Source: a virus. From it: 64,000 nt of DNA. Made by a program: the position numbers and the translations under genes. The DNA is taken from IMG/VR virus record IMGVR_UViG_3300005805_000044; one strand, 5' to 3'. How positions within the stretch are numbered: position 1 is the stretch's first letter; the number at the start of each line of letters is the position of its first letter. Under the pieces are notes generated by a model. It saw only the letters and a list, made by a program, of their open reading frames with translations. It did not search any database and had not been told where the DNA came from. Below, piece by piece: positions 1 through 64,000 of the stretch.

Positions 1-485
1 AAATAAACCATCTTTGTATGCACTGGATGAAAGTTTGATTTTATTTCTATAATTTCTTTACCATCTTCATTTTGGGGTGGATCAATCAAATTGTCCTTGT
101 TCAAATATGTCAAGATGGTATTGTTGTCATAATACTTAGAATTTATATAAAAATTTGTGATGTCATACATATCGTTGGACATGATACAATCATCCTCAGT
201 ATAAATTATATTTTCCAAATCTAATATTTCAAAACAGTAGTGTAACGTCATGTATTGATTCAACAGCAAACCATACCTAAATGGGTTGATCAATATTTTA
301 ATATTTTCGTATTTACGTATGCGATTTATAGATTCGTGATCAAGAACATCGGGTTCAACAAGAAATACAAAGTTAATCTTTTCAAAATCGGTTTGTGACA
401 AACATGACTTTATAAAAGTGTCAAAGTATCTGACTCTATGTGGTTTTCCTAAATAAACTGGAGTTGCTATGGTAACTGTGTTCAT
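1..485 (-). CDS. GT-A fold (GT2-like) glycosyltransferase, partial (runs off window start)
   Basis: Not in ORF track. Manual translation from ATG 485: MNTVTIATPVYLGKPHRVRYFDTFIKSCLSQ...IIYTEDDCIMSND, with GT2-type N-terminal strand and EDD motif. Confidence 0.65.
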   Translation of the reverse strand, partial: MNTVTIATPVYLGKPHRVRYFDTFIKSCLSQTDFEKINFVFLVEPDVLDHESINRIRKYENIKILINPFRYGLLLNQYMTLHYCFEILDLENIIYTEDDCIMSNDMYDITNFYINSKYYDNNTILTYLNKDNLIDPPQNEDGKEIIEIKSNFHPVHTKMVY

Positions 486-505
486 ACAGATATATATTGT
501 TGGTC
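486..505. promoter_or_regulatory. Putative bidirectional TATATAT box between divergent genes
   Basis: Only 20 bp between divergent ATGs, with self-complementary ATATATAT at 490-497. Confidence 0.45.
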
Positions 506-1315
506 ATGAAGTTAATTACTTTTATAAATCAAGCATATGTTGATATAGCACATAATTTGTATATACAACTCAAGAACGTCAATCTACACAAGAATTTAAC
601 AATACACACCGTAAGTAAACTCGCATATGACAGTGTAGTGTCTCTAAAATTAGATTGTGAAGTGAAACTATACAAACCAATGTTATGCAAAGATTTATTT
701 AACGAAGATCTCAATTATGATGATGGTAGACGTGATGTTGAGTTTGCTATTCAACAATTCTTAAAATATGATTGTTTTTATCAAGAAGTTCTCAATCATG
801 AGTTTGTATGTTTATTAGATGCAGATATTCTTGTGTTTGAAGATTTTACAAATGATATAAAAATTTTAATGAATAGAACTACAAAGTTTGAATCAAAATC
901 CGTAAGTAATTTTGCATTTAAATACTATCTTAACGTCAACATCTTTTGTAAAGACGTTGAATCTCCAAAGTTATATTCATGGTCGGGTATACATCAAATT
1001 ATAAACTCTGGCTTTGTAGTAGCAAGACAATCAGACCAAACATTTAATGCGATGATAGATTGTTACAAACACTTTGTTCCACATATTGGAAAGAGTAGTT
1101 GCAACACCGAAGAACAAATATTGACATCATATTTTGCAGATAATCGATATGACATATGTTCCATACCAGATTCAATCCATATGTTAAACGACTCTGGATG
1201 TATTTATCCCCCTGAAGAAGCAAGAAGATTACACTGCAAAACATTTCATCCCACATTCATATGGAAAAAAGAAAAAGTTGATTATATTAAAAAAATGAAA
1301 ATGTGGTTTATTTGA
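506..1315 (+). CDS. Nucleotide-diphospho-sugar transferase-like (GT-A) protein, paralog 1
   Basis: LLDADI (DxD), INSGF and EEQI motifs. ATG 506 (MKLITF) matches paralog starts. Confidence 0.65.
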   Translation: MKLITFINQAYVDIAHNLYIQLKNVNLHKNLTIHTVSKLAYDSVVSLKLDCEVKLYKPMLCKDLFNEDLNYDDGRRDVEFAIQQFLKYDCFYQEVLNHEFVCLLDADILVFEDFTNDIKILMNRTTKFESKSVSNFAFKYYLNVNIFCKDVESPKLYSWSGIHQIINSGFVVARQSDQTFNAMIDCYKHFVPHIGKSSCNTEEQILTSYFADNRYDICSIPDSIHMLNDSGCIYPPEEARRLHCKTFHPTFIWKKEKVDYIKKMKMWFI

Positions 1316-1316
1316 T

Positions 1317-2153
1317 ATGAAGTTAGTTACATTTATAAATCTAGCATATGCCGCTCTGGCTCACAATTTATATCTTCAATTGAAGAAATTAAATATTCAT
1401 GAAAATTTAGTCATATATTGTCTAAATCAAGAAACTCTAAATCAAATTTTGTCATACAACCTTGATTGTGAAGTTAAGATTTATATTCCACAATTATTCA
1501 AAAATGAAGATTTAAAAATATCAATTAATGAAAATAATTTGTGGCCTGGAACCAAAGAATACACTACATATCAATTTGTTAAACAAGATTGTTTTTATCA
1601 GTCATTATTGAAAGATGAATTTGTATGTTTGATTGATGCCGATATGATAGTATTTGACGACTTCATTCCATCAATTAAAAACTTAATGTTACATCAACGA
1701 AAGTTTTACGACAAAGAGTATGTTTTGTTTGCGTTGAAATATTACATGAGTATAAACATAAACATGGATATGTCAGCAAGTTATTTGTATGGATGGTGTG
1801 GTCAAACGCAAATTGTAAATTGTGGTTTTCAAGTTGGGCAAAACTATGATGAAACATTGAAATGCGTAGAAGAATACTGTGAACTATACAAACCTCACAT
1901 AGGCAAAACACATCATAACATTGATGAAATAATCATTACAAATTATTTTGCATCAAATTTGTTTTATTCACACAACGTTGGATGGTCTATACCAAGAGTT
2001 TGTAGTATACCAGATCATATCAATAGTTTGAACAATTGTGGAGAAATATACACTGCAGAACAAGTCTTGAACTTACGATGTAAAACATTTCATCCCACTT
2101 ACTGTCACAATAAAATCAATTTTATAAAAGAATGTAATCAGTGGTTTTTATGA
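1317..2153 (+). CDS. Nucleotide-diphospho-sugar transferase-like (GT-A) protein, paralog 2
   Basis: LIDADM, VNCGF, DEII and KTFHPT motifs shared with neighbours. Confidence 0.65.
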   Translation: MKLVTFINLAYAALAHNLYLQLKKLNIHENLVIYCLNQETLNQILSYNLDCEVKIYIPQLFKNEDLKISINENNLWPGTKEYTTYQFVKQDCFYQSLLKDEFVCLIDADMIVFDDFIPSIKNLMLHQRKFYDKEYVLFALKYYMSININMDMSASYLYGWCGQTQIVNCGFQVGQNYDETLKCVEEYCELYKPHIGKTHHNIDEIIITNYFASNLFYSHNVGWSIPRVCSIPDHINSLNNCGEIYTAEQVLNLRCKTFHPTYCHNKINFIKECNQWFL

Positions 2154-2971
2154 AACTTATAACGTTTGTAAATTTAGCATATGTGAATTTTGCTCACAAC
2201 TTATATCTTCAATTAAAGAATGTAGGTTTACATGAAAATTTAATAATATACACTCCAAGTGATAAAGCATTCAACACTCTAAAACAATTGCATATAGATT
2301 GTGATATTAGAAAGTATACACCGTTATTGTTTAAAGAATGTTTTGATCAAAATATTTGGTCAGATGAATATACTACATGTGCCACTGGAAACAATTCATA
2401 CGCAACATTTCAATTAATAAAACATGATTGTGTTTATCAATTGTTACAACAAAACGAATACGTTTGTTTGATTGATGCTGATATGATTATATTTTCAAAC
2501 TTTGTAGATGACTTGAAATGTTTATTGAATTCTAAAAAGTTTGGATATGATGATACGAGTTTATTTGCAATCAAATATTATTTAAACATCAATGTGTGTG
2601 TTGATCTTGACTCGGGCGCAAAATATGAATGGATAGGAAAATATTCGATGGCAAACACTGGGTTTATGGGAGTATATCAATCGGATATGACATTTAAAAT
2701 TATCGAAGACTATTCTAAATTGTTTATACCACACTTTGGAAAACATACGGGTAATATTGATGAACATATTTTAACAAAATACATTTCACAAGGATCTGCT
2801 GATTTGAGAATATGTTCGATCCCAGATAGTATAAACACATTGAGTGACTGTGGTAACATTTATAATCCAGACCAGATCGTAAAACTACATTGTCATACGT
2901 TTCACCCAACGTTTGTAAGTGGTGATAAAATAGAGTTTATAAAAGAGTGCGGTCAGTGGTTTGTCGAATAA
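2150..2971 (+). CDS. Nucleotide-diphospho-sugar transferase-like (GT-A) protein, paralog 3
   Basis: LIDADM, ANTGF, DEHI, HTFHPT. ATG 2150 overlaps the previous stop (ATGA). Confidence 0.65.
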   Translation: MKLITFVNLAYVNFAHNLYLQLKNVGLHENLIIYTPSDKAFNTLKQLHIDCDIRKYTPLLFKECFDQNIWSDEYTTCATGNNSYATFQLIKHDCVYQLLQQNEYVCLIDADMIIFSNFVDDLKCLLNSKKFGYDDTSLFAIKYYLNINVCVDLDSGAKYEWIGKYSMANTGFMGVYQSDMTFKIIEDYSKLFIPHFGKHTGNIDEHILTKYISQGSADLRICSIPDSINTLSDCGNIYNPDQIVKLHCHTFHPTFVSGDKIEFIKECGQWFVE

Positions 2972-3531
2972 TTCCAAATCAATGGCCAAAGTCTTTCAAA
3001 TGCCCATGGAGATGTTTCAATATATTGATTAAACACCGAATAACAATTTTTCCACCAGTTTAAACTTTTTGATTTGATTTTATACATCGGAACAATATAT
3101 TGAGCACCAGCAGAAAATACAAATCTAGAATTAGTATCAAATTTACAGTTATCAAACAATAAATTTGAAATTTCTAAGAGTGGTAAGTAACACCAGTGGC
3201 CTGGACCACCATCATAATTTTTAAACACAGGGCCCCAATTTGTTCCTAACCATACTATATCATTAACATTTTTGTTCTCTTCTAATTGATAAAATAAATC
3301 AGAGCAATGATCAAATGGATTTCCTTGCAAAAACACAGTCTCTTTTGTTAATAAGTTATAATTTTCGATAATAAAATATAACATTGACTCTGCTTCTCTA
3401 CCTATGTTTGGTCTTGATATATAATCAAATGATAACTCGTCATGTCCTTTATTGTAAATAACAACGTTATCTTTGATAGAATTTATCCAAGATAAAGATT
3501 CATTATACCGAGTTATAACAACTGTTCTCAT
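2953..3531 (-). CDS. DUF3431-like protein (glycan-associated), paralog 1
   Basis: VITRYNE..W, YNKG, NIGRE, FLQGNPFDH, GAQYIV, FERLW signature. Confidence 0.7.
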   Translation of the reverse strand: MRTVVITRYNESLSWINSIKDNVVIYNKGHDELSFDYISRPNIGREAESMLYFIIENYNLLTKETVFLQGNPFDHCSDLFYQLEENKNVNDIVWLGTNWGPVFKNYDGGPGHWCYLPLLEISNLLFDNCKFDTNSRFVFSAGAQYIVPMYKIKSKSLNWWKNCYSVFNQYIETSPWAFERLWPLIWNYSTNH

Positions 3532-4100
3532 TACACCGCTTCAAATTTCCAAACCATCGGCCATAATCGTTCAAATACCCATGGAGATGTTTCTATGTTT
3601 GCATCAAAAATAGTATGTGCTTCTTTCCACCATGATAAAGATTTATTCAAAATATATTTTTTTGGAACCATATATTGAGCCCCGGCGGAGAATGTAAACG
3701 TTTTGTTGGTATCATATTCTTCATCAAACAAATATTTACACATTTCTAACATTGGAAGTGGACGTTCTCCTGGTCCACCCATGTAATCTTTTGTAATCGG
3801 ACCCCAATTTGTTCCTAACCATACTACGCTGTCAACATCATTTATATTATTAACTATTTCTATAAAATCGTGACAGTGATCGAATGGATTGCCTTGACAA
3901 AATACAGATATTTCGGGTAAATTATTGTAATTTGAAATGATATAGTTTAAGTAAGTGTCAGTCTCATGCCCGACATTTCTTAGCTTAATATATTTTTGTT
4001 CAATATCATCTTTACCTTTATTGTATATAATATATTCAAAGTTAATTTTGTTGACCCATTCTATGTTTTCTCTATAACGAGCCACTATTAGTTTTTTCAT
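3531..4100 (-). CDS. DUF3431-like protein, paralog 2
   Basis: VARYRE..W, YNKG, NVGHE, FCQGNPFDH, GAQYMV, FERLW. Close paralog of 2953..3531. Confidence 0.7.
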   Translation of the reverse strand: MKKLIVARYRENIEWVNKINFEYIIYNKGKDDIEQKYIKLRNVGHETDTYLNYIISNYNNLPEISVFCQGNPFDHCHDFIEIVNNINDVDSVVWLGTNWGPITKDYMGGPGERPLPMLEMCKYLFDEEYDTNKTFTFSAGAQYMVPKKYILNKSLSWWKEAHTIFDANIETSPWVFERLWPMVWKFEAV

Positions 4101-4101
4101 A

Positions 4102-5007
4102 TCAATATATAATAAATGGTTGTTGTTTTACTCGTTCAACAAATACATTTTTATCAATACTCATTTTTACAGCGGAACAGTCATTTAATCCACCATATAT
4201 GTTGATTACACTGCTTTCAACTTCAACATTCATAGGAAATATAACTTCATATTTTACTGCATGTCTATGAGTAGTGTTTCTCCATTTCCACAGACTATTC
4301 AAAACATATTCACTTGAATGTTGTCTATCAGCAATAAGAAATGGATTTATAGCATATCCAATGGGAGTTAAATCTGAATTTAATTTCATAAGTCCAACAA
4401 AATACTTCATATTCAGTGGACCCAAATGAACGTAACTGTGATACAATAAAAATTTCTCACCGTATATTTCAAATACATTTGTGCTTAAACCTGGATTACC
4501 ATACTTTTCAATCCACGGTTTCCAGTTTATGTTTTTACTATATATTTCTTTTTCAGATTGGTCAAAAATAATATACGGATTAACATGGTAAATTATATTA
4601 CTTTTATAAAATTGCCAATGTTTTTCAAAATGGGTTTTATGTGTAATAAAATGATAAAATTGTTTAGTTTCAATATTATATTTTTTATAGTAAACACCAA
4701 TTATTTTTGCTAAATCATCGACATCAAATTGAGCAACACATACACTAATGTTTTTATCATCAATCCACCTTGCGTCTTCAAAACTATAGTGATATTCGTC
4801 ATCAGCATAATTCTGCAATATTATATTATCATCTTGGTCTACAATATCACATGCGTGAAAATGTTTACTTAACTTGTGTTCTTTTCTGAAGATAGTTTTG
4901 CCATTCAAATGTGAACAATTAAAATAATTATTGGTTCCATTGAACTGTTTTAATAATTCAACGTATAATTCGTTAAATGAAAAAATTGGATTCATAATCA
5001 ATTGCAA
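4102..5007 (-). CDS. Putative five-bladed beta-propeller glycoside hydrolase/phosphorylase-like protein (GH130/DUF377-like)
   Basis: NP-x-F start, EDARW, EKHW, VIFP and terminal YGGLND motifs. Confidence 0.5.
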   Translation of the reverse strand: MQLIMNPIFSFNELYVELLKQFNGTNNYFNCSHLNGKTIFRKEHKLSKHFHACDIVDQDDNIILQNYADDEYHYSFEDARWIDDKNISVCVAQFDVDDLAKIIGVYYKKYNIETKQFYHFITHKTHFEKHWQFYKSNIIYHVNPYIIFDQSEKEIYSKNINWKPWIEKYGNPGLSTNVFEIYGEKFLLYHSYVHLGPLNMKYFVGLMKLNSDLTPIGYAINPFLIADRQHSSEYVLNSLWKWRNTTHRHAVKYEVIFPMNVEVESSVINIYGGLNDCSAVKMSIDKNVFVERVKQQPFIIY

Positions 5008-6128
5008 CCATGATGTTTTTTAACGTATCTATACGTAAATTTTATAAGTTTATATATGTTAAATTCAAGATTCATGCGACTAAAACCATAATATTGCATT
5101 AATAGATATACATAGTTTTTTAAAGATGTTTTGTGTTTTCTATATTGATCAACACCCAATAATTCTAAATATTTTTTCTTATAAAAATTTAACAACGAAA
5201 GTCCTATTATATAGCTAGATAAATGATGAACAAATGGTCCCCAGTCTGGCGATTTAAAAACTTTATCTTTATAAATTTTTTGATTTAATTTATCATTATG
5301 TTCCAAATACTGAAACAGCGCGCTATTAAAATAATGTATATATTGATCGAATTTACCGTGTTTTGAATAAAATTCGTCTGATCTGCCATAGTGTTGTAAC
5401 AACCAATAATCATATGAATTTTCTTCATAAAAATCCATTTTTATATTTTTATTAAGAAAACACATCATTGAAAAAAACTCAAATGTATCAAAGTTGACTT
5501 CTCTTTTAAAGTTAAACGGTGGACTGTCAAATGGTGGTTTAAATAATGTTCCGTTTTCAATCTTCAAATAATCCGTAGATATCCAGTCCCAATGTTGTTT
5601 TATTGATTTATTAATGAAAAATATACTTTCTTTGGCTGGACCAGCAACATTAGGTGAAATAGAAAACAATTGTAATTTTTCAAACACATCACAATTGTTT
5701 GGTGTAACGCTATTCATTACACAAAAAACATGTAATGTATCTAGTTTATCAAACCATGTATTGAATAACTGTTTGTCAAAGATATAAGCATCTTCTTCAA
5801 ACACAACAAGTTTTTGTTCAGATGAAATTTGAAGTATTGCATCTATACAAAAACCGTGGTGAGCCCACAAATTTGTTCCCCACCAAGCTTTATAATGTGC
5901 TTCAATTACAATTACTTCTTTAAACAAATACGCATATGATTGTATTATCTTATAAGAAGAATCCAACAAATATTGAAATTGTTCAGCCGATATGTATTCT
6001 CGTTGGGGATTCAAACATACATACAGTTTATATTGTGGACATAGTTTGCTAAGTCTGTCCAAAGATGCTATCAAAGTTATTGGGTTTCCTAATGATGTCA
6101 ACCCTACAGCTCTGTCGTGTTTGTTCAT
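4998..6128 (-). CDS. Divergent GT-A-like glycosyltransferase
   Basis: HG.C.D and FEEDAY motifs. Paralog of 7288..8418. Confidence 0.5.
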   Translation of the reverse strand: MNKHDRAVGLTSLGNPITLIASLDRLSKLCPQYKLYVCLNPQREYISAEQFQYLLDSSYKIIQSYAYLFKEVIVIEAHYKAWWGTNLWAHHGFCIDAILQISSEQKLVVFEEDAYIFDKQLFNTWFDKLDTLHVFCVMNSVTPNNCDVFEKLQLFSISPNVAGPAKESIFFINKSIKQHWDWISTDYLKIENGTLFKPPFDSPPFNFKREVNFDTFEFFSMMCFLNKNIKMDFYEENSYDYWLLQHYGRSDEFYSKHGKFDQYIHYFNSALFQYLEHNDKLNQKIYKDKVFKSPDWGPFVHHLSSYIIGLSLLNFYKKKYLELLGVDQYRKHKTSLKNYVYLLMQYYGFSRMNLEFNIYKLIKFTYRYVKKHHGCN

Positions 6129-6604
6129 TTATAGTGCAATACAGTAGCCTCATTTTCTGTAGATTCAAATATAACTGTTTGATCTGGCTTTTTCAACTTG
6201 TATGAAAACAATCCCATATCACCAACAATTTGAAGATGTCTTGTATCTTGTTCACTACCCCAATTTTTAGAATGATTGAAAATGTTTGGTATATAATATG
6301 GCCAAAACTTAACTTTGTTGGCTATTATAATTTCATGAAATCCCCTTGATCTTGGTGAGTAATTTAAAGACTGTAATATTTGTTCACTCAATGACCAATC
6401 TTCTATGTTAAGAAAACAAATATCAAATTCGTAGTCTTTTACCTTGGTGATATCACTTTCAACATGTATTGTGTTAAATAACTGTTTCCACATCTGTGAA
6501 GATAGTTTTCCAGTTGTGTTGATGTCTAATACCACAAGATTATTAACATCTTTTTGGTTAACATTGTGCTTGTATATGTCAAAAAATAGTCTTGGACTGT
6601 TCAT
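6125..6604 (-). CDS. Hypothetical protein
   Basis: 159-aa ORF overlapping both neighbours in operon. Confidence 0.55.
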   Translation of the reverse strand: MNSPRLFFDIYKHNVNQKDVNNLVVLDINTTGKLSSQMWKQLFNTIHVESDITKVKDYEFDICFLNIEDWSLSEQILQSLNYSPRSRGFHEIIIANKVKFWPYYIPNIFNHSKNWGSEQDTRHLQIVGDMGLFSYKLKKPDQTVIFESTENEATVLHYK

Positions 6605-7271
6605 GTTTTTTATAACAAATTGTTAATGATGGATAATTTTCAATTACAAAAAAGTTGTATAATCGTGTCAACTCTGACTTTTCCAATATTGGCGCAATAG
6701 GAACACAGTTATAGTTAATCATCCATGGAACGTTGTCTCTTGATTTACTACCACCTTCAAACAATATGACACCATTATCTTTTATTTTTGGATAATACTC
6801 TTTGAGTAACTTTTCTATTTTATCTCCAGTATTTGATATGTCAATATGTAATATGTCAATTGAATTATCTTCAAATTTTAAATCAAGGTTCATAGCGTCC
6901 CCCTTGTGAAGATATACATGTTTTTCCATATCAAATCTTTCTAGTTTTAACTTTATGTCATCATATCTTGCATGATTATATTGATAGTCTTCAAATAAAT
7001 CAATTGCTATAATTTTACCTTTTTTATTTTCAAGACAACCTCGTGCAAAACTAAATAATGAATATCCTTCTAAAATACCCATTTCAACAATAAGATCTGG
7101 TTTTCTATCCAATACCAGCTGATAAAATTTGACCCAATAGTTGTGTTTAGTATAAGATGACTTTAATGATTTAATAAATGTAAAGAACATCGTTGCAAAC
7201 CCAGCGGCGCCCGCACTGACAGCGTATTCCTTATAATCAAAAATTAAATTGAGAATGTATTGTGCTTCCAT
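6579..7271 (-). CDS. Class I SAM-dependent methyltransferase (Methyltransf_24-like)
   Basis: IVEMGILEGYS, AIDLF, ILHIDI motifs. ATG 7271 preferred (TATATAT box 4 nt upstream). Confidence 0.75.
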   Translation of the reverse strand: MEAQYILNLIFDYKEYAVSAGAAGFATMFFTFIKSLKSSYTKHNYWVKFYQLVLDRKPDLIVEMGILEGYSLFSFARGCLENKKGKIIAIDLFEDYQYNHARYDDIKLKLERFDMEKHVYLHKGDAMNLDLKFEDNSIDILHIDISNTGDKIEKLLKEYYPKIKDNGVILFEGGSKSRDNVPWMINYNCVPIAPILEKSELTRLYNFFVIENYPSLTICYKKHEQSKTIF

Positions 7272-7287
7272 AAAAATATATAGGTTT

Positions 7288-8418
7288 TTATACTGTCTCC
7301 TCACTCAAATAATGAACTTTTCTTGAGTGTCTACATGCAAATTTGAAATACAAGTGCATCTTGAACTTATTCTTGATAGTATAGTATCCAAAATAATTGA
7401 ACAATAACACTATAGCATTTCTAAGTGACTTCTTATGACGTTTGTATTCTTCAATACCACATAGTTGAATATAACGTTTTTTGATGGTCAACAATATCGA
7501 ATACTGAATCAAGAACGTGGACATATGATACATGAATTGCCCGTAGTGGGGAGCGTCATGCACCATATCACAGTAAAGCTTTTTATTTCCCTTATCATGG
7601 TAATCCAAGTGTTGAAATAATGCACTATTGAAATAATGAATGTATGATGGTGGAGAAGCATGCTTTCTGAAGAACTCATCAATATTTCCTCTACCTTCAG
7701 AAGCCCAATAATCAAAGTTGTGTTCTTCATAAACACTCTTTTTAATATTCTTATTCATCCAACAGTTGAGTGAGAAAAACTCAAATGTATCAAAGTTTAT
7801 TTCTTCATTGAACTTCAACTCTATATGCTCGTTGGGTCTATACACGAATTGATTTTCCCATTTCACGTAATCAAATGCAGGCCAATCATATAACTCCAAT
7901 ATGTCTCGTCTAATAAAGAATATGCTTTCCTTACCAGGCATGTTGACTGCACCATGGAATATACCAAGTTTACTAAACAGTTGACCAAAGTTATTAGGGT
8001 TCTGAGGAGCAATAACACAGTGAAGATGGTTATCTTTAAGTTGATTGAACCAATTATCAAATGTTAGTTTGTCGGTCAAATATGCATCCTCTTCGAAGAA
8101 TGCCATTTCATCTTCGGTGGTCAATGTGAATAGTGTGTCCAAACAAAGACCATGTGACATCCAACAAGTAGCACTGTTTTCGATGATCAATAACTGTGGG
8201 AAATACTTTTCATAGTATTGACATATCTTGTATGTTTGTTCAGTGAGGTGAGTTATATTCTCACGGTTGTTGCATTCTCTAGAAATATTTAACATCACAT
8301 AAACTCTGCAATCTCTACATGTCCTCTTAAATTTTTCAAATGATGCTATAAGAGTAATTGGATTTCCTATTGAAACTAATCCTACAGCTCTTGTATGTGT
8401 ATTTATAACCTCACTCAT
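7288..8418 (-). CDS. Divergent GT-A-like glycosyltransferase
   Basis: SHGLCLD, FEEDAY, NFDTFEFFS, YIHYFNSALFQ. Same length (376 aa) and motifs as 4998..6128. Confidence 0.5.
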   Translation of the reverse strand: MSEVINTHTRAVGLVSIGNPITLIASFEKFKRTCRDCRVYVMLNISRECNNRENITHLTEQTYKICQYYEKYFPQLLIIENSATCWMSHGLCLDTLFTLTTEDEMAFFEEDAYLTDKLTFDNWFNQLKDNHLHCVIAPQNPNNFGQLFSKLGIFHGAVNMPGKESIFFIRRDILELYDWPAFDYVKWENQFVYRPNEHIELKFNEEINFDTFEFFSLNCWMNKNIKKSVYEEHNFDYWASEGRGNIDEFFRKHASPPSYIHYFNSALFQHLDYHDKGNKKLYCDMVHDAPHYGQFMYHMSTFLIQYSILLTIKKRYIQLCGIEEYKRHKKSLRNAIVLLFNYFGYYTIKNKFKMHLYFKFACRHSRKVHYLSEETV

Positions 8419-9422
8419 AATAAATCTGTTCTATAAAACTCTTTGAATTGAATAATGTAGTCGTCAAACAACTCTTTTGAAACTCCACTGTCTTTTCTAA
8501 TTCTTTCTACATAACTAGTATAGTGTGAATATATCGAATCAATTTTAATTAATTTTTCTAAAATAATTGTAAACCACGCGAGTAATCGTTGACTTTCCCA
8601 TGGATTTGGATCAATATGTATTTGATTGTTTTGATATTTTTGAATTGTGCTTATTGACTCACCAAAATTTCTTATGTGATAGTATGGATGTGTTTTGGTC
8701 GTATTTTCGTCACATCGGTCGTCATCATGATTTGCAAATTTTTTTAAATATTTATTATCTTCTATTATAAGATTAAACCTTGGGTCAAGCAATTCTTTTA
8801 CTTTGACATTAGGAAAATTTTTTGCCACGTTTCTAGAAAATGCTTCCATGGATTCCAAATGTGGATCTAAATTGTCGTCAATATTTTTATTAAAAAACGA
8901 TTTTGAACAACCAAATAAAGTTGCGGCGAATCTAGTTTTTCCTCTACGAATTTGATTTGGACGCATAATAGAAAGACTATACATAAAATTTCTAAAGTCG
9001 TCTTTTTCAGCAATATCTTCGTGTTCTTTGCAAATATATGTAGGTAATATTCGTGTGCCTGTATCCAAATTACTCACGATATCATATTCATCCAGATCAT
9101 TAAAAATTTGTGTAAATACAGAATAATCATAAATCATTAAATCACTATCAATAACAATAAATTTATCATCATCGTTTAAAGTATTTATAGCATCTTCGAT
9201 GTTTTGTTGATGCGACGAACCTCTGTTTTTTTCTCCAATATATTTTATCGTTTTTCCATTGAATACTCGGGTTTCATTTTCAAAATCCATTCTGGTGCCA
9301 ATAAAAATAAAATTATCTACTGGAAACTTGTGTATTCTTGACAAAATATAATTGTGCAATATTTCTCCGATTTTTTTATCAGTCGAATTGTAGTTAACAA
9401 ATGGGATAATAATTGTATTCAT
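8415..9422 (-). CDS. Divergent GT-A-like glycosyltransferase
   Basis: IIIPF start, VIDSDL (DxD), late YYHIR motif. Confidence 0.5.
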   Translation of the reverse strand: MNTIIIPFVNYNSTDKKIGEILHNYILSRIHKFPVDNFIFIGTRMDFENETRVFNGKTIKYIGEKNRGSSHQQNIEDAINTLNDDDKFIVIDSDLMIYDYSVFTQIFNDLDEYDIVSNLDTGTRILPTYICKEHEDIAEKDDFRNFMYSLSIMRPNQIRRGKTRFAATLFGCSKSFFNKNIDDNLDPHLESMEAFSRNVAKNFPNVKVKELLDPRFNLIIEDNKYLKKFANHDDDRCDENTTKTHPYYHIRNFGESISTIQKYQNNQIHIDPNPWESQRLLAWFTIILEKLIKIDSIYSHYTSYVERIRKDSGVSKELFDDYIIQFKEFYRTDLL

Positions 9423-10321
9423 CGTGTTATTATTTTTTTGGAAATTTCAATCCATTCTGGAAAGAAGTTTAAATTTTTTGTTAAACATTCTTTATAAAAT
9501 AAATCGTATAACATTGGGTCGTGTGGTGAAGGATTTCTAGCCTTTCTTCCATGTTCATACATCATCAAATAATCGTGTGTTATACCTGTATAATGATAAA
9601 ATTTAATATTTTCATATCTATTCAACATAAGAAACTGTTTTCCATCATCTTGTATGAAATCAAATAACTGGGTCGATACCAAATCAAAATGATCGTAATA
9701 TATAGGCTTTTCAGATTCTACACTAACCACTTTGTTTGATTTATAAAACTCTATTTTATTATTTACAAAAATAGTATTTTCTTCTGTGATATTTTCAAAT
9801 TTAATGTATTTGTTATAGTCAATTTTATACAAATTTTTGACACGTTCATCGACTGGAGCCGCAAATTTTTGATATTTTAATTTAGCAAGTGTTGATTTTT
9901 TACAAGACCAAAAGCATGGCCACAGTCTTATACCTGTAAAATTTGATTCCAAAGTTGAACATAGTTCGTAATCATTGTTCAACATCAACTCTAAAACACT
10001 ATCCCAATCAGCACTAAAATCTGGCTCCAATGACAAAATATAATCGCCGGTGGATCTTTTTAATATTTCCTGAACGCATTCATCTCTCCAATCAGTATCT
10101 AATTTTCCCGACGATTGATGATGTATAAATTCACATTTACCATCCAAATCTTGTTGTATAAAATTTATATATGGTTTCCACTTTTCATGAAAAAATGAAT
10201 ATGAATGAGAAAATAGATAATAAATTTTATTGAATTTAGTATGGTATCTATGAATAAAATCTCTAACAATCGGACTATCAAAATTTGGAGGAAGTATAAC
10301 AAACGCATCAATCTTGTTCAT
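9419..10321 (-). CDS. Divergent GT-A-like glycosyltransferase
   Basis: STGDYILSLEPDF (GT2-like context), LWPCF, FYHYTG. Confidence 0.5.
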   Translation of the reverse strand: MNKIDAFVILPPNFDSPIVRDFIHRYHTKFNKIYYLFSHSYSFFHEKWKPYINFIQQDLDGKCEFIHHQSSGKLDTDWRDECVQEILKRSTGDYILSLEPDFSADWDSVLELMLNNDYELCSTLESNFTGIRLWPCFWSCKKSTLAKLKYQKFAAPVDERVKNLYKIDYNKYIKFENITEENTIFVNNKIEFYKSNKVVSVESEKPIYYDHFDLVSTQLFDFIQDDGKQFLMLNRYENIKFYHYTGITHDYLMMYEHGRKARNPSPHDPMLYDLFYKECLTKNLNFFPEWIEISKKIITR

Positions 10322-11499
10322 AAAATCATTTCGCTGATCGTTTTATATTGGTCGGTATTAAATTTATCTTTCATGCCATGAATATTATAGGCATTCAAAA
10401 TTGAAACCATATCATTTTCTTTTTCATATATTCCAATGGTTCTATTTAAATTTTCTTCGTATATACTATAAAATTCAAAATCATTAGGATTTTCTATAGA
10501 ATGTAATAGTTCACGCATCAATAAACATCTACGATATGGTTCAACAATTTCCAAATTATTACAGTTTGTTGGTTCTAAACGCTTTTGTCTATACATTGAT
10601 GGAATATAGTCATGTTCACCATATTCACCCTTAAATGGTTTCCAAAACCTATTTGATAAAAATGTAGATAAAGATCCCACATGAAAATCAACAGATGTGG
10701 TTTTGATACTATCAATTAACTGATTATCATGTAAACTTGAATGATATGTTCTATATACATGTTGATCATTAATATTTTCAGGTGTATTTGATAACAACTT
10801 TATTTTTTTCAATTCTGGATTATTATATAGTTCGTATGAATACGCAACAAATGTATCTCCATTACACTCTCTATCCAATACAACTTGTTCGTCACCAATT
10901 TTTATAACGCTTCCAGATGGCCAATTTTTTGAATAAAACTCTCTTGATGATTTAATTAAAAATTTTTTCTTTGACAAAAATAATGTAGGCCAGAAACTAA
11001 GAGCCGAGTCGGCCAGTGGTAATTTTGTATCAATTTGTAATCCGGGTCTATTGCGAACCAAAGGTCTCAACGAATCCAGAAAATATGGTGTTGCGGAACC
11101 CCTTGTAACACCTAACACATCATATTCATTTGTAAAATAGTCGTCAATATGTTCCATCAACAAGTGAGGATTTATAATAAAATCATCCTCTTCCATCAAT
11201 AAAACGTTTTCTTGTATATCTGGTTCATATTTGTTCAACATCAAATCTATATTAAGTCCATGTTGTGCAACCAAATATTCAAAGTTGTCACGTATATTTG
11301 GAAATTTTCTATACAATCTGGTGAGATAGTTCTGTATGAAAATAAAATCCATAGGATTCAATTTACCCATACAATCGACTGATATGAACATGTTTTCAAA
11401 AATATGTGCATACTTTTGTAAGTTGGTTAACCAACAATACATGATAAGTGGTTCACCAGTCGCAGGTAATAATAGTGATATTTTTCGTTCGTTACTCAT
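10318..11499 (-). CDS. Divergent GT-A-like glycosyltransferase
   Basis: LLLP start, QHG, MEEDDF, FWPTLF, GDTF, FHVGSLS. Confidence 0.5.
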   Translation of the reverse strand: MSNERKISLLLPATGEPLIMYCWLTNLQKYAHIFENMFISVDCMGKLNPMDFIFIQNYLTRLYRKFPNIRDNFEYLVAQHGLNIDLMLNKYEPDIQENVLLMEEDDFIINPHLLMEHIDDYFTNEYDVLGVTRGSATPYFLDSLRPLVRNRPGLQIDTKLPLADSALSFWPTLFLSKKKFLIKSSREFYSKNWPSGSVIKIGDEQVVLDRECNGDTFVAYSYELYNNPELKKIKLLSNTPENINDQHVYRTYHSSLHDNQLIDSIKTTSVDFHVGSLSTFLSNRFWKPFKGEYGEHDYIPSMYRQKRLEPTNCNNLEIVEPYRRCLLMRELLHSIENPNDFEFYSIYEENLNRTIGIYEKENDMVSILNAYNIHGMKDKFNTDQYKTISEMIL

Positions 11500-12491
11500 A
11501 CAAGATTTGCCATAAATGACTTAATTGCGATAAATTCTTCATCGAAATTAGAAACTGTATTGAATTTTTTGATTATGTAGTTGCTAACTTCTTCATAATT
11601 TTCAGTCATTTCTCTGATTTTAAATTCAATTTCTTTTTGTGATTTACCATTGACATCAATAATAGTCTTACCATCTTCAAACATCAATGATGCTGTATTT
11701 CCTATCCATCCATTCCAATCAACACCCATGTGCGTGCTATCGGTAATTACTGGTTTACCACATGCAAACGCATTGTGAACATTATGACCATATCCTTCAT
11801 CCACAATCTTACAATGAAATAAGAATCCAAGGTTTCTTATAAACTGTGCCATTTCATCTTCACCATTGTAAATATATCCATCTCGGTTACCAGCACCATG
11901 GGCTTTGAATGTGTAGTCCGGCATGTCCTTTTCAAGTCCATAGAACAATTCCGGCATTTGCATAAAATGTTGAAGATTAGCAATTGATTTTCTATTGCAA
12001 TTTAATTCTTGTCTAAACTTAGTAGTGTCAAATTCTTGATGATAAAATACTTTGTTTTGACATGGATATTGAACATAACAAGGCCAAGAGCTTGATAATA
12101 TATTTTCAAACTTAGTTGGTTGTGCCCATAATGGAATGTTGTTACCAATTTGAAAAATTAATTTGCAACGTAAATCGTATTGTTTTATCAATGTTTGCCA
12201 ACTATGATAATTCTCAAGCAACGTGCATACTACAACATCATAGTAATTGTCTTTAAACTTTTCATAAGAGGCAAGACCTATATGAGGTAAGTATTTTTTA
12301 AAATAAGTGTTATCAAGTTCAGGCGTGATTGTATATCTACCCACTTCTTGAGAATAATTACTATATACAGACCCATCAAAATACCAGTCCCAGCCAGAAG
12401 GAATGTCTAATTCATAGTTTAGTCGTTCCTTAAAAAGGATATAAATGGATCTAAGTAGGGATATGTGGTGGTAATCAGCTAAAACTTTCAT
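11496..12491 (-). CDS. GT-B fold (GT4-like) glycosyltransferase
   Basis: DYHH..L start, G.GNRDG, EGYGHNVHNAFACGKPVI. Confidence 0.6.
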   Translation of the reverse strand: MKVLADYHHISLLRSIYILFKERLNYELDIPSGWDWYFDGSVYSNYSQEVGRYTITPELDNTYFKKYLPHIGLASYEKFKDNYYDVVVCTLLENYHSWQTLIKQYDLRCKLIFQIGNNIPLWAQPTKFENILSSSWPCYVQYPCQNKVFYHQEFDTTKFRQELNCNRKSIANLQHFMQMPELFYGLEKDMPDYTFKAHGAGNRDGYIYNGEDEMAQFIRNLGFLFHCKIVDEGYGHNVHNAFACGKPVITDSTHMGVDWNGWIGNTASLMFEDGKTIIDVNGKSQKEIEFKIREMTENYEEVSNYIIKKFNTVSNFDEEFIAIKSFMANLV

Positions 12492-13645
12492 ATTAGTCTT
12501 TCAATAAATACACGAATCTTTTGGTATTCTTCATCAAAATCAACAACTTCTTTAAATTTATTCATCGCATTTTGTTGAATGTCTGAATAATTGTCAGCAC
12601 ACCACTTTAATCTATTAACCACGCTATCATAGTTATATTTACCCCAATCAACAAATGTAGGTTTGGTTCCATAGTTTTCTGTGTCTAATAATAATTGTGA
12701 TGTAAACCATTCGTCTGGATTACCTCCACTGCACATGTGACTACTATCGGTTATCAACACACTTCCAATTGCGTAAGCTTGATGTATGTTATATCCATAT
12801 CCATCACCAACTGGTTTAACATGATAAACAAAACCAGATTCATTCATCACTCTAGCTATATCATAGTCTGTCTTTAATTCACCATCACGATTGCCTACGC
12901 CATAAGCATTAATTGTCCAATCAGGCAAACGTCGTTCTAATTCATACAGTCCGCCAAGTGTATTACAATTATGACGTATATTGCTTATACTCTTAACATC
13001 TTTAATAGTATTGTCATTTTTAAATATATTCAAATCAAACTCTGGGTGAAAGTATACCATATTACACTTTTTACCATTTCGTCTGTTTTGAAATATTTTG
13101 TGCATACCCTTATACAATTCTTTCTTTTGAAACTTTTTGTATAAAGCTTGCATTGTCCAACCATGAATATCTTCACCCGACACAAATGTGTATGTGGTTG
13201 AATTTAAAAAGTTTGGAACATTAATACTAACATTTCCCCAATTGTTTCCCGCTTCAAATATAAATTTCGCTTGTGGTTGATGGTCCTTAAGCAACTTCAT
13301 ATAAACCGGAATATGTGCTGGAACCGTCGCAATAATAATGTCAAATTTTGTCTGACAGAATTTTTCAAAATCAATTCCTTTATAAGGCAATTTACCATCA
13401 TTTGAATTGACAGTTACGGTTCCATCTTCATTATCTGTAAATGTCTGAAGCCCGTCGTTTCCAAACTGGTTGATCAAAAATTGTTGTGCTACACTCTCAA
13501 TATTAGAATCAACAATTCTCCAATAACCTTGTTTATAAAATTCCATTCCATACGGAACATATAATTCAGCACCCATTCTTTTTTCAAATAGGTGACACAT
13601 TGAATTTACCAAATCTCTATGATGAAAATCACAAAATACTTTCAT
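12488..13645 (-). CDS. GT-B fold (GT4-like) glycosyltransferase
   Basis: DFHH..L start, GVGNRDG, DGYGYNIHQAYAIG. Paralog of 11496..12491. Confidence 0.6.
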   Translation of the reverse strand: MKVFCDFHHRDLVNSMCHLFEKRMGAELYVPYGMEFYKQGYWRIVDSNIESVAQQFLINQFGNDGLQTFTDNEDGTVTVNSNDGKLPYKGIDFEKFCQTKFDIIIATVPAHIPVYMKLLKDHQPQAKFIFEAGNNWGNVSINVPNFLNSTTYTFVSGEDIHGWTMQALYKKFQKKELYKGMHKIFQNRRNGKKCNMVYFHPEFDLNIFKNDNTIKDVKSISNIRHNCNTLGGLYELERRLPDWTINAYGVGNRDGELKTDYDIARVMNESGFVYHVKPVGDGYGYNIHQAYAIGSVLITDSSHMCSGGNPDEWFTSQLLLDTENYGTKPTFVDWGKYNYDSVVNRLKWCADNYSDIQQNAMNKFKEVVDFDEEYQKIRVFIERLI

Positions 13646-14694
13646 AATTTATCAAAAAATTGTTTCCATTGATGTTTAATATTTTCTGCTCCAAAATGTT
13701 GAATAGCAGATTTTCTTCCATTTTCACTGATTTTTCTTCTTAAATCAGAGTTTGTCATAACTTCACGAATACATTGTTTTAAATCAGCAATGCTATTGCT
13801 ACAAAAACCATTTTCGCCATGATTTATCAATTGACTTACTTCATAAGGAAACTTACCAACTTTGCTTGCTAATTCGGTTCCCAAAGCGACAATTGGTATA
13901 CCACTCATCCACGCCTCAATAAAATTCAACGTATATGAAGCAGGCCATGTTCCACTATACAAATAAACTTTATTCTTTGATAGTTCGTGTATTTGGTCTT
14001 GATAAGATAACTCACCACTATTCATAGGAGCAGCTTGGTTACCAGGTCCAAACAACTTGAAGTTAAAATCTTTAGCCACATTTCGTATGAGATCATATCT
14101 ACAGTGATCACCTCTACCAATTACATTTTGACCAAACGTCATTACATAATTTTGATCACCAATGTATGGTAAATAATCAGATTCATATTTTGCAAAACGA
14201 ATCAAAGCATCTTCACCACAATAATTTTCCAATTCACGTTCCAAAGGACTGTATCTTATAATCTTAAGTCCTTCATCACGATATTTTTTCATTTTTGCTT
14301 CAACGTCACCTGTAGATTGACCTATTGTTCTCCAAATGACAGTTTTGTGTTTGATTCGATCCCAATTCTGTTCAATAAATCTGGGAAGATGCATTATCAT
14401 AATAACATCAAATGCTTCAATCATTGCATCTGTCAATAGATTGTTATACTGTTCTGGCTTTACTTCGGGATTGCTTGAATTTACGTGACACATGTCATAA
14501 AACTTTTGAAGATACACTTCTTTATCATCAATGTTCAATGGTGGTCTTCTATCAACAACAGGTGTTTTTGGACGATGATATGCATCATTAGTAAATACAT
14601 CATGACCCAATTCATGCAATAGACGCAATTCGTCATACTCCAAAACACAATGACAACATAAATATAATATTTTTTTCATTTTAATTATAGACAA
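13642..14694 (-). CDS. GT4-family glycosyltransferase
   Basis: LNFIEAWMSGIPIV, INHGENGF, ISENGRK C-terminal GT4 motifs. Confidence 0.75.
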   Translation of the reverse strand: MSIIKMKKILYLCCHCVLEYDELRLLHELGHDVFTNDAYHRPKTPVVDRRPPLNIDDKEVYLQKFYDMCHVNSSNPEVKPEQYNNLLTDAMIEAFDVIMIMHLPRFIEQNWDRIKHKTVIWRTIGQSTGDVEAKMKKYRDEGLKIIRYSPLERELENYCGEDALIRFAKYESDYLPYIGDQNYVMTFGQNVIGRGDHCRYDLIRNVAKDFNFKLFGPGNQAAPMNSGELSYQDQIHELSKNKVYLYSGTWPASYTLNFIEAWMSGIPIVALGTELASKVGKFPYEVSQLINHGENGFCSNSIADLKQCIREVMTNSDLRRKISENGRKSAIQHFGAENIKHQWKQFFDKL

Positions 14695-15110
14695 GATAGA
14701 CTTGGGTGTTCACACACTTGAGAAAAACAAAGACCGAGCGACCTAGTATCATTCTCTGGCATATACGTATCAGTTTCGACAGTTAAATAACTAGTTCCAA
14801 CACAATTAATTACAAATGTATACGGTTTATTAGGTGTCAATTTATAAGTTACGTTAATCTTATTATTATAGATTTTAACTTCTCTACCAATTGGACAATG
14901 AATTTTAATTCTCAATGCCGATATATTTTCATAATTAATAGTTGTCTTTGGATGGGACCATCGAAACTTGTTACCGTCCAAATCTTTTTCAACTTCATGC
15001 CAGTCAGTTCCACTCAATGTTAACGTGCTAGCACTATTGAAAGATCTTACACTAAACGTGTTCTTTAGTCTATCCAAAAATGATTGATTGATTATTATTG
15101 CGTCATCCAT
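14685..15110 (-). CDS. Stand-alone beta-sandwich-like module (W..E..FRWSHP / DTRSLG), paralog 1
   Basis: Motifs shared with 16538..16978. Confidence 0.5.
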   Translation of the reverse strand: MDDAIIINQSFLDRLKNTFSVRSFNSASTLTLSGTDWHEVEKDLDGNKFRWSHPKTTINYENISALRIKIHCPIGREVKIYNNKINVTYKLTPNKPYTFVINCVGTSYLTVETDTYMPENDTRSLGLCFSQVCEHPSLSCL

Positions 15111-15117
15111 AACTTTA

Positions 15118-16536
15118 CTATTTTACTTTTGATTCCATTAAAGCATAGGTATGATCCAAGTCGGGATAAGCCCATTCTTGGTCGCTAGTATAGTTAGCAC
15201 TAAACGTTTCCATACCTTGAATACTTCCAATTTTATAATTTACTAGTCCAGGGTGGTTTTCACCTAAAAAATCAATATGACCACTATATCCAGTTGCAAT
15301 GACATCTTTTTTGAGATGAAATGCTTCGAATATAGTCAAACCAAATCCTTCTGATTTAGTCAGACTTACATAACAGTCGCCGAAACTATGAAGACTTAAC
15401 ATCTCACGTTCATTCAAATTTATCAACAACAAATGAATACTCTTTCCCAACTTATTTGTCAATAACGACAATTTGTTTACAATATAATTGATGTTTGTTA
15501 GAGTATAGTCTTTATAGTGAACTTTTAAAAGAAGTTGAGTATCTTGATATTTATCGTTTAATTTATCAAACACTTTTACCAATTCTTCGATACTTTTTCG
15601 AGCTGTAAGCTCTCCAATACAGTAAAATGTATATTTCGATTTACTTAATTCAGTTCCAAAACAATCCGTAATATTTATCTTATTTTTACTCAACAATTTT
15701 TGGTCAAACCAAACATGTGGAACCACTTCTATTTTAGATTTAACTCCACAATTTTCATATACAGTTTTGTTATAGTGTGATGGCACCCATACTTCTGGTA
15801 ACATATTGATACAATCAACCCATTTAGAAGGAAGTTTACTACTTTCCCAAGCACAATATCCTACAACACGTTTGTATTTAGAACATTCGTATTTTCTTAT
15901 AAATTCAGGCCACAAATCAGGAGTTGAATGTAATGTAATTTGATCTTTTCCACTTAATGTTCTATTTATTGCGCTTTCTGCGAGAGCATTGACATAATTT
16001 GTAGTGTCTAATTTACTACTGTCAAATTTTAACGTATGCCAACAAACTGGTATACCATTAGTAACATACTCTGCCACATAACCTTTTGCAGCACTCGCAT
16101 AACCAGATGTTCCATACTGACCAACGTAATATACAGAATCTACAACATCTAATTCAATATTAGATCTATTAAACAACTTAATCATTGATATTTTTTTCAA
16201 TGATTCTTTTTTAGGAAAATCATATTTTGGATACACGATAATGTCACAAAATATTTTTTCTTTTTCAAATACATTTAGTGTTCTATTTACAAGAAATTGT
16301 AAAAATTTATTTTCTTCAAAACTGCTGTTGACAAATACGAAAACTTTGTTAATTTTTTTAATTAATTCGCTATAAATACCAACGCCATTCAGAGACTCCA
16401 AATCATCAATCAAATAAATTTCAATGTCATTTTCTGACGATAATGTATCAAGAAGATTTTTATTTTTTGATATCAATACAAGAGAACTGGCTTTTTCTTT
16501 TAAAAAATCAATTTTATTTTGATTATATTTTTCCAT
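15118..16536 (-). CDS. GT4-family glycosyltransferase with N-terminal extension
   Basis: GTSGYA, AWE, RK, SEGFGLTIFEA, TGYSGH.DF. Confidence 0.8.
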   Translation of the reverse strand: MEKYNQNKIDFLKEKASSLVLISKNKNLLDTLSSENDIEIYLIDDLESLNGVGIYSELIKKINKVFVFVNSSFEENKFLQFLVNRTLNVFEKEKIFCDIIVYPKYDFPKKESLKKISMIKLFNRSNIELDVVDSVYYVGQYGTSGYASAAKGYVAEYVTNGIPVCWHTLKFDSSKLDTTNYVNALAESAINRTLSGKDQITLHSTPDLWPEFIRKYECSKYKRVVGYCAWESSKLPSKWVDCINMLPEVWVPSHYNKTVYENCGVKSKIEVVPHVWFDQKLLSKNKINITDCFGTELSKSKYTFYCIGELTARKSIEELVKVFDKLNDKYQDTQLLLKVHYKDYTLTNINYIVNKLSLLTNKLGKSIHLLLINLNEREMLSLHSFGDCYVSLTKSEGFGLTIFEAFHLKKDVIATGYSGHIDFLGENHPGLVNYKIGSIQGMETFSANYTSDQEWAYPDLDHTYALMESKVK

Positions 16537-16537
16537 G

Positions 16538-16978
16538 TCAGTTCAAAACAATAGTGTCTTCTGAAGTAATTGAATAATATTGAACACCCAAAGAACGTGT
16601 GTCACTTTCTGGATTAAATGGATCCACCCTAATAGTAATTTCATCCGCACCATAGGTAGATACAATTATTTTGTATTGATGTTCCGGCAATAAAACAATG
16701 GTCTCATCAATATCTTTTGACTTGAAAGAAATTTCTCTTCCAATTGGATCAGAAAGAACAAATACGGTTTTATCTACATTTTGAATTTTGACTTTTGTCA
16801 ATGGATGAGACCATCTAAAAGGTTTATCATTTGCCTGTTCTAATCCATACCAAAGATCATTATCTCGTTGAATTTTTTTCTCCACTTTTAGTCCCGATAT
16901 TTTCTTTGCAAATGTTTTTATCAAAGACATATATTTTGAATAAAATGGCTGATTTAATTTGATTGTTTTGGTGCTCAT
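16538..16978 (-). CDS. Stand-alone beta-sandwich-like module (W..E..FRWSHP / DTRSLG), paralog 2
   Basis: WYGLE...FRWSHP...DTRSLG. Confidence 0.5.
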   Translation of the reverse strand: MSTKTIKLNQPFYSKYMSLIKTFAKKISGLKVEKKIQRDNDLWYGLEQANDKPFRWSHPLTKVKIQNVDKTVFVLSDPIGREISFKSKDIDETIVLLPEHQYKIIVSTYGADEITIRVDPFNPESDTRSLGVQYYSITSEDTIVLN

Positions 16979-16995
16979 ATATTACATAGGTTTAT

Positions 16996-17023
16996 AACAT
17001 ACCATAACTAGATATGATGTCAA
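16996..17023 (-). promoter_or_regulatory. Sigma70-type promoter
   Basis: TTGACA-16-TATGTT with TG extension, upstream of 16978. Confidence 0.45.
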
Positions 17024-17088
17024 TATGACAATTTATTATATTTTAATCTTGTGTTACAATGTCATAACTGTTGAATATATATAGTTGA

Positions 17089-17559
17089 ATGAAGTTTATT
17101 AGTCACAGAGGAAATACAGTCGGTAGACACAAGATTTATGAAAATTGTCCGTCCACCATTCAAAATGTTATATCCATTGGTTATGGTGTTGAAATTGATG
17201 TCTGGTATAAAAACAATAAATTTTTCTTGGGTCACGATGAGCCTGAATGGGAAATTTCAGATCAATTTTTTAAAAACAATTATCAACAATTATTAATTCA
17301 TTGTAAAAACGATGAAGCATTATTTAGATTAAACACCATTCCTATATTGGAACTTTTTACTCATGCTGATGATCCATTCACATTATCAAGCAAAAATGTT
17401 ATATTAATTCATCCACATACTGTTACTACACTAAGAAAAGGCATACTTATAATGCCAGAGATGTCGCACTATACCATCAATGAAATACTTGAATTTGATG
17501 GTATTGTCAGCGACAACATTAAATTTTATGAAAATTGTTATAACTCTATCAGGAAATAG
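17089..17559 (+). CDS. Small PLC/GDPD-like phosphodiesterase
   Basis: ISHRGN, EN, VEIDVW, LGHDEP, IHCKN, GIVSD motifs. Confidence 0.7.
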   Translation: MKFISHRGNTVGRHKIYENCPSTIQNVISIGYGVEIDVWYKNNKFFLGHDEPEWEISDQFFKNNYQQLLIHCKNDEALFRLNTIPILELFTHADDPFTLSSKNVILIHPHTVTTLRKGILIMPEMSHYTINEILEFDGIVSDNIKFYENCYNSIRK

Positions 17560-18352
17560 TGAGAGATTCACGTCTAAGGGATATCCAATCAAGTCTCTAA
17601 TAAAGATTGAGGATAAACGAATCATAGACTATGTTTTAGACATGTTTCCAAATGTAGACGACAAAGATTTTTTGTTTATTGTAAGACGTGAAGATTTGTC
17701 TACACATGGAATTGATAGAGCAATACTTCAATCCAAAGTGTCTAAGATTTTTGCAATAGACAAAAATAATCTTGGACCAGTATATTCCATTTCAAATGCG
17801 TTTGATAGTATACCCGATGATGAAGAAATTGTAGTCTCATACTGTGACTTTACACAAAAGTGGAACTTTGAAGAATTTATAAAATTTTGTAGAGAATCAA
17901 ATTCAGATGGATGTTTGGTAACACATGTCGGATTTGTTCCTCATAAATTATACAACAAATCATTTGCATTTTTGACGGTCAATGAACAAGATAACACAGT
18001 TTCTTATGTTCACGAAAAGAAGCCAATTGATCAAGTAAAACCAAACGAGCCCGCATCAAATGGTATTTATTATTTTAAATCAGGTGCTTTACTCAAAAAA
18101 TACTTCAAACGATTGATGGATGAAAAGGTTTGTGTAAATGGTGAATATTATGTTACTGTGCCATACAATTTAATGATTAACGACGGTCTAAAAATAACTC
18201 ACTACGTAGCAAACAAATACGCGTGTCTAGGTATTCCTACAGACGTTGAGTGTTATAAATCATGGAAATATATAATTGAAAACAATAATGTAAATGAAAA
18301 GTCTGTGGTAGAAGTATATAAGTTTTGGAAAGACTATTTTCGATCAACGTGA
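17528..18352 (+). CDS. BcbE-like sugar nucleotidyltransferase (divergent copy)
   Basis: VITLSGNSERF...PIKSLI, YCD, EKKP, NGIYYF, NGEYYV, LGIP.D. ATG at 17528. Confidence 0.75.
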   Translation: MKIVITLSGNSERFTSKGYPIKSLIKIEDKRIIDYVLDMFPNVDDKDFLFIVRREDLSTHGIDRAILQSKVSKIFAIDKNNLGPVYSISNAFDSIPDDEEIVVSYCDFTQKWNFEEFIKFCRESNSDGCLVTHVGFVPHKLYNKSFAFLTVNEQDNTVSYVHEKKPIDQVKPNEPASNGIYYFKSGALLKKYFKRLMDEKVCVNGEYYVTVPYNLMINDGLKITHYVANKYACLGIPTDVECYKSWKYIIENNNVNEKSVVEVYKFWKDYFRST

Positions 18353-19158
18353 ACTTTCATGAATACGTTCTTCATGTATTGTTCTTCTATTTCAGTCTTA
18401 ATCCACATAGGATTATAACCAGTAAATGCCTTTATAAACTTGTCTTTGGGTATTTTTGAATAATCTTCCAGTAGATTGTGTTCTAAAGCCATGTCGAGAT
18501 CAAGGAGTTTCATGGTCAGTCTATTTGTGACCATCAAATAATAAGCATACACAATATAATCAAAATCTAACCAACATATTTCATGTTTGATTTTTTCATA
18601 ATCAATATAATGTAGAAATTCTTGGTAATAAGATTTGTGGTATACGGGTATGTCATTAAACCAAAAAAATGTCTTAAAATTGTGTGTCAATATTTCCAAT
18701 AACTTTTGATCTTCTGATTTGAAAAACTTTACACAGTTTGTCACTATTTGACTTTGTAGACTTTTTATGTGTGGATTATCATGAATGAAGTTTGCATGTA
18801 TTTTTTGTTGATTGACAAATTGATCAAACATTGTATTGTAGTCAACCTTTTTTACAAACAAAGAATCAACATCCATCACTGCTATATTCACATAATCTGT
18901 ATTACTGTATATGTGATTTAGCCCGAACCACTTTTTTGTTGTAATTATGCCTTTTAATTCTGGATCATATGAATCGGTGTATATAATCGATTTATACTTT
19001 ACATCATACTGTTTATTAAAATCTTCATGTTCTTTTTCACTGGAAAATACCAAGAAGATATTATCATCATCAAATATATCATTATAACTTTTAACAAAAT
19101 CATAACCGTATCTAAACTTAGCGTCATGAATTGGTGCTAAAAAACAAGATTTATTCAT
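18334..19158 (-). CDS. Putative GT-A-like glycosyltransferase
   Basis: LAPIH start, KKWFG, VMDVDS (DxD). Confidence 0.45.
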   Translation of the reverse strand: MNKSCFLAPIHDAKFRYGYDFVKSYNDIFDDDNIFLVFSSEKEHEDFNKQYDVKYKSIIYTDSYDPELKGIITTKKWFGLNHIYSNTDYVNIAVMDVDSLFVKKVDYNTMFDQFVNQQKIHANFIHDNPHIKSLQSQIVTNCVKFFKSEDQKLLEILTHNFKTFFWFNDIPVYHKSYYQEFLHYIDYEKIKHEICWLDFDYIVYAYYLMVTNRLTMKLLDLDMALEHNLLEDYSKIPKDKFIKAFTGYNPMWIKTEIEEQYMKNVFMKVHVDRK

Positions 19159-20518
19159 GTTTGTAATTTTTAAGAAAATATTCTAAATCTTCAGGTGTTC
19201 CCAACCCCCACATTTTTTCAATGTTGTAGGTTCTAACTTTCTTTCCATCTTGAATGGCCTCATTAAATACAGGGCACACATAAAACTCGTTGTTGACTCT
19301 GATGTTCTTATTGATCATCTGTTCAGCATACTTGACATAATCAGAGCCACGACGCCAATAATAAACTCCCACAGTGGCAACATCACTGATTGGCTTCTTT
19401 TCAGCAACCTCAGTAACATATCCAAATTCATTTAACTTCGCAAAACTCCATTTTGGATGTGTTGATTTAAATGTAAGAATATTAGCATCCAAATCACTTG
19501 CACCACAATGATACATAAAGTCGTCACTATCCCATTCTACAAACTGATCACTATTAGCAATTATAAGAGGATCATTGTTATTAATATATTCCTTTGCTAA
19601 TAATGTGGTGATAGCAGCTCCTTCGGTCACTCCCTCTATCTGAATAATTTTGTTGTTTGGACAAAAATTATTTATTGTGTCTTTGAGATTATACTGTTCA
19701 TAATGACCTTTTTGAACAATAAAAATATACTTGGCATCCACATTCAAATTATCAACAACCCATTGAATCATTGGCTTACCACGAACGTCAATCAGTGGTT
19801 TAGGAAAAGTATATCCAGCTTTTTCAAATCGACTTCCCGCTCCTGCCATTGGAATGATTACGTTCATTTTCCCCCCTTGCCATTTGGGTCTTTTGATATT
19901 TTTATTGATACAATCTATATGTTCTATAATATTTTCATACGTAATATCGTGTGGATTATTCACACCAAGTAAATAAGCACCGCTATTATTTGCAGCATTA
20001 CGTCCAATAACACTGTCCTCAACAATAAGAGTTTCTTTTGGTGTAACACCAGATTGAATCATCGATTTCAAATAAATTTCAGGATGTGGTTTTGAATGTT
20101 TAACATCTTCATTTGACAGATAAAAATCAATATACTCTAAAAGTCCCAATTTCAAAAGTGTGATCTTAACACTATCACGAATACTGTTACTAGCTACCGC
20201 AATTTGACACTTTTGTTTGAGTTTCTTAAGAACTTCTATTAGTCTAACATCGGGTTGCAACTCTCTTAACATCTGAGAAGTATAAAGTTGTTTACGCATC
20301 CATATACTTTCAAACTCCATCCCACTCAGTCCTTTTTCTCTACCAAGAATTTCCAATTTTTTATATGTGCTTAATCCATCATACTTAGAAAGATGTTCTT
20401 GATATGAAATTTCATATTTTGAATCAACATCACGTAATGCTTTATTTAAAGCATCATAATGAAGTTTTTTAGTCTCTACCAATACACCATCTAAATCAAA
20501 AATGATCAATTTAATCAT
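19151..20518 (-). CDS. HAD phosphatase fused to BcbE-like sugar nucleotidyltransferase
   Basis: N-terminal FDLDGVL, VASN, KPHPEIY, VEDS..G. C-terminal IIPMAGAGSRF..PKPLI, NSDQ, AEKKPIS, NNEFYV, LGTPEDL. Confidence 0.88.
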   Translation of the reverse strand: MIKLIIFDLDGVLVETKKLHYDALNKALRDVDSKYEISYQEHLSKYDGLSTYKKLEILGREKGLSGMEFESIWMRKQLYTSQMLRELQPDVRLIEVLKKLKQKCQIAVASNSIRDSVKITLLKLGLLEYIDFYLSNEDVKHSKPHPEIYLKSMIQSGVTPKETLIVEDSVIGRNAANNSGAYLLGVNNPHDITYENIIEHIDCINKNIKRPKWQGGKMNVIIPMAGAGSRFEKAGYTFPKPLIDVRGKPMIQWVVDNLNVDAKYIFIVQKGHYEQYNLKDTINNFCPNNKIIQIEGVTEGAAITTLLAKEYINNNDPLIIANSDQFVEWDSDDFMYHCGASDLDANILTFKSTHPKWSFAKLNEFGYVTEVAEKKPISDVATVGVYYWRRGSDYVKYAEQMINKNIRVNNEFYVCPVFNEAIQDGKKVRTYNIEKMWGLGTPEDLEYFLKNYKHE

Positions 20519-20525
20519 AAAATTG

Positions 20526-23174
20526 TTACAAATTTTTGTATATGTTTGAATTTACCATTGTTTCTAAGAAATGACCAATCTCCACTTTGTAGCGTATTGT
20601 TTTTAAATATAAATGTGCTCTGCGAATAAGATCATAATCTTTTAACTTGTCTTCCAGATCATATATACTGTCAATATATAATGGATATGATTCTCCTAAA
20701 TATTCAACAACTGCTGGTAGTCTATTTATAAATAATGGTGTTCCACGTGCAATACACTCAATTATTACGTTATTAGCACTACAATCATACAAATCTAAAT
20801 ATACTAAATTTTCTGACAAAATTTTATCATATTCATCATTTGATAAAAAGTCTAATGTTTTTACAGACTTTCTTTGTTCATCTGTAATATGTTGATTACT
20901 GGTGATTTCCTCGATTTTCTCTAACTCAAAGATCTTATCTTTAGAGTTGTTGTTGGATAACAATCTTATTTTTTTGTAATCGTTTGTTTTTACTGTATAT
21001 AAAGCATTTAGTTTTCGTAACCACCATCCAATAGTTACTAATTTTTTATCTTCATTTTTTACAAATTTATCAAAATCAAATTGTAACTCTGGTATTTCAG
21101 TGGGATGAAATAAACTTTCAACTGGCACATGCGGAATATATTTTCTCACAATTTTAGCATGATATTCTGACAATGTATATATTCCTTTACATTTTCTCAA
21201 ACTTTCTATAAAATATGGATCTTTAAATATTAAATTATTAAACACATTTATATCAGAAAACCATGGCGGTATATTTGGGGGGTTGTGTATGAAACCAATC
21301 CAGGACTTACTGTATGGTATTGTATTTTTTAAAATACATTCATATTTTCTCATCGCAAAGTTATTTTCAATAAACCCATCGCAATATACTCCGTTGTTTG
21401 AATTTAATGCACTTAACCCATGTAAAACGTAATTCCATCCAGATCTATGTGAATAGAAAGAAAGTTGTTTTTCTAAACTAATTTTTTTATTAAATTTGTT
21501 TGAGTCAACAATATTTTTAAATTTAATAATAATATCTCCATATTGTCCTTTATCAACTATAACAGATTTATTAATAACTTTTAGTGCATTTTTGAATATA
21601 GATTCATCGAAATTTTCTTCACGTAATTGCAATCTACTGGTATTGTTTTTTATACCGTTAACATAAATATCTACCAATTTAATTCCATATTCTTTGTTTT
21701 GTTCACGACCTATATTAGTTCCATTAGATGTAGTTTCTATATAAAACTTAATGTGTTTTTTATCTTTTGAAATGATTTTAAATGAATACTGGCCACGTTT
21801 TAAATCGTAAGTTTTTTCTATACCATCTACATTCAATCTAAACGATGTGTTTTTTGTAATTTCTAATACTGCTTCGAATTTTAATACACTGTCGCCTACA
21901 ACAATTTCGGCTTCTTTTTTGCTCCATACTCCATTAATTATATTTTCTTTATGCCATCCATCTTTTAACCATATTGGAAACAATGATGAATTTTCTGTGT
22001 CTGTGGTATATGGTTTGTATAATTCAATACTTTCAAAATAAATTGATTTGTTAATATTAACATAATACGATTCTTTAAGTTGATTTACAAAATCATCATA
22101 AGATGGAGATATTCCTTTTGTATTCAAACTTATCCACAATGATTGATTTCGTGAAGACTTATCTCTACTTGATATATTTATCGTGTTATAATTAACCTCA
22201 TATAAATTTTTGTAATCATGCAAATAATCTGTGAGTCCACCATGTAAAGGAGTAACTATATATTTATTTTTTATTTTGGAATTAAAACATGGCAAATTAA
22301 ATCCTTCACCATTAGAAGCGTTGATGTATATATCGACATTATCATATAAACTTTGCATTTGATCAAATGTCATGAAATCATCAATTATTATAATAGGAGC
22401 ATATGCAAAATTTTTATTTTTATTTTTTATTTTATTGACAATAATTTTTTTGATATTATCGTCAGATTGTTTTAAATTCTCTTTAAGATCAGTTAATTTT
22501 AATATTAAAACAGTTTCATCTTCATAACTAAATGTATCCAAATAAGACTCAACTATGAAATTAATATTTTTTCTTAATGCTAATGAAGAAACATTCAAAA
22601 ACTTTACACGGTCAATAATTCTCTCAAAATTTATTGGAACTGAACTATACACCTTCGCATGATTAATTAAATCAACTAATTGATATTTTTTATATGAAAT
22701 ATCTGGAATTGTGTGTGGTTCAACAATTATGTCTTTTTTGACACCAGAATTAATAAAAATTTCTCTGCACCATGTAGATGGCACACTCACAATGTTGACA
22801 ATACTTTTATTTATATGATTGACCCAATCTTCTGGCAAAGGATCAAAATCCCACACAGTTCTACCTATTATTTTTTTATCAAATAATAGATCTTTATTTT
22901 CTTCAATCAATCTATTCCATGTATCGGGAGATGAGTGTATAACTACTTCAGCACCTTCTAACTTTTTAATACGATTAAATAACGGTAACTTTTTTACATT
23001 ATTTTTATAAAAGTTGTAATATTCAGTTCCATCATTTTTATGAGGTATAGTTAAAGGGTAAAAATATACTTCATTATCATTTTTTATTAAATCATAAATA
23101 TACCCTTTTATCGCATTCGCATATCCACTTACACCATCTGCTCCAAAATAAATAACTTTTTTCTTAGAATCCAT
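20526..23174 (-). CDS. Multidomain glycosyltransferase (GT4 + beta-sandwich module + second GT-B-like domain)
   Basis: VSGYA, RKN, GEGFNLP; central GWHKE..VWS; C-terminal HRSGW and SANNVIIECIARGTP. Confidence 0.75.
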   Translation of the reverse strand: MDSKKKVIYFGADGVSGYANAIKGYIYDLIKNDNEVYFYPLTIPHKNDGTEYYNFYKNNVKKLPLFNRIKKLEGAEVVIHSSPDTWNRLIEENKDLLFDKKIIGRTVWDFDPLPEDWVNHINKSIVNIVSVPSTWCREIFINSGVKKDIIVEPHTIPDISYKKYQLVDLINHAKVYSSVPINFERIIDRVKFLNVSSLALRKNINFIVESYLDTFSYEDETVLILKLTDLKENLKQSDDNIKKIIVNKIKNKNKNFAYAPIIIIDDFMTFDQMQSLYDNVDIYINASNGEGFNLPCFNSKIKNKYIVTPLHGGLTDYLHDYKNLYEVNYNTINISSRDKSSRNQSLWISLNTKGISPSYDDFVNQLKESYYVNINKSIYFESIELYKPYTTDTENSSLFPIWLKDGWHKENIINGVWSKKEAEIVVGDSVLKFEAVLEITKNTSFRLNVDGIEKTYDLKRGQYSFKIISKDKKHIKFYIETTSNGTNIGREQNKEYGIKLVDIYVNGIKNNTSRLQLREENFDESIFKNALKVINKSVIVDKGQYGDIIIKFKNIVDSNKFNKKISLEKQLSFYSHRSGWNYVLHGLSALNSNNGVYCDGFIENNFAMRKYECILKNTIPYSKSWIGFIHNPPNIPPWFSDINVFNNLIFKDPYFIESLRKCKGIYTLSEYHAKIVRKYIPHVPVESLFHPTEIPELQFDFDKFVKNEDKKLVTIGWWLRKLNALYTVKTNDYKKIRLLSNNNSKDKIFELEKIEEITSNQHITDEQRKSVKTLDFLSNDEYDKILSENLVYLDLYDCSANNVIIECIARGTPLFINRLPAVVEYLGESYPLYIDSIYDLEDKLKDYDLIRRAHLYLKTIRYKVEIGHFLETMVNSNIYKNL

Positions 23175-23180
23175 TTGGAA

Positions 23181-23187
23181 ATAAATA
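23181..23187 (-). promoter_or_regulatory. TATTTAT box (putative late promoter)
   Basis: 6 nt before ATG 23174. Recurrent motif. Confidence 0.5.
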
Positions 23188-23218
23188 GTGTGAGTGGATA
23201 TAATCTTACTTTTTACAA

Positions 23219-24178
23219 TTACTTAGATATTACCTTTATGATCTTTGCTATACATGCCATGAAAGTAATTTCTTTGTCAATCACTAACGCATTTTGATAC
23301 AAACTTTCAGATATGTCTACAATCACACTAATACTATGTCCATTGTCATATTCTGGCGATTTATTATACAACTCAGAATACAACTCATCAAAGTGTTTGA
23401 TTCCTGCATCATTTACCAACTGTCTAATCTCAGTAAATGCCTTCTTGTTGGTCTTGACGGTCTTTAGAATTGAAACCAATTTGTTCTTAACATCCGCGTT
23501 TGCGGTCTGAAGTTTGACCAGTTCCAAGTTACCACTGGTTGAACTCTGTTGAACAACATTGACGATTTTACGAATATCTGGATAATACTCTTTAACCACA
23601 GTCGCAACAGTTGGCATATCATATGTAATATTCTCCTTTGTAAGGATCTTAACAATATACATTGCTACATCCTTCATCGTAGGAGGTTCCAACTTGAACA
23701 CTTGAGTTCTACTGAACAACGGTTCAATAATCTTATCAATGTAGTTACAAGTAAGAATAAATCTGGTTGTCTTACTGTAGGTCTCCATCAGATTACGAAG
23801 TGATGCCTGTGAGTTTGTAGACATATAATCGGACTCATCAAGAATTACAATCTTAAGATCATTGAAACCCATCGTTGAAGCAAATGGCTTGATCTTATCA
23901 CGAACAAAATCAACACCAGTATTATCTGATGCGTTGACATACATTACATCACATGGAATATTCTTGGTAATAATCTTCGCAAGTGTAGTCTTACCAGTTC
24001 CTGCATTACCATGAAACAACAAATGTCCAGGCACATCTTTCTTGGTAATAAAGTCTGAGATGATGGATCTGACACGTTCATCACAGATATAATCTTCCAA
24101 TGTGTCTGGACGATACTTTTCAGCCCAAACGCCATGATCAGAAACTTGAGGTTGTTCTGTTTCAGTAAAGAAACTCAT
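23219..24178 (-). CDS. gp44: Clamp loader large subunit (RFC/gp44-like AAA+)
   Basis: WAEKYRP, GNAGTGKTT, NASD, ILDESD, FILTCN. Confidence 0.92.
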   Translation of the reverse strand: MSFFTETEQPQVSDHGVWAEKYRPDTLEDYICDERVRSIISDFITKKDVPGHLLFHGNAGTGKTTLAKIITKNIPCDVMYVNASDNTGVDFVRDKIKPFASTMGFNDLKIVILDESDYMSTNSQASLRNLMETYSKTTRFILTCNYIDKIIEPLFSRTQVFKLEPPTMKDVAMYIVKILTKENITYDMPTVATVVKEYYPDIRKIVNVVQQSSTSGNLELVKLQTANADVKNKLVSILKTVKTNKKAFTEIRQLVNDAGIKHFDELYSELYNKSPEYDNGHSISVIVDISESLYQNALVIDKEITFMACIAKIIKVISK

Positions 24179-24186
24179 AATTTATA

Positions 24187-24924
24187 TTAGTCAATATTCT
24201 TGAATTCGATCAGAAAATAATTACTGTTGAACAAATCATTGTTGAACTCAACGTTCGCAATACCTGCGTCACTGATCTTCAATACAGCATTATCACAATC
24301 AGTGTTTGAAGTCAAGATCTCCTTTAGATACTTAGCACTGAAATGAAGCGTCTTACTAATCTTATCCTTACCCTCAGATGCTTTGATATCAATATTGATT
24401 CTATTACTGTTGGTATTGCTATACCCCAACGTCATCTTGATCTTACCCTTCTTATCGGCGTTAAGTGTAAAAATATCAATATCACTCAATGCACCTTTTG
24501 CCTTAACAAATGTAGAAACAAACTCCTTGGTCAACGGAATCTCCAAATTGAATGGAGGCAACTTCTTGAGTTCAGCAGTCTTAGGAATAACACTTAGATC
24601 TGCGGTAACATACTGAATGTCGGTATCGACACTATTGATCATAAGTGACGTTACCTTGTCGTTGGTCTTGACTGGAGAGATGGTTACATCATCACCAAGA
24701 ACCGTCAACATCTTCTTTAACTTGGCAGTGTCATTAACACCAATTTCCAAGTCTTCAAGACCATCGTTATCCTTGATGGTTACAAATGCCAAAACATTCT
24801 TATCATCACTGATTGCGGATGTCTTGATGGTCTTTTCCTTTGAGTTAACTACCCACTTAACAGATTCAATGGTTCCGTTGAGTGAATACTTGTCTATAAA
24901 TGTGTTTAGTGTATTTTTCTTCAT
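24187..24924 (-). CDS. gp45: DNA polymerase sliding clamp (gp45-like)
   Basis: 245-aa two-domain beta-rich protein with YVTADLSVI. Directly upstream of clamp loader as in T4-like phages. Confidence 0.75.
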   Translation of the reverse strand: MKKNTLNTFIDKYSLNGTIESVKWVVNSKEKTIKTSAISDDKNVLAFVTIKDNDGLEDLEIGVNDTAKLKKMLTVLGDDVTISPVKTNDKVTSLMINSVDTDIQYVTADLSVIPKTAELKKLPPFNLEIPLTKEFVSTFVKAKGALSDIDIFTLNADKKGKIKMTLGYSNTNSNRINIDIKASEGKDKISKTLHFSAKYLKEILTSNTDCDNAVLKISDAGIANVEFNNDLFNSNYFLIEFKNID

Positions 24925-24933
24925 AACTTTACT

Positions 24934-24962
24934 ATGCTACTATACTTGCTTGTTTGTGTCAA
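24934..24962 (-). promoter_or_regulatory. Sigma70-type promoter for clamp/clamp loader
   Basis: TTGACA-17-TAGCAT. Confidence 0.55.
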
Positions 24963-25372
24963 ACTGTTTCAAAAAATTCTTCTGGAATCACCGAAATATT
25001 TTCTTTATTCTTGATACATTTCTCTAATTGATTATCTTTGAGATAAAACAAATGTTCGGGCGATATGTAGAAGTTACCAATTTTATAATCTGCATACGCA
25101 ACACTACGCATCTGATAATATACCTTGACGTTTGTGTTGTTTGTTCTAAATTCTATATAATATACTTTTGGATCACTTAATCTATACAACTGACTCTTAG
25201 GAATGTATAGTTTATCACAATATATTTGATTACTAGTAAATTCAACATATGGTCCACGTTGACCAATTACTACACGTTGATATTGAGTAGCAATTTCATC
25301 ATCTACAGAGGTATATATCTTTATTTTATCACCGTCTATTGGTAACTGTAACAGGTCTTCGTATTTTTTCAT
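24959..25372 (-). CDS. Hypothetical protein
   Basis: 137-aa ORF with motif-like YQRVVIGQRGPYVEF and V.YADYK. Confidence 0.6.
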   Translation of the reverse strand: MKKYEDLLQLPIDGDKIKIYTSVDDEIATQYQRVVIGQRGPYVEFTSNQIYCDKLYIPKSQLYRLSDPKVYYIEFRTNNTNVKVYYQMRSVAYADYKIGNFYISPEHLFYLKDNQLEKCIKNKENISVIPEEFFETV

Positions 25373-25385
25373 TCAATGACATTAT

Positions 25386-26024
25386 TTACTTTTTGAAAGC
25401 AGCTGCTAATCCATAGTCGTCTAGATTAGTGCAATACTCTATCACAGTGTAAATGTTTCTGTCAATGAAATCCAAAAATATATTTGGTCCTGGATGATAA
25501 TTGGTATCGTGAAATATTACAACACCTTTGTCTGATAACAAATCTGAATACTTCCAGTCATTAATAACAGTATTGATTGAGTGCCATCCATCTATGAACA
25601 ATACATCTATTTTGTTCATACCAATTTCTTTAAGATAATTTCGAATAATATCTTGATCATGAGAGTTGGATCTGATTGTATATACTTTGTTTTCGTTATC
25701 GTTTAGAAAAGATTTATCGTCTAAATCGATTCCACAATAAATTCCATCTTTAGTTTTTCGTTTTATTAATGTATGAGTAAATGACCTATTTCCATTACGT
25801 GCCACACCAATCTCTACTATATTTTTTACTAAAATTTTATCTAAAATTGTCTCCAAAGAACTCAAATTACAATCAGTTATTTCTAGATATGGTCTAATTT
25901 CTTCATAAGCATATCCCATATCATCGTAATTATTTAAATCCGGGTTGACAAAACTTGGAATTTGTAGTAATCCAAATATATCAGTTTTGTATTTGACTAT
26001 TTGATCTTTATAACACTCTTTCAT
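25386..26024 (-). CDS. Class I SAM-dependent methyltransferase (Methyltransf_24-like)
   Basis: IVEIGV, GID, LFIDGWH, VIFHDT. Confidence 0.8.
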   Translation of the reverse strand: MKECYKDQIVKYKTDIFGLLQIPSFVNPDLNNYDDMGYAYEEIRPYLEITDCNLSSLETILDKILVKNIVEIGVARNGNRSFTHTLIKRKTKDGIYCGIDLDDKSFLNDNENKVYTIRSNSHDQDIIRNYLKEIGMNKIDVLFIDGWHSINTVINDWKYSDLLSDKGVVIFHDTNYHPGPNIFLDFIDRNIYTVIEYCTNLDDYGLAAAFKK

Positions 26025-26027
26025 ATT

Positions 26028-26354
26028 TCAATCGTTATATTTGTCATTTGCTACTGATGGTGTTTTGATTACTATCAATTCACAATCTTCAAGAAATATT
26101 GGTTTGACCGATTCATTTTTATCAACAACAAAGATTTTGCCAGCATCAATTAAAACATTGTTGATTAACATTTTACCACGAATCAAAAAGTTAATCTCGG
26201 TGCTTAACTTGTGATGGTGTTTTGGCCACTCTTCATCTTTATAATGAAGTTTGTAACTCACTTCGAATTGATCAGTCTTAAATACTGTTGGTTCAAAGTT
26301 TCCAATAAACCAACCTCCTTGTTTCATGTATGGGTTAGAATCAAAAATTTGCAT
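26028..26354 (-). CDS. Small cupin-fold protein
   Basis: GWFIGNFEP, HHHK..TEIN (cupin motif 1), GKM, VIKTPS..DK. Confidence 0.72.
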   Translation of the reverse strand: MQIFDSNPYMKQGGWFIGNFEPTVFKTDQFEVSYKLHYKDEEWPKHHHKLSTEINFLIRGKMLINNVLIDAGKIFVVDKNESVKPIFLEDCELIVIKTPSVANDKYND

Positions 26355-27078
26355 ATAACTTTTTAAATTTCTCTAAATCTTGTGGTATACCTATTGGATA
26401 ATGTTCATTGAAGAAATATTGAATTACTTTCATTCCATCATCAATCATATAATTGTAACTAGGTGCGATGTAAAATTCATTGTTTACTGTGTCATTATTG
26501 GCAAACATTTTATCACACGAATTGTAAAAATGTTTTGCTTTAGACCAATAGTGTAAACCATTCGTTGCATAATTGCTTAATACTATCTTTTCCTTAATTT
26601 GAGTTATATTTCCTTCATCGTCTAATTTGATATAACTATTCTTGGAACTGTTTGAATAAAATGTGCCGACCACACCATCAACACCATTCTTATTTGCAAA
26701 ATTAATAAATTTAGGCAAATCAAGATCAAAAATTATCTGGTCACAATTGACTATAATTAACTGTTCTTCTTCATCCAATACTTCTTTTGTAAGATAACAT
26801 GTTTTTGCCGGTCCAGCTTGTAGCTCGTCAACAATAAAATATGTAACATCTATGTCTTGTTCTTTAATATATTCGTAGATGGTATCTATAATATTGTATT
26901 TGGACTCATGTTCTTTTAAGATACAAACTGTAAATGATACATTTAAATGTTGATTAAAGTTTTCCAACACTCTTGCAAGCATAGGTTTTCCATTGACATC
27001 CAACAGAGGCTTGGGTTTGTTTGTATTGAATCTTTTACCCAACCCAGCTGCTGGAATAACAATGTTTAAATGATTCAT
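26341..27078 (-). CDS. BcbE-like sugar nucleotidyltransferase
   Basis: IVIPAAGLGKRF..PKPLL, NCDQ, KEK, NNEFYI, IGIPQDL. ATG 27078 overlaps the RLP stop (ATGA). Confidence 0.85.
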   Translation of the reverse strand: MNHLNIVIPAAGLGKRFNTNKPKPLLDVNGKPMLARVLENFNQHLNVSFTVCILKEHESKYNIIDTIYEYIKEQDIDVTYFIVDELQAGPAKTCYLTKEVLDEEEQLIIVNCDQIIFDLDLPKFINFANKNGVDGVVGTFYSNSSKNSYIKLDDEGNITQIKEKIVLSNYATNGLHYWSKAKHFYNSCDKMFANNDTVNNEFYIAPSYNYMIDDGMKVIQYFFNEHYPIGIPQDLEKFKKLYANF

Positions 27079-28277
27079 TTTTTGCCCCACACTTCTATAG
27101 CTTTGTTATATTCCTCGCCATACACCTTATTTATTGCCTGAACCATAGCTTTAACCCCAGCCTTGGCTCCCATAGGATGTGATGAAATAGATCCTCCAAC
27201 ATTTCCCATCCAGTCAACATGACCAAGTTCATTGGTTATATAATCAATCAAACCAGGATGTAGGCCACAACTCAAAGCTGATACTGAATTCAACTCTACT
27301 AGTTTTTTGATTGATCGTTTCAAACTTTCGGAATCGCTGTTGAGATATCCACCAATCATACCTACATGAAGCGTAGAACATCCACATCTACTAGCAATTT
27401 CAAATAATACCGTTTCATTTATAGAAAAATTATGTTGTGGATTTGTCCAAAGTCTATCTCCACTCTTTTGATAGTGAAGATACATATTTCTGAATGAATC
27501 TTTTACCAACTTATAAGCACCATATCCACTATGAATATTGATGTGGACACCATTGATACCCATCTTTTCTATTTTCTCCACACGACTTTCTAAGTATTTA
27601 TGGTCGCATGTAATGGATGGACAATATACCAACTTAATATTGTTTGTGCGTATATAATTTGCTACACGTTCTAGTCTTTTTCTAATTGAACAAAATGATT
27701 GGTTAGACAATATTTCATCTTCTTTAATAAAGTTACAACCATTGTCTGCATAAATTTTAAACACCTCAAAGTAATCTTCCGCATTCAATCCAATCTTTGG
27801 TTTGATAATTCCACCAAACAATGGTTTATTGTAAGTATTAGTTAACTTACGTATTTCATTCAATCCTAAATTTGGACCAGAAAAGAATGATCTGAAATGT
27901 AGTGAAAATTCAATGTCTTCCAATCTACATTTTTCAATTATATCAATATCAAGTTGTCCGCCCATCAATGTAGTAAGAAAATGTGAGATACCATCCTCTT
28001 TATAATTAAAATTAGTATCCGGGTAAAATATTACTACCTTACCCTCACTTTTATTTGTTTCTTCTACAGATATGATTTTACAACAAAATTTTTCTATTAG
28101 TTTGTCTGTTTCAAACTCAGACCGTTTATTGGGATTGCCAATGCTTTGGCCAATTGCAATTGCTTTAGCAGCTTCATGCAATGTCGTTTTACTTTTTACA
28201 ATGTAGGTAACAAAATTACCATCTTTAACTTCGGACCTATTTTTATAGATAAGACTTTCTATGTTTGATTTTGTCAT
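27075..28277 (-). CDS. RuBisCO-like protein (form IV RLP)
   Basis: RLEDI.F, F.GP.LG, GGIIKPKIGL, NFIKEDE, LHVG, SCGLHPG, VGG.I.SHPMG are collinear with RuBisCO large subunit motifs. ATG 28277 (track start TTG 28292). Confidence 0.88.
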   Translation of the reverse strand: MTKSNIESLIYKNRSEVKDGNFVTYIVKSKTTLHEAAKAIAIGQSIGNPNKRSEFETDKLIEKFCCKIISVEETNKSEGKVVIFYPDTNFNYKEDGISHFLTTLMGGQLDIDIIEKCRLEDIEFSLHFRSFFSGPNLGLNEIRKLTNTYNKPLFGGIIKPKIGLNAEDYFEVFKIYADNGCNFIKEDEILSNQSFCSIRKRLERVANYIRTNNIKLVYCPSITCDHKYLESRVEKIEKMGINGVHINIHSGYGAYKLVKDSFRNMYLHYQKSGDRLWTNPQHNFSINETVLFEIASRCGCSTLHVGMIGGYLNSDSESLKRSIKKLVELNSVSALSCGLHPGLIDYITNELGHVDWMGNVGGSISSHPMGAKAGVKAMVQAINKVYGEEYNKAIEVWGKK

Positions 28278-28294
28278 AAACAATATAATCAATC

Positions 28295-28301
28295 ATATAT
28301 A
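28295..28301 (-). promoter_or_regulatory. TATATAT box upstream of RLP operon
   Basis: Immediately after gp43 stop, 17 nt before ATG 28277. Confidence 0.4.
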
Positions 28302-28302
28302 G

Positions 28303-30960
28303 TCAGAAACTAAAGAATTCACCCAAAGTTTTGTCGGTTTGATTAGGATAATCCCAATTCAAAATATTATAAAAATCCATGAGTTTACCCTTCAACTCTT
28401 GTTCATACATGGCGGTTCTATCCACATATTTGTTAATGAAGTCGATGATTTGGTCTGGATCTGTTCCATCCGCTTTCAATGCAATACACTCTGATCCATA
28501 TTCATTTGATTTGAGATATACCCACTTAATCTTTTGTCCATGAAAGATTGGAGGAACCATCTTGTCAAGACCCCAATGTTGCAATAAGTCATTGTAAAAC
28601 AAAGCTGCCTTTGCCTGTGCAGTTGTTCCTTTGATATACTTGAACTTACTACGAGTCTTAGGATTATAGTCAGTCTTTGATTCACCACCACTCTTGAATT
28701 TTACACTAGTGTTCTTGGCAATTTCAATAACTGGAGAATCAACCAAATTTTTATCAAGAAACGTCAAGATATTTTGATCAATCACTTGTTTATCAGTCTT
28801 GCGAAGAATATCATTCAAAAACTGTTGCATGAACTTTCTGAACTGAATTGGAAATGACGTTCTAACTACGTCAATACCTTTCACTTCCATTTCATTAACA
28901 ACCAACCCACCATTGTTGATGATGAACTGGGCATAACGTTTCTTTGCCAACCAAAATCCAGTCTTGGCAATAACTTCTTGTTTTGCGTCAAACCGATGTT
29001 TTTCAATATTGAAGAATCGAAGAGACATCATATCATAAAACTTGTTTACAAACGATTGAACCTCACCAGTGACTTTGAGAATAGCCTCAGTCATCGCCTT
29101 TTCATCGTTCGTATCAATATCAGGCATGTTTTTCTGAATAATGGGAAGCGCACTTGCGAAACAAGAATCTGTATCGGTGTAGATCACCCAATCACCATCA
29201 GTTTCGTTTAGTGTCTTCTTGAAATATTCATTGATCGCTTTACCCGTCGTCTTGATGATATCTTGACCAGTTATAGTGACAGCGCTCGCATTATCCTTGT
29301 CATAGAATCTAAAAATCGGTAGACCCAATACACCATAAATGGAATTGAGAAGAACCTTTTGCACCTTCTGACGTTGTTCATAAAACTCATACATTCCCTC
29401 ATCACCTTTCTTATGATAATCCTTTGCCAACTTACGCATTTCTTTACGTTCATCGAACCACTTCACAAGAATCTCGGGAATAACACCTGGTATATCTTTG
29501 TTATACAATACACCGTTACTTGCAACACTCAAATTGGATTCGGATATTAACTTTTTGAATTGTTCGTGTGAATATACATTACCACCAATATGATACGAAG
29601 ACACTCTGTTTTGTGTAAACATCTTTGCATTATAGATATACAACTTCTGTTGAATATATTCTTCCAACGGAGTTTCTTTTTGTGTTGAATCACTCAGATT
29701 GTTATAATCTTCAGTCAACTCAGCTCTGCGATCTGCAACATATTGATCATCATATTCAATACGTTCAATCACAGCTATCTTGGTCTCAGGTGATATGTTA
29801 AGACTGATGATGATATTTGGATACATTGATGTAAGGTCCAAATCAAATACCCACTCATAACGACCAGGCTTAGGAGCCTTAACATACGCACCTTCAAATC
29901 CTTCTTCATTTTCATCAAGTCTCTGTTCATACTCCTCACGACCTTCCAAAGGTTTGTTCTTGGCAACTTGACCCTTACGGCGAAGATACATAAGAATCGC
30001 ACCCTCAATGAATCGTGAACTCATTTGATAACAATCATAAGGCACATGACCTTTATGACAAATAGCTCTAGCCAACTCAATAAACTGTAGTTTCTTCTCC
30101 AGTGCCACAATGATCTGCACGTCATTCAAGTTATACTCGACATATTTGTTGATGTCGGATTTATACAGATCATCCAAACTACCCTTGTAGGTAATCTTTT
30201 CCATGTTGACGATCTTTTTACCAATCGCACCCAATGCGTAACTTGGCTCTTTCTTGATGTTCAACTTTTCATACAACTTCATGTAATCCAAGTGAGTTAC
30301 ACCGGCAACAACCAACTTTTTACTCCAATCGTTTATATAAACAGTTCCAATCGGACTCATTCGTTTTGCTTGAGATGGTCCAATTACATTCTTCATTCTT
30401 CGATACAGATATGGCATATCGAATTGTTCACTGTTCCATCCAGTCACAATTGTAGGTTGAATTTCTTCCCACTTGGTAATAAAGTGAGTCAACAAACTAT
30501 CTTCATCAGTAAAACAACGAATTTCACGATTATCACTATCAGTGTCTTCCATCAAACCATTTCTGTCCAAAATAAAAGCGGTATACTTTGACGTAAGACT
30601 GTCATAAATTGCAATAGCGGTGATTTCCTTGTCTGCTTCATCAACATTTGGAAAACCACCTTCAGTGCTGACTTCAATATCAAGATACAATACACGATGA
30701 CCTTCAGATACATCGTCACTGTCTTCATACGCATCAATTAGAATACGTGTCTCAATAGGAACGTCTGATTCAAACAGCGATGGATCACGGGGATTAAAAC
30801 TATAAACCTTTTCCAAGTCATCACCAAAGATACTCTTGTATTTACCGTTTGGACGTTTACGATATGCATAAGGACGAAATACAAAACTGGTGTAACCCTT
30901 CTTATCGTCCCAAAGATGACATGTGTTCGTTTTCTTGTCGAAATAAATGTTCTGATACAT
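28303..30960 (-). CDS. gp43: Family B DNA polymerase (gp43-like)
   Basis: DIE exonuclease, GWN..FD, YN..D, DLTSMYP, K..LNS.YG, YTDTDS, KKRY. Confidence 0.95.
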   Translation of the reverse strand: MYQNIYFDKKTNTCHLWDDKKGYTSFVFRPYAYRKRPNGKYKSIFGDDLEKVYSFNPRDPSLFESDVPIETRILIDAYEDSDDVSEGHRVLYLDIEVSTEGGFPNVDEADKEITAIAIYDSLTSKYTAFILDRNGLMEDTDSDNREIRCFTDEDSLLTHFITKWEEIQPTIVTGWNSEQFDMPYLYRRMKNVIGPSQAKRMSPIGTVYINDWSKKLVVAGVTHLDYMKLYEKLNIKKEPSYALGAIGKKIVNMEKITYKGSLDDLYKSDINKYVEYNLNDVQIIVALEKKLQFIELARAICHKGHVPYDCYQMSSRFIEGAILMYLRRKGQVAKNKPLEGREEYEQRLDENEEGFEGAYVKAPKPGRYEWVFDLDLTSMYPNIIISLNISPETKIAVIERIEYDDQYVADRRAELTEDYNNLSDSTQKETPLEEYIQQKLYIYNAKMFTQNRVSSYHIGGNVYSHEQFKKLISESNLSVASNGVLYNKDIPGVIPEILVKWFDERKEMRKLAKDYHKKGDEGMYEFYEQRQKVQKVLLNSIYGVLGLPIFRFYDKDNASAVTITGQDIIKTTGKAINEYFKKTLNETDGDWVIYTDTDSCFASALPIIQKNMPDIDTNDEKAMTEAILKVTGEVQSFVNKFYDMMSLRFFNIEKHRFDAKQEVIAKTGFWLAKKRYAQFIINNGGLVVNEMEVKGIDVVRTSFPIQFRKFMQQFLNDILRKTDKQVIDQNILTFLDKNLVDSPVIEIAKNTSVKFKSGGESKTDYNPKTRSKFKYIKGTTAQAKAALFYNDLLQHWGLDKMVPPIFHGQKIKWVYLKSNEYGSECIALKADGTDPDQIIDFINKYVDRTAMYEQELKGKLMDFYNILNWDYPNQTDKTLGEFFSF

Positions 30961-30971
30961 ACTCTATGTTC

Positions 30972-31202
30972 TTATGGTAACCGCAACTTGTCCATAAGTC
31001 CATCAAAAACTTGGCGATGTTCTTCTTTTATCAATATTCTACAATTAGTTAATTTATTCATCAATTTTCTATGGTTAATACTTGTGAATAAACTAGGTTC
31101 AAGTTCTACGCCAGCTAATACTTGCGGCGGAACCTTATTTACACAATACCATAATATTGATAATTCGTCTTCGTTTAAACTACGTAACTGTTGTAATGTC
31201 AT
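30972..31202 (-). CDS. Hypothetical protein
   Basis: 76-aa ORF coupled to upstream gene by 4-nt overlap. Confidence 0.55.
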   Translation of the reverse strand: MTLQQLRSLNEDELSILWYCVNKVPPQVLAGVELEPSLFTSINHRKLMNKLTNCRILIKEEHRQVFDGLMDKLRLP

Positions 31203-31945
31203 TTAAGCTTAAAACCAAATATATTAGAATCATAATTTACAAACAATGTGTTGTCTAATTTTGTTTGCAAAGTCTTAATTTCGGCGGCATGAGATTCTTT
31301 TTCTACATCTTCTACTTCTTTTATACTAAAGCTGTTTCCAAGCACTGTTACTTTTGCTTCTCTTGGACTAAGTGCTGCTTGCGGAGTAATTACAAGAAAA
31401 TCTCCCTCTTTGATTTCTTTCTTTTTCTTTGAAGATTTTGTATCCAACACTGTTGCTTTGCCTTCTACCACATAAACTTGTGTAAACTTTTCGCCGGATT
31501 TAACAAACAATTTTGCTTTATCAAAAACAATCAATCCCATGCTTGTGCCAATTGTAAGTTGTTTGTCAGCTTCACTTATTACATACAATTCACCATTTGA
31601 TGAAAAATTAAATAAATGATCTTTGACTTTTACTACCTCAGGCAATTTAAAATTGTTAATGTATTCAGTTTGGGTTTGATTAAAATACGTCGCAGAGTTT
31701 TCCTTTTGACACACTGCTACTCTATATGGCAACACATATACGGATGTTCCATTTGTTGAAGTGGTGACCGACAAACTATTGGTCAAAGTATAAGTTTTTC
31801 CAACAGTAATATCATAGTCCTTTAACTTGTTTGCTACTACTTCAGAGATAGTTACACCCAATGTAGATTCATACAAAAATAGGTCATTACCAAATGCATT
31901 TATTGATAATAATACGGAGAAAATTATTGATGTTAATTTGTTCAT
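31199..31945 (-). CDS. Secreted protein with FecR-like beta-rich domain
   Basis: Signal peptide ending AFG, plus TQVYVVEGKATV motif typical of FecR domains. Confidence 0.5.
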   Translation of the reverse strand: MNKLTSIIFSVLLSINAFGNDLFLYESTLGVTISEVVANKLKDYDITVGKTYTLTNSLSVTTSTNGTSVYVLPYRVAVCQKENSATYFNQTQTEYINNFKLPEVVKVKDHLFNFSSNGELYVISEADKQLTIGTSMGLIVFDKAKLFVKSGEKFTQVYVVEGKATVLDTKSSKKKKEIKEGDFLVITPQAALSPREAKVTVLGNSFSIKEVEDVEKESHAAEIKTLQTKLDNTLFVNYDSNIFGFKLK

Positions 31946-31951
31946 ATGTTA

Positions 31952-31958
31952 ATAAATA
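31952..31958 (-). promoter_or_regulatory. TATTTAT box (putative late promoter)
   Basis: 6 nt before ATG 31945. Confidence 0.5.
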
Positions 31959-31968
31959 GTTGTTATAA

Positions 31969-31996
31969 TTGACACACGGTAATTATAGTGTATCAT
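31969..31996 (+). promoter_or_regulatory. Sigma70-type promoter for exonuclease operon
   Basis: TTGACA-16-TATCAT. Confidence 0.55.
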
Positions 31997-32002
31997 GTTG
32001 TT

Positions 32003-32893
32003 ATGTCTGATCAAGAAATAAAAAAGAATAGAGTAAGTTTTAGTCAATATTCCACGTTTTTAAAGTGTCCTCACAAGTGGTATCTTGATTATGTTAAGAA
32101 TCTACGTGTTCGTGATGATAATATCAATACCACGTTTGGAACTGCCATTCATCATGTATTTCAGACGTATCTAGATACACTGTATAAAAAGAGTGTGACC
32201 GAAGCAGACTCATTAAATCTTCGTCAAATGTTTATCGACAAATTTAGTGAAGAAGTGAAAAAGATCGCAACTGTAGGAGGATCATATACAGAAGAAGAAT
32301 TCACCGAATTTTGTTATGATGGTGAAGATATTATTTCTACATTTTGTAAGACCGCCAATAGACTTAAACATTTTCCAGCAAAAGAATATGAACTAATTGG
32401 TATTGAAATTCCTCTAGAAATTTCTATCAAAAATAATGTGGAGTTTGTTGGATTTATTGATATTGTCTTAAAAGAAGTCAATAAAGAACGATACAGAATC
32501 ATTGATTTTAAGACCTCAAGTCAAGGTTGGAACAAGTATCAAAAGGCTGACGAAGCTAAATATGCTCAGTTGCATCTCTACAAGAGTGTATACAGTAAGA
32601 AGTTCAATGTGCCTTTGGATGCAATTGATGTCGAATTTTTTATTGTTAAACGTAAGTTGTTAGAAAACGTTAGCTTTCCTCAAAGCAGAATTCAAGTGTT
32701 TGTTCCACCACATGGATCGAATGATATCAAAGAATCCATCAATAACTTTATTGAATTCTTGGATCATGGGTTCAACCCAGATGGGTCATATAACGAAACC
32801 AATCAGTATCCAAAGATTCCAGGCAATGGAAAAAAGAACTGCAAATATTGTATCCACTACAAGAAAATTTGCGATGGTAAAGCTACAAAATAA
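32003..32893 (+). CDS. PD-(D/E)xK exonuclease, Cas4/AddB-like with 4-Cys cluster
   Basis: SFSQ..CP, FGTAIH, GFID, IIDFKT, QL.LY, CKYC......C. Confidence 0.85.
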   Translation: MSDQEIKKNRVSFSQYSTFLKCPHKWYLDYVKNLRVRDDNINTTFGTAIHHVFQTYLDTLYKKSVTEADSLNLRQMFIDKFSEEVKKIATVGGSYTEEEFTEFCYDGEDIISTFCKTANRLKHFPAKEYELIGIEIPLEISIKNNVEFVGFIDIVLKEVNKERYRIIDFKTSSQGWNKYQKADEAKYAQLHLYKSVYSKKFNVPLDAIDVEFFIVKRKLLENVSFPQSRIQVFVPPHGSNDIKESINNFIEFLDHGFNPDGSYNETNQYPKIPGNGKKNCKYCIHYKKICDGKATK

Positions 32894-32942
32894 AATATAA
32901 CATTTGTTGGCATATTTACATACGTATATATGTGAATATGTT

Positions 32943-33164
32943 ATGGACCAATTTGTTACTACAGTAAAACTTGATAATGAGTTATATACTCAATTCAAGG
33001 AAATCAATGTGCGAGCACGTATTTCGTTTCAAGACTTTGTAAATAAATGTCTTCAAAAGTATATTGAAGATGATAGTTTTAGAAATGAAATCAGTGAAAG
33101 TGTTACACAACAATTAAGTTATAATCAACCGTTTCAATTTTCAAATCCAAAAGACAAAAAATGA
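32943..33164 (+). CDS. Small ribbon-helix-helix-like DNA-binding protein
   Basis: VTTVKL strand followed by two helices (LYTQFKE, SFQDFVNKCL). ATG 32943. Confidence 0.5.
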   Translation: MDQFVTTVKLDNELYTQFKEINVRARISFQDFVNKCLQKYIEDDSFRNEISESVTQQLSYNQPFQFSNPKDKK

Positions 33165-33709
33165 ATAAGAAAAAGAAAATACTTTTGTTAAGTGACGATT
33201 TGCGAATGCATAGTGGTGTAGCTACTATGAGTCGAGAATTAGTTACAGGCACCCTTCATCATTATGATTGGGTTCAAATGGCTGGAGCAATTAAACATCC
33301 TGAACAAGGAAAAGTGGTAGACATGTGTGATGCTTCAAATCGATTGACAGGTTTAAAAGATTGTTATTTAAAACTATATCCAGTTGATGGTTATGGTAAC
33401 GAAGAAATATTATTTAATGTAATGGCCGTTGAAAAACCGGACGCTATTTTACATTTTACAGATCCAAGATTTTGGACATGGTTATACTTGATCGAACATC
33501 AATTAAGAAGCAAAATTCCATTAACATACCTTGATATTTGGGATGATCTACCATATCCAATGTGGAACAAACCATTCTACAAGAGTTGTGATGCTCTATT
33601 TGCGATTAGTAAACAAACTGATAATATTAATAAGTGGGTCTTGGGCCCAGAAAACTGCACTAGTATTCACGGAGATTTTGATAAGGAAGGAAAAATTATA
33701 TGCCAGTAA
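33161..33709 (+). CDS. GT4 glycosyltransferase, N-terminal half (split gene)
   Basis: ILLLSDD..HSGVA, WDDLPYP, AISKQT. Lacks the nucleotide-binding domain. Confidence 0.75.
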   Translation: MNKKKKILLLSDDLRMHSGVATMSRELVTGTLHHYDWVQMAGAIKHPEQGKVVDMCDASNRLTGLKDCYLKLYPVDGYGNEEILFNVMAVEKPDAILHFTDPRFWTWLYLIEHQLRSKIPLTYLDIWDDLPYPMWNKPFYKSCDALFAISKQTDNINKWVLGPENCTSIHGDFDKEGKIICQ

Positions 33710-34668
33710 AAGGAAAACATCTACTTCACTATGTTCCTCATGGAATAGACCAGAAACTTTTTTGTCAATTGCCTAAAGACAACAGCAATGTCAGAAAATT
33801 AAAGAAAGAATTATTTGGTGAAAATAAATATGAATTTATTGTAGGGTTTAACAGTAGAAACTCTCACAGAAAACATCCATCTAATTTAATTCTAGCTTTT
33901 AAAACATTCTGCGATCATTTATCAAAAGAAGAAGCTTCTAAATGCGCTTTATTGTTGCATACAGATAAAATTTGTGACCAAGGAACTGATCTTCTTGCCG
34001 TAATTAAAGCTATATGTCCAGATTATACAGTAGTCATTGATGATCTCCGAAGAACTCCTGATGAAATGGTTGCTTTCTATAACATCACGGATGTAGTGGC
34101 AAACGTAAGTTCTAATGAAGGATTTGGTCTTAGCATCGCAGAATCAATCATGTGTGGAACTCCTGTAATTGCAACTGTCACGGGTGGTTTACAAGATCAA
34201 CTTGGTTTGGTTGACAGCGATGGCAAGTCATATACATTTGATTTGGAATTTGGAACTAATGTTACTGGTAAATATAAGAAACATGGCAACTGGGCAAAAC
34301 CACTTTGGACTAAAATTCAAACACTACAAGGAAGTCCTCCAACCCCATATATCATGGATGATTTTGTAGATTACAAGGATATTGCTGATGCAATGATGTA
34401 TTGGTATCTTGCTGGTCCTCAAAAACGTGAACAATATGGACAAGAAGGTCGTGAATGGGCGTGTGGTGAAGGGGGAATTAACAGTAAAAACATGTGTGAT
34501 CAATTTATTAAAGGAATGGATTTTACACTTGAAAACTTTACACCACCAAAGAAGTTTGATATATTTCAATACAGTGAAAATTACAATACCAAAAATTTGC
34601 CTCAAGGAAAAGTTGGATTTGAAACACATAAAATTGATATAGAAAAAATTAAACAAGAAATACCATGA
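33700..34668 (+). CDS. GT4 glycosyltransferase, C-terminal half (split gene)
   Basis: YVPHGID, RN..RK, SNEGFGLSIAES..CGTPVI. Confidence 0.8.
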   Translation: MPVKGKHLLHYVPHGIDQKLFCQLPKDNSNVRKLKKELFGENKYEFIVGFNSRNSHRKHPSNLILAFKTFCDHLSKEEASKCALLLHTDKICDQGTDLLAVIKAICPDYTVVIDDLRRTPDEMVAFYNITDVVANVSSNEGFGLSIAESIMCGTPVIATVTGGLQDQLGLVDSDGKSYTFDLEFGTNVTGKYKKHGNWAKPLWTKIQTLQGSPPTPYIMDDFVDYKDIADAMMYWYLAGPQKREQYGQEGREWACGEGGINSKNMCDQFIKGMDFTLENFTPPKKFDIFQYSENYNTKNLPQGKVGFETHKIDIEKIKQEIP

Positions 34669-35231
34669 ATATTGTAAAAATGTCTAATAAAGCTCAAATA
34701 CCGTCTAAAGGTAGTAAAGGTGCGGCTGGTTATGATTTATACACCACCGAATCATATGAGTTAAAACCGGGCGAACGTAAAACATTCAAAACCGATATTA
34801 AAATAGCAATACCAGAGGGTGTTTATGGTAGAATCGCACCAAGAAGTGGTCTTGCTGTAAAACATGGTATTGATGTGTTGGCAGGCGTAATTGATAGTGA
34901 TTATACTGGTGAAATACTAGTTGCTCTTATCAACCTGGGTGATACACCAGTCCAATTACCTATTATTAAAGAAGGTAAAGAAACTGCTATAGCACAAATC
35001 ATTTTTGAAACATATACAAATTATAGGTTCAATGAAGTTGACGATTTGACTGTGACTCAACGTGGTAGTAGTGGATTTGGAAGCACAGACCAAAAAAATG
35101 AGACAATTGATTTAGCTAAAAAACAAATGAAAAGTATAGAAGAACTATATAATAATTTAGGTAATGCTCCCCAACCCCCATCAAGACGTTATGTTGATTT
35201 AATTAAAGAAAGAGAACAACAATTAGGATAA
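34665..35231 (+). CDS. dut: Trimeric dUTPase with C-terminal extension
   Basis: AAGYDL, RIAPRSG, GVIDSDY.G, IAQ, RGSSGFGST. Confidence 0.93.
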   Translation: MNIVKMSNKAQIPSKGSKGAAGYDLYTTESYELKPGERKTFKTDIKIAIPEGVYGRIAPRSGLAVKHGIDVLAGVIDSDYTGEILVALINLGDTPVQLPIIKEGKETAIAQIIFETYTNYRFNEVDDLTVTQRGSSGFGSTDQKNETIDLAKKQMKSIEELYNNLGNAPQPPSRRYVDLIKEREQQLG

Positions 35232-35234
35232 TTT

Positions 35235-36551
35235 ATGAGTAAACCATTATGCGTAATTTCGGGTCCAGTATTTAATCGTAGCGGATATGGAGATTGGTCA
35301 ACTGCTGTTGCCAAAAGTATAATTCGTTATGACAAATTTGATGTTAAAATTGCACCACAGAAATGGGGTAATTGTCAAAGTAAAAGATTTTCAGAAGAAA
35401 TCACCGATCCAGAGGACATAAATTTATTGAGTAAGTTTATAAACGCTCCCCTTACAAAACAACCTGATCTTTGCATTCAGTTGTCAATTCCCAATGAATT
35501 TCAAAAAATTGGAAAATATAATATTGGTATGACTGCCGGTATTGAAACGACAGTTGCATCCGGACAGTTTATCGAAGGTGTTAATAGAGTTGATTTAACA
35601 ATTGCTTTATCAAAGCATGCCAAAGATATTCTAATGAATACTAAAATGATAAAGCAATTACCAAACGGAACTAAAGAAGATATTTCTGTTAAAAAACCAA
35701 TTGAAGTATGTTTCTGGGGCGCGGATACAAATATTTTTAAAAAAACAGAAGACCGTGTATCTACCGTAGATGAAATGTTAGAAAAAATTCCGGAAGACTT
35801 TGCTTATCTATTTGTTGGTCAATGGACGCATGGTAAATTATTTGCAGACAGAAAAGATATCTGTAATCTTATTGATTCATTCTGTGAAGCATTTAACAAC
35901 AATTCTCCTACAAAACCATGTTTAATTCTTAAAACGTCGGGTGTAGGATTTTCAACAATGGATAGATTTGATACACTTAAAAATATCAATGAGATTACCT
36001 CAAAATTTAAAGGATCCGTTCCAAACATATATTTGTTACACGGAGAACTATCCGAGATAGAAATGAACGCGTTATTTAATCACCCAAAGATTAAAGCACA
36101 CGTTAGTTTCACTCATGGTGAAGGATATGGTCATCCATTATTGTTGCAATCATTAAGTGGCAAACCATTATTTGTATCAAATTGGAGTGGTCATCTTGAT
36201 TTCTTAAATCCAAAATACGCAAATCTTTTGCCAGGACAATTAGTAGACATTGATAAAAATTCGGTCAACGAGTGGTTACTCAAAGAAAGTAAATGGTTTA
36301 AGGTCTCGTATGGATTAGCTCAAAATAAACTCAAAGAATTTTTCTATCAAAAACCTAAAAAGATTGTGGAAAACGCAGAACTTCTTAGAATAGAAAACTC
36401 TGAAAAGTTTAGTATGTCTGCTATGGATAAAAGACTATGGTCAATATTGGATCAGTATGTTCCAAAATTTGCCACAGAAAATCAATTTGTTCTGCCAAAG
36501 TTAAACAAAGCTCCATCATCAGTAATTGATTTACCAACGTTGAAAATCTAA
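35235..36551 (+). CDS. GT4-family glycosyltransferase
   Basis: RSGYG, TAGIET, DRKD, GEGYG.PL, NWSGHLDF. Confidence 0.8.
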   Translation: MSKPLCVISGPVFNRSGYGDWSTAVAKSIIRYDKFDVKIAPQKWGNCQSKRFSEEITDPEDINLLSKFINAPLTKQPDLCIQLSIPNEFQKIGKYNIGMTAGIETTVASGQFIEGVNRVDLTIALSKHAKDILMNTKMIKQLPNGTKEDISVKKPIEVCFWGADTNIFKKTEDRVSTVDEMLEKIPEDFAYLFVGQWTHGKLFADRKDICNLIDSFCEAFNNNSPTKPCLILKTSGVGFSTMDRFDTLKNINEITSKFKGSVPNIYLLHGELSEIEMNALFNHPKIKAHVSFTHGEGYGHPLLLQSLSGKPLFVSNWSGHLDFLNPKYANLLPGQLVDIDKNSVNEWLLKESKWFKVSYGLAQNKLKEFFYQKPKKIVENAELLRIENSEKFSMSAMDKRLWSILDQYVPKFATENQFVLPKLNKAPSSVIDLPTLKI

Positions 36552-36554
36552 TTT

Positions 36555-37196
36555 ATGTTTTTATCATTTTTGGTTACAACACACAATGAAACAGATTGTT
36601 TAGATAAATTATTGTCTAAATTATGTAATGTCTTGAAACCAAATCAAGAGATTGTAATTGTAGATGATCATTCTACTAACCCAATCACTCTTGAAATCTT
36701 TGAAAAATATAAGAATTCAATTATTCTTCATCGACATAAGTTGGACAACAACTATGGTGCTCAAAAAAATTATGGTGTAGAAAATTGTAGAGGTGAATGG
36801 ATATTTCAAATAGATGCTGACGAATATCCAACTGATTTATTGTTGCAACATTTGTCATTAATAATTGAACAAAATAACAGTAATGATCTTATTTGGTTGC
36901 CACGTTGTAATTATTTTTTAGGTGTAACACAAAGTGATATTGATCGATGGGGATGGCAATACAGAGACAATATGGTAAATTTCCCAGATTACCAAGCACG
37001 TTTATTTCGTAACAAACCATTCATACGTTACAAAAAAAGATTGCATGAACGTGTTGATGGTTATGAAAGTTATACATTAATTCCTCCTCAAAAAGATTAT
37101 GCTATAATTCACGAAAAGACTATTGAGAAACAACGTGAATCAAACGAGAGATACAACAAACATTTCACTGTGGAAGAAAATATGGGAATGTCATGA
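36555..37196 (+). CDS. GT2-family glycosyltransferase
   Basis: THNE, VDDHS, IDADE, PDYQARL, LHE. Confidence 0.85.
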   Translation: MFLSFLVTTHNETDCLDKLLSKLCNVLKPNQEIVIVDDHSTNPITLEIFEKYKNSIILHRHKLDNNYGAQKNYGVENCRGEWIFQIDADEYPTDLLLQHLSLIIEQNNSNDLIWLPRCNYFLGVTQSDIDRWGWQYRDNMVNFPDYQARLFRNKPFIRYKKRLHERVDGYESYTLIPPQKDYAIIHEKTIEKQRESNERYNKHFTVEENMGMS

Positions 37197-38158
37197 AAAC
37201 ATGTTTTATTAGTCCAATTAATATTGTAGGTAAAGTTCCAAGAACATTCAAAAACATGAGTGTGGTTGTATCTTGGCCTACTTCCTCTGAATCAGATATA
37301 TTGCCGATTTATTCTGTTGCTTCCGCACCCGTTGATAGTTTAAAACAAGAATATGATTTGGGAGTAATAATACTTCCTAAAAATCTCAAAGACCTTAACC
37401 TTGATACACTTTTAATAAATGCTAAAAAGTTGTGTAGAAAAATAGGTGTAATGCAAGAAGGTAGTCATTGGTATTATCAAGACTACAATTATGTCGATCA
37501 AATTCGTTATTTGAATTTCTTAGGATCTATGGATGTAATGTTTGCTCATAATAAAACAGACGTTCCGTATTTTCGTGGTATGTTTAAAAAACCAACGTAT
37601 ACTCTTCAAACATTGATTGTAGATGATGGTATAAAAGAACGAAATGTAACTCCATCACGAAATGGTGAACCTATTATTGGTGGTAATTTTTGTAGTTGGT
37701 ATAGTGGAATGGATAGTTACTTTGTGGCTAGAAATTTTAACAAACCAATTTGGATTCCAAGTATGGGTCGAAAGATAGAAAATGAAGAACTCATTCCAAA
37801 CTTGAATCACTTACCATTTTTAGAATGGATTGATTGGATGGAACAATTGTCTAGATTCAGTTATGGTATTCATTTGATGAGACCCAGAGTTGCAGGAACG
37901 TTTGCATTGAACTGTTCTTATTGGGGTATTCCATGTATTGGTTATAAAGGATTGGATACACAAGACATACTTCATCCATCATTGAGTGTAGAAGTTGGAG
38001 ATATTGAATCCGCCAACGCATTGGCAATACGTCTACGTGATGACAAAGACTTTTATGATGAGTGTGTGAATACAACCACAACAAATTATGATAAATATTA
38101 CAAAGAATCTGTTTGGTTGGAAAAGTGGAAAGAGATGTGTGAAGATATACTCAAATGA
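37193..38158 (+). CDS. GT-B-like glycosyltransferase
   Basis: QEG..W, AGTFALNC...GIPCIGY. Confidence 0.6.
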   Translation: MKTCFISPINIVGKVPRTFKNMSVVVSWPTSSESDILPIYSVASAPVDSLKQEYDLGVIILPKNLKDLNLDTLLINAKKLCRKIGVMQEGSHWYYQDYNYVDQIRYLNFLGSMDVMFAHNKTDVPYFRGMFKKPTYTLQTLIVDDGIKERNVTPSRNGEPIIGGNFCSWYSGMDSYFVARNFNKPIWIPSMGRKIENEELIPNLNHLPFLEWIDWMEQLSRFSYGIHLMRPRVAGTFALNCSYWGIPCIGYKGLDTQDILHPSLSVEVGDIESANALAIRLRDDKDFYDECVNTTTTNYDKYYKESVWLEKWKEMCEDILK

Positions 38159-39057
38159 ACAGACCCATTTCGAAAAAAGTATTTTGGCGATTGTGTGATA
38201 ACAAACGTTTTGGTATATACGAATGTGATCACTTAGGTTTTCCAGCAAATGATCCACGTTATATTCCAGACGAATATTTAAATTCAAAAAACTTCTTGTT
38301 GTTCAGAACATGTTTTGCTATTGGAGACTGTGGAATCATATCTGCAATGCCAAGAAAGTTGAAAGAAAAATATCCAGATTGTAAAATATATCTACCATCA
38401 GAAAAATTACAATACAATATGTTTTCCGATATGATCAATCCCAACGAAATTACAAACAGACCATTTAGAATGTGTAGGGAGATATTTGACAATAATCCTT
38501 ACGTTGATGGATTTGTTGATAGTTTTTCTGGAGAAGTATATCACGATCATTATAGAATATATGATCACACTAATATTGATCCCAGAACCAAAGCAACTCA
38601 ACCGCTCATAAAACAACTGTTAAAGTTTTGGCAGTTCAAAGATAACGAGTTAGACAATGTTTTACCAGAATTATACTTTAGTAAGGCTGAAATTGACTTG
38701 GGTGATAAAATCATAAACGCATATACAGGAAACAAACCATTTGGAACATTACTGTTATCTTTAAAATATGATTTCAAGTCTGATGAGAAGTTGTTAAAAG
38801 CTATAGCAGATCATGATTTACCATATTATTACTGGTCATCAAAACCAATTGAGAAGACCAACTTTAATTCTATAAATAAGGTATTAGATATCAGCATGCT
38901 TCCGCTTAGAATTCAATTTTATATCAAAACTAAAGCATCTGTAAATATTGGAAGTCAAGCAGGTATGAACGATACTGTTGCTAGATATGCAAAACAAATT
39001 ACTGTTCAAATCAATCCATTATATAGTAATGTTGTTGAAACAATAGAATACATCTAA
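38155..39057 (+). CDS. GT9 (heptosyltransferase)-like protein
   Basis: AIGD..I..LKEKYP, IF.NNPYVD, PELYFS. Confidence 0.55.
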   Translation: MNRPISKKVFWRLCDNKRFGIYECDHLGFPANDPRYIPDEYLNSKNFLLFRTCFAIGDCGIISAMPRKLKEKYPDCKIYLPSEKLQYNMFSDMINPNEITNRPFRMCREIFDNNPYVDGFVDSFSGEVYHDHYRIYDHTNIDPRTKATQPLIKQLLKFWQFKDNELDNVLPELYFSKAEIDLGDKIINAYTGNKPFGTLLLSLKYDFKSDEKLLKAIADHDLPYYYWSSKPIEKTNFNSINKVLDISMLPLRIQFYIKTKASVNIGSQAGMNDTVARYAKQITVQINPLYSNVVETIEYI

Positions 39058-39082
39058 CATTATAATAATCTATATATCTAAT

Positions 39083-40285
39083 ATGAAAATTAGTTTTATC
39101 ATTCCATCCCGTAACAATTTAAAATATCTTCAGTGGGGATACACTGCCTTAAGAAAAAATTTGAGTCACAAAGAACACGAAATATGTGTAGCTGATGATT
39201 TTAGCAATGATGGAACTTTAGAATGGTGTAAACAAACGGCAGATCAAGATCCCAATTTTAAATATATTCGAAACGACGGGCCAACCAGATTGGGTCATAC
39301 AATCCTATATGATCGCTTAATTAACGAAGTTGCTACAAATGATGTAGTGATGATTTATCACGCCGACATGTATGCGTGCCCAAATTTTGATAAATATGTT
39401 GAAAAATATATTAGCCCGGGCACCGTTGTTAGTTTAACCAGAATTGAACCTCCATTACATCCTCCAGGGCCAGAAAAGATTGTGATGGACTTTGGAACTG
39501 AACCAGAGTTGTTTAAAGAACCAGAGTTTTTAAAATGGTTTAATGATTCTAAAATCAATCGTAGAGAAAAAACTACTGAGGGTATATTTGCTCCTTGGGC
39601 ATTATATAAAAAAGACTTTCAGTCAATTAGTGGTCATGACAATCTTTATGCTCCACAAAGTAAAGAAGATAGTGATATATTCAACCGTTTTCAATTAAAT
39701 GGTTATAAGTTTGTTCAGACTTGGGAAGGATGTGTATACCATATGACTTGTAGAGGTAGTAGATATAATCCAACTATTACCACTGTAGGTAAAGAAAGTG
39801 ATGAATGGTTAGCACAAAATAATCGTAGTGCCAGAAACTTTATTCGCAAATGGGGTCACTTTGTTAAACATAATGATACAATGAAACCTATTGTTCCAAA
39901 ACGATATGATGTTGGATTTGTTGTAATCAATTGTGATGAATATAGATTAACATTACTAGAACCTTGGTGTGATACAATCTATACAGATGTTCCATATGAT
40001 CGGTATATTAATGCAGAACAGAAAAATACAAAGTTTAATCTTAAGAAAAAACTTAAACGTTATGAAGATCAAAAAATAAATGATATTATTGTTGAATTTG
40101 ATGCAACCAAAGTAACAAATAATTCATTTGAATTTTTCAATATATTACAACTGATGGTTGAAGACAGTGGCACAGTTGGTGATATGGAATACGATATATT
40201 TAAATTAAAAATTAAAAATTTAACTGATTATAGTAAGAAATTGATAGATATAAATGATACGTGGTATACAGATAAATTGTTATGA
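39083..40285 (+). CDS. GT2-family glycosyltransferase
   Basis: ISFIIP, ADDFSNDGT, HADM, EDSD, VYH..RGSR. Confidence 0.85.
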   Translation: MKISFIIPSRNNLKYLQWGYTALRKNLSHKEHEICVADDFSNDGTLEWCKQTADQDPNFKYIRNDGPTRLGHTILYDRLINEVATNDVVMIYHADMYACPNFDKYVEKYISPGTVVSLTRIEPPLHPPGPEKIVMDFGTEPELFKEPEFLKWFNDSKINRREKTTEGIFAPWALYKKDFQSISGHDNLYAPQSKEDSDIFNRFQLNGYKFVQTWEGCVYHMTCRGSRYNPTITTVGKESDEWLAQNNRSARNFIRKWGHFVKHNDTMKPIVPKRYDVGFVVINCDEYRLTLLEPWCDTIYTDVPYDRYINAEQKNTKFNLKKKLKRYEDQKINDIIVEFDATKVTNNSFEFFNILQLMVEDSGTVGDMEYDIFKLKIKNLTDYSKKLIDINDTWYTDKLL

Positions 40286-41085
40286 GAAAAGTTAAAATAG
40301 GAATTGTAGGTTATGGATATGTAGGAAAAGCATTTGATGCGTTTTTCAAGACACACTATGATGTGGTTATACATGATCCATTCTATAAAGATCTAAGTGT
40401 AACAAAAGAAGAAATCAACGCATGTGATATTGCTGTTGTATGTGTTCCTACACCATCAAATGAAGATGGTAGTTGTAATACAAACTTAGTAGAAGAAACT
40501 GTTGCATGGCTGAATACGCCTATTATTTTGATTAAATCGACAATCGAAGTGGGGACCACCAAGAAATTGATTGAAAAATACAAGAAAAATATTGTATTCA
40601 GTCCAGAGTTTGCTGGCGAATCTAAATATTGGACACCCAATGGTTTTACAACTGATGTCAAACAGACTCCGTTCTTCATCTTTGGCGCCGAAGACAAACA
40701 GTTGGGTTATAAATTGATTGAACTCTATATGCCAATTACTGGTCCAAGCAAAACATATCGTGTTACAGATACGGTGAGCGCAGAACTTGCCAAGTATGTT
40801 ACCAACACTTATTTAGCATTAAAAGTTGGATTTGTAAATGAAATGTATGATTTGTGTGAAAAGAGCGGCACCAGTTGGAATGAAGTAAGAGATCTTTGGT
40901 TGTTGGATCCAAGAACAAACAAATCTCATACAGCTGTATTTGTCAACGAACGTGGATTTGGAGGTAAATGTTTACCAAAAGATACAAAAGCATTGGTGCA
41001 ATATGCTAATAAGATTTATATCAATTTACGTATATTAAAATCGGTGTTATCTAGTAATGAAATTCAACTCAAAAAAAACTTATGA
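40282..41085 (+). CDS. UDP-glucose/GDP-mannose dehydrogenase family protein, lacking C-terminal domain
   Basis: GYGYVG, CVPTP, KST, SPEF, AELAKY.TN, GFGGKCLPKD. Only 267 aa. Confidence 0.85.
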   Translation: MRKVKIGIVGYGYVGKAFDAFFKTHYDVVIHDPFYKDLSVTKEEINACDIAVVCVPTPSNEDGSCNTNLVEETVAWLNTPIILIKSTIEVGTTKKLIEKYKKNIVFSPEFAGESKYWTPNGFTTDVKQTPFFIFGAEDKQLGYKLIELYMPITGPSKTYRVTDTVSAELAKYVTNTYLALKVGFVNEMYDLCEKSGTSWNEVRDLWLLDPRTNKSHTAVFVNERGFGGKCLPKDTKALVQYANKIYINLRILKSVLSSNEIQLKKNL

Positions 41086-41459
41086 ATCTAACAGACTATA
41101 ATATTCCCCTAATTTGTTTTGTTTCATTTTTATTAGTAGTGTGGTTTGAAAGCGATATTATTCAAACCATTTCTAAATTGACTGGAACAAGATCTTGGTT
41201 TCGTATACCAGAATTTGAAAAATATAAAATAGAAACTGACGCTATGGCCAGTTATTCAAACTTTTTGTATGAAGTATATCCTGGTTATATTACAAAGCTA
41301 TTAAGTTGTCCTATTTGTTTATGTTTTTGGTCAACATTAATTTCTACCAATACATTGATTTATAGTATAAATTATCCTCAACTATTTGTTGTTTTTTTGT
41401 TTCCAGTAAACTATATTTGTAGTTTGCTATTGTATTTATTAATTAAAAAGTTATTATGA
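41082..41459 (+). CDS. Membrane protein with CxxC motif (DUF1360-like)
   Basis: Hydrophobic segments and LLSCPICLCFW. Confidence 0.5.
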   Translation: MNLTDYNIPLICFVSFLLVVWFESDIIQTISKLTGTRSWFRIPEFEKYKIETDAMASYSNFLYEVYPGYITKLLSCPICLCFWSTLISTNTLIYSINYPQLFVVFLFPVNYICSLLLYLLIKKLL

Positions 41460-41737
41460 TTATAAGCGACTATCAATCATTTTATAATTTAGTTAAAAAC
41501 GACAATCCTTATGTTGGTAATTTGTTGGGAAATTGTATTACTGTTTTAAACAAAATTTGTTCGTGTAATAAAACAAGAAAATCAACTAAAGCAGAAGAAT
41601 GTAATAAAATTTATATAGATTATATTCAATCAAATGGTGATGGTTTAATTGAATACTTCAGAACAAAAACAAATGATGCGGAAGTGATATTTAATCACAA
41701 CACGCATCATCTCATTCTAAAGTTAAAATTAAGATAA
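41456..41737 (+). CDS. Hypothetical protein
   Basis: 93-aa coupled ORF with CSC motif. Confidence 0.55.
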   Translation: MIISDYQSFYNLVKNDNPYVGNLLGNCITVLNKICSCNKTRKSTKAEECNKIYIDYIQSNGDGLIEYFRTKTNDAEVIFNHNTHHLILKLKLR

Positions 41738-42400
41738 TATATTTTTTTTGGCAATCAAACCAATTGAAGTCAATGCTTTTTTAACTTCATCTCTAATATA
41801 TGTGCATTCAAGTAGTTCTTCTTTGGTTTTGTATCTACTAGACATATCTTCCCACTCAAAAGAATAATCAGACCGTTTCTTTACCTTTGGATCATTAAAT
41901 AATTCGTGTTCATTAGGAGCTGCTTCATAAATCTTGACAGGTTTAGCCGTTGTAACTCTTCGTTTTGAAGGTGCCTGACTCAATTGATATCGCGTTACAT
42001 GAATTAACTTACCTGCTTGTTTGTATTGTAACCACGTGCATTCGTCTTCTGGATACACATCATATCGAATATCAGTGATAAAAAAGATATCTGCTTTTGA
42101 CTTAGCAACGTGTTTTTCCATCTTTTGTGTCCAATATTTGCCCGCACTTGTCTTTCTCATTACATCTCCATATGCGACCAACAACGGTCGAATTATGTTT
42201 TTAAGAGCAGTATCTTCGGTAAATACGTCGATACCAGTTTTATTATGAATCAATTCTTGGAGATCACTCTTGAGTTCGTAAGCAAGTGCTCTACGTTCGG
42301 TTTTTAATTTGTATTCTTTTTCTAGAATGTCTTGTGCTACTGTTGTAAACAAATCTTTACCACTTCTTGCAATTCCAGATATACCTATAACTTTTGCCAT
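41729..42400 (-). CDS. Deoxynucleoside monophosphate kinase-like P-loop protein
   Basis: GISG.ARSGKD, ALA..LK, RPLL..YG..R, ITDIRY. Confidence 0.72.
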   Translation of the reverse strand: MAKVIGISGIARSGKDLFTTVAQDILEKEYKLKTERRALAYELKSDLQELIHNKTGIDVFTEDTALKNIIRPLLVAYGDVMRKTSAGKYWTQKMEKHVAKSKADIFFITDIRYDVYPEDECTWLQYKQAGKLIHVTRYQLSQAPSKRRVTTAKPVKIYEAAPNEHELFNDPKVKKRSDYSFEWEDMSSRYKTKEELLECTYIRDEVKKALTSIGLIAKKNILS

Positions 42401-42405
42401 ATTAT

Positions 42406-42897
42406 TTATTCCTTAAATAGTTTTTCGATTTCTTCTTGTGAATGACCAAATGATGCAACGATTGAGTTTAACTCATTTGTTCCTTCATCGGTCGAAATAA
42501 GTAGGTTGTGATAATCCTTTGCATCACGACTACCCACATTAAATTTTCTGCAAATGCAGTTTATAATAGTTTCATTAATATCTTTCGTGGACTTTTTGAT
42601 ATATGGATAAAACTTATAGTCTTTAGGTAAACACTGTATCAATAAAAGATACAATTGTTTCTCAGGCAATACTTCCATATATTTTGATATTAGAGATATT
42701 TCTTCAATAACATTTGGATCCATACTGAGAACCCGTAATATCATATATTTATTGAATGTCTTTTGTTCAGATTCAGACAACGAATCATAATAGTCAGGCG
42801 ATTGAACTTGACGAATATGTTTAACATGATCAAACAACCCTTTACTCTTGATTGTTGTTTCTACGTTGGTGGACTTGCCTTTTCGTTTCATTACCAT
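42406..42897 (-). CDS. gp62: Clamp loader small subunit (gp62-like)
   Basis: LFD..K.I, FNKYMI.R.LSM, YPYIK pattern. Start uncertain (42897 or 42891). Confidence 0.6.
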   Translation of the reverse strand: MVMKRKGKSTNVETTIKSKGLFDHVKHIRQVQSPDYYDSLSESEQKTFNKYMILRVLSMDPNVIEEISLISKYMEVLPEKQLYLLLIQCLPKDYKFYPYIKKSTKDINETIINCICRKFNVGSRDAKDYHNLLISTDEGTNELNSIVASFGHSQEEIEKLFKE

Positions 42898-43132
42898 ACA
42901 TTCTAACACGACGCTTGAGTTCTTCAAGATCTTTTATCATTTTACTACGTTCACTAGAAAGCAATTCAAATGCTTCAGTTATCGCTGTAAATAGTTTGTC
43001 TGATTCTGTCTTCGTTTCTTCCGATTTTTCTTTAAGATTGTTGATTTGTTTACGAAGACCAGTATAAAAGAAAAATGTGGCTGCCGTTGAAAGCAGCCAC
43101 ATTACAACAATCAATGTTGTTGTTACTGTCAT
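42842..43132 (-). CDS. Membrane-anchored coiled-coil protein
   Basis: N-terminal hydrophobic helix then heptad-rich charged region. Confidence 0.55.
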   Translation of the reverse strand: MTVTTTLIVVMWLLSTAATFFFYTGLRKQINNLKEKSEETKTESDKLFTAITEAFELLSSERSKMIKDLEELKRRVRMYGNETKRQVHQRRNNNQE

Positions 43133-43135
43133 CGA

Positions 43136-43339
43136 TTAGGCCTTGTAACCAGCGGCGAGAACGTCACGAAGAGCCTTGATCTGGCGACCATTGAGGTCTA
43201 GACGGGTATCACCAGCACGGACGGTCAAACGGGCAGCCTTCTTGGCGCCAGAGAACGGAGTGGAGAGGTAAAGCTCAACACCAGTGGAGTTGTGGCCGAC
43301 GAAGTTAGTCTTGTTACGAGTATTCTTACGAGTATACAT
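43136..43339 (-). CDS. Small basic protein, likely highly expressed
   Basis: 67 aa, AAGGA SD, A-rich leader, consensus sigma70 promoter, high GC. Confidence 0.7.
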   Translation of the reverse strand: MYTRKNTRNKTNFVGHNSTGVELYLSTPFSGAKKAARLTVRAGDTRLDLNGRQIKALRDVLAAGYKA

Positions 43340-43402
43340 ATTTATTTTCCTTTATTTTTTGTTTTTGTTTTTGTTTCGTTAGTAGTTATCTAACTTGAGA
43401 TT

Positions 43403-43430
43403 ATCTTAACATGAAGTTTCAAAGTGTCAA
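43403..43430 (-). promoter_or_regulatory. Sigma70-type promoter
   Basis: TTGACA-16-TAAGAT with TGn extension. Confidence 0.65.
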
Positions 43431-43445
43431 CAACTTTGCCTTTTT

Positions 43446-44357
43446 TTATTTTTGTAGCTTATCTTGAAAATATTCAATCGCATAGTCCTTTGCTTTGAAC
43501 TCAAATTCTAGATCAATATCTTCGTCAACAAATTCGCTGGGAAACATTGTAGGATAGTCCGCATGCGCACGAGGATTGCGATTTTTTGTATCATTATCGC
43601 TATAGTGAAACAACGGACGAAACTTACCCCATGTATTCTTAGCAATATTCAGTGCTTCTTTAGAAGTCAACTTGCCAGGATTACAGCGGTAGTGTAAATT
43701 ATCATAAGTAATAGGAATGCCAGTATTTTGATAGATGTGTTCATATAATTCTTCAGTTTTCCAACTATTGGGTTTGTCTTCATTTTCTAATACGAGACGC
43801 TTTGTAACACCCTCTGGAAGTTGTTTAAAAACCTCTATAAACCGTTTTGCCGTATCTTTGATATCTCCCTTGTAACAATTCATATGAATGTTTATAGGCG
43901 CCTCGTAGGAACGGGGAAGACCCAATCTATCCATGATGTCCGCATGATAGGTTAGTTCCACAATAGATTTTTGAGCTACTGTGGGATTTGCACTAGCTGG
44001 AACCACAAACTGATCAGGATGTGTGCTACAACGAATATTACTATTTTTAATCAAAATAGAACATTCTTGAAATAATTTATCGATTTTATCTTTGTCTGGA
44101 AGACATTCAAACGACAAATCTGCTTCTGGTAGGGTTTTTAGAGGAAATAAATCGCTACTTACACGATAATTCCAACCTTTATCTATACAATATTTGATGG
44201 TTTGACGGGTTACGTCTACGTTGTTCATTACTCTTTTACTAAGAATTGATAATGAATCAACACGTTCCAATGCAATAAACCGTGATTTGGTCATCGTATT
44301 GGCTTTTACACCACGTTCTTGAAGTTTGAGGGATATGCAACAAAGACTTTTTCTCAT
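43446..44357 (-). CDS. uvsE: UV-damage endonuclease
   Basis: YRVSSDLFP, STHPDQF, INIH, LVLENED, TYDNLH, FHYS, RAHAD, EFKAKD. Confidence 0.92.
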   Translation of the reverse strand: MRKSLCCISLKLQERGVKANTMTKSRFIALERVDSLSILSKRVMNNVDVTRQTIKYCIDKGWNYRVSSDLFPLKTLPEADLSFECLPDKDKIDKLFQECSILIKNSNIRCSTHPDQFVVPASANPTVAQKSIVELTYHADIMDRLGLPRSYEAPINIHMNCYKGDIKDTAKRFIEVFKQLPEGVTKRLVLENEDKPNSWKTEELYEHIYQNTGIPITYDNLHYRCNPGKLTSKEALNIAKNTWGKFRPLFHYSDNDTKNRNPRAHADYPTMFPSEFVDEDIDLEFEFKAKDYAIEYFQDKLQK

Positions 44358-44364
44358 GGTATGT

Positions 44365-44393
44365 AGATTACCACAAGAATTTTAAAAAGTCAA
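44365..44393 (-). promoter_or_regulatory. Sigma70-type promoter for uvsE
   Basis: TTGACT-17-TAATCT with TGn extension. Confidence 0.6.
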
Positions 44394-44798
44394 TTAGAAG
44401 CTACCAGATGGACTAAATGAAGACGTAACACAACAATCAATGCCCAATATTGGACAAAAATAACCAACCAGTTTCCATGATGATGGCCCGGACGCAGTTT
44501 TAACCCAAGATGCTCTTTGATTAACACCTTGGGTCAAAGCATATTGAGTTTTTTTAGTTAACTCTGGATATTGATCTGATAATGAAGTAAAATCCGAATC
44601 TGAATTTGATCTATAATAAATTAAATTGTCTGTTTTAGTTAATAAATCACCAGGTTCGCCTGTAAAAATACCATCAGGAGAATTATCTTTTTCCTTAGAA
44701 GTTCGTGCGTTTTTAGCAAATTGCACCAACCTAGATACAAATTTTTGATATCTATCAGCAAAAGTATAATTTACGTTCGGATCGTTACTCTTTCCCAT
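44394..44798 (-). CDS. Hypothetical protein with tail-fibre-type SP.G..G.PG / WVK..SG..W motif
   Basis: SPDGIFTGEPGDL and WVKTASGPSSW. TATTTAT box upstream. Confidence 0.5.
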   Translation of the reverse strand: MGKSNDPNVNYTFADRYQKFVSRLVQFAKNARTSKEKDNSPDGIFTGEPGDLLTKTDNLIYYRSNSDSDFTSLSDQYPELTKKTQYALTQGVNQRASWVKTASGPSSWKLVGYFCPILGIDCCVTSSFSPSGSF

Positions 44799-44810
44799 GT
44801 CTTTACTATA

Positions 44811-44817
44811 ATAAATA
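44811..44817 (-). promoter_or_regulatory. TATTTAT box (putative late promoter)
   Basis: 12 nt before ATG 44798. Confidence 0.45.
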
Positions 44818-44826
44818 GTAAAAACC

Positions 44827-46005
44827 TCATCTTCCTACCTCAGCAAAGTAAAGTTTTTTAGCTTCATCGTAAGGCATTCCAATCATTTTGTTATAATACA
44901 ACACATCTGGCTTAAGACGATGCTCAGATTTGAGTGTCTTGTATCGTGATATAGCCTTTTGTTTCCACCAATCTATGACATAGTTTTCAGTATAAATTGG
45001 ATTTGGTTTCAACACATCATCAAGAATTTCTCCTTTTAAGAATTCTCTACTATTATGATATGGACAAGCATAATACGTGCCTCTTTCAAAACCATGAACA
45101 TAATCAGACGACTTGATATTACATTGTGAAAATATCATACTGAGAACTCTATTTTTAGCGCCAGTAACAGGTCCTGATACCCCTTCACGTTGCGTCATCG
45201 CCTTTTGATATTTTTCTGCTTTATTCTCTTTAATCCAATCATGCCAGATCTTGTAAATACTATCATCTGGTTTAATAGTCATTTTACCAGCGCTAGTTCC
45301 ACACTTATGCCACCATTTAAGACTATTATACATGCTATAACTACCATACAAACTGGTAGTTGTAATACCTGCTAAGGTTTGACCATACAATTGTTTCCAC
45401 AAATTTCTAATAGTTTCACCGGTGACCAATCCCGCTACCAACTTACCCCCCAAGAAATTATATCCAAATGGTTGGGTAGACATAATACAGCTACCAATCG
45501 CACTATTGTTTAGTTTCTTGGCTTTAAGTTTTGCATCTGGAGTCCAACCAATATAATTATCTCTATCAGTAATAGTAATAACATCACTAGACATACTAAT
45601 TACTCCAAGATATCTAGGATTATCTACATTGCCGTCACTAATTAATAGTTTGATAAATCTACCAGGTGTTTGGTCATATGCCATAGTATGGACAAATGTC
45701 CGCAACATTACCCAATCATTATCTAATATAGAGTCATTTACATACACCACTGTGGGTTTGAGATTTTCAATTTCTTTGATTGTCTTTTTCTCATCGTTTA
45801 GATCTTCTGGAAGCCAAATCTTATTTTTAGCAATTGCAGCTCTGTCTCTATAATTCTGTAGTTCCTGCACCTCAATCCACTTTTTGTAGAAAGTTTGTTC
45901 TTCTACTGACATTGCTTTGAGGTGGTTAAGATTATCAATAAGTTTTTTCTTATTTCCCTCGTAGTCAAACTCGGCAATATCAAAGTATTCAGACAATGTG
46001 TTCAT
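44827..46005 (-). CDS. DUF4338/DruA-like (Mom/GNAT-related) protein
   Basis: PGR, LGVI...SD, RDNYIGW, QPFGYNFLGGKL, TTTSLYG..S.YN, GTSAG. Confidence 0.7.
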   Translation of the reverse strand: MNTLSEYFDIAEFDYEGNKKKLIDNLNHLKAMSVEEQTFYKKWIEVQELQNYRDRAAIAKNKIWLPEDLNDEKKTIKEIENLKPTVVYVNDSILDNDWVMLRTFVHTMAYDQTPGRFIKLLISDGNVDNPRYLGVISMSSDVITITDRDNYIGWTPDAKLKAKKLNNSAIGSCIMSTQPFGYNFLGGKLVAGLVTGETIRNLWKQLYGQTLAGITTTSLYGSYSMYNSLKWWHKCGTSAGKMTIKPDDSIYKIWHDWIKENKAEKYQKAMTQREGVSGPVTGAKNRVLSMIFSQCNIKSSDYVHGFERGTYYACPYHNSREFLKGEILDDVLKPNPIYTENYVIDWWKQKAISRYKTLKSEHRLKPDVLYYNKMIGMPYDEAKKLYFAEVGR

Positions 46006-46012
46006 ATTTATA
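46005..46012 (+). promoter_or_regulatory. TATTTATA box (putative late promoter)
   Basis: 13 nt before ATG 46026, at a 20-bp divergent gap. Confidence 0.45.
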
Positions 46013-46025
46013 ACTAGAGTATACC

Positions 46026-46265
46026 ATGAAGTTCAAAAAAATCAATCCAAAAGAATCTACTTTTTTTGTATTTGAAACTAGTCAAAGATCATTTAGTGTA
46101 TTTGACAGTCAATTAGATGATCCAATTTATTATGGAAGTTGGAATATGTGTGAGGGTATTGTTAAAAATATTAAAAAACACATGAAAAATGCTTCCATAT
46201 ATTATTATTCAAAAGAAAAAAGCGGAGAGTTAAAACTCAGTCCGCTTTGGTCTCACAATATTTGA
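46026..46265 (+). CDS. Hypothetical protein
   Basis: 79-aa ORF filling the gap, preceded by TATTTATA. Confidence 0.55.
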   Translation: MKFKKINPKESTFFVFETSQRSFSVFDSQLDDPIYYGSWNMCEGIVKNIKKHMKNASIYYYSKEKSGELKLSPLWSHNI

Positions 46266-46272
46266 ATTACGT

Positions 46273-46638
46273 TTAAGCAGTAATCTTACTTGAAGTTACC
46301 ATAGTAGATTCAGTATTGACCGTTTCAACCTTAGTAGGAATAACATTCAAAACGTTAACAGTCAATCCATCCTTCAATACAACACCCTTACTCTTGGCAT
46401 CAGCAATATGTTCTTGATTAACTGGATTACATGCGAGAACAACACGGGGACGACCCTTGCCATTGTGAAGATATCCAATCTCTGATACCATATTATCAGT
46501 AATTGCCTTCTTGATACGAACCCTCAGTGTAATATTGACAAACTCGGGGTTCTTCTCATTAAGTTCCTCAATTGTAAAAATATTGGCAGGCCAATTAACA
46601 GTGAGGTTTGTCTTGTTCTTTCTATCAGTCTTTTTCAT
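46273..46638 (-). CDS. Putative winged-helix DNA-binding protein
   Basis: FTIEEL, ITLRVRIKKA helix, GKGRP wing. AAGGA SD. Confidence 0.5.
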   Translation of the reverse strand: MKKTDRKNKTNLTVNWPANIFTIEELNEKNPEFVNITLRVRIKKAITDNMVSEIGYLHNGKGRPRVVLACNPVNQEHIADAKSKGVVLKDGLTVNVLNVIPTKVETVNTESTMVTSSKITA

Positions 46639-46707
46639 TTTTTATCCTTTCTTGTTTTATGTTTGTTTAGGTAACTATACCCATGTTTAAATTATATCAC
46701 ACGCTTC

Positions 46708-48792
46708 TTATATGTCAATACTTTCCAACATCTTTTTATTCATAGTCTTAACAATATCATTAACATTATCAACGTTAACAAAATTGCTGTCTTCGCCATA
46801 CATGATCTTGAAGAAGTTGGACAATCCCTCATTTTTATATTCAGAGATGAAATAAGAAATGATCTTATAATTCGCCATTTTGATTTTGTTTACCTGCTTC
46901 TTGGTATGACGTGCAGCATCTTCGCCACTGTAACTTACAATGTAATCTGCGTTATCACCACTATAATGATAACAAGGTTCTCCATCAGAGATGTTAATAA
47001 AGTAATTCTCAGACTCAGCGTCAGCCTTTGGAATTTCCCTTAAAATTGCCTCAAATGCCAATCCTTCAGGAGTCAAACCCTCTGGATGAATATAGGCAAA
47101 CAAATTTTTGATCTTACAAATCTTATCCTTCTTGGAATCATATGCAACGACCACATAAGGAAGTTTTTCCATGGTAGCACGAAAACTAATAGTAACACGA
47201 ATATTTTCAAGCATACTAGCTGCCTTGGCAATCGCCGTGCATAGCTTCATAGTCTTGTGCCACTTAGCTCCCCTCATACTAGAACTAGCATCAACGCTAA
47301 TGTGGAAATTCATACTCTTATACTTGCTGGTCATCGTTGTATAAAAAATATTTTCTGCATCAAATCCTAACTCATGAATGATTCGCTTGTCTAGCTTACC
47401 AGTCTCACGACGACTAAACTTCTCAGTATTGATTTCATTCCGAAATTGAAGTCTGCGGCCAAGTTTGATTCCCATCGTAATACCAGCATCAACAGTCTTT
47501 TGAAGATCCACAACATTGGGAATAGAACTAATGTCCTTATATCCATAAAAAGATCGTGAAGGACCAAGGGGAAATTCCTCAGAAGTAGCAAGTTCTCTAG
47601 TAAGATTCTTGACCAAAATACACTCAATAGCGCCAACGTTGTTTTGACTGACGAGATATTCGTTACCAACGTCAACCAAATCAATCTGGCTCTTTTCAAG
47701 CACGGTCAAGATCTGGTTCTCCTTCTTGGAAACCTTCTTCTTCTTTAGATTGTGATCAACAAAATCTTTCTGTTTGGCAAATGCCTTCTGAATCTTTGTC
47801 TTCTTGGTGCTAGAGATTTTAGGATCTTCACCAATATCGTTGGTCTTTTCATCCTTCCCGGACGTATCAACAGACGTAGTATCTCCACCAAGAATGTCAT
47901 CAATAGACTTTTCTCCATCCTTACTATCACTTTGTTTGTCGTCTTGGTTACTATCAGACTTATCATTAGGTGAAGAAGGCTGGCCAGGTCCATTCTGAGT
48001 CTTCATCTTGAAGTCAGTTTCAACCTCAGTAATGTTTTTGAACATAATCAGAGCAATGTCCAAAGCACATTCAAGACGAGACTTTGCAGTAGACAGACGA
48101 CTGATGTTGGAAAGATTCAGAGTCTTGGCAATATCATACAAACCAGGCAAAGCATCCAAATCAGTGTGCTTGTTGGTAATATTGATAATACGATACATGT
48201 ATGATTCAATACTCAAAGTGCGATACAAATTACTCTTGAGACCATCATCAATTACAGCAGCATTGAAATACTTGTCATAAAGAGACTGATAGTATCCACG
48301 ATAGCCAGGAGCATTGTTGTAGATGGTATAATCAATATAACGATCCTCGACAATGTTAAACAATGTCTTACACACCTCGGCAACTTGTTCCTTGGACAGT
48401 CCAACCTTGGAAGAATACTCATAGATATCTCTAGGAATCTTCTGCCAAAGTGTCTTATACAAGTCAAAATCAGAGTAACAGATGTGGCTGCCTTCATGTA
48501 GTGCCAATCCGACAGCCACATCAAAGTTACCCTTTTCATTGATATCAGCACCAATATAAACAGTCTTACCATCAGTCATGCTTATATTTTGATCATTAAA
48601 CATGACTGGCACGTTGATACCAGTGAGAATATTAACATAATTACCCACAGCTCTGCGAGCAGCAGACAGACGAATCAGATGGGCAGTTCGTTGAGTCTGA
48701 GCATTTGAAATATCAACATCGTTGGATTCATCGGAAAAATCCCAATCAATATCATATTCATCCAACCAGAAATCACTGTGGTAATTTGACAT
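46708..48792 (-). CDS. HExxH metallopeptidase-like + vWA domain protein
   Basis: TDGK, LALHEGSH, NIVEDRYID, low-complexity linker, MIDAS DASSSM, GLTPE, ISDGEP. Confidence 0.85.
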   Translation of the reverse strand: MSNYHSDFWLDEYDIDWDFSDESNDVDISNAQTQRTAHLIRLSAARRAVGNYVNILTGINVPVMFNDQNISMTDGKTVYIGADINEKGNFDVAVGLALHEGSHICYSDFDLYKTLWQKIPRDIYEYSSKVGLSKEQVAEVCKTLFNIVEDRYIDYTIYNNAPGYRGYYQSLYDKYFNAAVIDDGLKSNLYRTLSIESYMYRIINITNKHTDLDALPGLYDIAKTLNLSNISRLSTAKSRLECALDIALIMFKNITEVETDFKMKTQNGPGQPSSPNDKSDSNQDDKQSDSKDGEKSIDDILGGDTTSVDTSGKDEKTNDIGEDPKISSTKKTKIQKAFAKQKDFVDHNLKKKKVSKKENQILTVLEKSQIDLVDVGNEYLVSQNNVGAIECILVKNLTRELATSEEFPLGPSRSFYGYKDISSIPNVVDLQKTVDAGITMGIKLGRRLQFRNEINTEKFSRRETGKLDKRIIHELGFDAENIFYTTMTSKYKSMNFHISVDASSSMRGAKWHKTMKLCTAIAKAASMLENIRVTISFRATMEKLPYVVVAYDSKKDKICKIKNLFAYIHPEGLTPEGLAFEAILREIPKADAESENYFINISDGEPCYHYSGDNADYIVSYSGEDAARHTKKQVNKIKMANYKIISYFISEYKNEGLSNFFKIMYGEDSNFVNVDNVNDIVKTMNKKMLESIDI

Positions 48793-48816
48793 ATTATTAT
48801 CTAATTAATTTTTGTA

Positions 48817-49794
48817 TTAAAACGGAGGTTGATTGGCTTCCTTGACAGGATCGTTGAACAAGTTGGTATTGGTCTCAGTCTTAACATACTTCTGAACAAG
48901 CTGTTTCATGTAGGTTCGTTCACTATCAACGCCACCATCCTCACTGAAATTAGGATAAATGGTAGTCTCGGCAATTTCAAGCAAATTAAATCCATCAACA
49001 ATAAGTTCAGCAATTTCCACCGTAGAACGAGTAGGAATAAAATTAGTGATCTTACTATCCTCCAACTTGACCTGCTTGCGAGTATGATCAGCAATATCAC
49101 AAACAGCATTCAATAAATCCAAATGATTTGTATCAGTAATGTTAAACCGTTCCTTCAACAGATTGACTTCGCTATTCTTGTCCAAAGGACTCATTTCAAT
49201 CTTGACAGGAAAACGTGAAAGAAGAGCACGATCCATAACACGGGTAGCGGTGTATTCATTACCAATATTAGCGGTAGCAATGAACGTAACACCGTCGGCA
49301 ACCTTTACCACTTCGTTGTCTTCCTTTTCATCAAGTCGAAGATAACGTTGAAGATCGTCCAAAACGGTCATAAGAATATTGACACCATCGTGATGACTAC
49401 GAGAAATTTCGTCAAGAAGAATGATGGCGTTGGGAGTGCGAATAGCCTTGACAAAACTAGATTCCTTGAAGAAGGTTCCAGTAGACTTGTCAAAATGCGT
49501 ATTTCCAATAAGAGATGCACGGGCATCTTGAGTAGCACCAAGATTAAAGTAAAAGAACTTGTTTTCCTTACCAATAACCTTTGCCACAGTCTGAGCAGCA
49601 AGAGTCTTGCCACAACCAGTGGGTCCAAGCAAAAGGATGTTCTTGCCACGAAGAGCGGAACGAACCATATACTTCCACTTAACATTATCCATGATCAAGC
49701 TTGATGGACGAAGTTCGTTGCACTTTTCAAGATATCCTTTCATATCAAAATTCTTGGACACTGTAAGATTCATTTGATTTTCTTTCTTTTTCAT
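48817..49794 (-). CDS. MoxR-class AAA+ ATPase (CbbQ/NorQ/CobS-like)
   Basis: GPTGCGKT, LLDEISR, IATAN.G..Y, DRAL..RF, STR-like PTR. Confidence 0.88.
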   Translation of the reverse strand: MKKKENQMNLTVSKNFDMKGYLEKCNELRPSSLIMDNVKWKYMVRSALRGKNILLLGPTGCGKTLAAQTVAKVIGKENKFFYFNLGATQDARASLIGNTHFDKSTGTFFKESSFVKAIRTPNAIILLDEISRSHHDGVNILMTVLDDLQRYLRLDEKEDNEVVKVADGVTFIATANIGNEYTATRVMDRALLSRFPVKIEMSPLDKNSEVNLLKERFNITDTNHLDLLNAVCDIADHTRKQVKLEDSKITNFIPTRSTVEIAELIVDGFNLLEIAETTIYPNFSEDGGVDSERTYMKQLVQKYVKTETNTNLFNDPVKEANQPPF

Positions 49795-49813
49795 ATTTGA
49801 AGTTGACTATATC

Positions 49814-49841
49814 ATCTTAACACACACTTTTTGTAAGTCAA
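49814..49841 (-). promoter_or_regulatory. Sigma70-type promoter for AAA+/vWA operon
   Basis: TTGACT-16-TAAGAT with TGn extension and AT-rich upstream tract. Confidence 0.65.
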
Positions 49842-49846
49842 CATCA

Positions 49847-49879
49847 AAATAAAAAAACCGCTGAATTTCTTCAGCGGTT
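49847..49879 (-). terminator. Rho-independent terminator
   Basis: AACCGCTGAA-GAAA-TTCAGCGGTT perfect 10-bp stem followed by T tract on minus strand. Confidence 0.85.
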
Positions 49880-49903
49880 GATTAAATTAATTATTTTTTA
49901 ATA

Positions 49904-50239
49904 TTATCTATGGCCACGGTGACGATGATGACCTCCACCTTGAGATCCGCCTACCCAAATTGTGCCTGTTACTGGAGAACGATAACAATCTTGACGATAA
50001 TAGTTTACAACTGGAATAGTGCAAACTGGTTGAACTACCACAGCTGGTGTATATACAACTTGTTGAACGACAACAGATTGCGACACAACTACTGGTTGGG
50101 AGACTACTACCGGAGCACATACAATTGATGGTGCATATGCTTGTCCAATTCCAATAAAAACACCCCAACTAAACCCACCTGCGTGTGCTGTTGATGCCAA
50201 AATTAAAGCAGCGGCGACACCAACAATTGTTTTTTTCAT
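49904..50239 (-). CDS. Secreted Pro/Val-rich protein with His/Arg tail
   Basis: Signal peptide ending AHA, PVVV repeats, GHHRHRGHR. AAGGA SD. Confidence 0.7.
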   Translation of the reverse strand: MKKTIVGVAAALILASTAHAGGFSWGVFIGIGQAYAPSIVCAPVVVSQPVVVSQSVVVQQVVYTPAVVVQPVCTIPVVNYYRQDCYRSPVTGTIWVGGSQGGGHHRHRGHR

Positions 50240-50305
50240 ATATTTCCTTTTTTATTATTGTTAATTGCTAACAAAAATTAGACGTATGATTAGAAACAAT
50301 ATTCA

Positions 50306-50665
50306 TTAATGAGGTGGTGGTGTTCCACTACCATTATTAAAAAACTTTTCTATCAAAAATGTCAACAATAACGATCCTAAAGTAGCACCCGCAGTAGCAA
50401 TTCCAGTTAAATACCATTTAAAATACTCTAAAGCAATTACTTTATTATTTACGTCAGTTAAACTTTTAGTCATGTGTGTTTCTAACTCCGTTATTCTTGT
50501 ATATAAATTTGATTCGGATTTAGAAACTTTGTCTATAACTTTTTCATTGTTTTTTTCGACGGTATCTTTTACATCATCCAACGACGTTTTAACTTCTTGT
50601 AACTCGGTTTTGAGTCCAGAAAACACTGCGTCATAACTGTTGGGATTAAATTCTCCGTCACTCAT
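50306..50665 (-). CDS. Coiled-coil protein with C-terminal TM helix (holin/XhlA-like topology)
   Basis: Heptad region then KW.LTGIATAGATLGSLLLTFL. Confidence 0.5.
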   Translation of the reverse strand: MSDGEFNPNSYDAVFSGLKTELQEVKTSLDDVKDTVEKNNEKVIDKVSKSESNLYTRITELETHMTKSLTDVNNKVIALEYFKWYLTGIATAGATLGSLLLTFLIEKFFNNGSGTPPPH

Positions 50666-50676
50666 AACAATTTATA

Positions 50677-51318
50677 TTACTTTTTACGTGCCTTACCACC
50701 TTTAGTATATTTAACTACTAATTTTGATAATCCTTTTGGTAATTTTGGTGGTTCGTATGATGGTTTTTTTGGTTTGTGATCTGATTGTTTTTCAAACTTA
50801 TCTGCTGGACGCATAGGTTCGGTTGGATCATCCTTTGCGTCATTCATTGGTTTGGCTTTTATACTCTTAACTACTTTATTATCTTTTTCTGGATCAACTA
50901 AATTTTGTTCTTCTGCTGCTTTGTCTGCTTTCTTACCACCTTCTTTATCTTTACTATTATCTACTGTTCTTTCGTAAGCATTGTCTACATAATTTAATTC
51001 TTTTGATCCAAGCCATTCTTTTACATATTTCTTAACATCTTCAAATGGAACAAACATTACCTTTTGACGTTCAACACCATCTTTGAAATACTGTAAATCA
51101 AATATATCATGAACTATAGGACGAATACTGATATGATGTGGTTCACATTGACATACATTGTAGTTGCCAGCATCATCAAAAGTAATAGGCTTTTTGATTT
51201 CTTTTGACAAAGATTCCATCATATCGGCCCATGTTCTGTCTACAGCGGTGGTTTTTTCTTCAATAACTTCTCTTACTATCTTTTTGACCGCTTTTTTGAG
51301 TTGTTCTCTATAATTCAT
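50677..51318 (-). CDS. Hypothetical protein, possibly virion-associated
   Basis: LKK.VK.IVREVIEE N-terminus, charged tail, TATTTATA box upstream. Confidence 0.6.
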   Translation of the reverse strand: MNYREQLKKAVKKIVREVIEEKTTAVDRTWADMMESLSKEIKKPITFDDAGNYNVCQCEPHHISIRPIVHDIFDLQYFKDGVERQKVMFVPFEDVKKYVKEWLGSKELNYVDNAYERTVDNSKDKEGGKKADKAAEEQNLVDPEKDNKVVKSIKAKPMNDAKDDPTEPMRPADKFEKQSDHKPKKPSYEPPKLPKGLSKLVVKYTKGGKARKK

Positions 51319-51336
51319 ACTATAATATGTTCATCA

Positions 51337-51344
51337 TATAAATA
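51337..51344 (-). promoter_or_regulatory. TATTTATA box (putative late promoter)
   Basis: Context AAACATATTTATA identical to that at 61907-61919. Confidence 0.5.
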
Positions 51345-51374
51345 TGTTTGATATTAAAAAAATGATAATATTAT

Positions 51375-52436
51375 TTATAGTTTGAATCCATCAAAAGCAT
51401 TCTCAGAAATAGTATTATCTACACCCTTTACATAACTACTCAACTCGGTTTCTTGAGGAGCCACTTGAAGCTTCTTACTATCATAATAACTGTCCAACCA
51501 TCCAGCCAGAGGATTGCTCTTAGCGTTTGGATACAACTTCTTATATCCAATACTTTGTAGTCGATTGTTACATAACCATTCAATATAGGTATTTAAACTA
51601 TCATTGGTCAATCCTACGAGGTTACCCTTACTAAATAGATAGTTAGCCCAATCCTTTTCAGCCTCTACAGCAATCTTATATGCTTCGTATACCTTATCTT
51701 CAGACTTCTTAATAATATCTTGGAAACCTTCATCCTTATTCTCCGTCAAATAACGAAGAATATTTTGGGTAATAGCAACGTGTAGGTTTTCATCGCGACT
51801 GATAAACTTAATAATCTTGGCATTACCCTCCATCTTTCCACGATAACCAAAGTAGAAGCTACAAGCGAATGACACATAGAACACCAAACCTTCAGTGATC
51901 TGTGTTGCGAGAATAGCATCAAAGATCTGTTGACGAATATCATCCTTATCAGTTGCCAATAGAGCATCATACTTTTCACTAATAGCCTTGGCTCTCTTGA
52001 CAATTTCTTTATCTTCAAGAATACTATCAAAAAACTTGGTAGCATCTGGATACACATTGTTCAAAATATAGGTGTAACTGTTGCTATGGATGGTTTCAAA
52101 GAAACTCCAAGTGTTCATACAAATCTCTAGTTCTGGATTTGTTACATATTTCATCATCTGGTGAATACTACGACTTAACATACTGTCGGTCATAGTTTGA
52201 AACTTGAGATTACTATCAAATACAAATCGTTCTTCATCAGACAAATTCTTATAGTCTGCAATGTCTTTGACCAAACTAACTTCCTGCGGTCTCCAAAAGA
52301 AATTCAACTGTTGATCATATAGATCGTAGAATTTAGGATACTTTTGTTTGTCATATCGTTGCAGCGACAAATCATCTCCTAAAAAGATAGGATTTTTAGT
52401 TACGTCAATGTTGGATTTATTCAATACGGTTTTCAT
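51375..52436 (-). CDS. nrdB: Ribonucleotide reductase class Ia beta subunit
   Basis: FFWRPQEV, TDS, ETIHSNSY (radical Tyr), EG..FY.SF, RDENLH, APQE. ATG 52436. Confidence 0.95.
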   Translation of the reverse strand: MKTVLNKSNIDVTKNPIFLGDDLSLQRYDKQKYPKFYDLYDQQLNFFWRPQEVSLVKDIADYKNLSDEERFVFDSNLKFQTMTDSMLSRSIHQMMKYVTNPELEICMNTWSFFETIHSNSYTYILNNVYPDATKFFDSILEDKEIVKRAKAISEKYDALLATDKDDIRQQIFDAILATQITEGLVFYVSFACSFYFGYRGKMEGNAKIIKFISRDENLHVAITQNILRYLTENKDEGFQDIIKKSEDKVYEAYKIAVEAEKDWANYLFSKGNLVGLTNDSLNTYIEWLCNNRLQSIGYKKLYPNAKSNPLAGWLDSYYDSKKLQVAPQETELSSYVKGVDNTISENAFDGFKL

Positions 52437-52450
52437 ATGTAGTTTTTCTA

Positions 52451-54748
52451 TTATAGGGCACATGCTCCACTAGCACAACCACTTTCTTGTTCAATAGTTG
52501 GTTCTTGTTTTGTTACTTCAGACTTCTTTTCTTCCATTGCGGTTTGTTTATCACCATCATCAGTATTGGCATAATACAAATTCTTAATACCATACTTGTA
52601 AGCCAACAACATATCTTTAATTACTTCTTGAACTGGCACCTTGTTACTAGGATATCTTGAAGGAACATAATATGTGTTTGTGGAAATGCTCATATCAGTA
52701 AACTTCTGAATAGCAGCAGCAATCTTTAAATAACCATCATTGTCAGGCATATCAAAAGCAAAGGTATAGTTTTCTTTAAACTTATCAATACCAGGCACAA
52801 CTACAGGCAGGATGTTACTCTTACTGCCTTTAAAACTGATAGCACTACGAGGAGGTTCAATACCATTAGTAGAACTCTGAATAACACTACTTGATTCGAC
52901 AGGCATACATGCAGTCAATGTTGAATGACGCATTCCATGTTTCTTGATTTCTTCACGCAGACCTTCCCAATCCATGTGTAGTTTCTCTGTAATAAATTCA
53001 TCAACATCTTTCTTATAAGTGTCAATAGGGAGAATGCCCAAATTAAACTTGGTCTTGTCAAACTTCTCACACTTACCAAGTTCTTTTGCCATTTGAACAC
53101 TAGCTTCAATCAAGTAATAACTTTGTTTTTCCATCATCTTGGCAACAACATTAGGTGCTTTCTTATCCCAATACTTATATCCTTCACGGGCAAGATAAGC
53201 AGCCAAGTTACTTACACCAACGCCAAGACTACGACGTTTCTTAGCAAAGTTTTCAGCAGCAGGCACAAAATAATTCTGATGTTCAATTAAAGCGTCCAAC
53301 ATTCTAACAATAACATCACAAACACTCTTCATTTCATCATCGTCCTTGATTTCAAGCCAATTTACAGCGGCCAAAATACAAACACCAATTTCACCATTTG
53401 GATCATTGACATCAGTAATAGGAATCAATGGATGATTAACTTCCAAACATAGATTACTAGTATCAACTTGTTCAGTCCAACTACCGTGATCATTTGCGTG
53501 ATCAACAAACATAGTATAAATACGACCAGTCTCAAGACGTTCTTTTGCCAACAAACCAATTAGTTCACGAGCAGGAATCTTCTTCTTGAATTTAATATTT
53601 TTATTAGCCTCAGCCTTTTCATACAACTCTTTGAAGTTTGAAAAACCAAAGCTATTCCACAAACTAGGACATTCATGATAACTAAACAATGTAACATCCT
53701 TGTTCTGTAGGAAACGTTCAAAGATCAACTTATCAAGACCAATACAATAATCAAGCTTGCGAACACGATTGTCATCAGTTCCTGCATTGTTCTTCAACAC
53801 CATGATATCCATAATGTCATAATGAAACCAAGCAAAATTGACGGTTGCACTACCACCACGAATACCATTCTGATGACAACACTTTACAGTGGACTCAAAA
53901 GCCTTAGCAAAAGGAATTGGACCGGTATGAATCACTTCGCCGTTACGAATTGGTGCATTGGTAGCACGCAAACGACTCAAATTAAGTCCAATACCATAGC
54001 GAGATGCAGTGGCAAATCCAACTGCACTATTGTTACTAAAAATACTCTTCAACGTATCATCAACAGTAAACAAACTACAAGAAGCATAACTCTTCATTGG
54101 AGTTCTAACACCAGCCATAATTGGGGTAGGAAGATTAATTTTATGTTTACTGAAGTAGTTGTAAGCTTTCTTAACATAATCAAGTCTGTGATCTTTGTAG
54201 TCCTTGAAAAATGTCATGGCAATCAACATATAAGCAAACTGTGGAGTCTCATAAATCTTCTTGGTAGATCTATTTTGAACCAAGTATTTATCACACAATT
54301 GTTTAATTCCAGCGTAAGTGAAATTAAAATCACGATCATGTTTCAGATATTCATCCAACTTATCAAACTCTTGCTTTGAATACCAATTTAAGATTTCATC
54401 ATCATAAACCATGTGGCCAATGTTAGCCTTGACAAGATCATACAATTTAGGAGGATTCTTTCCACCCCAAACTTCTTTTCTCAAATGATAATTCAACAAT
54501 CGTGAAGCAACATATTGATAGTTAGGTTTTTCCTCACTAATCAAATTGGCAGCTGCTTCAATCAACATGGCATGAATATCTTTTGAAGACATTCCATCAA
54601 AGAAACTGAGATGTGCATTCATCGCAACTTCTTCAAAACCAACACCTTTTATATCTTCGGTAGACCATTGCAAAACTTTATTGATTTTGTCTGCATTGAA
54701 TTTTTCTACCTTTCCACTACGCTTCTTAATAAAAATCTCTTTATTCAT
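52451..54748 (-). CDS. nrdA: Ribonucleotide reductase class Ia alpha subunit with ATP cone
   Basis: IKKRSG ATP cone, PTPIMAG, ASC, SNLCLE, VCIL, MP.ESSS, LYY, C-terminal CASGAC. Confidence 0.96.
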   Translation of the reverse strand: MNKEIFIKKRSGKVEKFNADKINKVLQWSTEDIKGVGFEEVAMNAHLSFFDGMSSKDIHAMLIEAAANLISEEKPNYQYVASRLLNYHLRKEVWGGKNPPKLYDLVKANIGHMVYDDEILNWYSKQEFDKLDEYLKHDRDFNFTYAGIKQLCDKYLVQNRSTKKIYETPQFAYMLIAMTFFKDYKDHRLDYVKKAYNYFSKHKINLPTPIMAGVRTPMKSYASCSLFTVDDTLKSIFSNNSAVGFATASRYGIGLNLSRLRATNAPIRNGEVIHTGPIPFAKAFESTVKCCHQNGIRGGSATVNFAWFHYDIMDIMVLKNNAGTDDNRVRKLDYCIGLDKLIFERFLQNKDVTLFSYHECPSLWNSFGFSNFKELYEKAEANKNIKFKKKIPARELIGLLAKERLETGRIYTMFVDHANDHGSWTEQVDTSNLCLEVNHPLIPITDVNDPNGEIGVCILAAVNWLEIKDDDEMKSVCDVIVRMLDALIEHQNYFVPAAENFAKKRRSLGVGVSNLAAYLAREGYKYWDKKAPNVVAKMMEKQSYYLIEASVQMAKELGKCEKFDKTKFNLGILPIDTYKKDVDEFITEKLHMDWEGLREEIKKHGMRHSTLTACMPVESSSVIQSSTNGIEPPRSAISFKGSKSNILPVVVPGIDKFKENYTFAFDMPDNDGYLKIAAAIQKFTDMSISTNTYYVPSRYPSNKVPVQEVIKDMLLAYKYGIKNLYYANTDDGDKQTAMEEKKSEVTKQEPTIEQESGCASGACAL

Positions 54749-54766
54749 AAATTTGTTACAATGGTG

Positions 54767-54773
54767 ATAAATA
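54767..54773 (-). promoter_or_regulatory. TATTTAT box upstream of nrdA
   Basis: 18 nt before ATG 54748. Confidence 0.4.
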
Positions 54774-54793
54774 ACTATGACTTAAAAATGCCT

Positions 54794-54848
54794 TCGTGAA
54801 CGATCTGACAAATAATTTTTTAAACTTTTTTTGACAGGTTTTTCACGA
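54794..54848. repeat. Imperfect ungapped inverted repeat between gp41 and nrdA
   Basis: 22-bp arms 54794-54815 and 54827-54848 with 17 Watson-Crick pairs. Confidence 0.5.
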
Positions 54849-54862
54849 TGACATACTATGAA

Positions 54863-56248
54863 TTATTCTTCATCCTCATCAGTGTTGTGTGCATTCCATT
54901 TGTTCTTCAAAATCTTCTTGACTTGGTTTTCACCATCCATCATTTCATTTTGAAGAGCCATACCTTCACGACTATTTTCAGCATAAATCTCAATTTGACC
55001 ACATCCTGCGTTCATTTTGCTTGGGAATGTCAAACCATCTGGGCCGAAACGATTTTTGATAATGTGAAAACGTGCAGTGTGGTTGACTTTATCGGTAACT
55101 TTACGACTTAGACTCATTACAAAGTCGGCAGTCATGATCTTACGATAACTATCTGCGATATTGTTTGCCTGAATAATATCCTCATCCATAGCTGCTCTAT
55201 TTGACTGTGAAGCACTCCAAATAGGCACTTGAAGTTCGCCTGCAATACTTCGAAGTTCTTCATAAATACCACCAGCTTCTTGATAACTGTTACTATTGCG
55301 ATCACTGTGAATTGGTCGAAGAATATCAGCATAATCAACAATAATCATATCAATTTTGGTTCCAAGTGTATGAATACGTTCACAATGTGCCTTCAAACTA
55401 TGAGCTGATACCGTCTTGATTGGGAAATACTTGATCTTTAACTTACCAGGCACTTCGTTGATCTTTTGTTTAACAACATCAACATTGTTACGAATATTCT
55501 GGAAGTCGATACCAGTGAAACAACTGTCATATCGAAGACCAACATAATTCTCGTTCAACTCAAGAGTAAAATGTAAAACATTCTTACCTTGTTTCATTGC
55601 TTCCGCACCCAACTTAGACAATACCCAACTCTTACCACTACCTGCACATGCAGTAATAATACCAAGTTCGCCAGGTCCAAGACCACCATCCATAAGTGCA
55701 TCAATTACTTCCCAATTGGTCTTGATTGAATTTCTTGCCATCACAGTCATACGTTTCTCAACGTCTTCTTCATATGAATGACCAAGATTACGTTCCATAC
55801 CAGCCTTAAGAGCTTCATCAACCTTGCTCTTGATCTTTTCATACTCACCAGTCACCAACAAATCAACTGCTTCATTGATGGCATTCTTCAACTTTTGATT
55901 CTTACAGAATTCCAAGAACTGTTCCTTGATATAAGTCAAGTCACCATCATTCATCTTTTGATATACCACCTTGAGATTGTTGACGATACTTGCCTTTAAA
56001 GCTTCATTGGTCACAGACTCAAGTTGAACCTTGAATACATTTAGAGTAGGCAAATCACGATATTCATTAAAATAACTGATACTCTGTTTTACAATCCAAC
56101 GATGTGCTTCATTTTCAAAGAATTCTGGTTCAACAATATCTGTCAAACGTTCGATGAATGGTCTATCAGATACAAGACCAGAGATGCACTTGATTTGAAA
56201 TTCACTTCCAAACTTCTTTAGGTTATCAATAATAATTTTCTCGCTCAT
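54863..56248 (-). CDS. gp41: Replicative DnaB-like helicase (gp41-like)
   Basis: AGSGKS, TLEL, IVDYADIL, SASQSNR, KNRFG. Confidence 0.92.
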   Translation of the reverse strand: MSEKIIIDNLKKFGSEFQIKCISGLVSDRPFIERLTDIVEPEFFENEAHRWIVKQSISYFNEYRDLPTLNVFKVQLESVTNEALKASIVNNLKVVYQKMNDGDLTYIKEQFLEFCKNQKLKNAINEAVDLLVTGEYEKIKSKVDEALKAGMERNLGHSYEEDVEKRMTVMARNSIKTNWEVIDALMDGGLGPGELGIITACAGSGKSWVLSKLGAEAMKQGKNVLHFTLELNENYVGLRYDSCFTGIDFQNIRNNVDVVKQKINEVPGKLKIKYFPIKTVSAHSLKAHCERIHTLGTKIDMIIVDYADILRPIHSDRNSNSYQEAGGIYEELRSIAGELQVPIWSASQSNRAAMDEDIIQANNIADSYRKIMTADFVMSLSRKVTDKVNHTARFHIIKNRFGPDGLTFPSKMNAGCGQIEIYAENSREGMALQNEMMDGENQVKKILKNKWNAHNTDEDEE

Positions 56249-56271
56249 TGGTTAATTCTTTCGATGTGACT

Positions 56272-56300
56272 ATGCTACACTACATGCGTAGCTTCATCAA
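56272..56300 (-). promoter_or_regulatory. Sigma70-type promoter for helicase
   Basis: TTGATG-17-TAGCAT. Confidence 0.4.
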
Positions 56301-56323
56301 TTTTTTATAAACTGTTTGTTTTG

Positions 56324-57391
56324 TTACAGAACGAAACTGTTGACTTTACCCCAAGTTTCGTTTAACCATACCATGTAGTTGGGTAGGTTGTTCCACATTT
56401 TATCCTCGTTGATTAATCTACTAAATGCTAGTTTATTAATTTGAGGAATTGGTTTTTGAATAATTTCTTCTATACGAAGTTGCGTGAAAGATTGAATCTG
56501 CGTATTTTTCAATTGCATCAATTCAAAATTTCTCTCCATTGTCAACTTTTCATTCAATACCTTTTCGTATAGTTTGTATTTGCCTTTGTTGTTTTCTGAA
56601 TAATTGTATAGTTCTTGCAATGAAGATTGACGTTCATCAGCAAGAAATGGAAAACACTTGATAATTGTTTTTAATCCAGCACCGTTGATGCCTGGAATGT
56701 TATCACTTTCATCACCTTCCATTGTTCTATAGAATATGAAATTATTACAAGTGATTCCATATTCATCAACAATTTCTTTACATCCAAATATTTTCTTCTT
56801 GGTAGGACTCCAAATCTTAATTTTGTCACTGGCAAGTTGTAGGAAGTCCTTATCAGACGACATAATTGTGACATTACTGTCTTTGAAAGTTTGTTCAGCC
56901 AAATAAGCAATAGTATCATCTGCCTCAATATTATCAATTGCCATCACAGTAATTGGTAATACATCAAGATAATTGATTAATCTCAACAACTCCATCTTGA
57001 GATTCTTTTGTTCAATATCACTATCAGACATTTCTTCGTAGGTTCTATTGAACTTGATACGAGTCTTACGTCCCTTCTTATATTCTGGATAAATCTTACG
57101 TCGTTTTTGACTACCACCATTACCATCAAATACAACAATAACTCTGGTAGGATTTAATAATTTAATGGCATACCCAACACTCTTCAAGAATCCAGCAATG
57201 CCACCAGTGTGCATACCATCATCATTCATAGATGGCACAGCCATAAATGAACGGATAAAAGTATTCAAACCGTCTACAATAAGGATGTCAGAGTTGGTGG
57301 TTTTTTGAAGACCACCAACTCCAACTTCATCCTTTATGTTCTCAAATAAAGAGAACAACTTCTTTTTTTCGTTGGAAGTAAATCCACTCAT
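56324..57391 (-). CDS. rnh: 5'-3' exonuclease / T4 RNase H-like flap nuclease
   Basis: IVDGLN, VFDG, YK.GR, EADD, SSDKDF.QL, GD.SDNIPG..G.G. Confidence 0.92.
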   Translation of the reverse strand: MSGFTSNEKKKLFSLFENIKDEVGVGGLQKTTNSDILIVDGLNTFIRSFMAVPSMNDDGMHTGGIAGFLKSVGYAIKLLNPTRVIVVFDGNGGSQKRRKIYPEYKKGRKTRIKFNRTYEEMSDSDIEQKNLKMELLRLINYLDVLPITVMAIDNIEADDTIAYLAEQTFKDSNVTIMSSDKDFLQLASDKIKIWSPTKKKIFGCKEIVDEYGITCNNFIFYRTMEGDESDNIPGINGAGLKTIIKCFPFLADERQSSLQELYNYSENNKGKYKLYEKVLNEKLTMERNFELMQLKNTQIQSFTQLRIEEIIQKPIPQINKLAFSRLINEDKMWNNLPNYMVWLNETWGKVNSFVL

Positions 57392-57393
57392 GA

Positions 57394-58533
57394 TTATTCT
57401 TCAGCTCCAGCGTCTTCTTCGTCAGTAGCCACTTGAGCATCTTCAACAATCTTGCTATTAGGATCCTTATACTTCATTACAACTGCGTCACAAATCTTCA
57501 AGTAAATTTCTTCCTTGAGTTTTGAATCACTCTGCAATGTAGCAATAAAGTCCTTAGATTGGAACTTCCAGTCGGTGCCATCAACCTTTTGATAAGTATA
57601 ATAAGCACCCGCTTGTTTTACTAGACCATTGTCCTTAAGGACTTTGATCCAACTACTATAGTCTGCAATTCCGCTATCGAAGTAGATATCGAAATTTGCA
57701 GTGCGTTGTGGTGGGCCCATTCTGTTCTTAACAACCACTGCCTTACACTCATTACCGATGATTTCCTCACCTTTCTTGAGCTTGCCAGCATTATTAAGAC
57801 GAACACGAACACTACAATGATAAGCTAGAGCCTTACCACCACTGACTACATACTTGTCTCCAAATGCCATAGCATTTAGATTCTGACGTAGCTGATTGGT
57901 GAAGATTGTGAGAACCTTCTGTTTACCAATCATGTTGGTGATCTTTCTCATAGCCTTACTGATAATGATACTCTTACCAGTTGCATAACCATCCTTACCA
58001 TGTTCACTCTCAAGTTCTGCCTTGGTTGAAGCAGCTGCTACAGAATCAACGATAATAGTAAGAATACGATCCTTATTGCTCTTACGAACAATAGCGATCA
58101 TTTTTTCTATCTGTTCGAAAATATCTTCAACGGTTTCACATTGAACATACAACATCTTCTTGAGATCTACACCCAAACTTGTCCAAAACTCAGGCGACCC
58201 AGCATTTTCCGTATCAATAAGAACTGCCATTCCGCCTTTCTTTTGAGTTTCCGCAACAACATGTGCCGAAATAAGACTCTTACCAGTTCCTTCCAATCCA
58301 TTGAACTCAACCATTCTGCCAACTGGCAAACCACCGTGTGGTCTATTGCTAATCGCGAGATCTAGGATAGAAGACCCTGTGCTAATCCAATCTGTGATAT
58401 CAGTTGGATTGTCTTTTTCATCCAGAGTATATGCAATCTTTCCTCCATCCTTGTTAGCCTTATTAAGCTCGGTTTGGAGTAAATCGATTAGATCATCTCT
58501 GTCTGAATTTTGTGCGTTTGATTTCTTTGCCAT
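57394..58533 (-). CDS. uvsX: RecA/UvsX recombinase
   Basis: STGS..LD, G.EGTGKS, DTE, VDSVAA, TNQLR, GG.AL, KNR. Confidence 0.93.
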   Translation of the reverse strand: MAKKSNAQNSDRDDLIDLLQTELNKANKDGGKIAYTLDEKDNPTDITDWISTGSSILDLAISNRPHGGLPVGRMVEFNGLEGTGKSLISAHVVAETQKKGGMAVLIDTENAGSPEFWTSLGVDLKKMLYVQCETVEDIFEQIEKMIAIVRKSNKDRILTIIVDSVAAASTKAELESEHGKDGYATGKSIIISKAMRKITNMIGKQKVLTIFTNQLRQNLNAMAFGDKYVVSGGKALAYHCSVRVRLNNAGKLKKGEEIIGNECKAVVVKNRMGPPQRTANFDIYFDSGIADYSSWIKVLKDNGLVKQAGAYYTYQKVDGTDWKFQSKDFIATLQSDSKLKEEIYLKICDAVVMKYKDPNSKIVEDAQVATDEEDAGAEE

Positions 58534-58546
58534 AACGTGTATAACT

Positions 58547-58579
58547 AGAAAACCGGTGGCGTATAAAAACCGCCACCGG
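58547..58579 (-). terminator. Rho-independent terminator after gp32
   Basis: CCGGTGGCG/CGCCACCGG 9-bp GC stem followed by TTTTCT on minus strand. Confidence 0.75.
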
Positions 58580-58593
58580 CTTAATTTAATTTT

Positions 58594-59499
58594 TTAGGAG
58601 TTGAACAAATCGTCAAACGCCTTTTCGACATCATTCTTTGGAGCAGCTGCCTTCTTGGCTGTTGGAGAAACAACAGTCTTAGTTGGGGCAACAGGCTTTG
58701 ATGGTGCCGGAGCTGATGTCGGAGCTGGTGCCGCTTTCTTAACTTCGGCAACAATCTTTGCATCAAAAGGTGCATCATCCGTCACAGCGGTTTCCTCTTC
58801 GGAAACAACTGGAGTTTCAACTTCACCTTCCGTCTCTGGATTCAACCACTTATCCATCACATCCTTGAGTTCATCGTAAGACAACTCTGGGAATAGATCA
58901 AGAATATTGGTCTGATTCTTAAGAGACTCAATCAACTGAGCATTCTTAGGGTCAACTGCTGGTGTGACACTTGGCTTCACACGAACAGTGGTTTCAGGAA
59001 AACTCTTTCCAGATTCTTCAGCTGTCTTGAATTCAACAGTAATATCACGACCATTGGCGAGGTCAGTAATATCACCATATTCTGCGTCCAAACAAACTGA
59101 GACGAGTTCTTGATAAACAGTCTTACCGAAACCCCAGAACTTCACACCTTCATTCTCTTCACCACGAACGATGACTGGAGCGAATGTGCGCATCTTGGGT
59201 TCCATCTTACGACCCATCTGCCAATCTTCCTTGGAACCAGTCTTCTTCAAACGATTAGCAAATTCCACGATAGGATCTGGACGACCAAAACTATCTGGTG
59301 AAAGATAAGTCTTGCCGTTGATATTATAATGGAACTTGAGTTCGATGAAAGGGTTCTCAGGATTGAACTTGTAGGGAACAATACGAACCACTTGTTTTCC
59401 AGGCTTGGGTTTCCAAAGAAGATCGTTTTTCTTGTTATTGGAACCTTGGTTTGAAAGGGAGTTCAAACGACTCTTTAGCTGCGATATATTTAACGCCAT
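58594..59499 (-). CDS. gp32: Single-stranded DNA-binding protein (gp32-like)
   Basis: VRIVP, FHY, DPI.E, VKFWGFGK.VY, DITD..GRD, acidic C-terminus FDDLF. Confidence 0.88.
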   Translation of the reverse strand: MALNISQLKSRLNSLSNQGSNNKKNDLLWKPKPGKQVVRIVPYKFNPENPFIELKFHYNINGKTYLSPDSFGRPDPIVEFANRLKKTGSKEDWQMGRKMEPKMRTFAPVIVRGEENEGVKFWGFGKTVYQELVSVCLDAEYGDITDLANGRDITVEFKTAEESGKSFPETTVRVKPSVTPAVDPKNAQLIESLKNQTNILDLFPELSYDELKDVMDKWLNPETEGEVETPVVSEEETAVTDDAPFDAKIVAEVKKAAPAPTSAPAPSKPVAPTKTVVSPTAKKAAAPKNDVEKAFDDLFNS

Positions 59500-59568
59500 A
59501 ATTAGTTTAATTAGTTAATTAGTTTAATTGGTTAATTAGTTAAATGTCTTAATTCACTTAAATTAAGA
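59500..59568 (-). repeat. Five tandem (A)AACTAATT repeats plus 8-bp hairpin in gp32 leader (putative translational operator)
   Basis: Repeats 59500-59541 abut the ATG. TCTTAATT/AATTAAGA stem at 59547-59568. Confidence 0.7.
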
Positions 59569-59592
59569 TTCTTAACGAATCACCATGACGAC

Positions 59593-59631
59593 ACTCTACA
59601 CCATGTATAGAAGACCGTCAAGGTATAAATA
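59593..59631 (-). promoter_or_regulatory. Tandem TATTTATA box and sigma70-type promoter for gp32
   Basis: TATTTATA at 59624-59631 and TTGACG-17-TAGAGT at 59593-59621. Confidence 0.5.
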
Positions 59632-59635
59632 CATA

Positions 59636-60031
59636 TCACCACGAAAGTATAGAAAACAGCTTTAGTTGGACAATTTTAACGCCCGGATCAGATATAAGAA
59701 TAATACAATTTTTATATAAATCCCAGTTAAGTTGAAATGTTTTATCAAACACACCTTCATTTTCATCTACAATCAAACGATTCATAGCATTAAGTGTATA
59801 AAGCGTATTGGTTTGTTTTTTCCTATGAACACTAATTGTATTGGGGTATTTAACTTTAGAATTAGGATCTTTGACTACATTAAAAGTCAAATATATTTCT
59901 CTTAAATTTTTCTCATTAGTAAACACAAATATTTTGTTGTCAATTAGATCGTAGGTATTTTTAATTTCTTCTACGACTGACAAATACTTTGTGCTATCAG
60001 AAAATGTGCAAAGTAATTGTTTTTGTATCAT
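59636..60031 (-). CDS. Conserved-looking hypothetical protein
   Basis: QLLCTF, TFNV, HRKKQTNTLYTLNAMN. ATG 60031 overlaps upstream stop. Confidence 0.65.
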   Translation of the reverse strand: MIQKQLLCTFSDSTKYLSVVEEIKNTYDLIDNKIFVFTNEKNLREIYLTFNVVKDPNSKVKYPNTISVHRKKQTNTLYTLNAMNRLIVDENEGVFDKTFQLNWDLYKNCIILISDPGVKIVQLKLFSILSW

Positions 60032-61902
60032 GTCGATGTTGGTTCTACTGGCATAACATCTGGCGTAGATTGTGTTGGCATTTCCCAAGTCCAAGCTCCA
60101 TCTGCTTCTCCTTGTATACCCAATATTTCAGTAAATTTCATCCATCCTTCTTGTATAATTGATTTCATGTATCTTCCAAGCTTTAGTATATCTTCATAGA
60201 TACTTTGTAACCCTGCTTTTACTGATTCCCACGCCTTGGTAAAAAATTCTTTTGCTTTTCCAGTCAAAGATTGAATGTCCTTCCATACATCACCAAAGTA
60301 ATTTGAAATGTATGTTCCTGCAGACTTGATCGTGTCCATCAATCCTTCATCAAGTTGAATTTCTTCTAATTTGATATCACCACGAATAGAAATTCCACGA
60401 ACGCCTCCACGATTTGAAAATCTAAACTTGATGTTATTGTCATTATCTTTTATAAACTTGGTGACGGTATAGATGTGATAATTACCAGAACAATCCCAAG
60501 TCATCATATGATCGGCAATACAATCTGCTCTAAAATTTGCTTTTCCTTGTGCAAATCGACGTTTTCCAGTTGCCAACTCTTCAATCAACATATAACGACG
60601 TTCTGGATTAACGAAAACACTGTTCAATGTTTCTAGTGTCTTGGTCATATCAATTGGTATTTGACCTTTTTTAACGAAACTCTTGTTTTGTTTAATAATA
60701 TTTTCTACATTTTGAATATCATCTTTGATGTCTTCCACTGAAGCGCCACGTATTACTGCTGTCAATGACTTATGAAGTTGTTCTTTGACAGAATCTTGAA
60801 GTCCAACATAAAACTTCTTCTCAATACCATTCAATATAAATGATGATACTTGTTCCATTAATACTTTATCTTCACCAGAATCTTCTAATATTGCTGATAC
60901 CACAGAGTTTACTTCAGCATTTTGAGCACTACAAATTTGAGCACCAGTGGCTTTCAAACTGGCTCTCATTCTTTTCTTTCCACCAAAAATCAAATCGGTC
61001 TTGGATGTGCTATTCAATTGTGTAAATAACGGATTTGTAATTGGACATGTTTTGTCACCCAACGCGTCACATGTTTTGATACCATCAATTTTACTCAATT
61101 TAGCAGCAATTAAAGCAGCAGTCTTATCGCCGGATGGTCTGTTATTTAATTCATCTGCAATGTAAAACTCCATCTTTTGAGCATTACATGATGACTTTTC
61201 AGAAATGATTACTGGACCTGCAGACTCTTTGTATACTTGTTCACCAATTAATTTTCCGTCTAACTTATACCAATTGAATCCATTTTTTACAAACCCACAT
61301 TTGATTGCTTCTTCAATTGTATATTCATCTTTATCACATTCATTACATCCACAATCTTCACATTCGTCTATTTGTTGATTAATTAGTGGAGCGTCATTTA
61401 AGATAGCATTTACAGCAACGGCATCTTGTGACTTTTCTTTTGATGTTCTATCGTCTTTTTTGTCATCACCGGTGATCTTTTTATCTAGTTCTTGATCAAG
61501 AGATACTGTGTCAGATTTGTCTGAGTCTTGTTTTTCTTCCTCAGAATCGGTCTTTTCAATATCAGCGGTTGAGAGTCCGCCTGCATCAGTAGGCGAGAAT
61601 AATGTTCCAACGTTCTTTTTAGGATTTTCCGCAAAATGTGTTCCTTTATCAACTGCTCTATCACGATATTCTTTACTAGGAAATGTAACTAAAATACCGT
61701 CTTTATTGTATGCTTGACGTTCTGGGAATTTGCCCGCCTCAAACAATTTAGCCGTATTGTTTACAATTGTTTCTAAACTAAACCCCGCTTTTTCTAGATA
61801 TTCTTGTAAAACAAATACGTGTTCAGGCACTTCTAGCCTCAACACGCCATCTTTTATACGACTGTCACAACAAACATCGTTTATAATTGAGTTGAATTTC
61901 AT
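60028..61902 (-). CDS. Large hypothetical protein with PD-(D/E)xK-like segment
   Basis: 624 aa, acidic linker, E...SKTDL...RASLK..GAQ motif, TATTTATA box 4 nt upstream. Confidence 0.6.
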   Translation of the reverse strand: MKFNSIINDVCCDSRIKDGVLRLEVPEHVFVLQEYLEKAGFSLETIVNNTAKLFEAGKFPERQAYNKDGILVTFPSKEYRDRAVDKGTHFAENPKKNVGTLFSPTDAGGLSTADIEKTDSEEEKQDSDKSDTVSLDQELDKKITGDDKKDDRTSKEKSQDAVAVNAILNDAPLINQQIDECEDCGCNECDKDEYTIEEAIKCGFVKNGFNWYKLDGKLIGEQVYKESAGPVIISEKSSCNAQKMEFYIADELNNRPSGDKTAALIAAKLSKIDGIKTCDALGDKTCPITNPLFTQLNSTSKTDLIFGGKKRMRASLKATGAQICSAQNAEVNSVVSAILEDSGEDKVLMEQVSSFILNGIEKKFYVGLQDSVKEQLHKSLTAVIRGASVEDIKDDIQNVENIIKQNKSFVKKGQIPIDMTKTLETLNSVFVNPERRYMLIEELATGKRRFAQGKANFRADCIADHMMTWDCSGNYHIYTVTKFIKDNDNNIKFRFSNRGGVRGISIRGDIKLEEIQLDEGLMDTIKSAGTYISNYFGDVWKDIQSLTGKAKEFFTKAWESVKAGLQSIYEDILKLGRYMKSIIQEGWMKFTEILGIQGEADGAWTWEMPTQSTPDVMPVEPTST

Positions 61903-61906
61903 CAAT

Positions 61907-61914
61907 TATAAATA
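61907..61914 (-). promoter_or_regulatory. TATTTATA box (putative late promoter)
   Basis: 4 nt before ATG 61902, in a 15-bp intergenic gap. Confidence 0.55.
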
Positions 61915-61917
61915 TGT

Positions 61918-63270
61918 TTAAATTGTCACTAATTCCATTTCATTGTAATTATTTCCTTCGTAGACCTTGACTTTGAACCGTTTATTTCTAATAATATCTA
62001 CAACATCCTTGATTTCCTCGGGTTTGACATTTTCACCAACGTCAAACAAAATACTGTCATAAATATACAAAATAGGAATTATGTCTTTTCCTCTAACATA
62101 TTTGTTCACGTTACCCAAACTGTTAAGTCCATATTCAGTCTCAGTTGCTTGAATTATATAAGCAAATAACTTATTTTTGTTAGGATCGATGATATGATGA
62201 CTACTAATCTTTCTTTTGTAAATTGGAGTCTTTACATATCCTTTAGTAGTAAACTCCTCCCAATATTTGTTCTTGAGTTCATCCACTTTTTGAAAGTATG
62301 GAATATGTAAATGTTTGTCACCTATCTGACCATACAAATTGACCATCGTCTGTTTTTTAGACTTACCCAATGTTTCTGCATCAACGGTGTTAATATTATA
62401 ATACTGTTTTGCCAAATGTTCATAAATAGTCTCATTCTCTGGAACTTGGTATTGTATGAGTTGTGCCACCAGATATGGATGAAACCCAGTAAAGTCTACC
62501 ATCAACAATTTACCAGTTGCAAATCGTGATGTAAAACTTGTTCTACAACCATCTTCTTTGTTTAGAGCAACATAATTGACCGAATCAAACTTGTTGCTTG
62601 GTCTACCAGTCGGATTGTAAATATAATACTCACTATATACAGTATCATCGCTACCATTATGTTCACCACTCACAACTTTTGCATTGGAAAAGTATGATTG
62701 AAACACTGGTTTGTTTACATGAAGGCCATTGCGTTCCACCTCAAACAATGTGTCAGTCACAATATTATTAAAAAACTTGAAACAATACGATTCTACATTT
62801 TCGTCTTCATAACCGTCTACAATGTCTACCTCCGCATCAAATTCATTTTGGTGAACAACATACGGAATCACAATGTTGATATGATTCATGTTGTGATGAA
62901 CCATTTGTAGTTGAGTTGTATAAGAATGAACTGGCATTTCAACCACATTACCATCCTTGAGAAAACTAAACAAATTTACATCATACAAATCCACATTTGG
63001 AATATGATACTTGTATCGTTTCTTATTGTTAACATAAACCTTCTTATTGACCAACAGTTTCTTGAACTCTCGTAGTGAAGAATTTACAACAACATCTGGA
63101 TGATTAAAGTTATAGTAGTGTGACTGTTTTGTATCAAATTCATACACAAACGCTGCAATCACCTTGTCTTGAGATGGATGTAGGTGATTGTCTCGAAATA
63201 CAAACTTGAGATAAATTTTTTGATACTGTGTCACAGCTTGTAGTATATACCACAAGTTCAGTATGTCCAA
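61918..63270 (-). CDS. Reduced family A DNA polymerase-like protein
   Basis: E.NG, TGRPSN, motif A VDFTGFHP, motif B K...LYG, YIIQA.E, motif C YIYDS. Start uncertain. Confidence 0.75.
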   Translation of the reverse strand: MDILNLWYILQAVTQYQKIYLKFVFRDNHLHPSQDKVIAAFVYEFDTKQSHYYNFNHPDVVVNSSLREFKKLLVNKKVYVNNKKRYKYHIPNVDLYDVNLFSFLKDGNVVEMPVHSYTTQLQMVHHNMNHINIVIPYVVHQNEFDAEVDIVDGYEDENVESYCFKFFNNIVTDTLFEVERNGLHVNKPVFQSYFSNAKVVSGEHNGSDDTVYSEYYIYNPTGRPSNKFDSVNYVALNKEDGCRTSFTSRFATGKLLMVDFTGFHPYLVAQLIQYQVPENETIYEHLAKQYYNINTVDAETLGKSKKQTMVNLYGQIGDKHLHIPYFQKVDELKNKYWEEFTTKGYVKTPIYKRKISSHHIIDPNKNKLFAYIIQATETEYGLNSLGNVNKYVRGKDIIPILYIYDSILFDVGENVKPEEIKDVVDIIRNKRFKVKVYEGNNYNEMELVTI

Positions 63271-63276
63271 CTTATT

Positions 63277-63663
63277 TTAATAACCTTGCCAAAATTGAAG
63301 GGGGTTATTCAACACCGTTTCTATTCCAGGCAATACAGACTTTGCTTTGTTGATTTGTATAAGATTATATTCTTGAACACCTGCTTCCATCAACATTTTA
63401 CCTTGATATAAATTATTTTTTCTGCCACTTATTTGCCAATCAACTTTTGTTTTGAGAAAAAACTTAATATTAATAGCATTATAATCTCTAGCACATGTTT
63501 CTATAATTTGACGTTGATTAATTCGTCCAACAAAATATCTAGTAATAAACCCATATTGATAATCATTCTTGGATGGTGTAGGTAAATAGGTGCTTGGATA
63601 TGTCATTTCGTAATCTGACAATCCTAATTTAGCCACCAATTCTGGATCTGCGTCTTGAATCAT
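63277..63663 (-). CDS. Hypothetical protein
   Basis: P.P...DY..G..TRYF, W.ISG, NPLQF. Coupled to upstream gene. Confidence 0.6.
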   Translation of the reverse strand: MIQDADPELVAKLGLSDYEMTYPSTYLPTPSKNDYQYGFITRYFVGRINQRQIIETCARDYNAINIKFFLKTKVDWQISGRKNNLYQGKMLMEAGVQEYNLIQINKAKSVLPGIETVLNNPLQFWQGY

Positions 63664-64000
63664 ACCAATATATATTTGTAATCTTGATCAGGAGCACATC
63701 TCAACATTGCCGTAACTACAGTTTCCCACTTACCGGCGTTTAATTGATGGTCAACTTCATTAATCATAAATATAACGTTGCCTGGAACATATGGTTTTGG
63801 TAAGTTTGCTATAGCAATGTGTTGAAACATTCTAAATCCAAATATACCGTCAAATGTCAAAGTTAATGTAAAGTTGTCTGCTGGTCCTGAGTATTTGCCC
63901 GAGTTATTGATTGTGTCTCCATCATCCAACATCTCTCTTAATTTACCTTTTAGTGTGCTTGGTAAATTCAAATATACCCATCCTAATTTTATATCTCCAC
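63660..64000 (-). CDS. C-terminus of probable baseplate hub/tail protein (partial)
   Basis: Frame open to window end. LTLTFDGI.G, F.I.EVDH, WET pattern of hub/VgrG-type barrels. Confidence 0.45.
   Translation of the reverse strand, partial: GDIKLGWVYLNLPSTLKGKLREMLDDGDTINNSGKYSGPADNFTLTLTFDGIFGFRMFQHIAIANLPKPYVPGNVIFMINEVDHQLNAGKWETVVTAMLRCAPDQDYKYILV

Follow-up and report, generated by a model that had tools for sequence, protein, structure and literature searches.

What is a gene for a RuBisCO-like protein (RLP) doing inside the replication module of a freshwater T4-like phage? In the 64-kb window analysed here (the whole stretch of DNA, 64,000 nucleotides long), genes for an RLP, a nucleotidyltransferase (NTase), a cupin and a SAM methyltransferase form one minus-strand block in the list of open reading frames. 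Sequence comparisons suggest that the block belongs to a conserved cassette that probably supplies glycan decoration with an unusual building block, either a nucleotide-activated sugar or a phospho-ketose/alditol unit, with the RLP as its signature enzyme.

Organization of the gene block

The block and its surroundings comprise the following features.

17089-17559, plus strand: miniature GDPD-like phosphodiesterase (mini-GDPD), 156 aa
17480-18352, plus strand: second NTase paralog, 290 aa (PF00483, 5.3e-07), overlapping the end of the mini-GDPD gene
19151-20518, minus strand: fusion of HAD_2 (2.2e-30) and NTase, 455 aa, with NTP_transf_3 and an IspD-like C-terminal half
23219-24178: clamp loader
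24187-24924: gp45-like sliding clamp gene (phrog_12062)
24959-25372, minus strand: 137-aa protein
25386-26024, minus strand: SAM methyltransferase (Methyltransf_24, 4e-07)
26028-26354, minus strand: small single-domain cupin, 108 aa, with a metal motif of two His and one Glu (phrog_24762, 1.8e-29)
26341-27078, minus strand: sugar-phosphate NTase, 245 aa (PF00483, 2.4e-13), its start overlapping the RLP stop
27075-28277, minus strand: RLP, 400 aa (Pfam RuBisCO_large, 7.4e-31; RuBisCO_large_N, 3.5e-07)
28303-30960: DNA polymerase, family B (polB)

The initial annotation had placed a block of RLP, NTase, cupin and methyltransferase genes at 24959-28301, between gp43 and gp45. Its reading frames agree with the list above, minus strand throughout, and the flanks are a family B polymerase and a gp45-like gene, beyond which lies the clamp loader; the end at 28301 does not stand, since it falls in the 25-nt gap past the polB stop codon (28303-28305). 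The first in-frame ATG of the RLP is at 28277, the longest frame (27075-28292) opening with a TTG at 28292. Reading of the junction showed that the reported ATGA overlap is real, with the TGA stop of the RLP at 27077-27075 and the ATG of the NTase at 27078-27076, and because of this overlap the 245-aa product is more likely than that of the 249-aa frame with a GTG start. The overlap of 14 nt between NTase and cupin (26341-26354) and the position of the methyltransferase ATG at 26024, 3 nt past the cupin stop codon (26028-26030), were likewise as described, as were two further NTases of the same type in the window (17480-18352 and the HAD-NTase fusion). In the related phage Mel-JY01, the clamp gene directly follows polB with no block in between, and the block is thus an insertion.

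Pfam identified six GT1/GT2 genes and two DUF3431 genes in the window, compared with the roughly 20 glycosyltransferases that the initial annotation gave for the genome. It also contains dUTPase/dCTP-deaminase-like and dNMP-kinase-like genes and, among defence-related genes, a DruA-like gene.

Active site and phylogeny of the RLP

The 400-aa RLP, an exact match to P0001, has RuBisCO chains as its best solved relatives (for example 8dht, E = 2e-30). It scored below every NCBIfam equivalog cut-off, including those for MtnW (131 vs 409 bits, and 99 vs 513.6 for a second MtnW equivalog), form III (152 vs 497) and OiaX (91 vs 700), and it scored best against the generic models for the large subunit and against type III. 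Retained are the Mg/carbamate enolisation core (K175, K177, K201, D203, E204 and H327) as well as S379, G381, G403 and G404. Substitutions were observed at nine positions: T65N, R295K, H298D and G380C, together with E60G, N123G, T173I, H294Q and K334Y, by which every member of the clade has lost five residues essential for carboxylation. Mapping of 20 active-site positions onto 89 viral, bacterial and archaeal relatives showed that 18 are fixed in 89/89 and that a further two hold in 87 or 88. This essentially invariant pattern of kept and substituted residues indicates that the clade represents one isofunctional enzyme, predicted to perform enolisation without carboxylation.

These data bear on the idea that the gene encodes a functional large subunit of RuBisCO, serving to raise CO2 fixation by the host, as auxiliary 'rbcL' genes in viruses are often annotated. 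Pfam and automatic source names do label the relatives 'ribulose-bisphosphate carboxylase large chain'; viral rbcL has been read as a gene for carbon fixation by recent papers on viromes (PMC12615777). With the five carboxylation residues lost throughout, a form III score at 152 bits against a cut-off of 497, and no small subunit, phosphoribulokinase or AMP-pathway gene nearby, we regard this explanation as extremely improbable.

In the phylogeny, the RLPs formed a monophyletic clade (SH-aLRT 99) apart from the form I, form II, MtnW and OiaX-type references. MtnW was the nearest reference, albeit on a long branch (SH-aLRT 92). The residue losses and the missed cut-offs agree with the initial annotation that the protein is neither a carboxylase nor MtnW, and the grouping with MtnW that would have spoken against it was not recovered. 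Carriers include phages, giant-virus-like contigs, Pelagibacter (SAR11), Legionella, Francisellaceae, Azospirillum and DPANN archaea, and a copy from Beckwithbacteria (L096) nests inside the clade.

Phage RLPs as such are not new. Jaffe, Castelle, Dupont and Banfield (Mol Biol Evol 2019; PMC6389311) described 'form IV-like' RuBisCO-related proteins from phages and Beckwithbacteria and left their function open. Like the proteins studied here, these are divergent RLPs without the carboxylase residues, encoded on large phage contigs of myovirus type that come from many environments, and from this description and the placement of L096 the two clades are very probably the same. The main text of that paper contains no word beginning with 'nucleotidyl', 'glycosyl', 'cupin' or 'pyrophosphorylase', and we found no published report of a link between RLP and NTase in the literature. 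The present analysis adds the linkage to NTase, cupin and mini-GDPD, the fusions and the invariant residue signature, and it extends the carriers to Pelagibacter, Legionella, Francisellaceae, Azospirillum, DPANN archaea and giant-virus-like contigs. We classify the RLP as a putative non-carboxylating, enolase/isomerase-type member of an NTase-linked 'IV-like' clade.

Linkage and fusions across genomes

In a dereplicated set of 88 RLP loci, an NTase was found nearby in 82, a mini-GDPD in 66 and a cupin in 51, while no NTase was detectable in the remaining 6/88. The mini-GDPD was present in 56 of the 59 viral loci. An NTase homolog was located within 5 kb of the RLP in 83/85 loci, whereas polB was found within 10 kb in only 11/85. 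Gene orders varied (NT-cupin-RLP-GDPD, RLP-NT-cupin, NT-RLP-cupin, and cases with NTase and cupin on the opposite strand). A reciprocal search of IMG/VR anchored on the cupin yielded 80 loci, with an RLP in 75, an NTase in 79 and a mini-GDPD in 61; four of the five loci that lacked an RLP within 7 kb had an NTase. Seven loci encode an NTase-cupin fusion of about 353 aa, and P0121 and P0122, which are 52% identical over their full length, are RLP-NTase-cupin triple fusions of about 815 aa. At L016, the cupin's fusion partner is a C-methyltransferase with Methyltransf_23 and Methyltransf_14, the Pfam domains of sugar C-methyltransferases. The co-occurrence in shuffled orders, the reciprocal search and the fusions support a functional tie of the RLP to the NTase and cupin.

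The core of the cassette would thus consist of the RLP and the sugar-phosphate NTase, with the small cupin and the mini-GDPD as frequent partners. Compared with the block as first annotated, RLP, NTase and cupin hold, but the methyltransferase is only occasional (17/88 loci) and the frequent mini-GDPD had been left out. Because of this sporadic occurrence the methyltransferase, which also shows a weak likeness to CmcI and sugar O-methyltransferases (RMNT_CmcI, 0.002), is predicted to be an accessory tailoring enzyme rather than a core component. Nor is the 137-aa gene core, since its homologs are confined to the closest relatives (3/85 loci); the protein had no Pfam, PHROG or NCBIfam match, its call had fairly good confidence in the Atlas alone, and it probably lies outside the cassette.

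The block NTase scored 50.7 bits to PF00483 (cut-off 21.2), matched phrog_3980 (2e-48) and has the NDP-sugar pyrophosphorylase 4evw as its best solved relative; its N-terminus is IspD-like (34.8 bits, Pfam cut-off 27). The BcbE/KfoE label first attached to it is given by no source name or curated family. The second paralog and the NTase domain of P0122 share 26% identity. Full-length homologs of the HAD-NTase fusion, whose HAD_2 domain is of the phosphatase/phosphomutase class, occur near the RLP in eleven loci, several of them duplicate contigs, with 54% identity to the Pelagibacter copy, and the fusion appears to be an occasional accessory.

The cupin had no Pfam match, to MannoseP_isomer or to any other curated cupin family. 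Its identification is nevertheless borne out by an invariant HxH(x4)E(x6)G motif (H46, H48, E53, G60), in which the second cupin-motif histidine is missing, and by an AlphaFold model of very high confidence for which every Foldseek match was a cupin, the top one being a phosphomannose isomerase from Thermococcus (7zvm, 6.8e-06, only 22% identity). In this phage the mini-GDPD is displaced 9.5 kb from the RLP to a position beside the second NTase, where it was matched by tblastn from 86 cassette copies. It has invariant H6, R7, N19, E35, D37 and H49, a profile match to the GDPD 7e0v (4.9e-04) and a model of very high confidence, and its best 13 Foldseek matches were all GDPDs.

Could the RLP and the cupin instead be a salvage pair that recycles a by-product derived from SAM? 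In methionine salvage, the MtnW enolase is paired with a cupin acireductone dioxygenase. In the methylthioadenosine-isoprenoid shunt of Rhodospirillum rubrum, the RLP is a 5-methylthioribulose-1-phosphate isomerase that shifts the carbonyl along a phosphorylated pentulose, acts with a small cupin methylsulfurylase and ultimately feeds the cytidylyltransferase IspD. The same pairing, the IspD-like N-terminus of the NTase, MtnW as the nearest reference in the tree and the abundance of SAM methyltransferases in the islands fit such a role. The RLP also shares the fold, K175, K201, D203, E204 and the lack of carboxylation with MtnW/YkrW (the form IV 2,3-diketo-5-methylthiopentyl-1-phosphate enolase), which argues for a similar enolisation of a phosphorylated keto compound. 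However, it is only about 26% identical to MtnW, missed both MtnW cut-offs widely and differs from the MtnW reference at K177, H294, R295, H327 and K334, and mtnW is neighboured by mtnX and an aminotransferase rather than NTase and cupin. Near the RLP there is no recurrent mtnA, mtnB, mtnK or mtnX, nor DXR or any further gene of isoprenoid synthesis, and SAM methyltransferases release S-adenosylhomocysteine, not methylthioadenosine. The R. rubrum RLP, set apart here by description, is not known to have a fused or adjacent NTase or a GDPD-like partner. As salvage also leaves the triple fusions and the glycan-locus context unaccounted for, we consider it quite unlikely.

Glycan context and cellular copies

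In phages and cells alike, the genes around the RLP are overwhelmingly of glycan type. SDR epimerase/dehydratases (32/88 loci), Methyltransf_21, Methyltransf_24, TylF, UDP-GlcNAc 2-epimerase and GT2 turn up repeatedly. The copy on the Pelagibacter chromosome is located amid genes of the heptose-pathway type (SIS, PfkB kinase, adenylyltransferase-like, epimerase) and near Glyco_transf_9 (heptosyltransferase family) and CTP_transf_3 genes. In Francisellaceae, the copy is in a Gtr-like locus with Bac_transf on one side and GT2, GtrA and a 709-aa protein on the other, and LicD adjoins the Legionella copies, being limited to loci of Legionellaceae. Several 'cellular' copies from metagenome bins could be mis-binned phage DNA.

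Two other explanations were weighed. The first is that the cassette makes a donor for hypermodification of phage DNA, placing a sugar or phospho-sugar on a modified base; this is the same chemistry with a different acceptor. T4-like phages glycosylate hydroxymethylcytosine, and the insertion between polB and the sliding clamp in this phage and close relatives, the absence of a terminator-like site between polB and the RLP, and the dUTPase/dCTP-deaminase-like and dNMP-kinase-like genes are consistent with it. Against this, the cassette is mostly outside the replication module in other phages (polB nearby in the 11/85 loci), cellular copies are in envelope-glycan loci (Glyco_transf_9, Bac_transf, GtrA, LicD), and no base-hydroxymethylase was detected by Pfam in the window, making this explanation unlikely. 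The second holds that the cassette handles a small molecule derived from a nucleotide, such as a signal, cofactor or anti-defence metabolite, with the NTase and phosphodiesterase making or breaking a nucleotide-linked compound. Such a pairing is common in nucleotide-signal metabolism, sugar activation gives the mini-GDPD no clear role, the RLP resembles RuBisCO chains and the generic large-subunit and type III models most, and DruA marks defence-related genes in the window. Yet the NTase belongs with the sugar-phosphate (GT-A-like) enzymes and not with the CD-NTase or Nmnat class, the cassette is surrounded by glycosyltransferases, epimerases and sugar methyltransferases, cellular copies are housed in envelope-glycan loci, and no defence or signalling partner recurs at RLP loci; we rate this as very unlikely.

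A predicted sugar-building pathway

The initial annotation had proposed an anabolic glycan pathway in which the RLP would first remodel a sugar phosphate, the NTase would activate it, cupin and methyltransferase would tailor the nucleotide sugar and the phage glycosyltransferases would take up the product. This proposal is supported in part: the tie to NTase and cupin, the glycan neighbours and the non-carboxylase, non-MtnW nature of the RLP agree with it, and the loci showed the linkage to NTase and glycan genes whose absence would have spoken against it. The methyltransferase, occasional as it is, does not fit as a regular member. What we observed is the linkage, the fusions, the residue pattern and the glycan context; the substrate, the order of steps, the nucleotide, the role of the mini-GDPD and the acceptor are inferred. 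The RLP would use its Mg site of carbamylated Lys, Asp and Glu together with Lys175 to enolise a keto-sugar phosphate, and reprotonation would result in isomerisation or epimerisation instead of carboxylation. The metal-dependent cupin may perform a further aldose-ketose or keto isomerisation, after which the NTase would join the remaining phosphate to an NTP. Methyltransferases and the many neighbouring transferases would tailor and then install the unit, candidate acceptors in this phage being a virion protein, the host envelope or DNA.

Two known systems are close to parts of this scheme. ManC/AlgA-type mannose-1-phosphate guanylyltransferase/mannose-6-phosphate isomerases have an N-terminal NTase and a C-terminal cupin isomerase, the same architecture as the seven NTase-cupin fusions, and the best structural match of the cassette cupin is a small phosphomannose isomerase. 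The cassette cupin differs in lacking a MannoseP_isomer match and the second motif histidine and in its low identity to 7zvm, and we know of no GDP-mannose pathway with an RLP, which the cassette adds. TarI, IspD and relatives (CDP-ribitol, CDP-6-fructose/glucitol, CDP-ME) activate polyols or ketoses at a primary phosphate ester with no need for a mutase, and LicD-type enzymes pass their products on as phospho-units. These share the NTase fold, the IspD-like N-terminus and, at the Legionella copies, LicD with the cassette, but a reductase rather than an RLP prepares the substrate there and LicD is confined to the Legionellaceae among cassette loci. The cassette has no conserved kinase or phosphomutase across the RLP loci, which leaves the source of an anomeric sugar-1-phosphate unexplained. 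By analogy with the enzymes for CDP-ribitol or CDP-ME, the substrate of the NTase could instead be a primary phosphate ester, in which case the product would be a donor of phospho-units and not a classical nucleotide sugar.

Further points weigh against the glycan-unit reading: a linear route to a sugar nucleotide offers no obvious place for the mini-GDPD, five cupin-anchored loci lack a nearby RLP and 6/88 RLP loci a detectable NTase, several cellular copies may be phage DNA, and the location inside the replication module in this phage would fit DNA modification as well. On balance, the gene linkage leads us to predict a cassette in which the RuBisCO fold has a sugar-building job.

Gene order around the RLP in the window

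The gene for the RuBisCO-like protein (RLP) belongs to a run of minus-strand genes transcribed in the order polB, RLP, sugar-phosphate nucleotidyltransferase (NTase), cupin, methyltransferase, 137-aa protein, clamp and clamp loader. A miniature GDPD-like phosphodiesterase (mini-GDPD) and two extra NTases are displaced 6-10 kb from the RLP.

Table. Genes of the cassette and its flanks in the window (coordinates, strand, description)
28303-30960, minus, family-B DNA polymerase, polB (phrog_262, 3e-175)
27075-28292, minus, RLP (longest ORF); from the first in-frame ATG (28277) it has 400 aa, as does the exact database match P0001
26341-27090, minus, NTase (ORF); the likelier start is the ATG at 27078-27076
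26028-26354, minus, cupin, 108 aa; no Pfam hit, recognized by cupin motif and fold
25386-26024, minus, methyltransferase; ATG 3 nt after the cupin stop
24959-25372, minus, 137-aa protein
24187-24924, minus, gp45-like clamp
23219-24178, minus, clamp loader
17089-17559, plus, mini-GDPD; overlaps the second NTase gene
17480-18352, plus, second NTase; overlaps the mini-GDPD gene
19151-20518, minus, HAD-NTase fusion, near the mini-GDPD gene

Reading the sequence across the gene junctions bore out those described in the initial annotation: the RLP stop codon TGA (27077-27075) overlaps the NTase ATG (27078-27076), the NTase and cupin genes overlap by 14 nt, and a 3-nt gap separates the cupin from the methyltransferase. 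The block had also been located between gp43 and gp45, and it is indeed flanked by the family-B polymerase and the gp45-like clamp. Likewise, the two further nucleotidyltransferases that had been reported were found in the window, at 17480-18352 and in the HAD-NTase fusion at 19151-20518. The RLP, NTase, cupin and methyltransferase genes were thus placed correctly, but the block as annotated omits the fourth member of the cassette, the mini-GDPD at 17089-17559.

The nearest deposited phage is Microcystis phage Mel-JY01 (polB 44% identical), in which the clamp gene directly follows polB, indicating that the block was inserted into a replication module of T4-like type. The location of the cassette inside this module leaves room for an alternative to a role in surface glycans, namely that its product is used for DNA modification in the window phage. 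The stretch recurs in metagenomes from lakes and other freshwaters in several independent studies. Neither megablast of the block nor tblastn of the RLP yielded a match among GenBank phages (50,697 records), a set from which the records of the nearest genomes are possibly absent, and an Atlas look-alike search with the 137-aa protein returned nothing above 0.77. A scan identified 57 promoter-like sites, no informative departure from the 48.8 +/- 7.4 expected. Within 31920-32010, the strongest sigma-70-like matches of the scan fall at 31945 (minus) and 31988 (plus), in the 42-nt gap between diverging gene blocks; by consensus match only, this is a candidate for the region of a divergent promoter that would serve the operon with polB and the cassette.

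A conserved clade of non-carboxylating RuBisCO-like proteins

The RLP matched both large-subunit domains in Pfam (PF00016, 7.4e-31; PF02788, 3.5e-07) and 99 solved RuBisCO or RLP chains at E <= 0.001 (best E about 1e-30), and 1535 relatives were retrieved by sequence at E <= 1e-05. Judged from these similarities, it is a genuine homolog of the RuBisCO large subunit. Its scores were below all curated NCBIfam cut-offs, including those for PRK04208 (157.7 versus 438), type III (152.3 versus 497) and PRK13475 (102.2 versus 489).

To compare the active sites, we mapped 20 positions via an alignment to a form I reference in 89 members of the clade. The core for enolization and metal binding is retained (K175, K177, K201, D203 and E204), as are H327, S379, G381, G403 and G404, and four of these residues, K175, K201, D203 and E204, corresponding to K164, K190, D192 and E193 of the 405-aa ORF, are invariant in all 89 members. 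The substitutions in the window RLP are E60G, T65N, N123G, T173I, H294Q, R295K, H298D, K334Y and G380C. Among these, the carboxylation and RuBP-binding residues E60, N123, T173, H294 and K334, all retained in the form I reference, give way to G, G, I, Q and Y, respectively, in all 89 members. Overall, 18 of the 20 mapped positions are identical in every member, be it from phages, giant-virus-like contigs, bacteria or archaea; H298D is found in 87 and G404 in 88 of the 89, and W66 is variable. Such fixation across the clade argues for a single conserved reaction, which from the residues retained and lost would begin, in common with other RLP reactions, with Mg-assisted abstraction of a proton beside a carbonyl and could not finish as a carboxylation. 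A carboxylating RuBisCO of forms I-III was rejected: the fold and the metal and enolization residues are present, but the five carboxylation and RuBP residues are replaced and the NCBIfam cut-offs are missed.

We inferred a quick maximum-likelihood tree from the 89 members of the clade together with eight reference sequences found in plasmid records (form I, form II, the methionine-salvage RLP MtnW, the sugar-acid catabolism RLP OiaX and four other RLPs). A grouping of the RLP with MtnW would have refuted the initial annotation, and the tree is in its favour: the clade is monophyletic and excludes all eight references (SH-aLRT 99), with MtnW as the nearest reference on a long branch, in a tree that has long branches, a short search and no form III reference, so that the relation to form III is read from HMM scores only. 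With the root placed on forms I and II, the deep branches are cellular, with Elusimicrobia and Azospirillum followed by Legionellaceae with Francisellaceae, then DPANN archaea, a Planctomycetes bin and Patescibacteria, although some rows labelled "cellular" derive from metagenome bins and might be phage DNA. The viral radiation comes thereafter, with Pelagibacter nested within it.

Identity with MtnW was rejected because both equivalog cut-offs are missed (131 versus 409; 99.3 versus 513.6), no mtnX, mtnA, mtnB or mtnK neighbours were found in 88 loci, and the clade is separate. An OiaX-type protein, acting in the catabolism of apiose and related sugar acids, was rejected as well: the score of 91.4 is far from the cut-off of 700, and a four-carbon acid sugar kinase follows the RLP in 5 of 5 references of the OiaX group, whereas the cassette loci have no such recurrent neighbour. 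A group of divergent "IV-like" RLPs from myovirus-type phage contigs and Beckwithbacteria, placed apart from the other RLPs and lacking carboxylase residues, has already been published, with its function left open (PMC6389311). Judged by these published features, the window RLP matches the group: it has T4-like flanks and has lost the carboxylase residues, and a Beckwithbacteria copy (L096) falls inside our clade.

Linkage and fusions of the cassette genes

To quantify the linkage, we collected 80 loci from IMG/VR and 34 from species-representative genomes encoding an RLP relative, plus contigs retrieved by exact protein look-up. An NTase homolog was located within 5 kb of the RLP in 83 of 85 loci and a cupin was near it in 73, while polB and clamp genes were near it in 11 and 7 of the 85, respectively. 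Once the loci had been dereplicated at 90% RLP identity and their neighbours clustered, the NTase was present in 82 of 88 loci, the mini-GDPD in 66 (56 of the 59 viral ones), the cupin in 51, an SDR epimerase/dehydratase in 32 and each of two methyltransferase families in 17. A reciprocal search, anchored on the cupin only, yielded 80 viral loci, with the RLP in 75, the NTase in 79 and the mini-GDPD in 61. Homologs without linkage to nucleotidyltransferase or glycan genes would have refuted the initial annotation, and the linkage found here is in its favour. The commonest gene order is NTase-cupin-RLP-GDPD; the clade of the window phage has RLP-NTase-cupin, and elsewhere the order is NTase-RLP-cupin or the NTase and cupin are on the opposite strand. 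Five of the cupin-anchored viral loci (L150, L151, L171, L173 and L184) contained a cupin with no RLP within 7 kb, together with an NTase in 4 and a mini-GDPD in 3, and are possible RLP-less variants of the cassette.

Several of the genes are also fused. The NTase and the cupin form a single protein of about 353 aa in seven loci, mostly from giant-virus bins (contigs labelled GVMAG), and two proteins of 813 and 817 aa contain the RLP, NTase and cupin in one frame and are 52% identical to each other throughout. The contig with one of these triple fusions, P0122 (L123, JGI 3300053698, 10.4 kb), additionally has genes for a protein with a Pox_VLTF3 domain, which is of the poxvirus late transcription factor type, and for a P9_TM protein, so that a giant virus of eukaryotes is its probable source. 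Another fusion, in a phage (L016:2017-3480), joins the cupin to a C-methyltransferase of 380 aa, whose domains are Methyltransf_23 and Methyltransf_14, the latter being the C-terminal domain family of sugar C-methyltransferases. This hints that the cupin may act on a keto-sugar open to C-methylation.

Features of the partner proteins

The NTase matched PF00483 with 50.7 bits (gathering cut-off 21.2) and has an N-terminal glycine-rich loop with arginine and lysine, in which P9, G12, R16 and K23 are invariant among 37 sequences. Its 120 listed homologs have generic names only, such as "NDP-sugar pyrophosphorylase" and "dTDP-glucose pyrophosphorylase", and neither these names nor a curated family gives the BcbE/KfoE label of the initial annotation. 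A predicted complex of the RLP and the NTase scored 0.00, which gives no verdict either way.

In the cupin, motif 1, HxH(x4)E(x6)G, is represented by H46, H48, E53 and G60, invariant in 31 sequences (consensus G(x)5HxH(x)3-4E(x)6G). No conserved histidine follows G60 in the cupin alignment where motif 2 would supply the fourth metal ligand, which would leave three ligands from the protein at the metal site. The model (pLDDT 96.7) gave 201 Foldseek matches at E <= 0.001, all cupins among the matches listed, with a small Thermococcus phosphomannose isomerase at the top. The motif and the structural matches identify the 108-aa protein as a cupin with the double-stranded beta-helix fold and rule out an analogue of the RuBisCO small subunit.

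The mini-GDPD (about 150 aa) had no Pfam hit and a sequence profile matched its first 50 or so residues only. It contains the GDPD motifs His-Arg, Glu/Asn, Glu-x-Asp and His-Asp, in which H6, R7, N19, E35, D37 and H49 are invariant while D50 is almost so, and these align with the equivalent motifs of the GDPD 7e0v. The best 13 structural matches to the model (pLDDT 97.3) were all GDPDs, at a Foldseek E of about 2e-03 and a TM-score of 0.55-0.6 by query. It corresponds to about two thirds of a barrel, whereas a full GDPD is a (beta/alpha)8 barrel of about 220-250 aa.

Glycan genes around the cassette in phages and cells

The phage neighbours include genes for glycosyltransferases, SDR epimerase/dehydratases, methyltransferases of the TylF, Methyltransf_21 and Methyltransf_24 types, UDP-GlcNAc 2-epimerase and a WavE-like protein. 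In the window, Pfam recognized six GT1/GT2 genes, along with two DUF3431 genes, one more gene of Methyltransf_24 type and one resembling UDP-glucose dehydrogenase; many ORFs of 300-390 aa had no hit at all.

In a complete Pelagibacter chromosome, the RLP-NTase pair is located amid genes of heptose-pathway type (SIS, PfkB kinase, adenylyltransferase-like and epimerase), with Glyco_transf_9 (the heptosyltransferase family), CTP_transf_3 and a HAD-NTase fusion in the same neighbourhood. Across its full length, the HAD-NTase fusion of the window shares 54% identity with that of Pelagibacter sp. Uisw_094 (L122:2758-4128), which lies 7 kb from the RLP of that genome. The shared fusion and the nesting of the Pelagibacter RLPs among viral ones suggest an exchange of genes between SAR11-type hosts and phages of this kind.

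A Francisellaceae single-cell genome has the order Bac_transf, RLP, cupin, NTase, 709-aa protein, GT2, mini-GDPD and GtrA, and this locus looks like a Gtr-type system for surface-glycan modification. In Legionellaceae loci, from three species of Legionella and one Tatlockia bin, a gene of the LicD family faces the RLP-NTase pair. These were the only loci with LicD, which was therefore rejected as a general partner of the cassette.

Other genes in the window

A second block of glycan type on the opposite strand (33700-41085, plus) contains a GT1 gene with a "GT4-conflict" hit, a dUTPase gene, a pair of GT2 genes and a gene for 267 aa that resembles UDP-glucose/GDP-mannose dehydrogenases without the C-terminal domain, which may form a split dehydrogenase with the 125-aa ORF that follows. 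Almost no Pfam hits at E <= 0.001 were obtained for a nine-ORF run at 4102-13645 (minus), most of them 300-390 aa, or for the 882-aa ORF adjoining the clamp loader (20526-23174, minus), weak relatives of which are found beside the cassette in close relatives of the phage. Two adjacent paralogs of about 190 aa (2953-4100, minus) match the N-terminal third of DUF3431 only (3.4e-15 and 7.8e-07). The replication region also encodes a UvdE-type UV endonuclease (43446-44357, minus; 2.6e-43) and a P-loop protein resembling phosphomevalonate and dNMP kinases (41729-42400, minus). A 392-aa protein (44827-46005, minus) matches the family of the Druantia defence protein DruA (PF14236, 7.4e-19); a defence-system component is unusual in a lytic-type phage.

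Discussion

In viral and cellular glycan loci, a non-carboxylating RLP whose active site is all but fixed is linked by genetics, and in some cases by fusion, to a sugar-phosphate NTase and to a small metal cupin, and a miniature phosphodiesterase often accompanies the three. We infer that the four proteins together make one activated unit. In the most economical scheme, the RLP would enolize and isomerize a keto-sugar phosphate, the cupin would perform an aldose-ketose or keto isomerization, and nucleotidyl transfer would follow.

The product could take either of two forms. It might be a classical anomeric NDP-sugar, in line with the Gtr-like context, but no mutase or kinase is conserved in the loci, the occasional HAD-NTase fusion aside. 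A mutase would be unnecessary if the product were instead a primary phosphate ester linked to an NDP, similar in type to CDP-ribitol or CDP-ME, and were passed on as a phospho-unit; the IspD-like N-terminus of the NTase and the LicD gene adjoining the Legionella RLP-NTase pair point in this direction, and the phosphodiesterase would gain a substrate.

We give an even chance to the reading that the RuBisCO fold has taken on an anabolic role, such that the invariant RLP, with its NTase, cupin and mini-phosphodiesterase, synthesizes some activated sugar or phospho-ketose. This unit would decorate the surfaces of SAR11, Legionella, Patescibacteria and DPANN archaea, as well as abundant aquatic phages and giant viruses, on their virions or DNA. 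To our knowledge, all characterized RuBisCO-like proteins act in carbon fixation, sulfur and methionine salvage or sugar-acid catabolism, and our literature search found no paper reporting the cassette, its fusions or a glycan reading of an RLP.

Automatic pipelines name the genes of this clade "ribulose-bisphosphate carboxylase large chain"; virome studies count viral rbcL among the genes for carbon fixation (as in PMC12615777, cited for the practice only). Members of the clade should be left out of carbon-fixation gene counts. Because the active site is fixed all the way from Legionella to giant-virus-like contigs, assigning the biochemistry of one member would annotate the whole family; Legionella nautarum, L. 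maceachernii, L. drozanskii and Azospirillum oleiclasticum are cultured carriers, and the natural triple fusions offer a single polypeptide for assay. A role in glycan biosynthesis, if true, would give a new function to an enzyme fold that is among the most studied, adding a new reaction class to the RuBisCO superfamily and a new monosaccharide building block to environmental glycans.

Follow-up and report, generated by a model that had tools for sequence, protein, structure and literature searches.

RLPs are a classic case of one fold, that of RuBisCO, gaining new chemistry. To our knowledge, a function has been assigned to only a few RLP clades, and in each case it is a catabolic or salvage role. 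Most characterised RLPs act as isomerases or enolases, as do MtnW (also YkrW), the 2,3-diketo-5-methylthiopentyl-1-phosphate enolase, whose substrate is a monophosphate, and the methylthioribulose-1-phosphate isomerase of Rhodospirillum rubrum; both take ketose 1-phosphate-type substrates with an unphosphorylated tail. The exception is OiaX, a decarboxylase. A further group of about 80 'Form IV-like' RLPs has been described from myophage contigs and from Beckwithbacteria, in a main text that gives their residue logos and leaves their function open (Jaffe, Castelle, Dupont and Banfield, 2019, Mol Biol Evol; PMC6389311).

The RLP analysed here is encoded in a 64,000-nucleotide stretch of viral DNA (IMG/VR record IMGVR_UViG_3300005805_000044), which in its entirety we call the window. 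Its open reading frame is intact (27075..28277, minus strand) and specifies 400 aa, placed in the 'Form IV-like' family from Pfam matches, a residue table and an AF2 model. RuBisCO_large (PF00016, 7e-31) and RuBisCO_large_N (PF02788, 3.5e-7) both match above cut-off, and the structure prediction and superposition that the initial annotation had proposed gave a model with the RuBisCO large-subunit fold (pLDDT 93.8, pTM 0.91), in which an N-terminal alpha/beta domain precedes a C-terminal TIM barrel, and Foldseek TM scores of 0.82-0.88 against RuBisCOs and RLPs. No match was obtained among PHROG families or by tblastn against 50,697 GenBank phage records, whereas relatives occur on 18 IMG/VR contigs and the clade as a whole numbers hundreds of sequences. 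In a quick tree with few references, a family of 61 sequences that includes the RLP of Beckwithbacteria is split with support 99 from MtnW, OiaX-type RLPs and form I; the window RLP falls within a phage clade, and the Beckwithbacteria sequence adjoins the phage-rich clade. The family may, we presume, be identical with the RLPs termed 'IV-GOS'. The RLP appears to belong to the published 'Form IV-like' clade and not to a newly seen subfamily: it shares with those proteins, as the main text portrays them, the T4-like or myovirus contigs, the high divergence from other RLPs and the disappearance of several catalytic or substrate-binding residues, and it differs from them in nothing of kind, being a further member matched by features and not sequence by sequence (Jaffe et al., 2019).

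The RLP cassette sits inside the replication module of a T4-like phage. Directly upstream of the RLP gene lies a T4-type family B DNA polymerase (28303..30960, minus strand; Pfam DNA_pol_B; phrog_262, 3.2e-175), which is nearest, among cultured phages, to that of Microcystis phage Mel-JY01 (44% identity), and clamp loader, gp32-like, UvsX/RecA, DnaB-like, RNase H-like and RNR genes are also present in the window. An archaeal (DPANN) reading, prompted by the polymerase, the RFC-like clamp loader and the low GC, was ruled out by the phrog_262 match, by the phage replication genes and by a virus being the nearest record. The nearest virus record lacks an RLP gene, and scans for promoters and terminators flanking the RLP operon gave no signal above chance.

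Residue calls, numbered as in spinach RbcL (K175, K201, D203 and E204 being K159, K185, D187 and E188 of the RLP itself), come from phmmer alignments to form III structures and from a MAFFT alignment with form IC RbcL, MtnW and OiaX, for which annotated plasmids supplied the references, and the two are concordant. They uphold the by-eye alignment of the initial annotation, which had listed K175, K177, K201, D203, E204, H327, S379, G381, G403 and G404 as retained, KDDE as changed to KEDE (D202E), H294 and R295 as changed to Q and K, K334 as changed to Y, and E60 and N123 (both now G) as replaced; T65N, W66P, H298D and G380C are further substitutions. A glutamine directly follows both G60 and G123 (Q61 and Q124), and the motifs AIGQSIG, LMGGQ, IKPK, KEDE, LHYQKSG, GMIGGYL, LSCGLHPG and NVGGS were all located. 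What is common to the superfamily is therefore kept at the activator-lysine position K201, the Mg-ligand positions D203 and E204 and the catalytic K175, whereas the set found in bona fide RuBisCOs of forms I-III, namely K334, E60, N123, H294, R295 and H298, reads Y, G, G, Q, K and D. With replacements at N123, at H294 and at both members of the K334/E60 pair, the RLP is, judged by its residues, a non-carboxylase that would be unable to fix CO2, as had been claimed at the outset.

This leaves very little room for a true RuBP carboxylase acting in AMP salvage, the role of form III enzymes in archaea and of form II/III enzymes in CPR, a notion that could draw on form III RuBisCOs (Thermococcus kodakarensis 1GEH/3A12, 8DHT) being nearest in the PDB by both sequence (phmmer, E ~1e-30 to 1e-25) and fold (best Foldseek matches, TM 0.87). 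Identity to these enzymes is only 20-24%, all carboxylation-specific residues are replaced, R295 included, the score against the NCBIfam model rubisco_III is 152 bits where the cut-off is 497, and neither an AMP phosphorylase nor a ribose-1,5-bisphosphate isomerase was found by Pfam among the 49 window proteins scanned, so that we give this explanation practically no credence. The RLP of C. tepidum (1ykw, IV-Photo; E 2e-17, TM 0.82) is no nearer than the true RuBisCOs.

The residue pattern is invariant or nearly so across 138 relatives of 39-76% identity and is therefore not the product of chance or decay. Conservation extends over K175, K177, K201, D203, E204, H327 and the P1 glycines (G338, G361 and G362 in the RLP), and equally over the replacements G60, N65, G123, Q294, K295, D298 and Y334 that stand at the CO2-specific positions and the P2 site. 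Both an intact carbamate/Mg site, with carbamylation itself assumed, and an altered P2 site, as first annotated, are thus seen throughout the relatives. Some variation exists: position 124 is Q or H within the family, and a covarying S295/A298/Q327/H124 variant occurs in about 25-30 database relatives, though in none of the related loci whose neighbourhoods were examined. That the RLP is a relic devoid of catalysis, or serves a structural or regulatory purpose, could be entertained in that activity has been shown for no member, but it is very hard to reconcile with metal ligands, catalytic lysines and about 45 further positions that do not vary among phages, bacteria and archaea although overall identity is 40%.

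The combination of a kept P1 and a lost P2 site would fit a ketose 1-phosphate with an unphosphorylated tail. It is conceivable, then, that the RLP salvages a SAM by-product in the manner of MtnW or the R. rubrum isomerase and in this way serves the SAM-dependent methyltransferases of the phage; several methyltransferases are nearby, and CPR loci carry a B12/radical-SAM gene. MtnW has the same fold, retains K175, K201, D203, E204 and the P1 glycines, and has likewise lost K334. However, it keeps H294 and has a lysine at 123/124, where the RLP has Q294 and G123/Q124 (in B. velezensis MtnW this lysine stands where the RLP family has Q or H at 124), identity to the RLP is 27%, and the scores against the MtnW models are far below cut-off (99 bits against 514 for TIGR03332, 131 against 409 for PRK09549). 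The genomic setting also argues against salvage: the reference mtnW adjoins mtnX, but none of the 65 related loci has mtnA, mtnK, mtnP or mtnX, the window is likewise devoid of mtnX, mtnK and mtnA, and a nucleotidyltransferase is almost always present instead. We consider such a salvage role unlikely.

In the window this nucleotidyltransferase (NTase; 245 aa; 26341..27078, minus strand; Pfam NTP_transferase 2.4e-13) has an ATG that overlaps the RLP stop codon (ATGA). Its gene overlaps by 14 nt that of a single-domain metal cupin of 108 aa with an HxH...E motif (26028..26354, minus strand), recognised by profile search; Pfam gave no match to the cupin as a single sequence, whereas the cupin family profile matches small cupins, including the 113-aa 'mannose-6-phosphate isomerase' 7zvm. 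The same operon contains a SAM-dependent methyltransferase (Methyltransf_24/CmcI-like; 25386..26024, minus strand; Pfam 4e-7), a type that several related phage loci also have in their cassette. A fourth cassette member, a miniature GDPD-like phosphodiesterase of 156 aa (17089..17559, plus strand; profile and AF2), lies 9.5 kb from the RLP gene in the window but adjoins it in most related loci; H6, R7, E35, D37 and H49 are invariant, the family profile matches GDPD 3i10 at 2e-5, and the best Foldseek matches of its model (pLDDT 96.7) are all GDPDs, but weak. Sugar genes are plentiful around the cassette: a 455-aa protein in which a HAD domain (beta-phosphoglucomutase/phosphatase-like) is fused to a same-family NTase (19151..20518, minus strand; HAD_2 2.2e-30 plus NTP_transf_3), a fusion that recurs in related loci and in cyanophage S-CAM9; a third NTase paralogue of 290 aa (17480..18352, plus strand; Pfam NTP_transferase 5.3e-7) that clusters with the cassette NTases; and an 882-aa glycosyltransferase-like protein whose gene separates the sugar genes from the clamp loader (20526..23174, minus strand; phrog_2170, 8.7e-14), one of at least eight glycosyltransferase-like genes in the window.

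The association between RLP and NTase extends to phages, SAR11, Legionella, Francisellaceae, Verrucomicrobia, Turneriella, CPR and DPANN. An NTase of the family (about 245 aa) lies within 3 kb of the RLP gene in 43 of 46 well-flanked loci and directly beside it in 27, against a background of 10 NTase matches in 551 more distant ORFs. The 108-aa cupin and the GDPD-like protein of about 150 aa are usually alongside, the cupin in all 17 well-flanked viral loci. Moreover, two metagenomic proteins (P0122 and P0123) are single chains comprising RLP (1-393), NTase (398-639) and cupin (711-816), and at another locus the cupin is fused to the NTase. Neighbouring genes point to glycans, with LicD in Legionella and with WavE, GT2 and FkbM methyltransferases in CPR and DPANN. 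The initial annotation named no strand and included neither the phage setting nor the linkage to NTase, cupin and GDPD-like protein, which is the strongest functional clue. The NTase family matches the uncharacterised 'NDP-sugar pyrophosphorylase' 4evw in the PDB at 1.7e-36 and is most like sugar-1-phosphate NTases (mannose-1-phosphate and glucose-1-phosphate transferases, 1e-11 to 1e-8). A candidate lead is BcbE, which Pasteurella multocida requires to equip its type B capsule with the fructose side chain (PMC13552107); a Vibrio capsule cluster contains a BcbE-like ORF whose 241-aa protein has an NDP-sugar-transferase fold (PMC11641403).

In the reading that we favour, and that we hold to be about evenly balanced between right and wrong, the RLP is a Mg-dependent, enolising but non-carboxylating enzyme that makes a keto-sugar or keto-alcohol monophosphate, which the NTase then activates for glycan decoration. 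Mg2+ would be bound through Lys185 (the K201 equivalent, assumed to be carbamylated), Asp187 and Glu188, and a single phosphate would be held in the glycine-rich P1 pocket (G338, G361, G362). The substrate, a keto-sugar or keto-alcohol monophosphate drawn from host central metabolism, would be enolised and converted by proton transfer, be it carbonyl migration, epimerisation or a related step. From the product, the translationally coupled NTase would make an NDP-linked donor, which may be processed further by the small cupin and the GDPD-like protein, and phage glycosyltransferases and methyltransferases would decorate a glycan with it, on the host envelope, the virion or DNA. Several points weigh against this reading. 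A ketose 1-phosphate is what the P1 pocket suggests, yet in those ketose phosphates that are commonest in the host the phosphate is at the far end, and the GDPD-like gene is distant in the window. In addition, sugar-1-phosphate NTases normally need an anomeric phosphate; since proton transfer on a ketose phosphate yields none, the NTase would have to accept a non-anomeric one.

Other fusions of the NTase family bear on this last difficulty. In Synechococcus phage S-SKS1, a same-family NTase is fused to a true DHBP synthase (RibB) domain (SWZG_00042). DHBP synthase performs Mg-dependent enediol chemistry on ribulose 5-phosphate, and by analogy the fusion suggests that use of a non-anomeric phosphate by the NTase is possible. 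Other front ends on the family are a HAD domain and, in an E. coli capsule plasmid, a kinase, and a P. aeruginosa plasmid carries an RLP-less NT-PDE-HAD-NT-cupin module. The S-SKS1 fusion and the P. aeruginosa module resemble the RLP cassette in their NTase family (2e-62 and 6e-78 against the cassette NTase profile), in their cupin family (2e-36) and in their location in sugar or glycan gene clusters; they differ from it in that the partner transforming the sugar phosphate is RibB, a HAD enzyme or a kinase and not an RLP, and they too are uncharacterised. From the S-SKS1 fusion it is also evident that this NTase family can be supplied by an enzyme that rearranges a carbon skeleton. Conceivably, then, the enediolate of the RLP reacts with a carbon electrophile that is not CO2, or the skeleton is cleaved or rearranged, giving a branched or shortened sugar phosphate by chemistry unprecedented in the superfamily. 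The core needed for enolisation is intact, whereas the residues for CO2 addition have given way to the invariant Y334, Q294, G60/Q61 and G123/Q124. Simple isomerase or enolase chemistry nevertheless accounts for the data equally well, and skeleton chemistry of this kind would come as a surprise to us.

Gene linkage and fusions leave the order of reactions free, and the NTase might instead act first. The RLP would then be an epimerase or keto-isomerase on a nucleotide-linked keto sugar, comparable to the cupin-type RmlC/FdtA, with the beta-phosphate in P1. The likeness of the NTase to sugar-1-phosphate NTases is in keeping with this order, as is the GDP-mannose 4,6-dehydratase, a maker of 4-keto sugars, that adjoins the cassette in many phage loci; the minimal cassettes of Legionella and SAR11, however, lack this dehydratase. 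Furthermore, all RuBisCO-superfamily substrates known to us are small phosphorylated open-chain sugars or acids that are enclosed once loop 6 has closed over them, and no structure supports room for a nucleotide. We therefore regard a reversed order as improbable, if worth bearing in mind.

Returning to the favoured order, in which the RLP acts before the NTase, a bolder version can be put forward, though only tentatively. The RLP might be the committed enzyme of a hitherto undescribed pathway that starts from a central ketose phosphate and yields a rare keto-sugar or keto-alcohol in nucleotide-activated form, with which phages, SAR11, Legionella, CPR and DPANN would decorate surface glycans; the chemistry, with a loop-6 tyrosine in place of lysine, would be new to the superfamily. 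Carbonyl migration and epimerisation would be candidate reactions, as would even the formation or rearrangement of a C-C bond, paralleling the DHBP synthase fusions. If the reading holds, a new activated sugar would be defined, and the locus would reveal the way in which phages remodel the glycans of host or virion, with a bearing on receptor masking and host range in the ocean; the carriers include SAR11, among the most abundant marine bacteria, and their phage-like relatives, besides Legionella, CPR and DPANN. Given the near-universal linkage to the NTase and the natural fusions, two or three purified proteins would suffice to test the function directly.

How does this family stand beside the RLPs already described? 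The initial annotation had foreseen a distinct subfamily with new chemistry. The clade itself is already in Jaffe et al. (2019), but the main text of that paper contains no discussion of the linkage to NTase, cupin and GDPD-like protein, of the fusions, or of the SAR11, Legionella and DPANN members, all of which are new here in relation to it. The distinctness was borne out by the formal alignment that had been suggested: on sequence grounds the RLP matches none of the characterised RLPs compared, these being MtnW, OiaX and the acid-sugar-kinase-linked RLPs. That its reaction is also new is what we infer from the residues. OiaX and the RLPs beside four-carbon acid-sugar kinases, which act in apiose and acid-sugar catabolism, resemble the window RLP in being non-carboxylating and in acting on phosphorylated keto compounds. 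They differ in keeping H294, R295 and K334 (the kinase-linked ones also E60, T65 and N123), in their identity to the RLP of 21-25% (91.5 bits against a cut-off of 700 for the OiaX model NF042437), and in residing in catabolic clusters with DUF1537-type kinases, none of which occurs near the RLP in the window or in the related loci. Compared with these catabolic relatives, the RLP of phages, SAR11 and Legionella would, if the glycan reading is true, give the RuBisCO fold its first anabolic role, the building of glycans.

The gene for the RuBisCO-like protein (RLP; 27075-28277, minus strand) is one intact ORF encoding 400 aa from its ATG. Pfam recognises both RuBisCO large-subunit domains in the product, which lies far under the curated cut-off of every NCBIfam RuBisCO/RLP model: 158 bits versus 438 for form I/III, 152 versus 497 for form III, 102 versus 489 for form II, 131 versus 409 and 99 versus 514 for the MtnW models, and 92 versus 700 for OiaX. 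The structure prediction and comparison proposed in the initial annotation returned a RuBisCO fold. The AlphaFold2 model, built from 57 relatives, is very confident (pLDDT 93.8, pTM 0.91) and is best matched by form III RuBisCOs (TM 0.87, identity 20-24%), with Chlorobium RLP and MtnW structures slightly lower (TM 0.82). It is improbable that the protein salvages SAM by-products.

Phmmer alignments against form III structures and a separate MAFFT alignment, which took in annotated form IC RbcL, MtnW, OiaX and three RLPs adjoining four-carbon acid-sugar kinases, agree with one another and with the pattern of kept and replaced residues first read by eye. In spinach numbering, K175, K177, K201, D203, E204, H327, S379, G381, G403 and G404 are kept. 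The replacements are E60G and N123G (each followed by Q), T65N, W66P, D202E, H294Q, R295K, H298D, K334Y and G380C. In terms of established enzymology, the retained elements are the Mg/carbamate enolisation core and the P1 (first) phosphate pocket. RuBisCO stabilises CO2 addition through the K334-E60 pair, N123 and H294, and binds the second phosphate through R295 and H298; all of these are absent from the window RLP. Their loss argues that, in line with the initial annotation, the protein is not a carboxylase, and that its substrate most likely bears a single phosphate. A true carboxylase is scarcely credible with K334, E60, N123 and H294 all replaced, and new C-C or carbon-skeleton chemistry is also improbable.

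The residue pattern is invariant or nearly so in 138 relatives (39-76% identity), and Pelagibacter, Legionella, Francisellaceae, Verrucomicrobia and Turneriella have copies in which it is exactly repeated. Judged by this conservation, the active site is selected and remodelled rather than decayed, and a non-catalytic protein is very improbable. Among the 120 closest database relatives (P0003-P0121), some 25-30 share a correlated variant (H124/S295/A298/Q327), which occurs in none of the fetched loci and suggests a sub-family whose substrate differs in its tail.

The RLP usually travels with a nucleotidyltransferase (NTase), a 108-aa cupin and a GDPD-like protein of about 150 aa. For 18 viral and 47 GTDB loci, the ORFs surrounding the RLP were clustered and then rescored with HMMs derived from the cassette members; linkage was counted in the 46 loci where the RLP is flanked by 3 kb or more on either side. 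NTases of a single family lie within 3 kb of the RLP in 43 of these loci and directly adjacent in 27, against 10 matches among 551 ORFs lying farther away. The cupin is present in 26 of 46 loci, including all 17 well-flanked viral ones, and the GDPD-like protein in 27 of 46. The gene set is kept between loci while its order varies. In the window, the RLP stop and NTase start overlap as ATGA, and the NTase and cupin genes overlap by 14 nt. Two metagenomic proteins (813 and 817 aa) fuse RLP, NTase and cupin and carry the active-site motifs of the RLP; one viral locus has an NTase-cupin fusion. In the cupin the HxH...E metal motif is complete, and the protein is similar to small cupins of sugar-isomerase type. 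The mini-GDPD retains the His, Arg, Glu, Asp and His that serve catalysis in glycerophosphodiester phosphodiesterases, and a confident model gives it a compact GDPD-like fold. In DPANN versions the GDPD is full-length and a second NTase is present. The SAR11 cassette is chromosomal, between thyX and mrp/hflK; the RLP-NTase pair adjoins a LicD-family phospho-alcohol transferase in three cultured Legionella species, and in CPR loci the cassette is joined by genes for WavE, GT2 and methyltransferases.

The best explanation, to which we give about an even chance, is that the RLP would convert a keto-sugar monophosphate by enolase/isomerase-type chemistry, that the NTase would activate the product, and that the activated product would be used for glycan decoration. 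The reverse order, with the NTase acting before the RLP, is possible and considerably less probable.

The RLP gene is phage-borne. The window (GC about 32%) encodes a T4-type PolB (phrog_262, 3e-175), a gp44/RFC-like clamp loader, a gp32-like ssDNA-binding protein, a RecA/UvsX homologue, a DnaB-like helicase, an RNase H-like 5'-3' exonuclease, a class I ribonucleotide reductase, a dUTPase and many glycosyltransferases. A phosphomevalonate-kinase/dNMP-kinase-like protein (41729-42400, minus) and UvdE (UV-damage endonuclease; 43446-44357, minus) lie in the replication region. Of the genome records compared, the most similar is an IMG/VR virus, and Microcystis phage Mel-JY01 is the closest cultured phage by PolB (44% identity). 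The RLP has relatives on 18 IMG/VR contigs, the longest of 196 kb, and none was found among 50,697 GenBank phage records or in PHROGs.

Elsewhere in the window, a 392-aa protein (44827-46005, minus) matches, nearly over its full length, the DruA (Druantia defence) family (PF14236, 7.4e-19), an unexpected defence-component homologue in a T4-like phage genome. A MoxR-like AAA_5 ATPase of 325 aa precedes a 694-aa protein without family match (46708-49794, minus); the usual partner of MoxR ATPases is a vWA protein. Tandem paralogues (2953-3531 and 3531-4100, minus) each match DUF3431 over the first ~75 positions only. Eleven tightly packed co-directional genes (4102-14694, minus; 159-393 aa) yield just three Pfam matches, namely Methyltransf_24 (6579-7304, minus), a weak GT1 (11496-12491, minus) and Glyco_trans_1_2/GT1 (13642-14694, minus), and probably form a block of highly divergent glycan-modifying enzymes.

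About 80 non-redundant 'Form IV-like' RLPs have been described from putative phage contigs, some classed as Myoviridae, with two Beckwithbacteria sequences grouping with them (Jaffe et al. 2019, PMC6389311). In a quick tree with few references, namely MtnW, OiaX-type RLPs and form I, 61 family members split from these with support of 99. The window RLP falls in a phage-only subclade of six, and next to the phage-rich clade branch one copy from Beckwithbacteria and one from Patescibacteria. Therefore, we file it as a probable further member of the 'Form IV-like' clade, by the tree and the published description. The distinct subfamily with new chemistry proposed in the initial annotation is partly supported: the RLP is of a distinct non-carboxylating type, but one whose clade and divergent residues had appeared in print before (Jaffe et al. 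2019). A full-text search of the literature to November 2026 found no functional assignment for the clade. The 65 marine RuBisCO homologues placed outside all known forms by the 2007 GOS paper may be SAR11 and phage members of this family. The RLPs of a 372-kb 'uncultured bacterium' MAG contig (L020) and a Saccharibacteria MAG contig (L019) nest inside the phage clade, with the phage-type order GDPD-NT-cupin-RLP; both may represent phage DNA that was binned wrongly, possibly that of a very large phage.

The NTase family links the cassette to other systems. Its profile best matches an uncharacterised Vibrio cholerae 'NDP-sugar pyrophosphorylase' (4evw, 1.7e-36), followed by mannose-1-P and glucose-1-P nucleotidyltransferases (1e-11 to 1e-8), and full-length matches occur in several settings besides the RLP cassette. 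In Synechococcus phage S-SKS1, a single 475-aa protein annotated as DHBP synthase only (SWZG_00042; L072:6025-7452) joins the NTase (2e-62 to the cassette profile) to a complete DHBP synthase (RibB) domain (PF00926, 5e-65), suggesting that an intermediate of the riboflavin pathway, or a derivative, is activated by nucleotidyl transfer. NTase-HAD fusions occur in S-CAM9 and in the window (19151-20518), and an E. coli capsule plasmid places the NTase beside a kinase and a TagF-like polymerase. An RLP-less module on the P. aeruginosa PA83 IncP plasmid (L074:5998-9148) comprises an NTase, phosphodiesterase, HAD phosphatase, second NTase and cupin; the 'glycosyltransferase family 2' annotation of its NTases is probably a misnomer. 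Since elsewhere the family is fused to a DHBP synthase or HAD domain or lies beside a kinase, the RLP looks like one of several swappable front ends that feed a phosphorylated small sugar to it. DHBP synthase performs Mg-dependent enediol chemistry on ribulose 5-phosphate and leaves a non-anomeric phosphate in its product. By analogy with this enzyme, it would be plausible for the RLP route to start from a pentulose phosphate and to yield an NDP-linked keto-alcohol.
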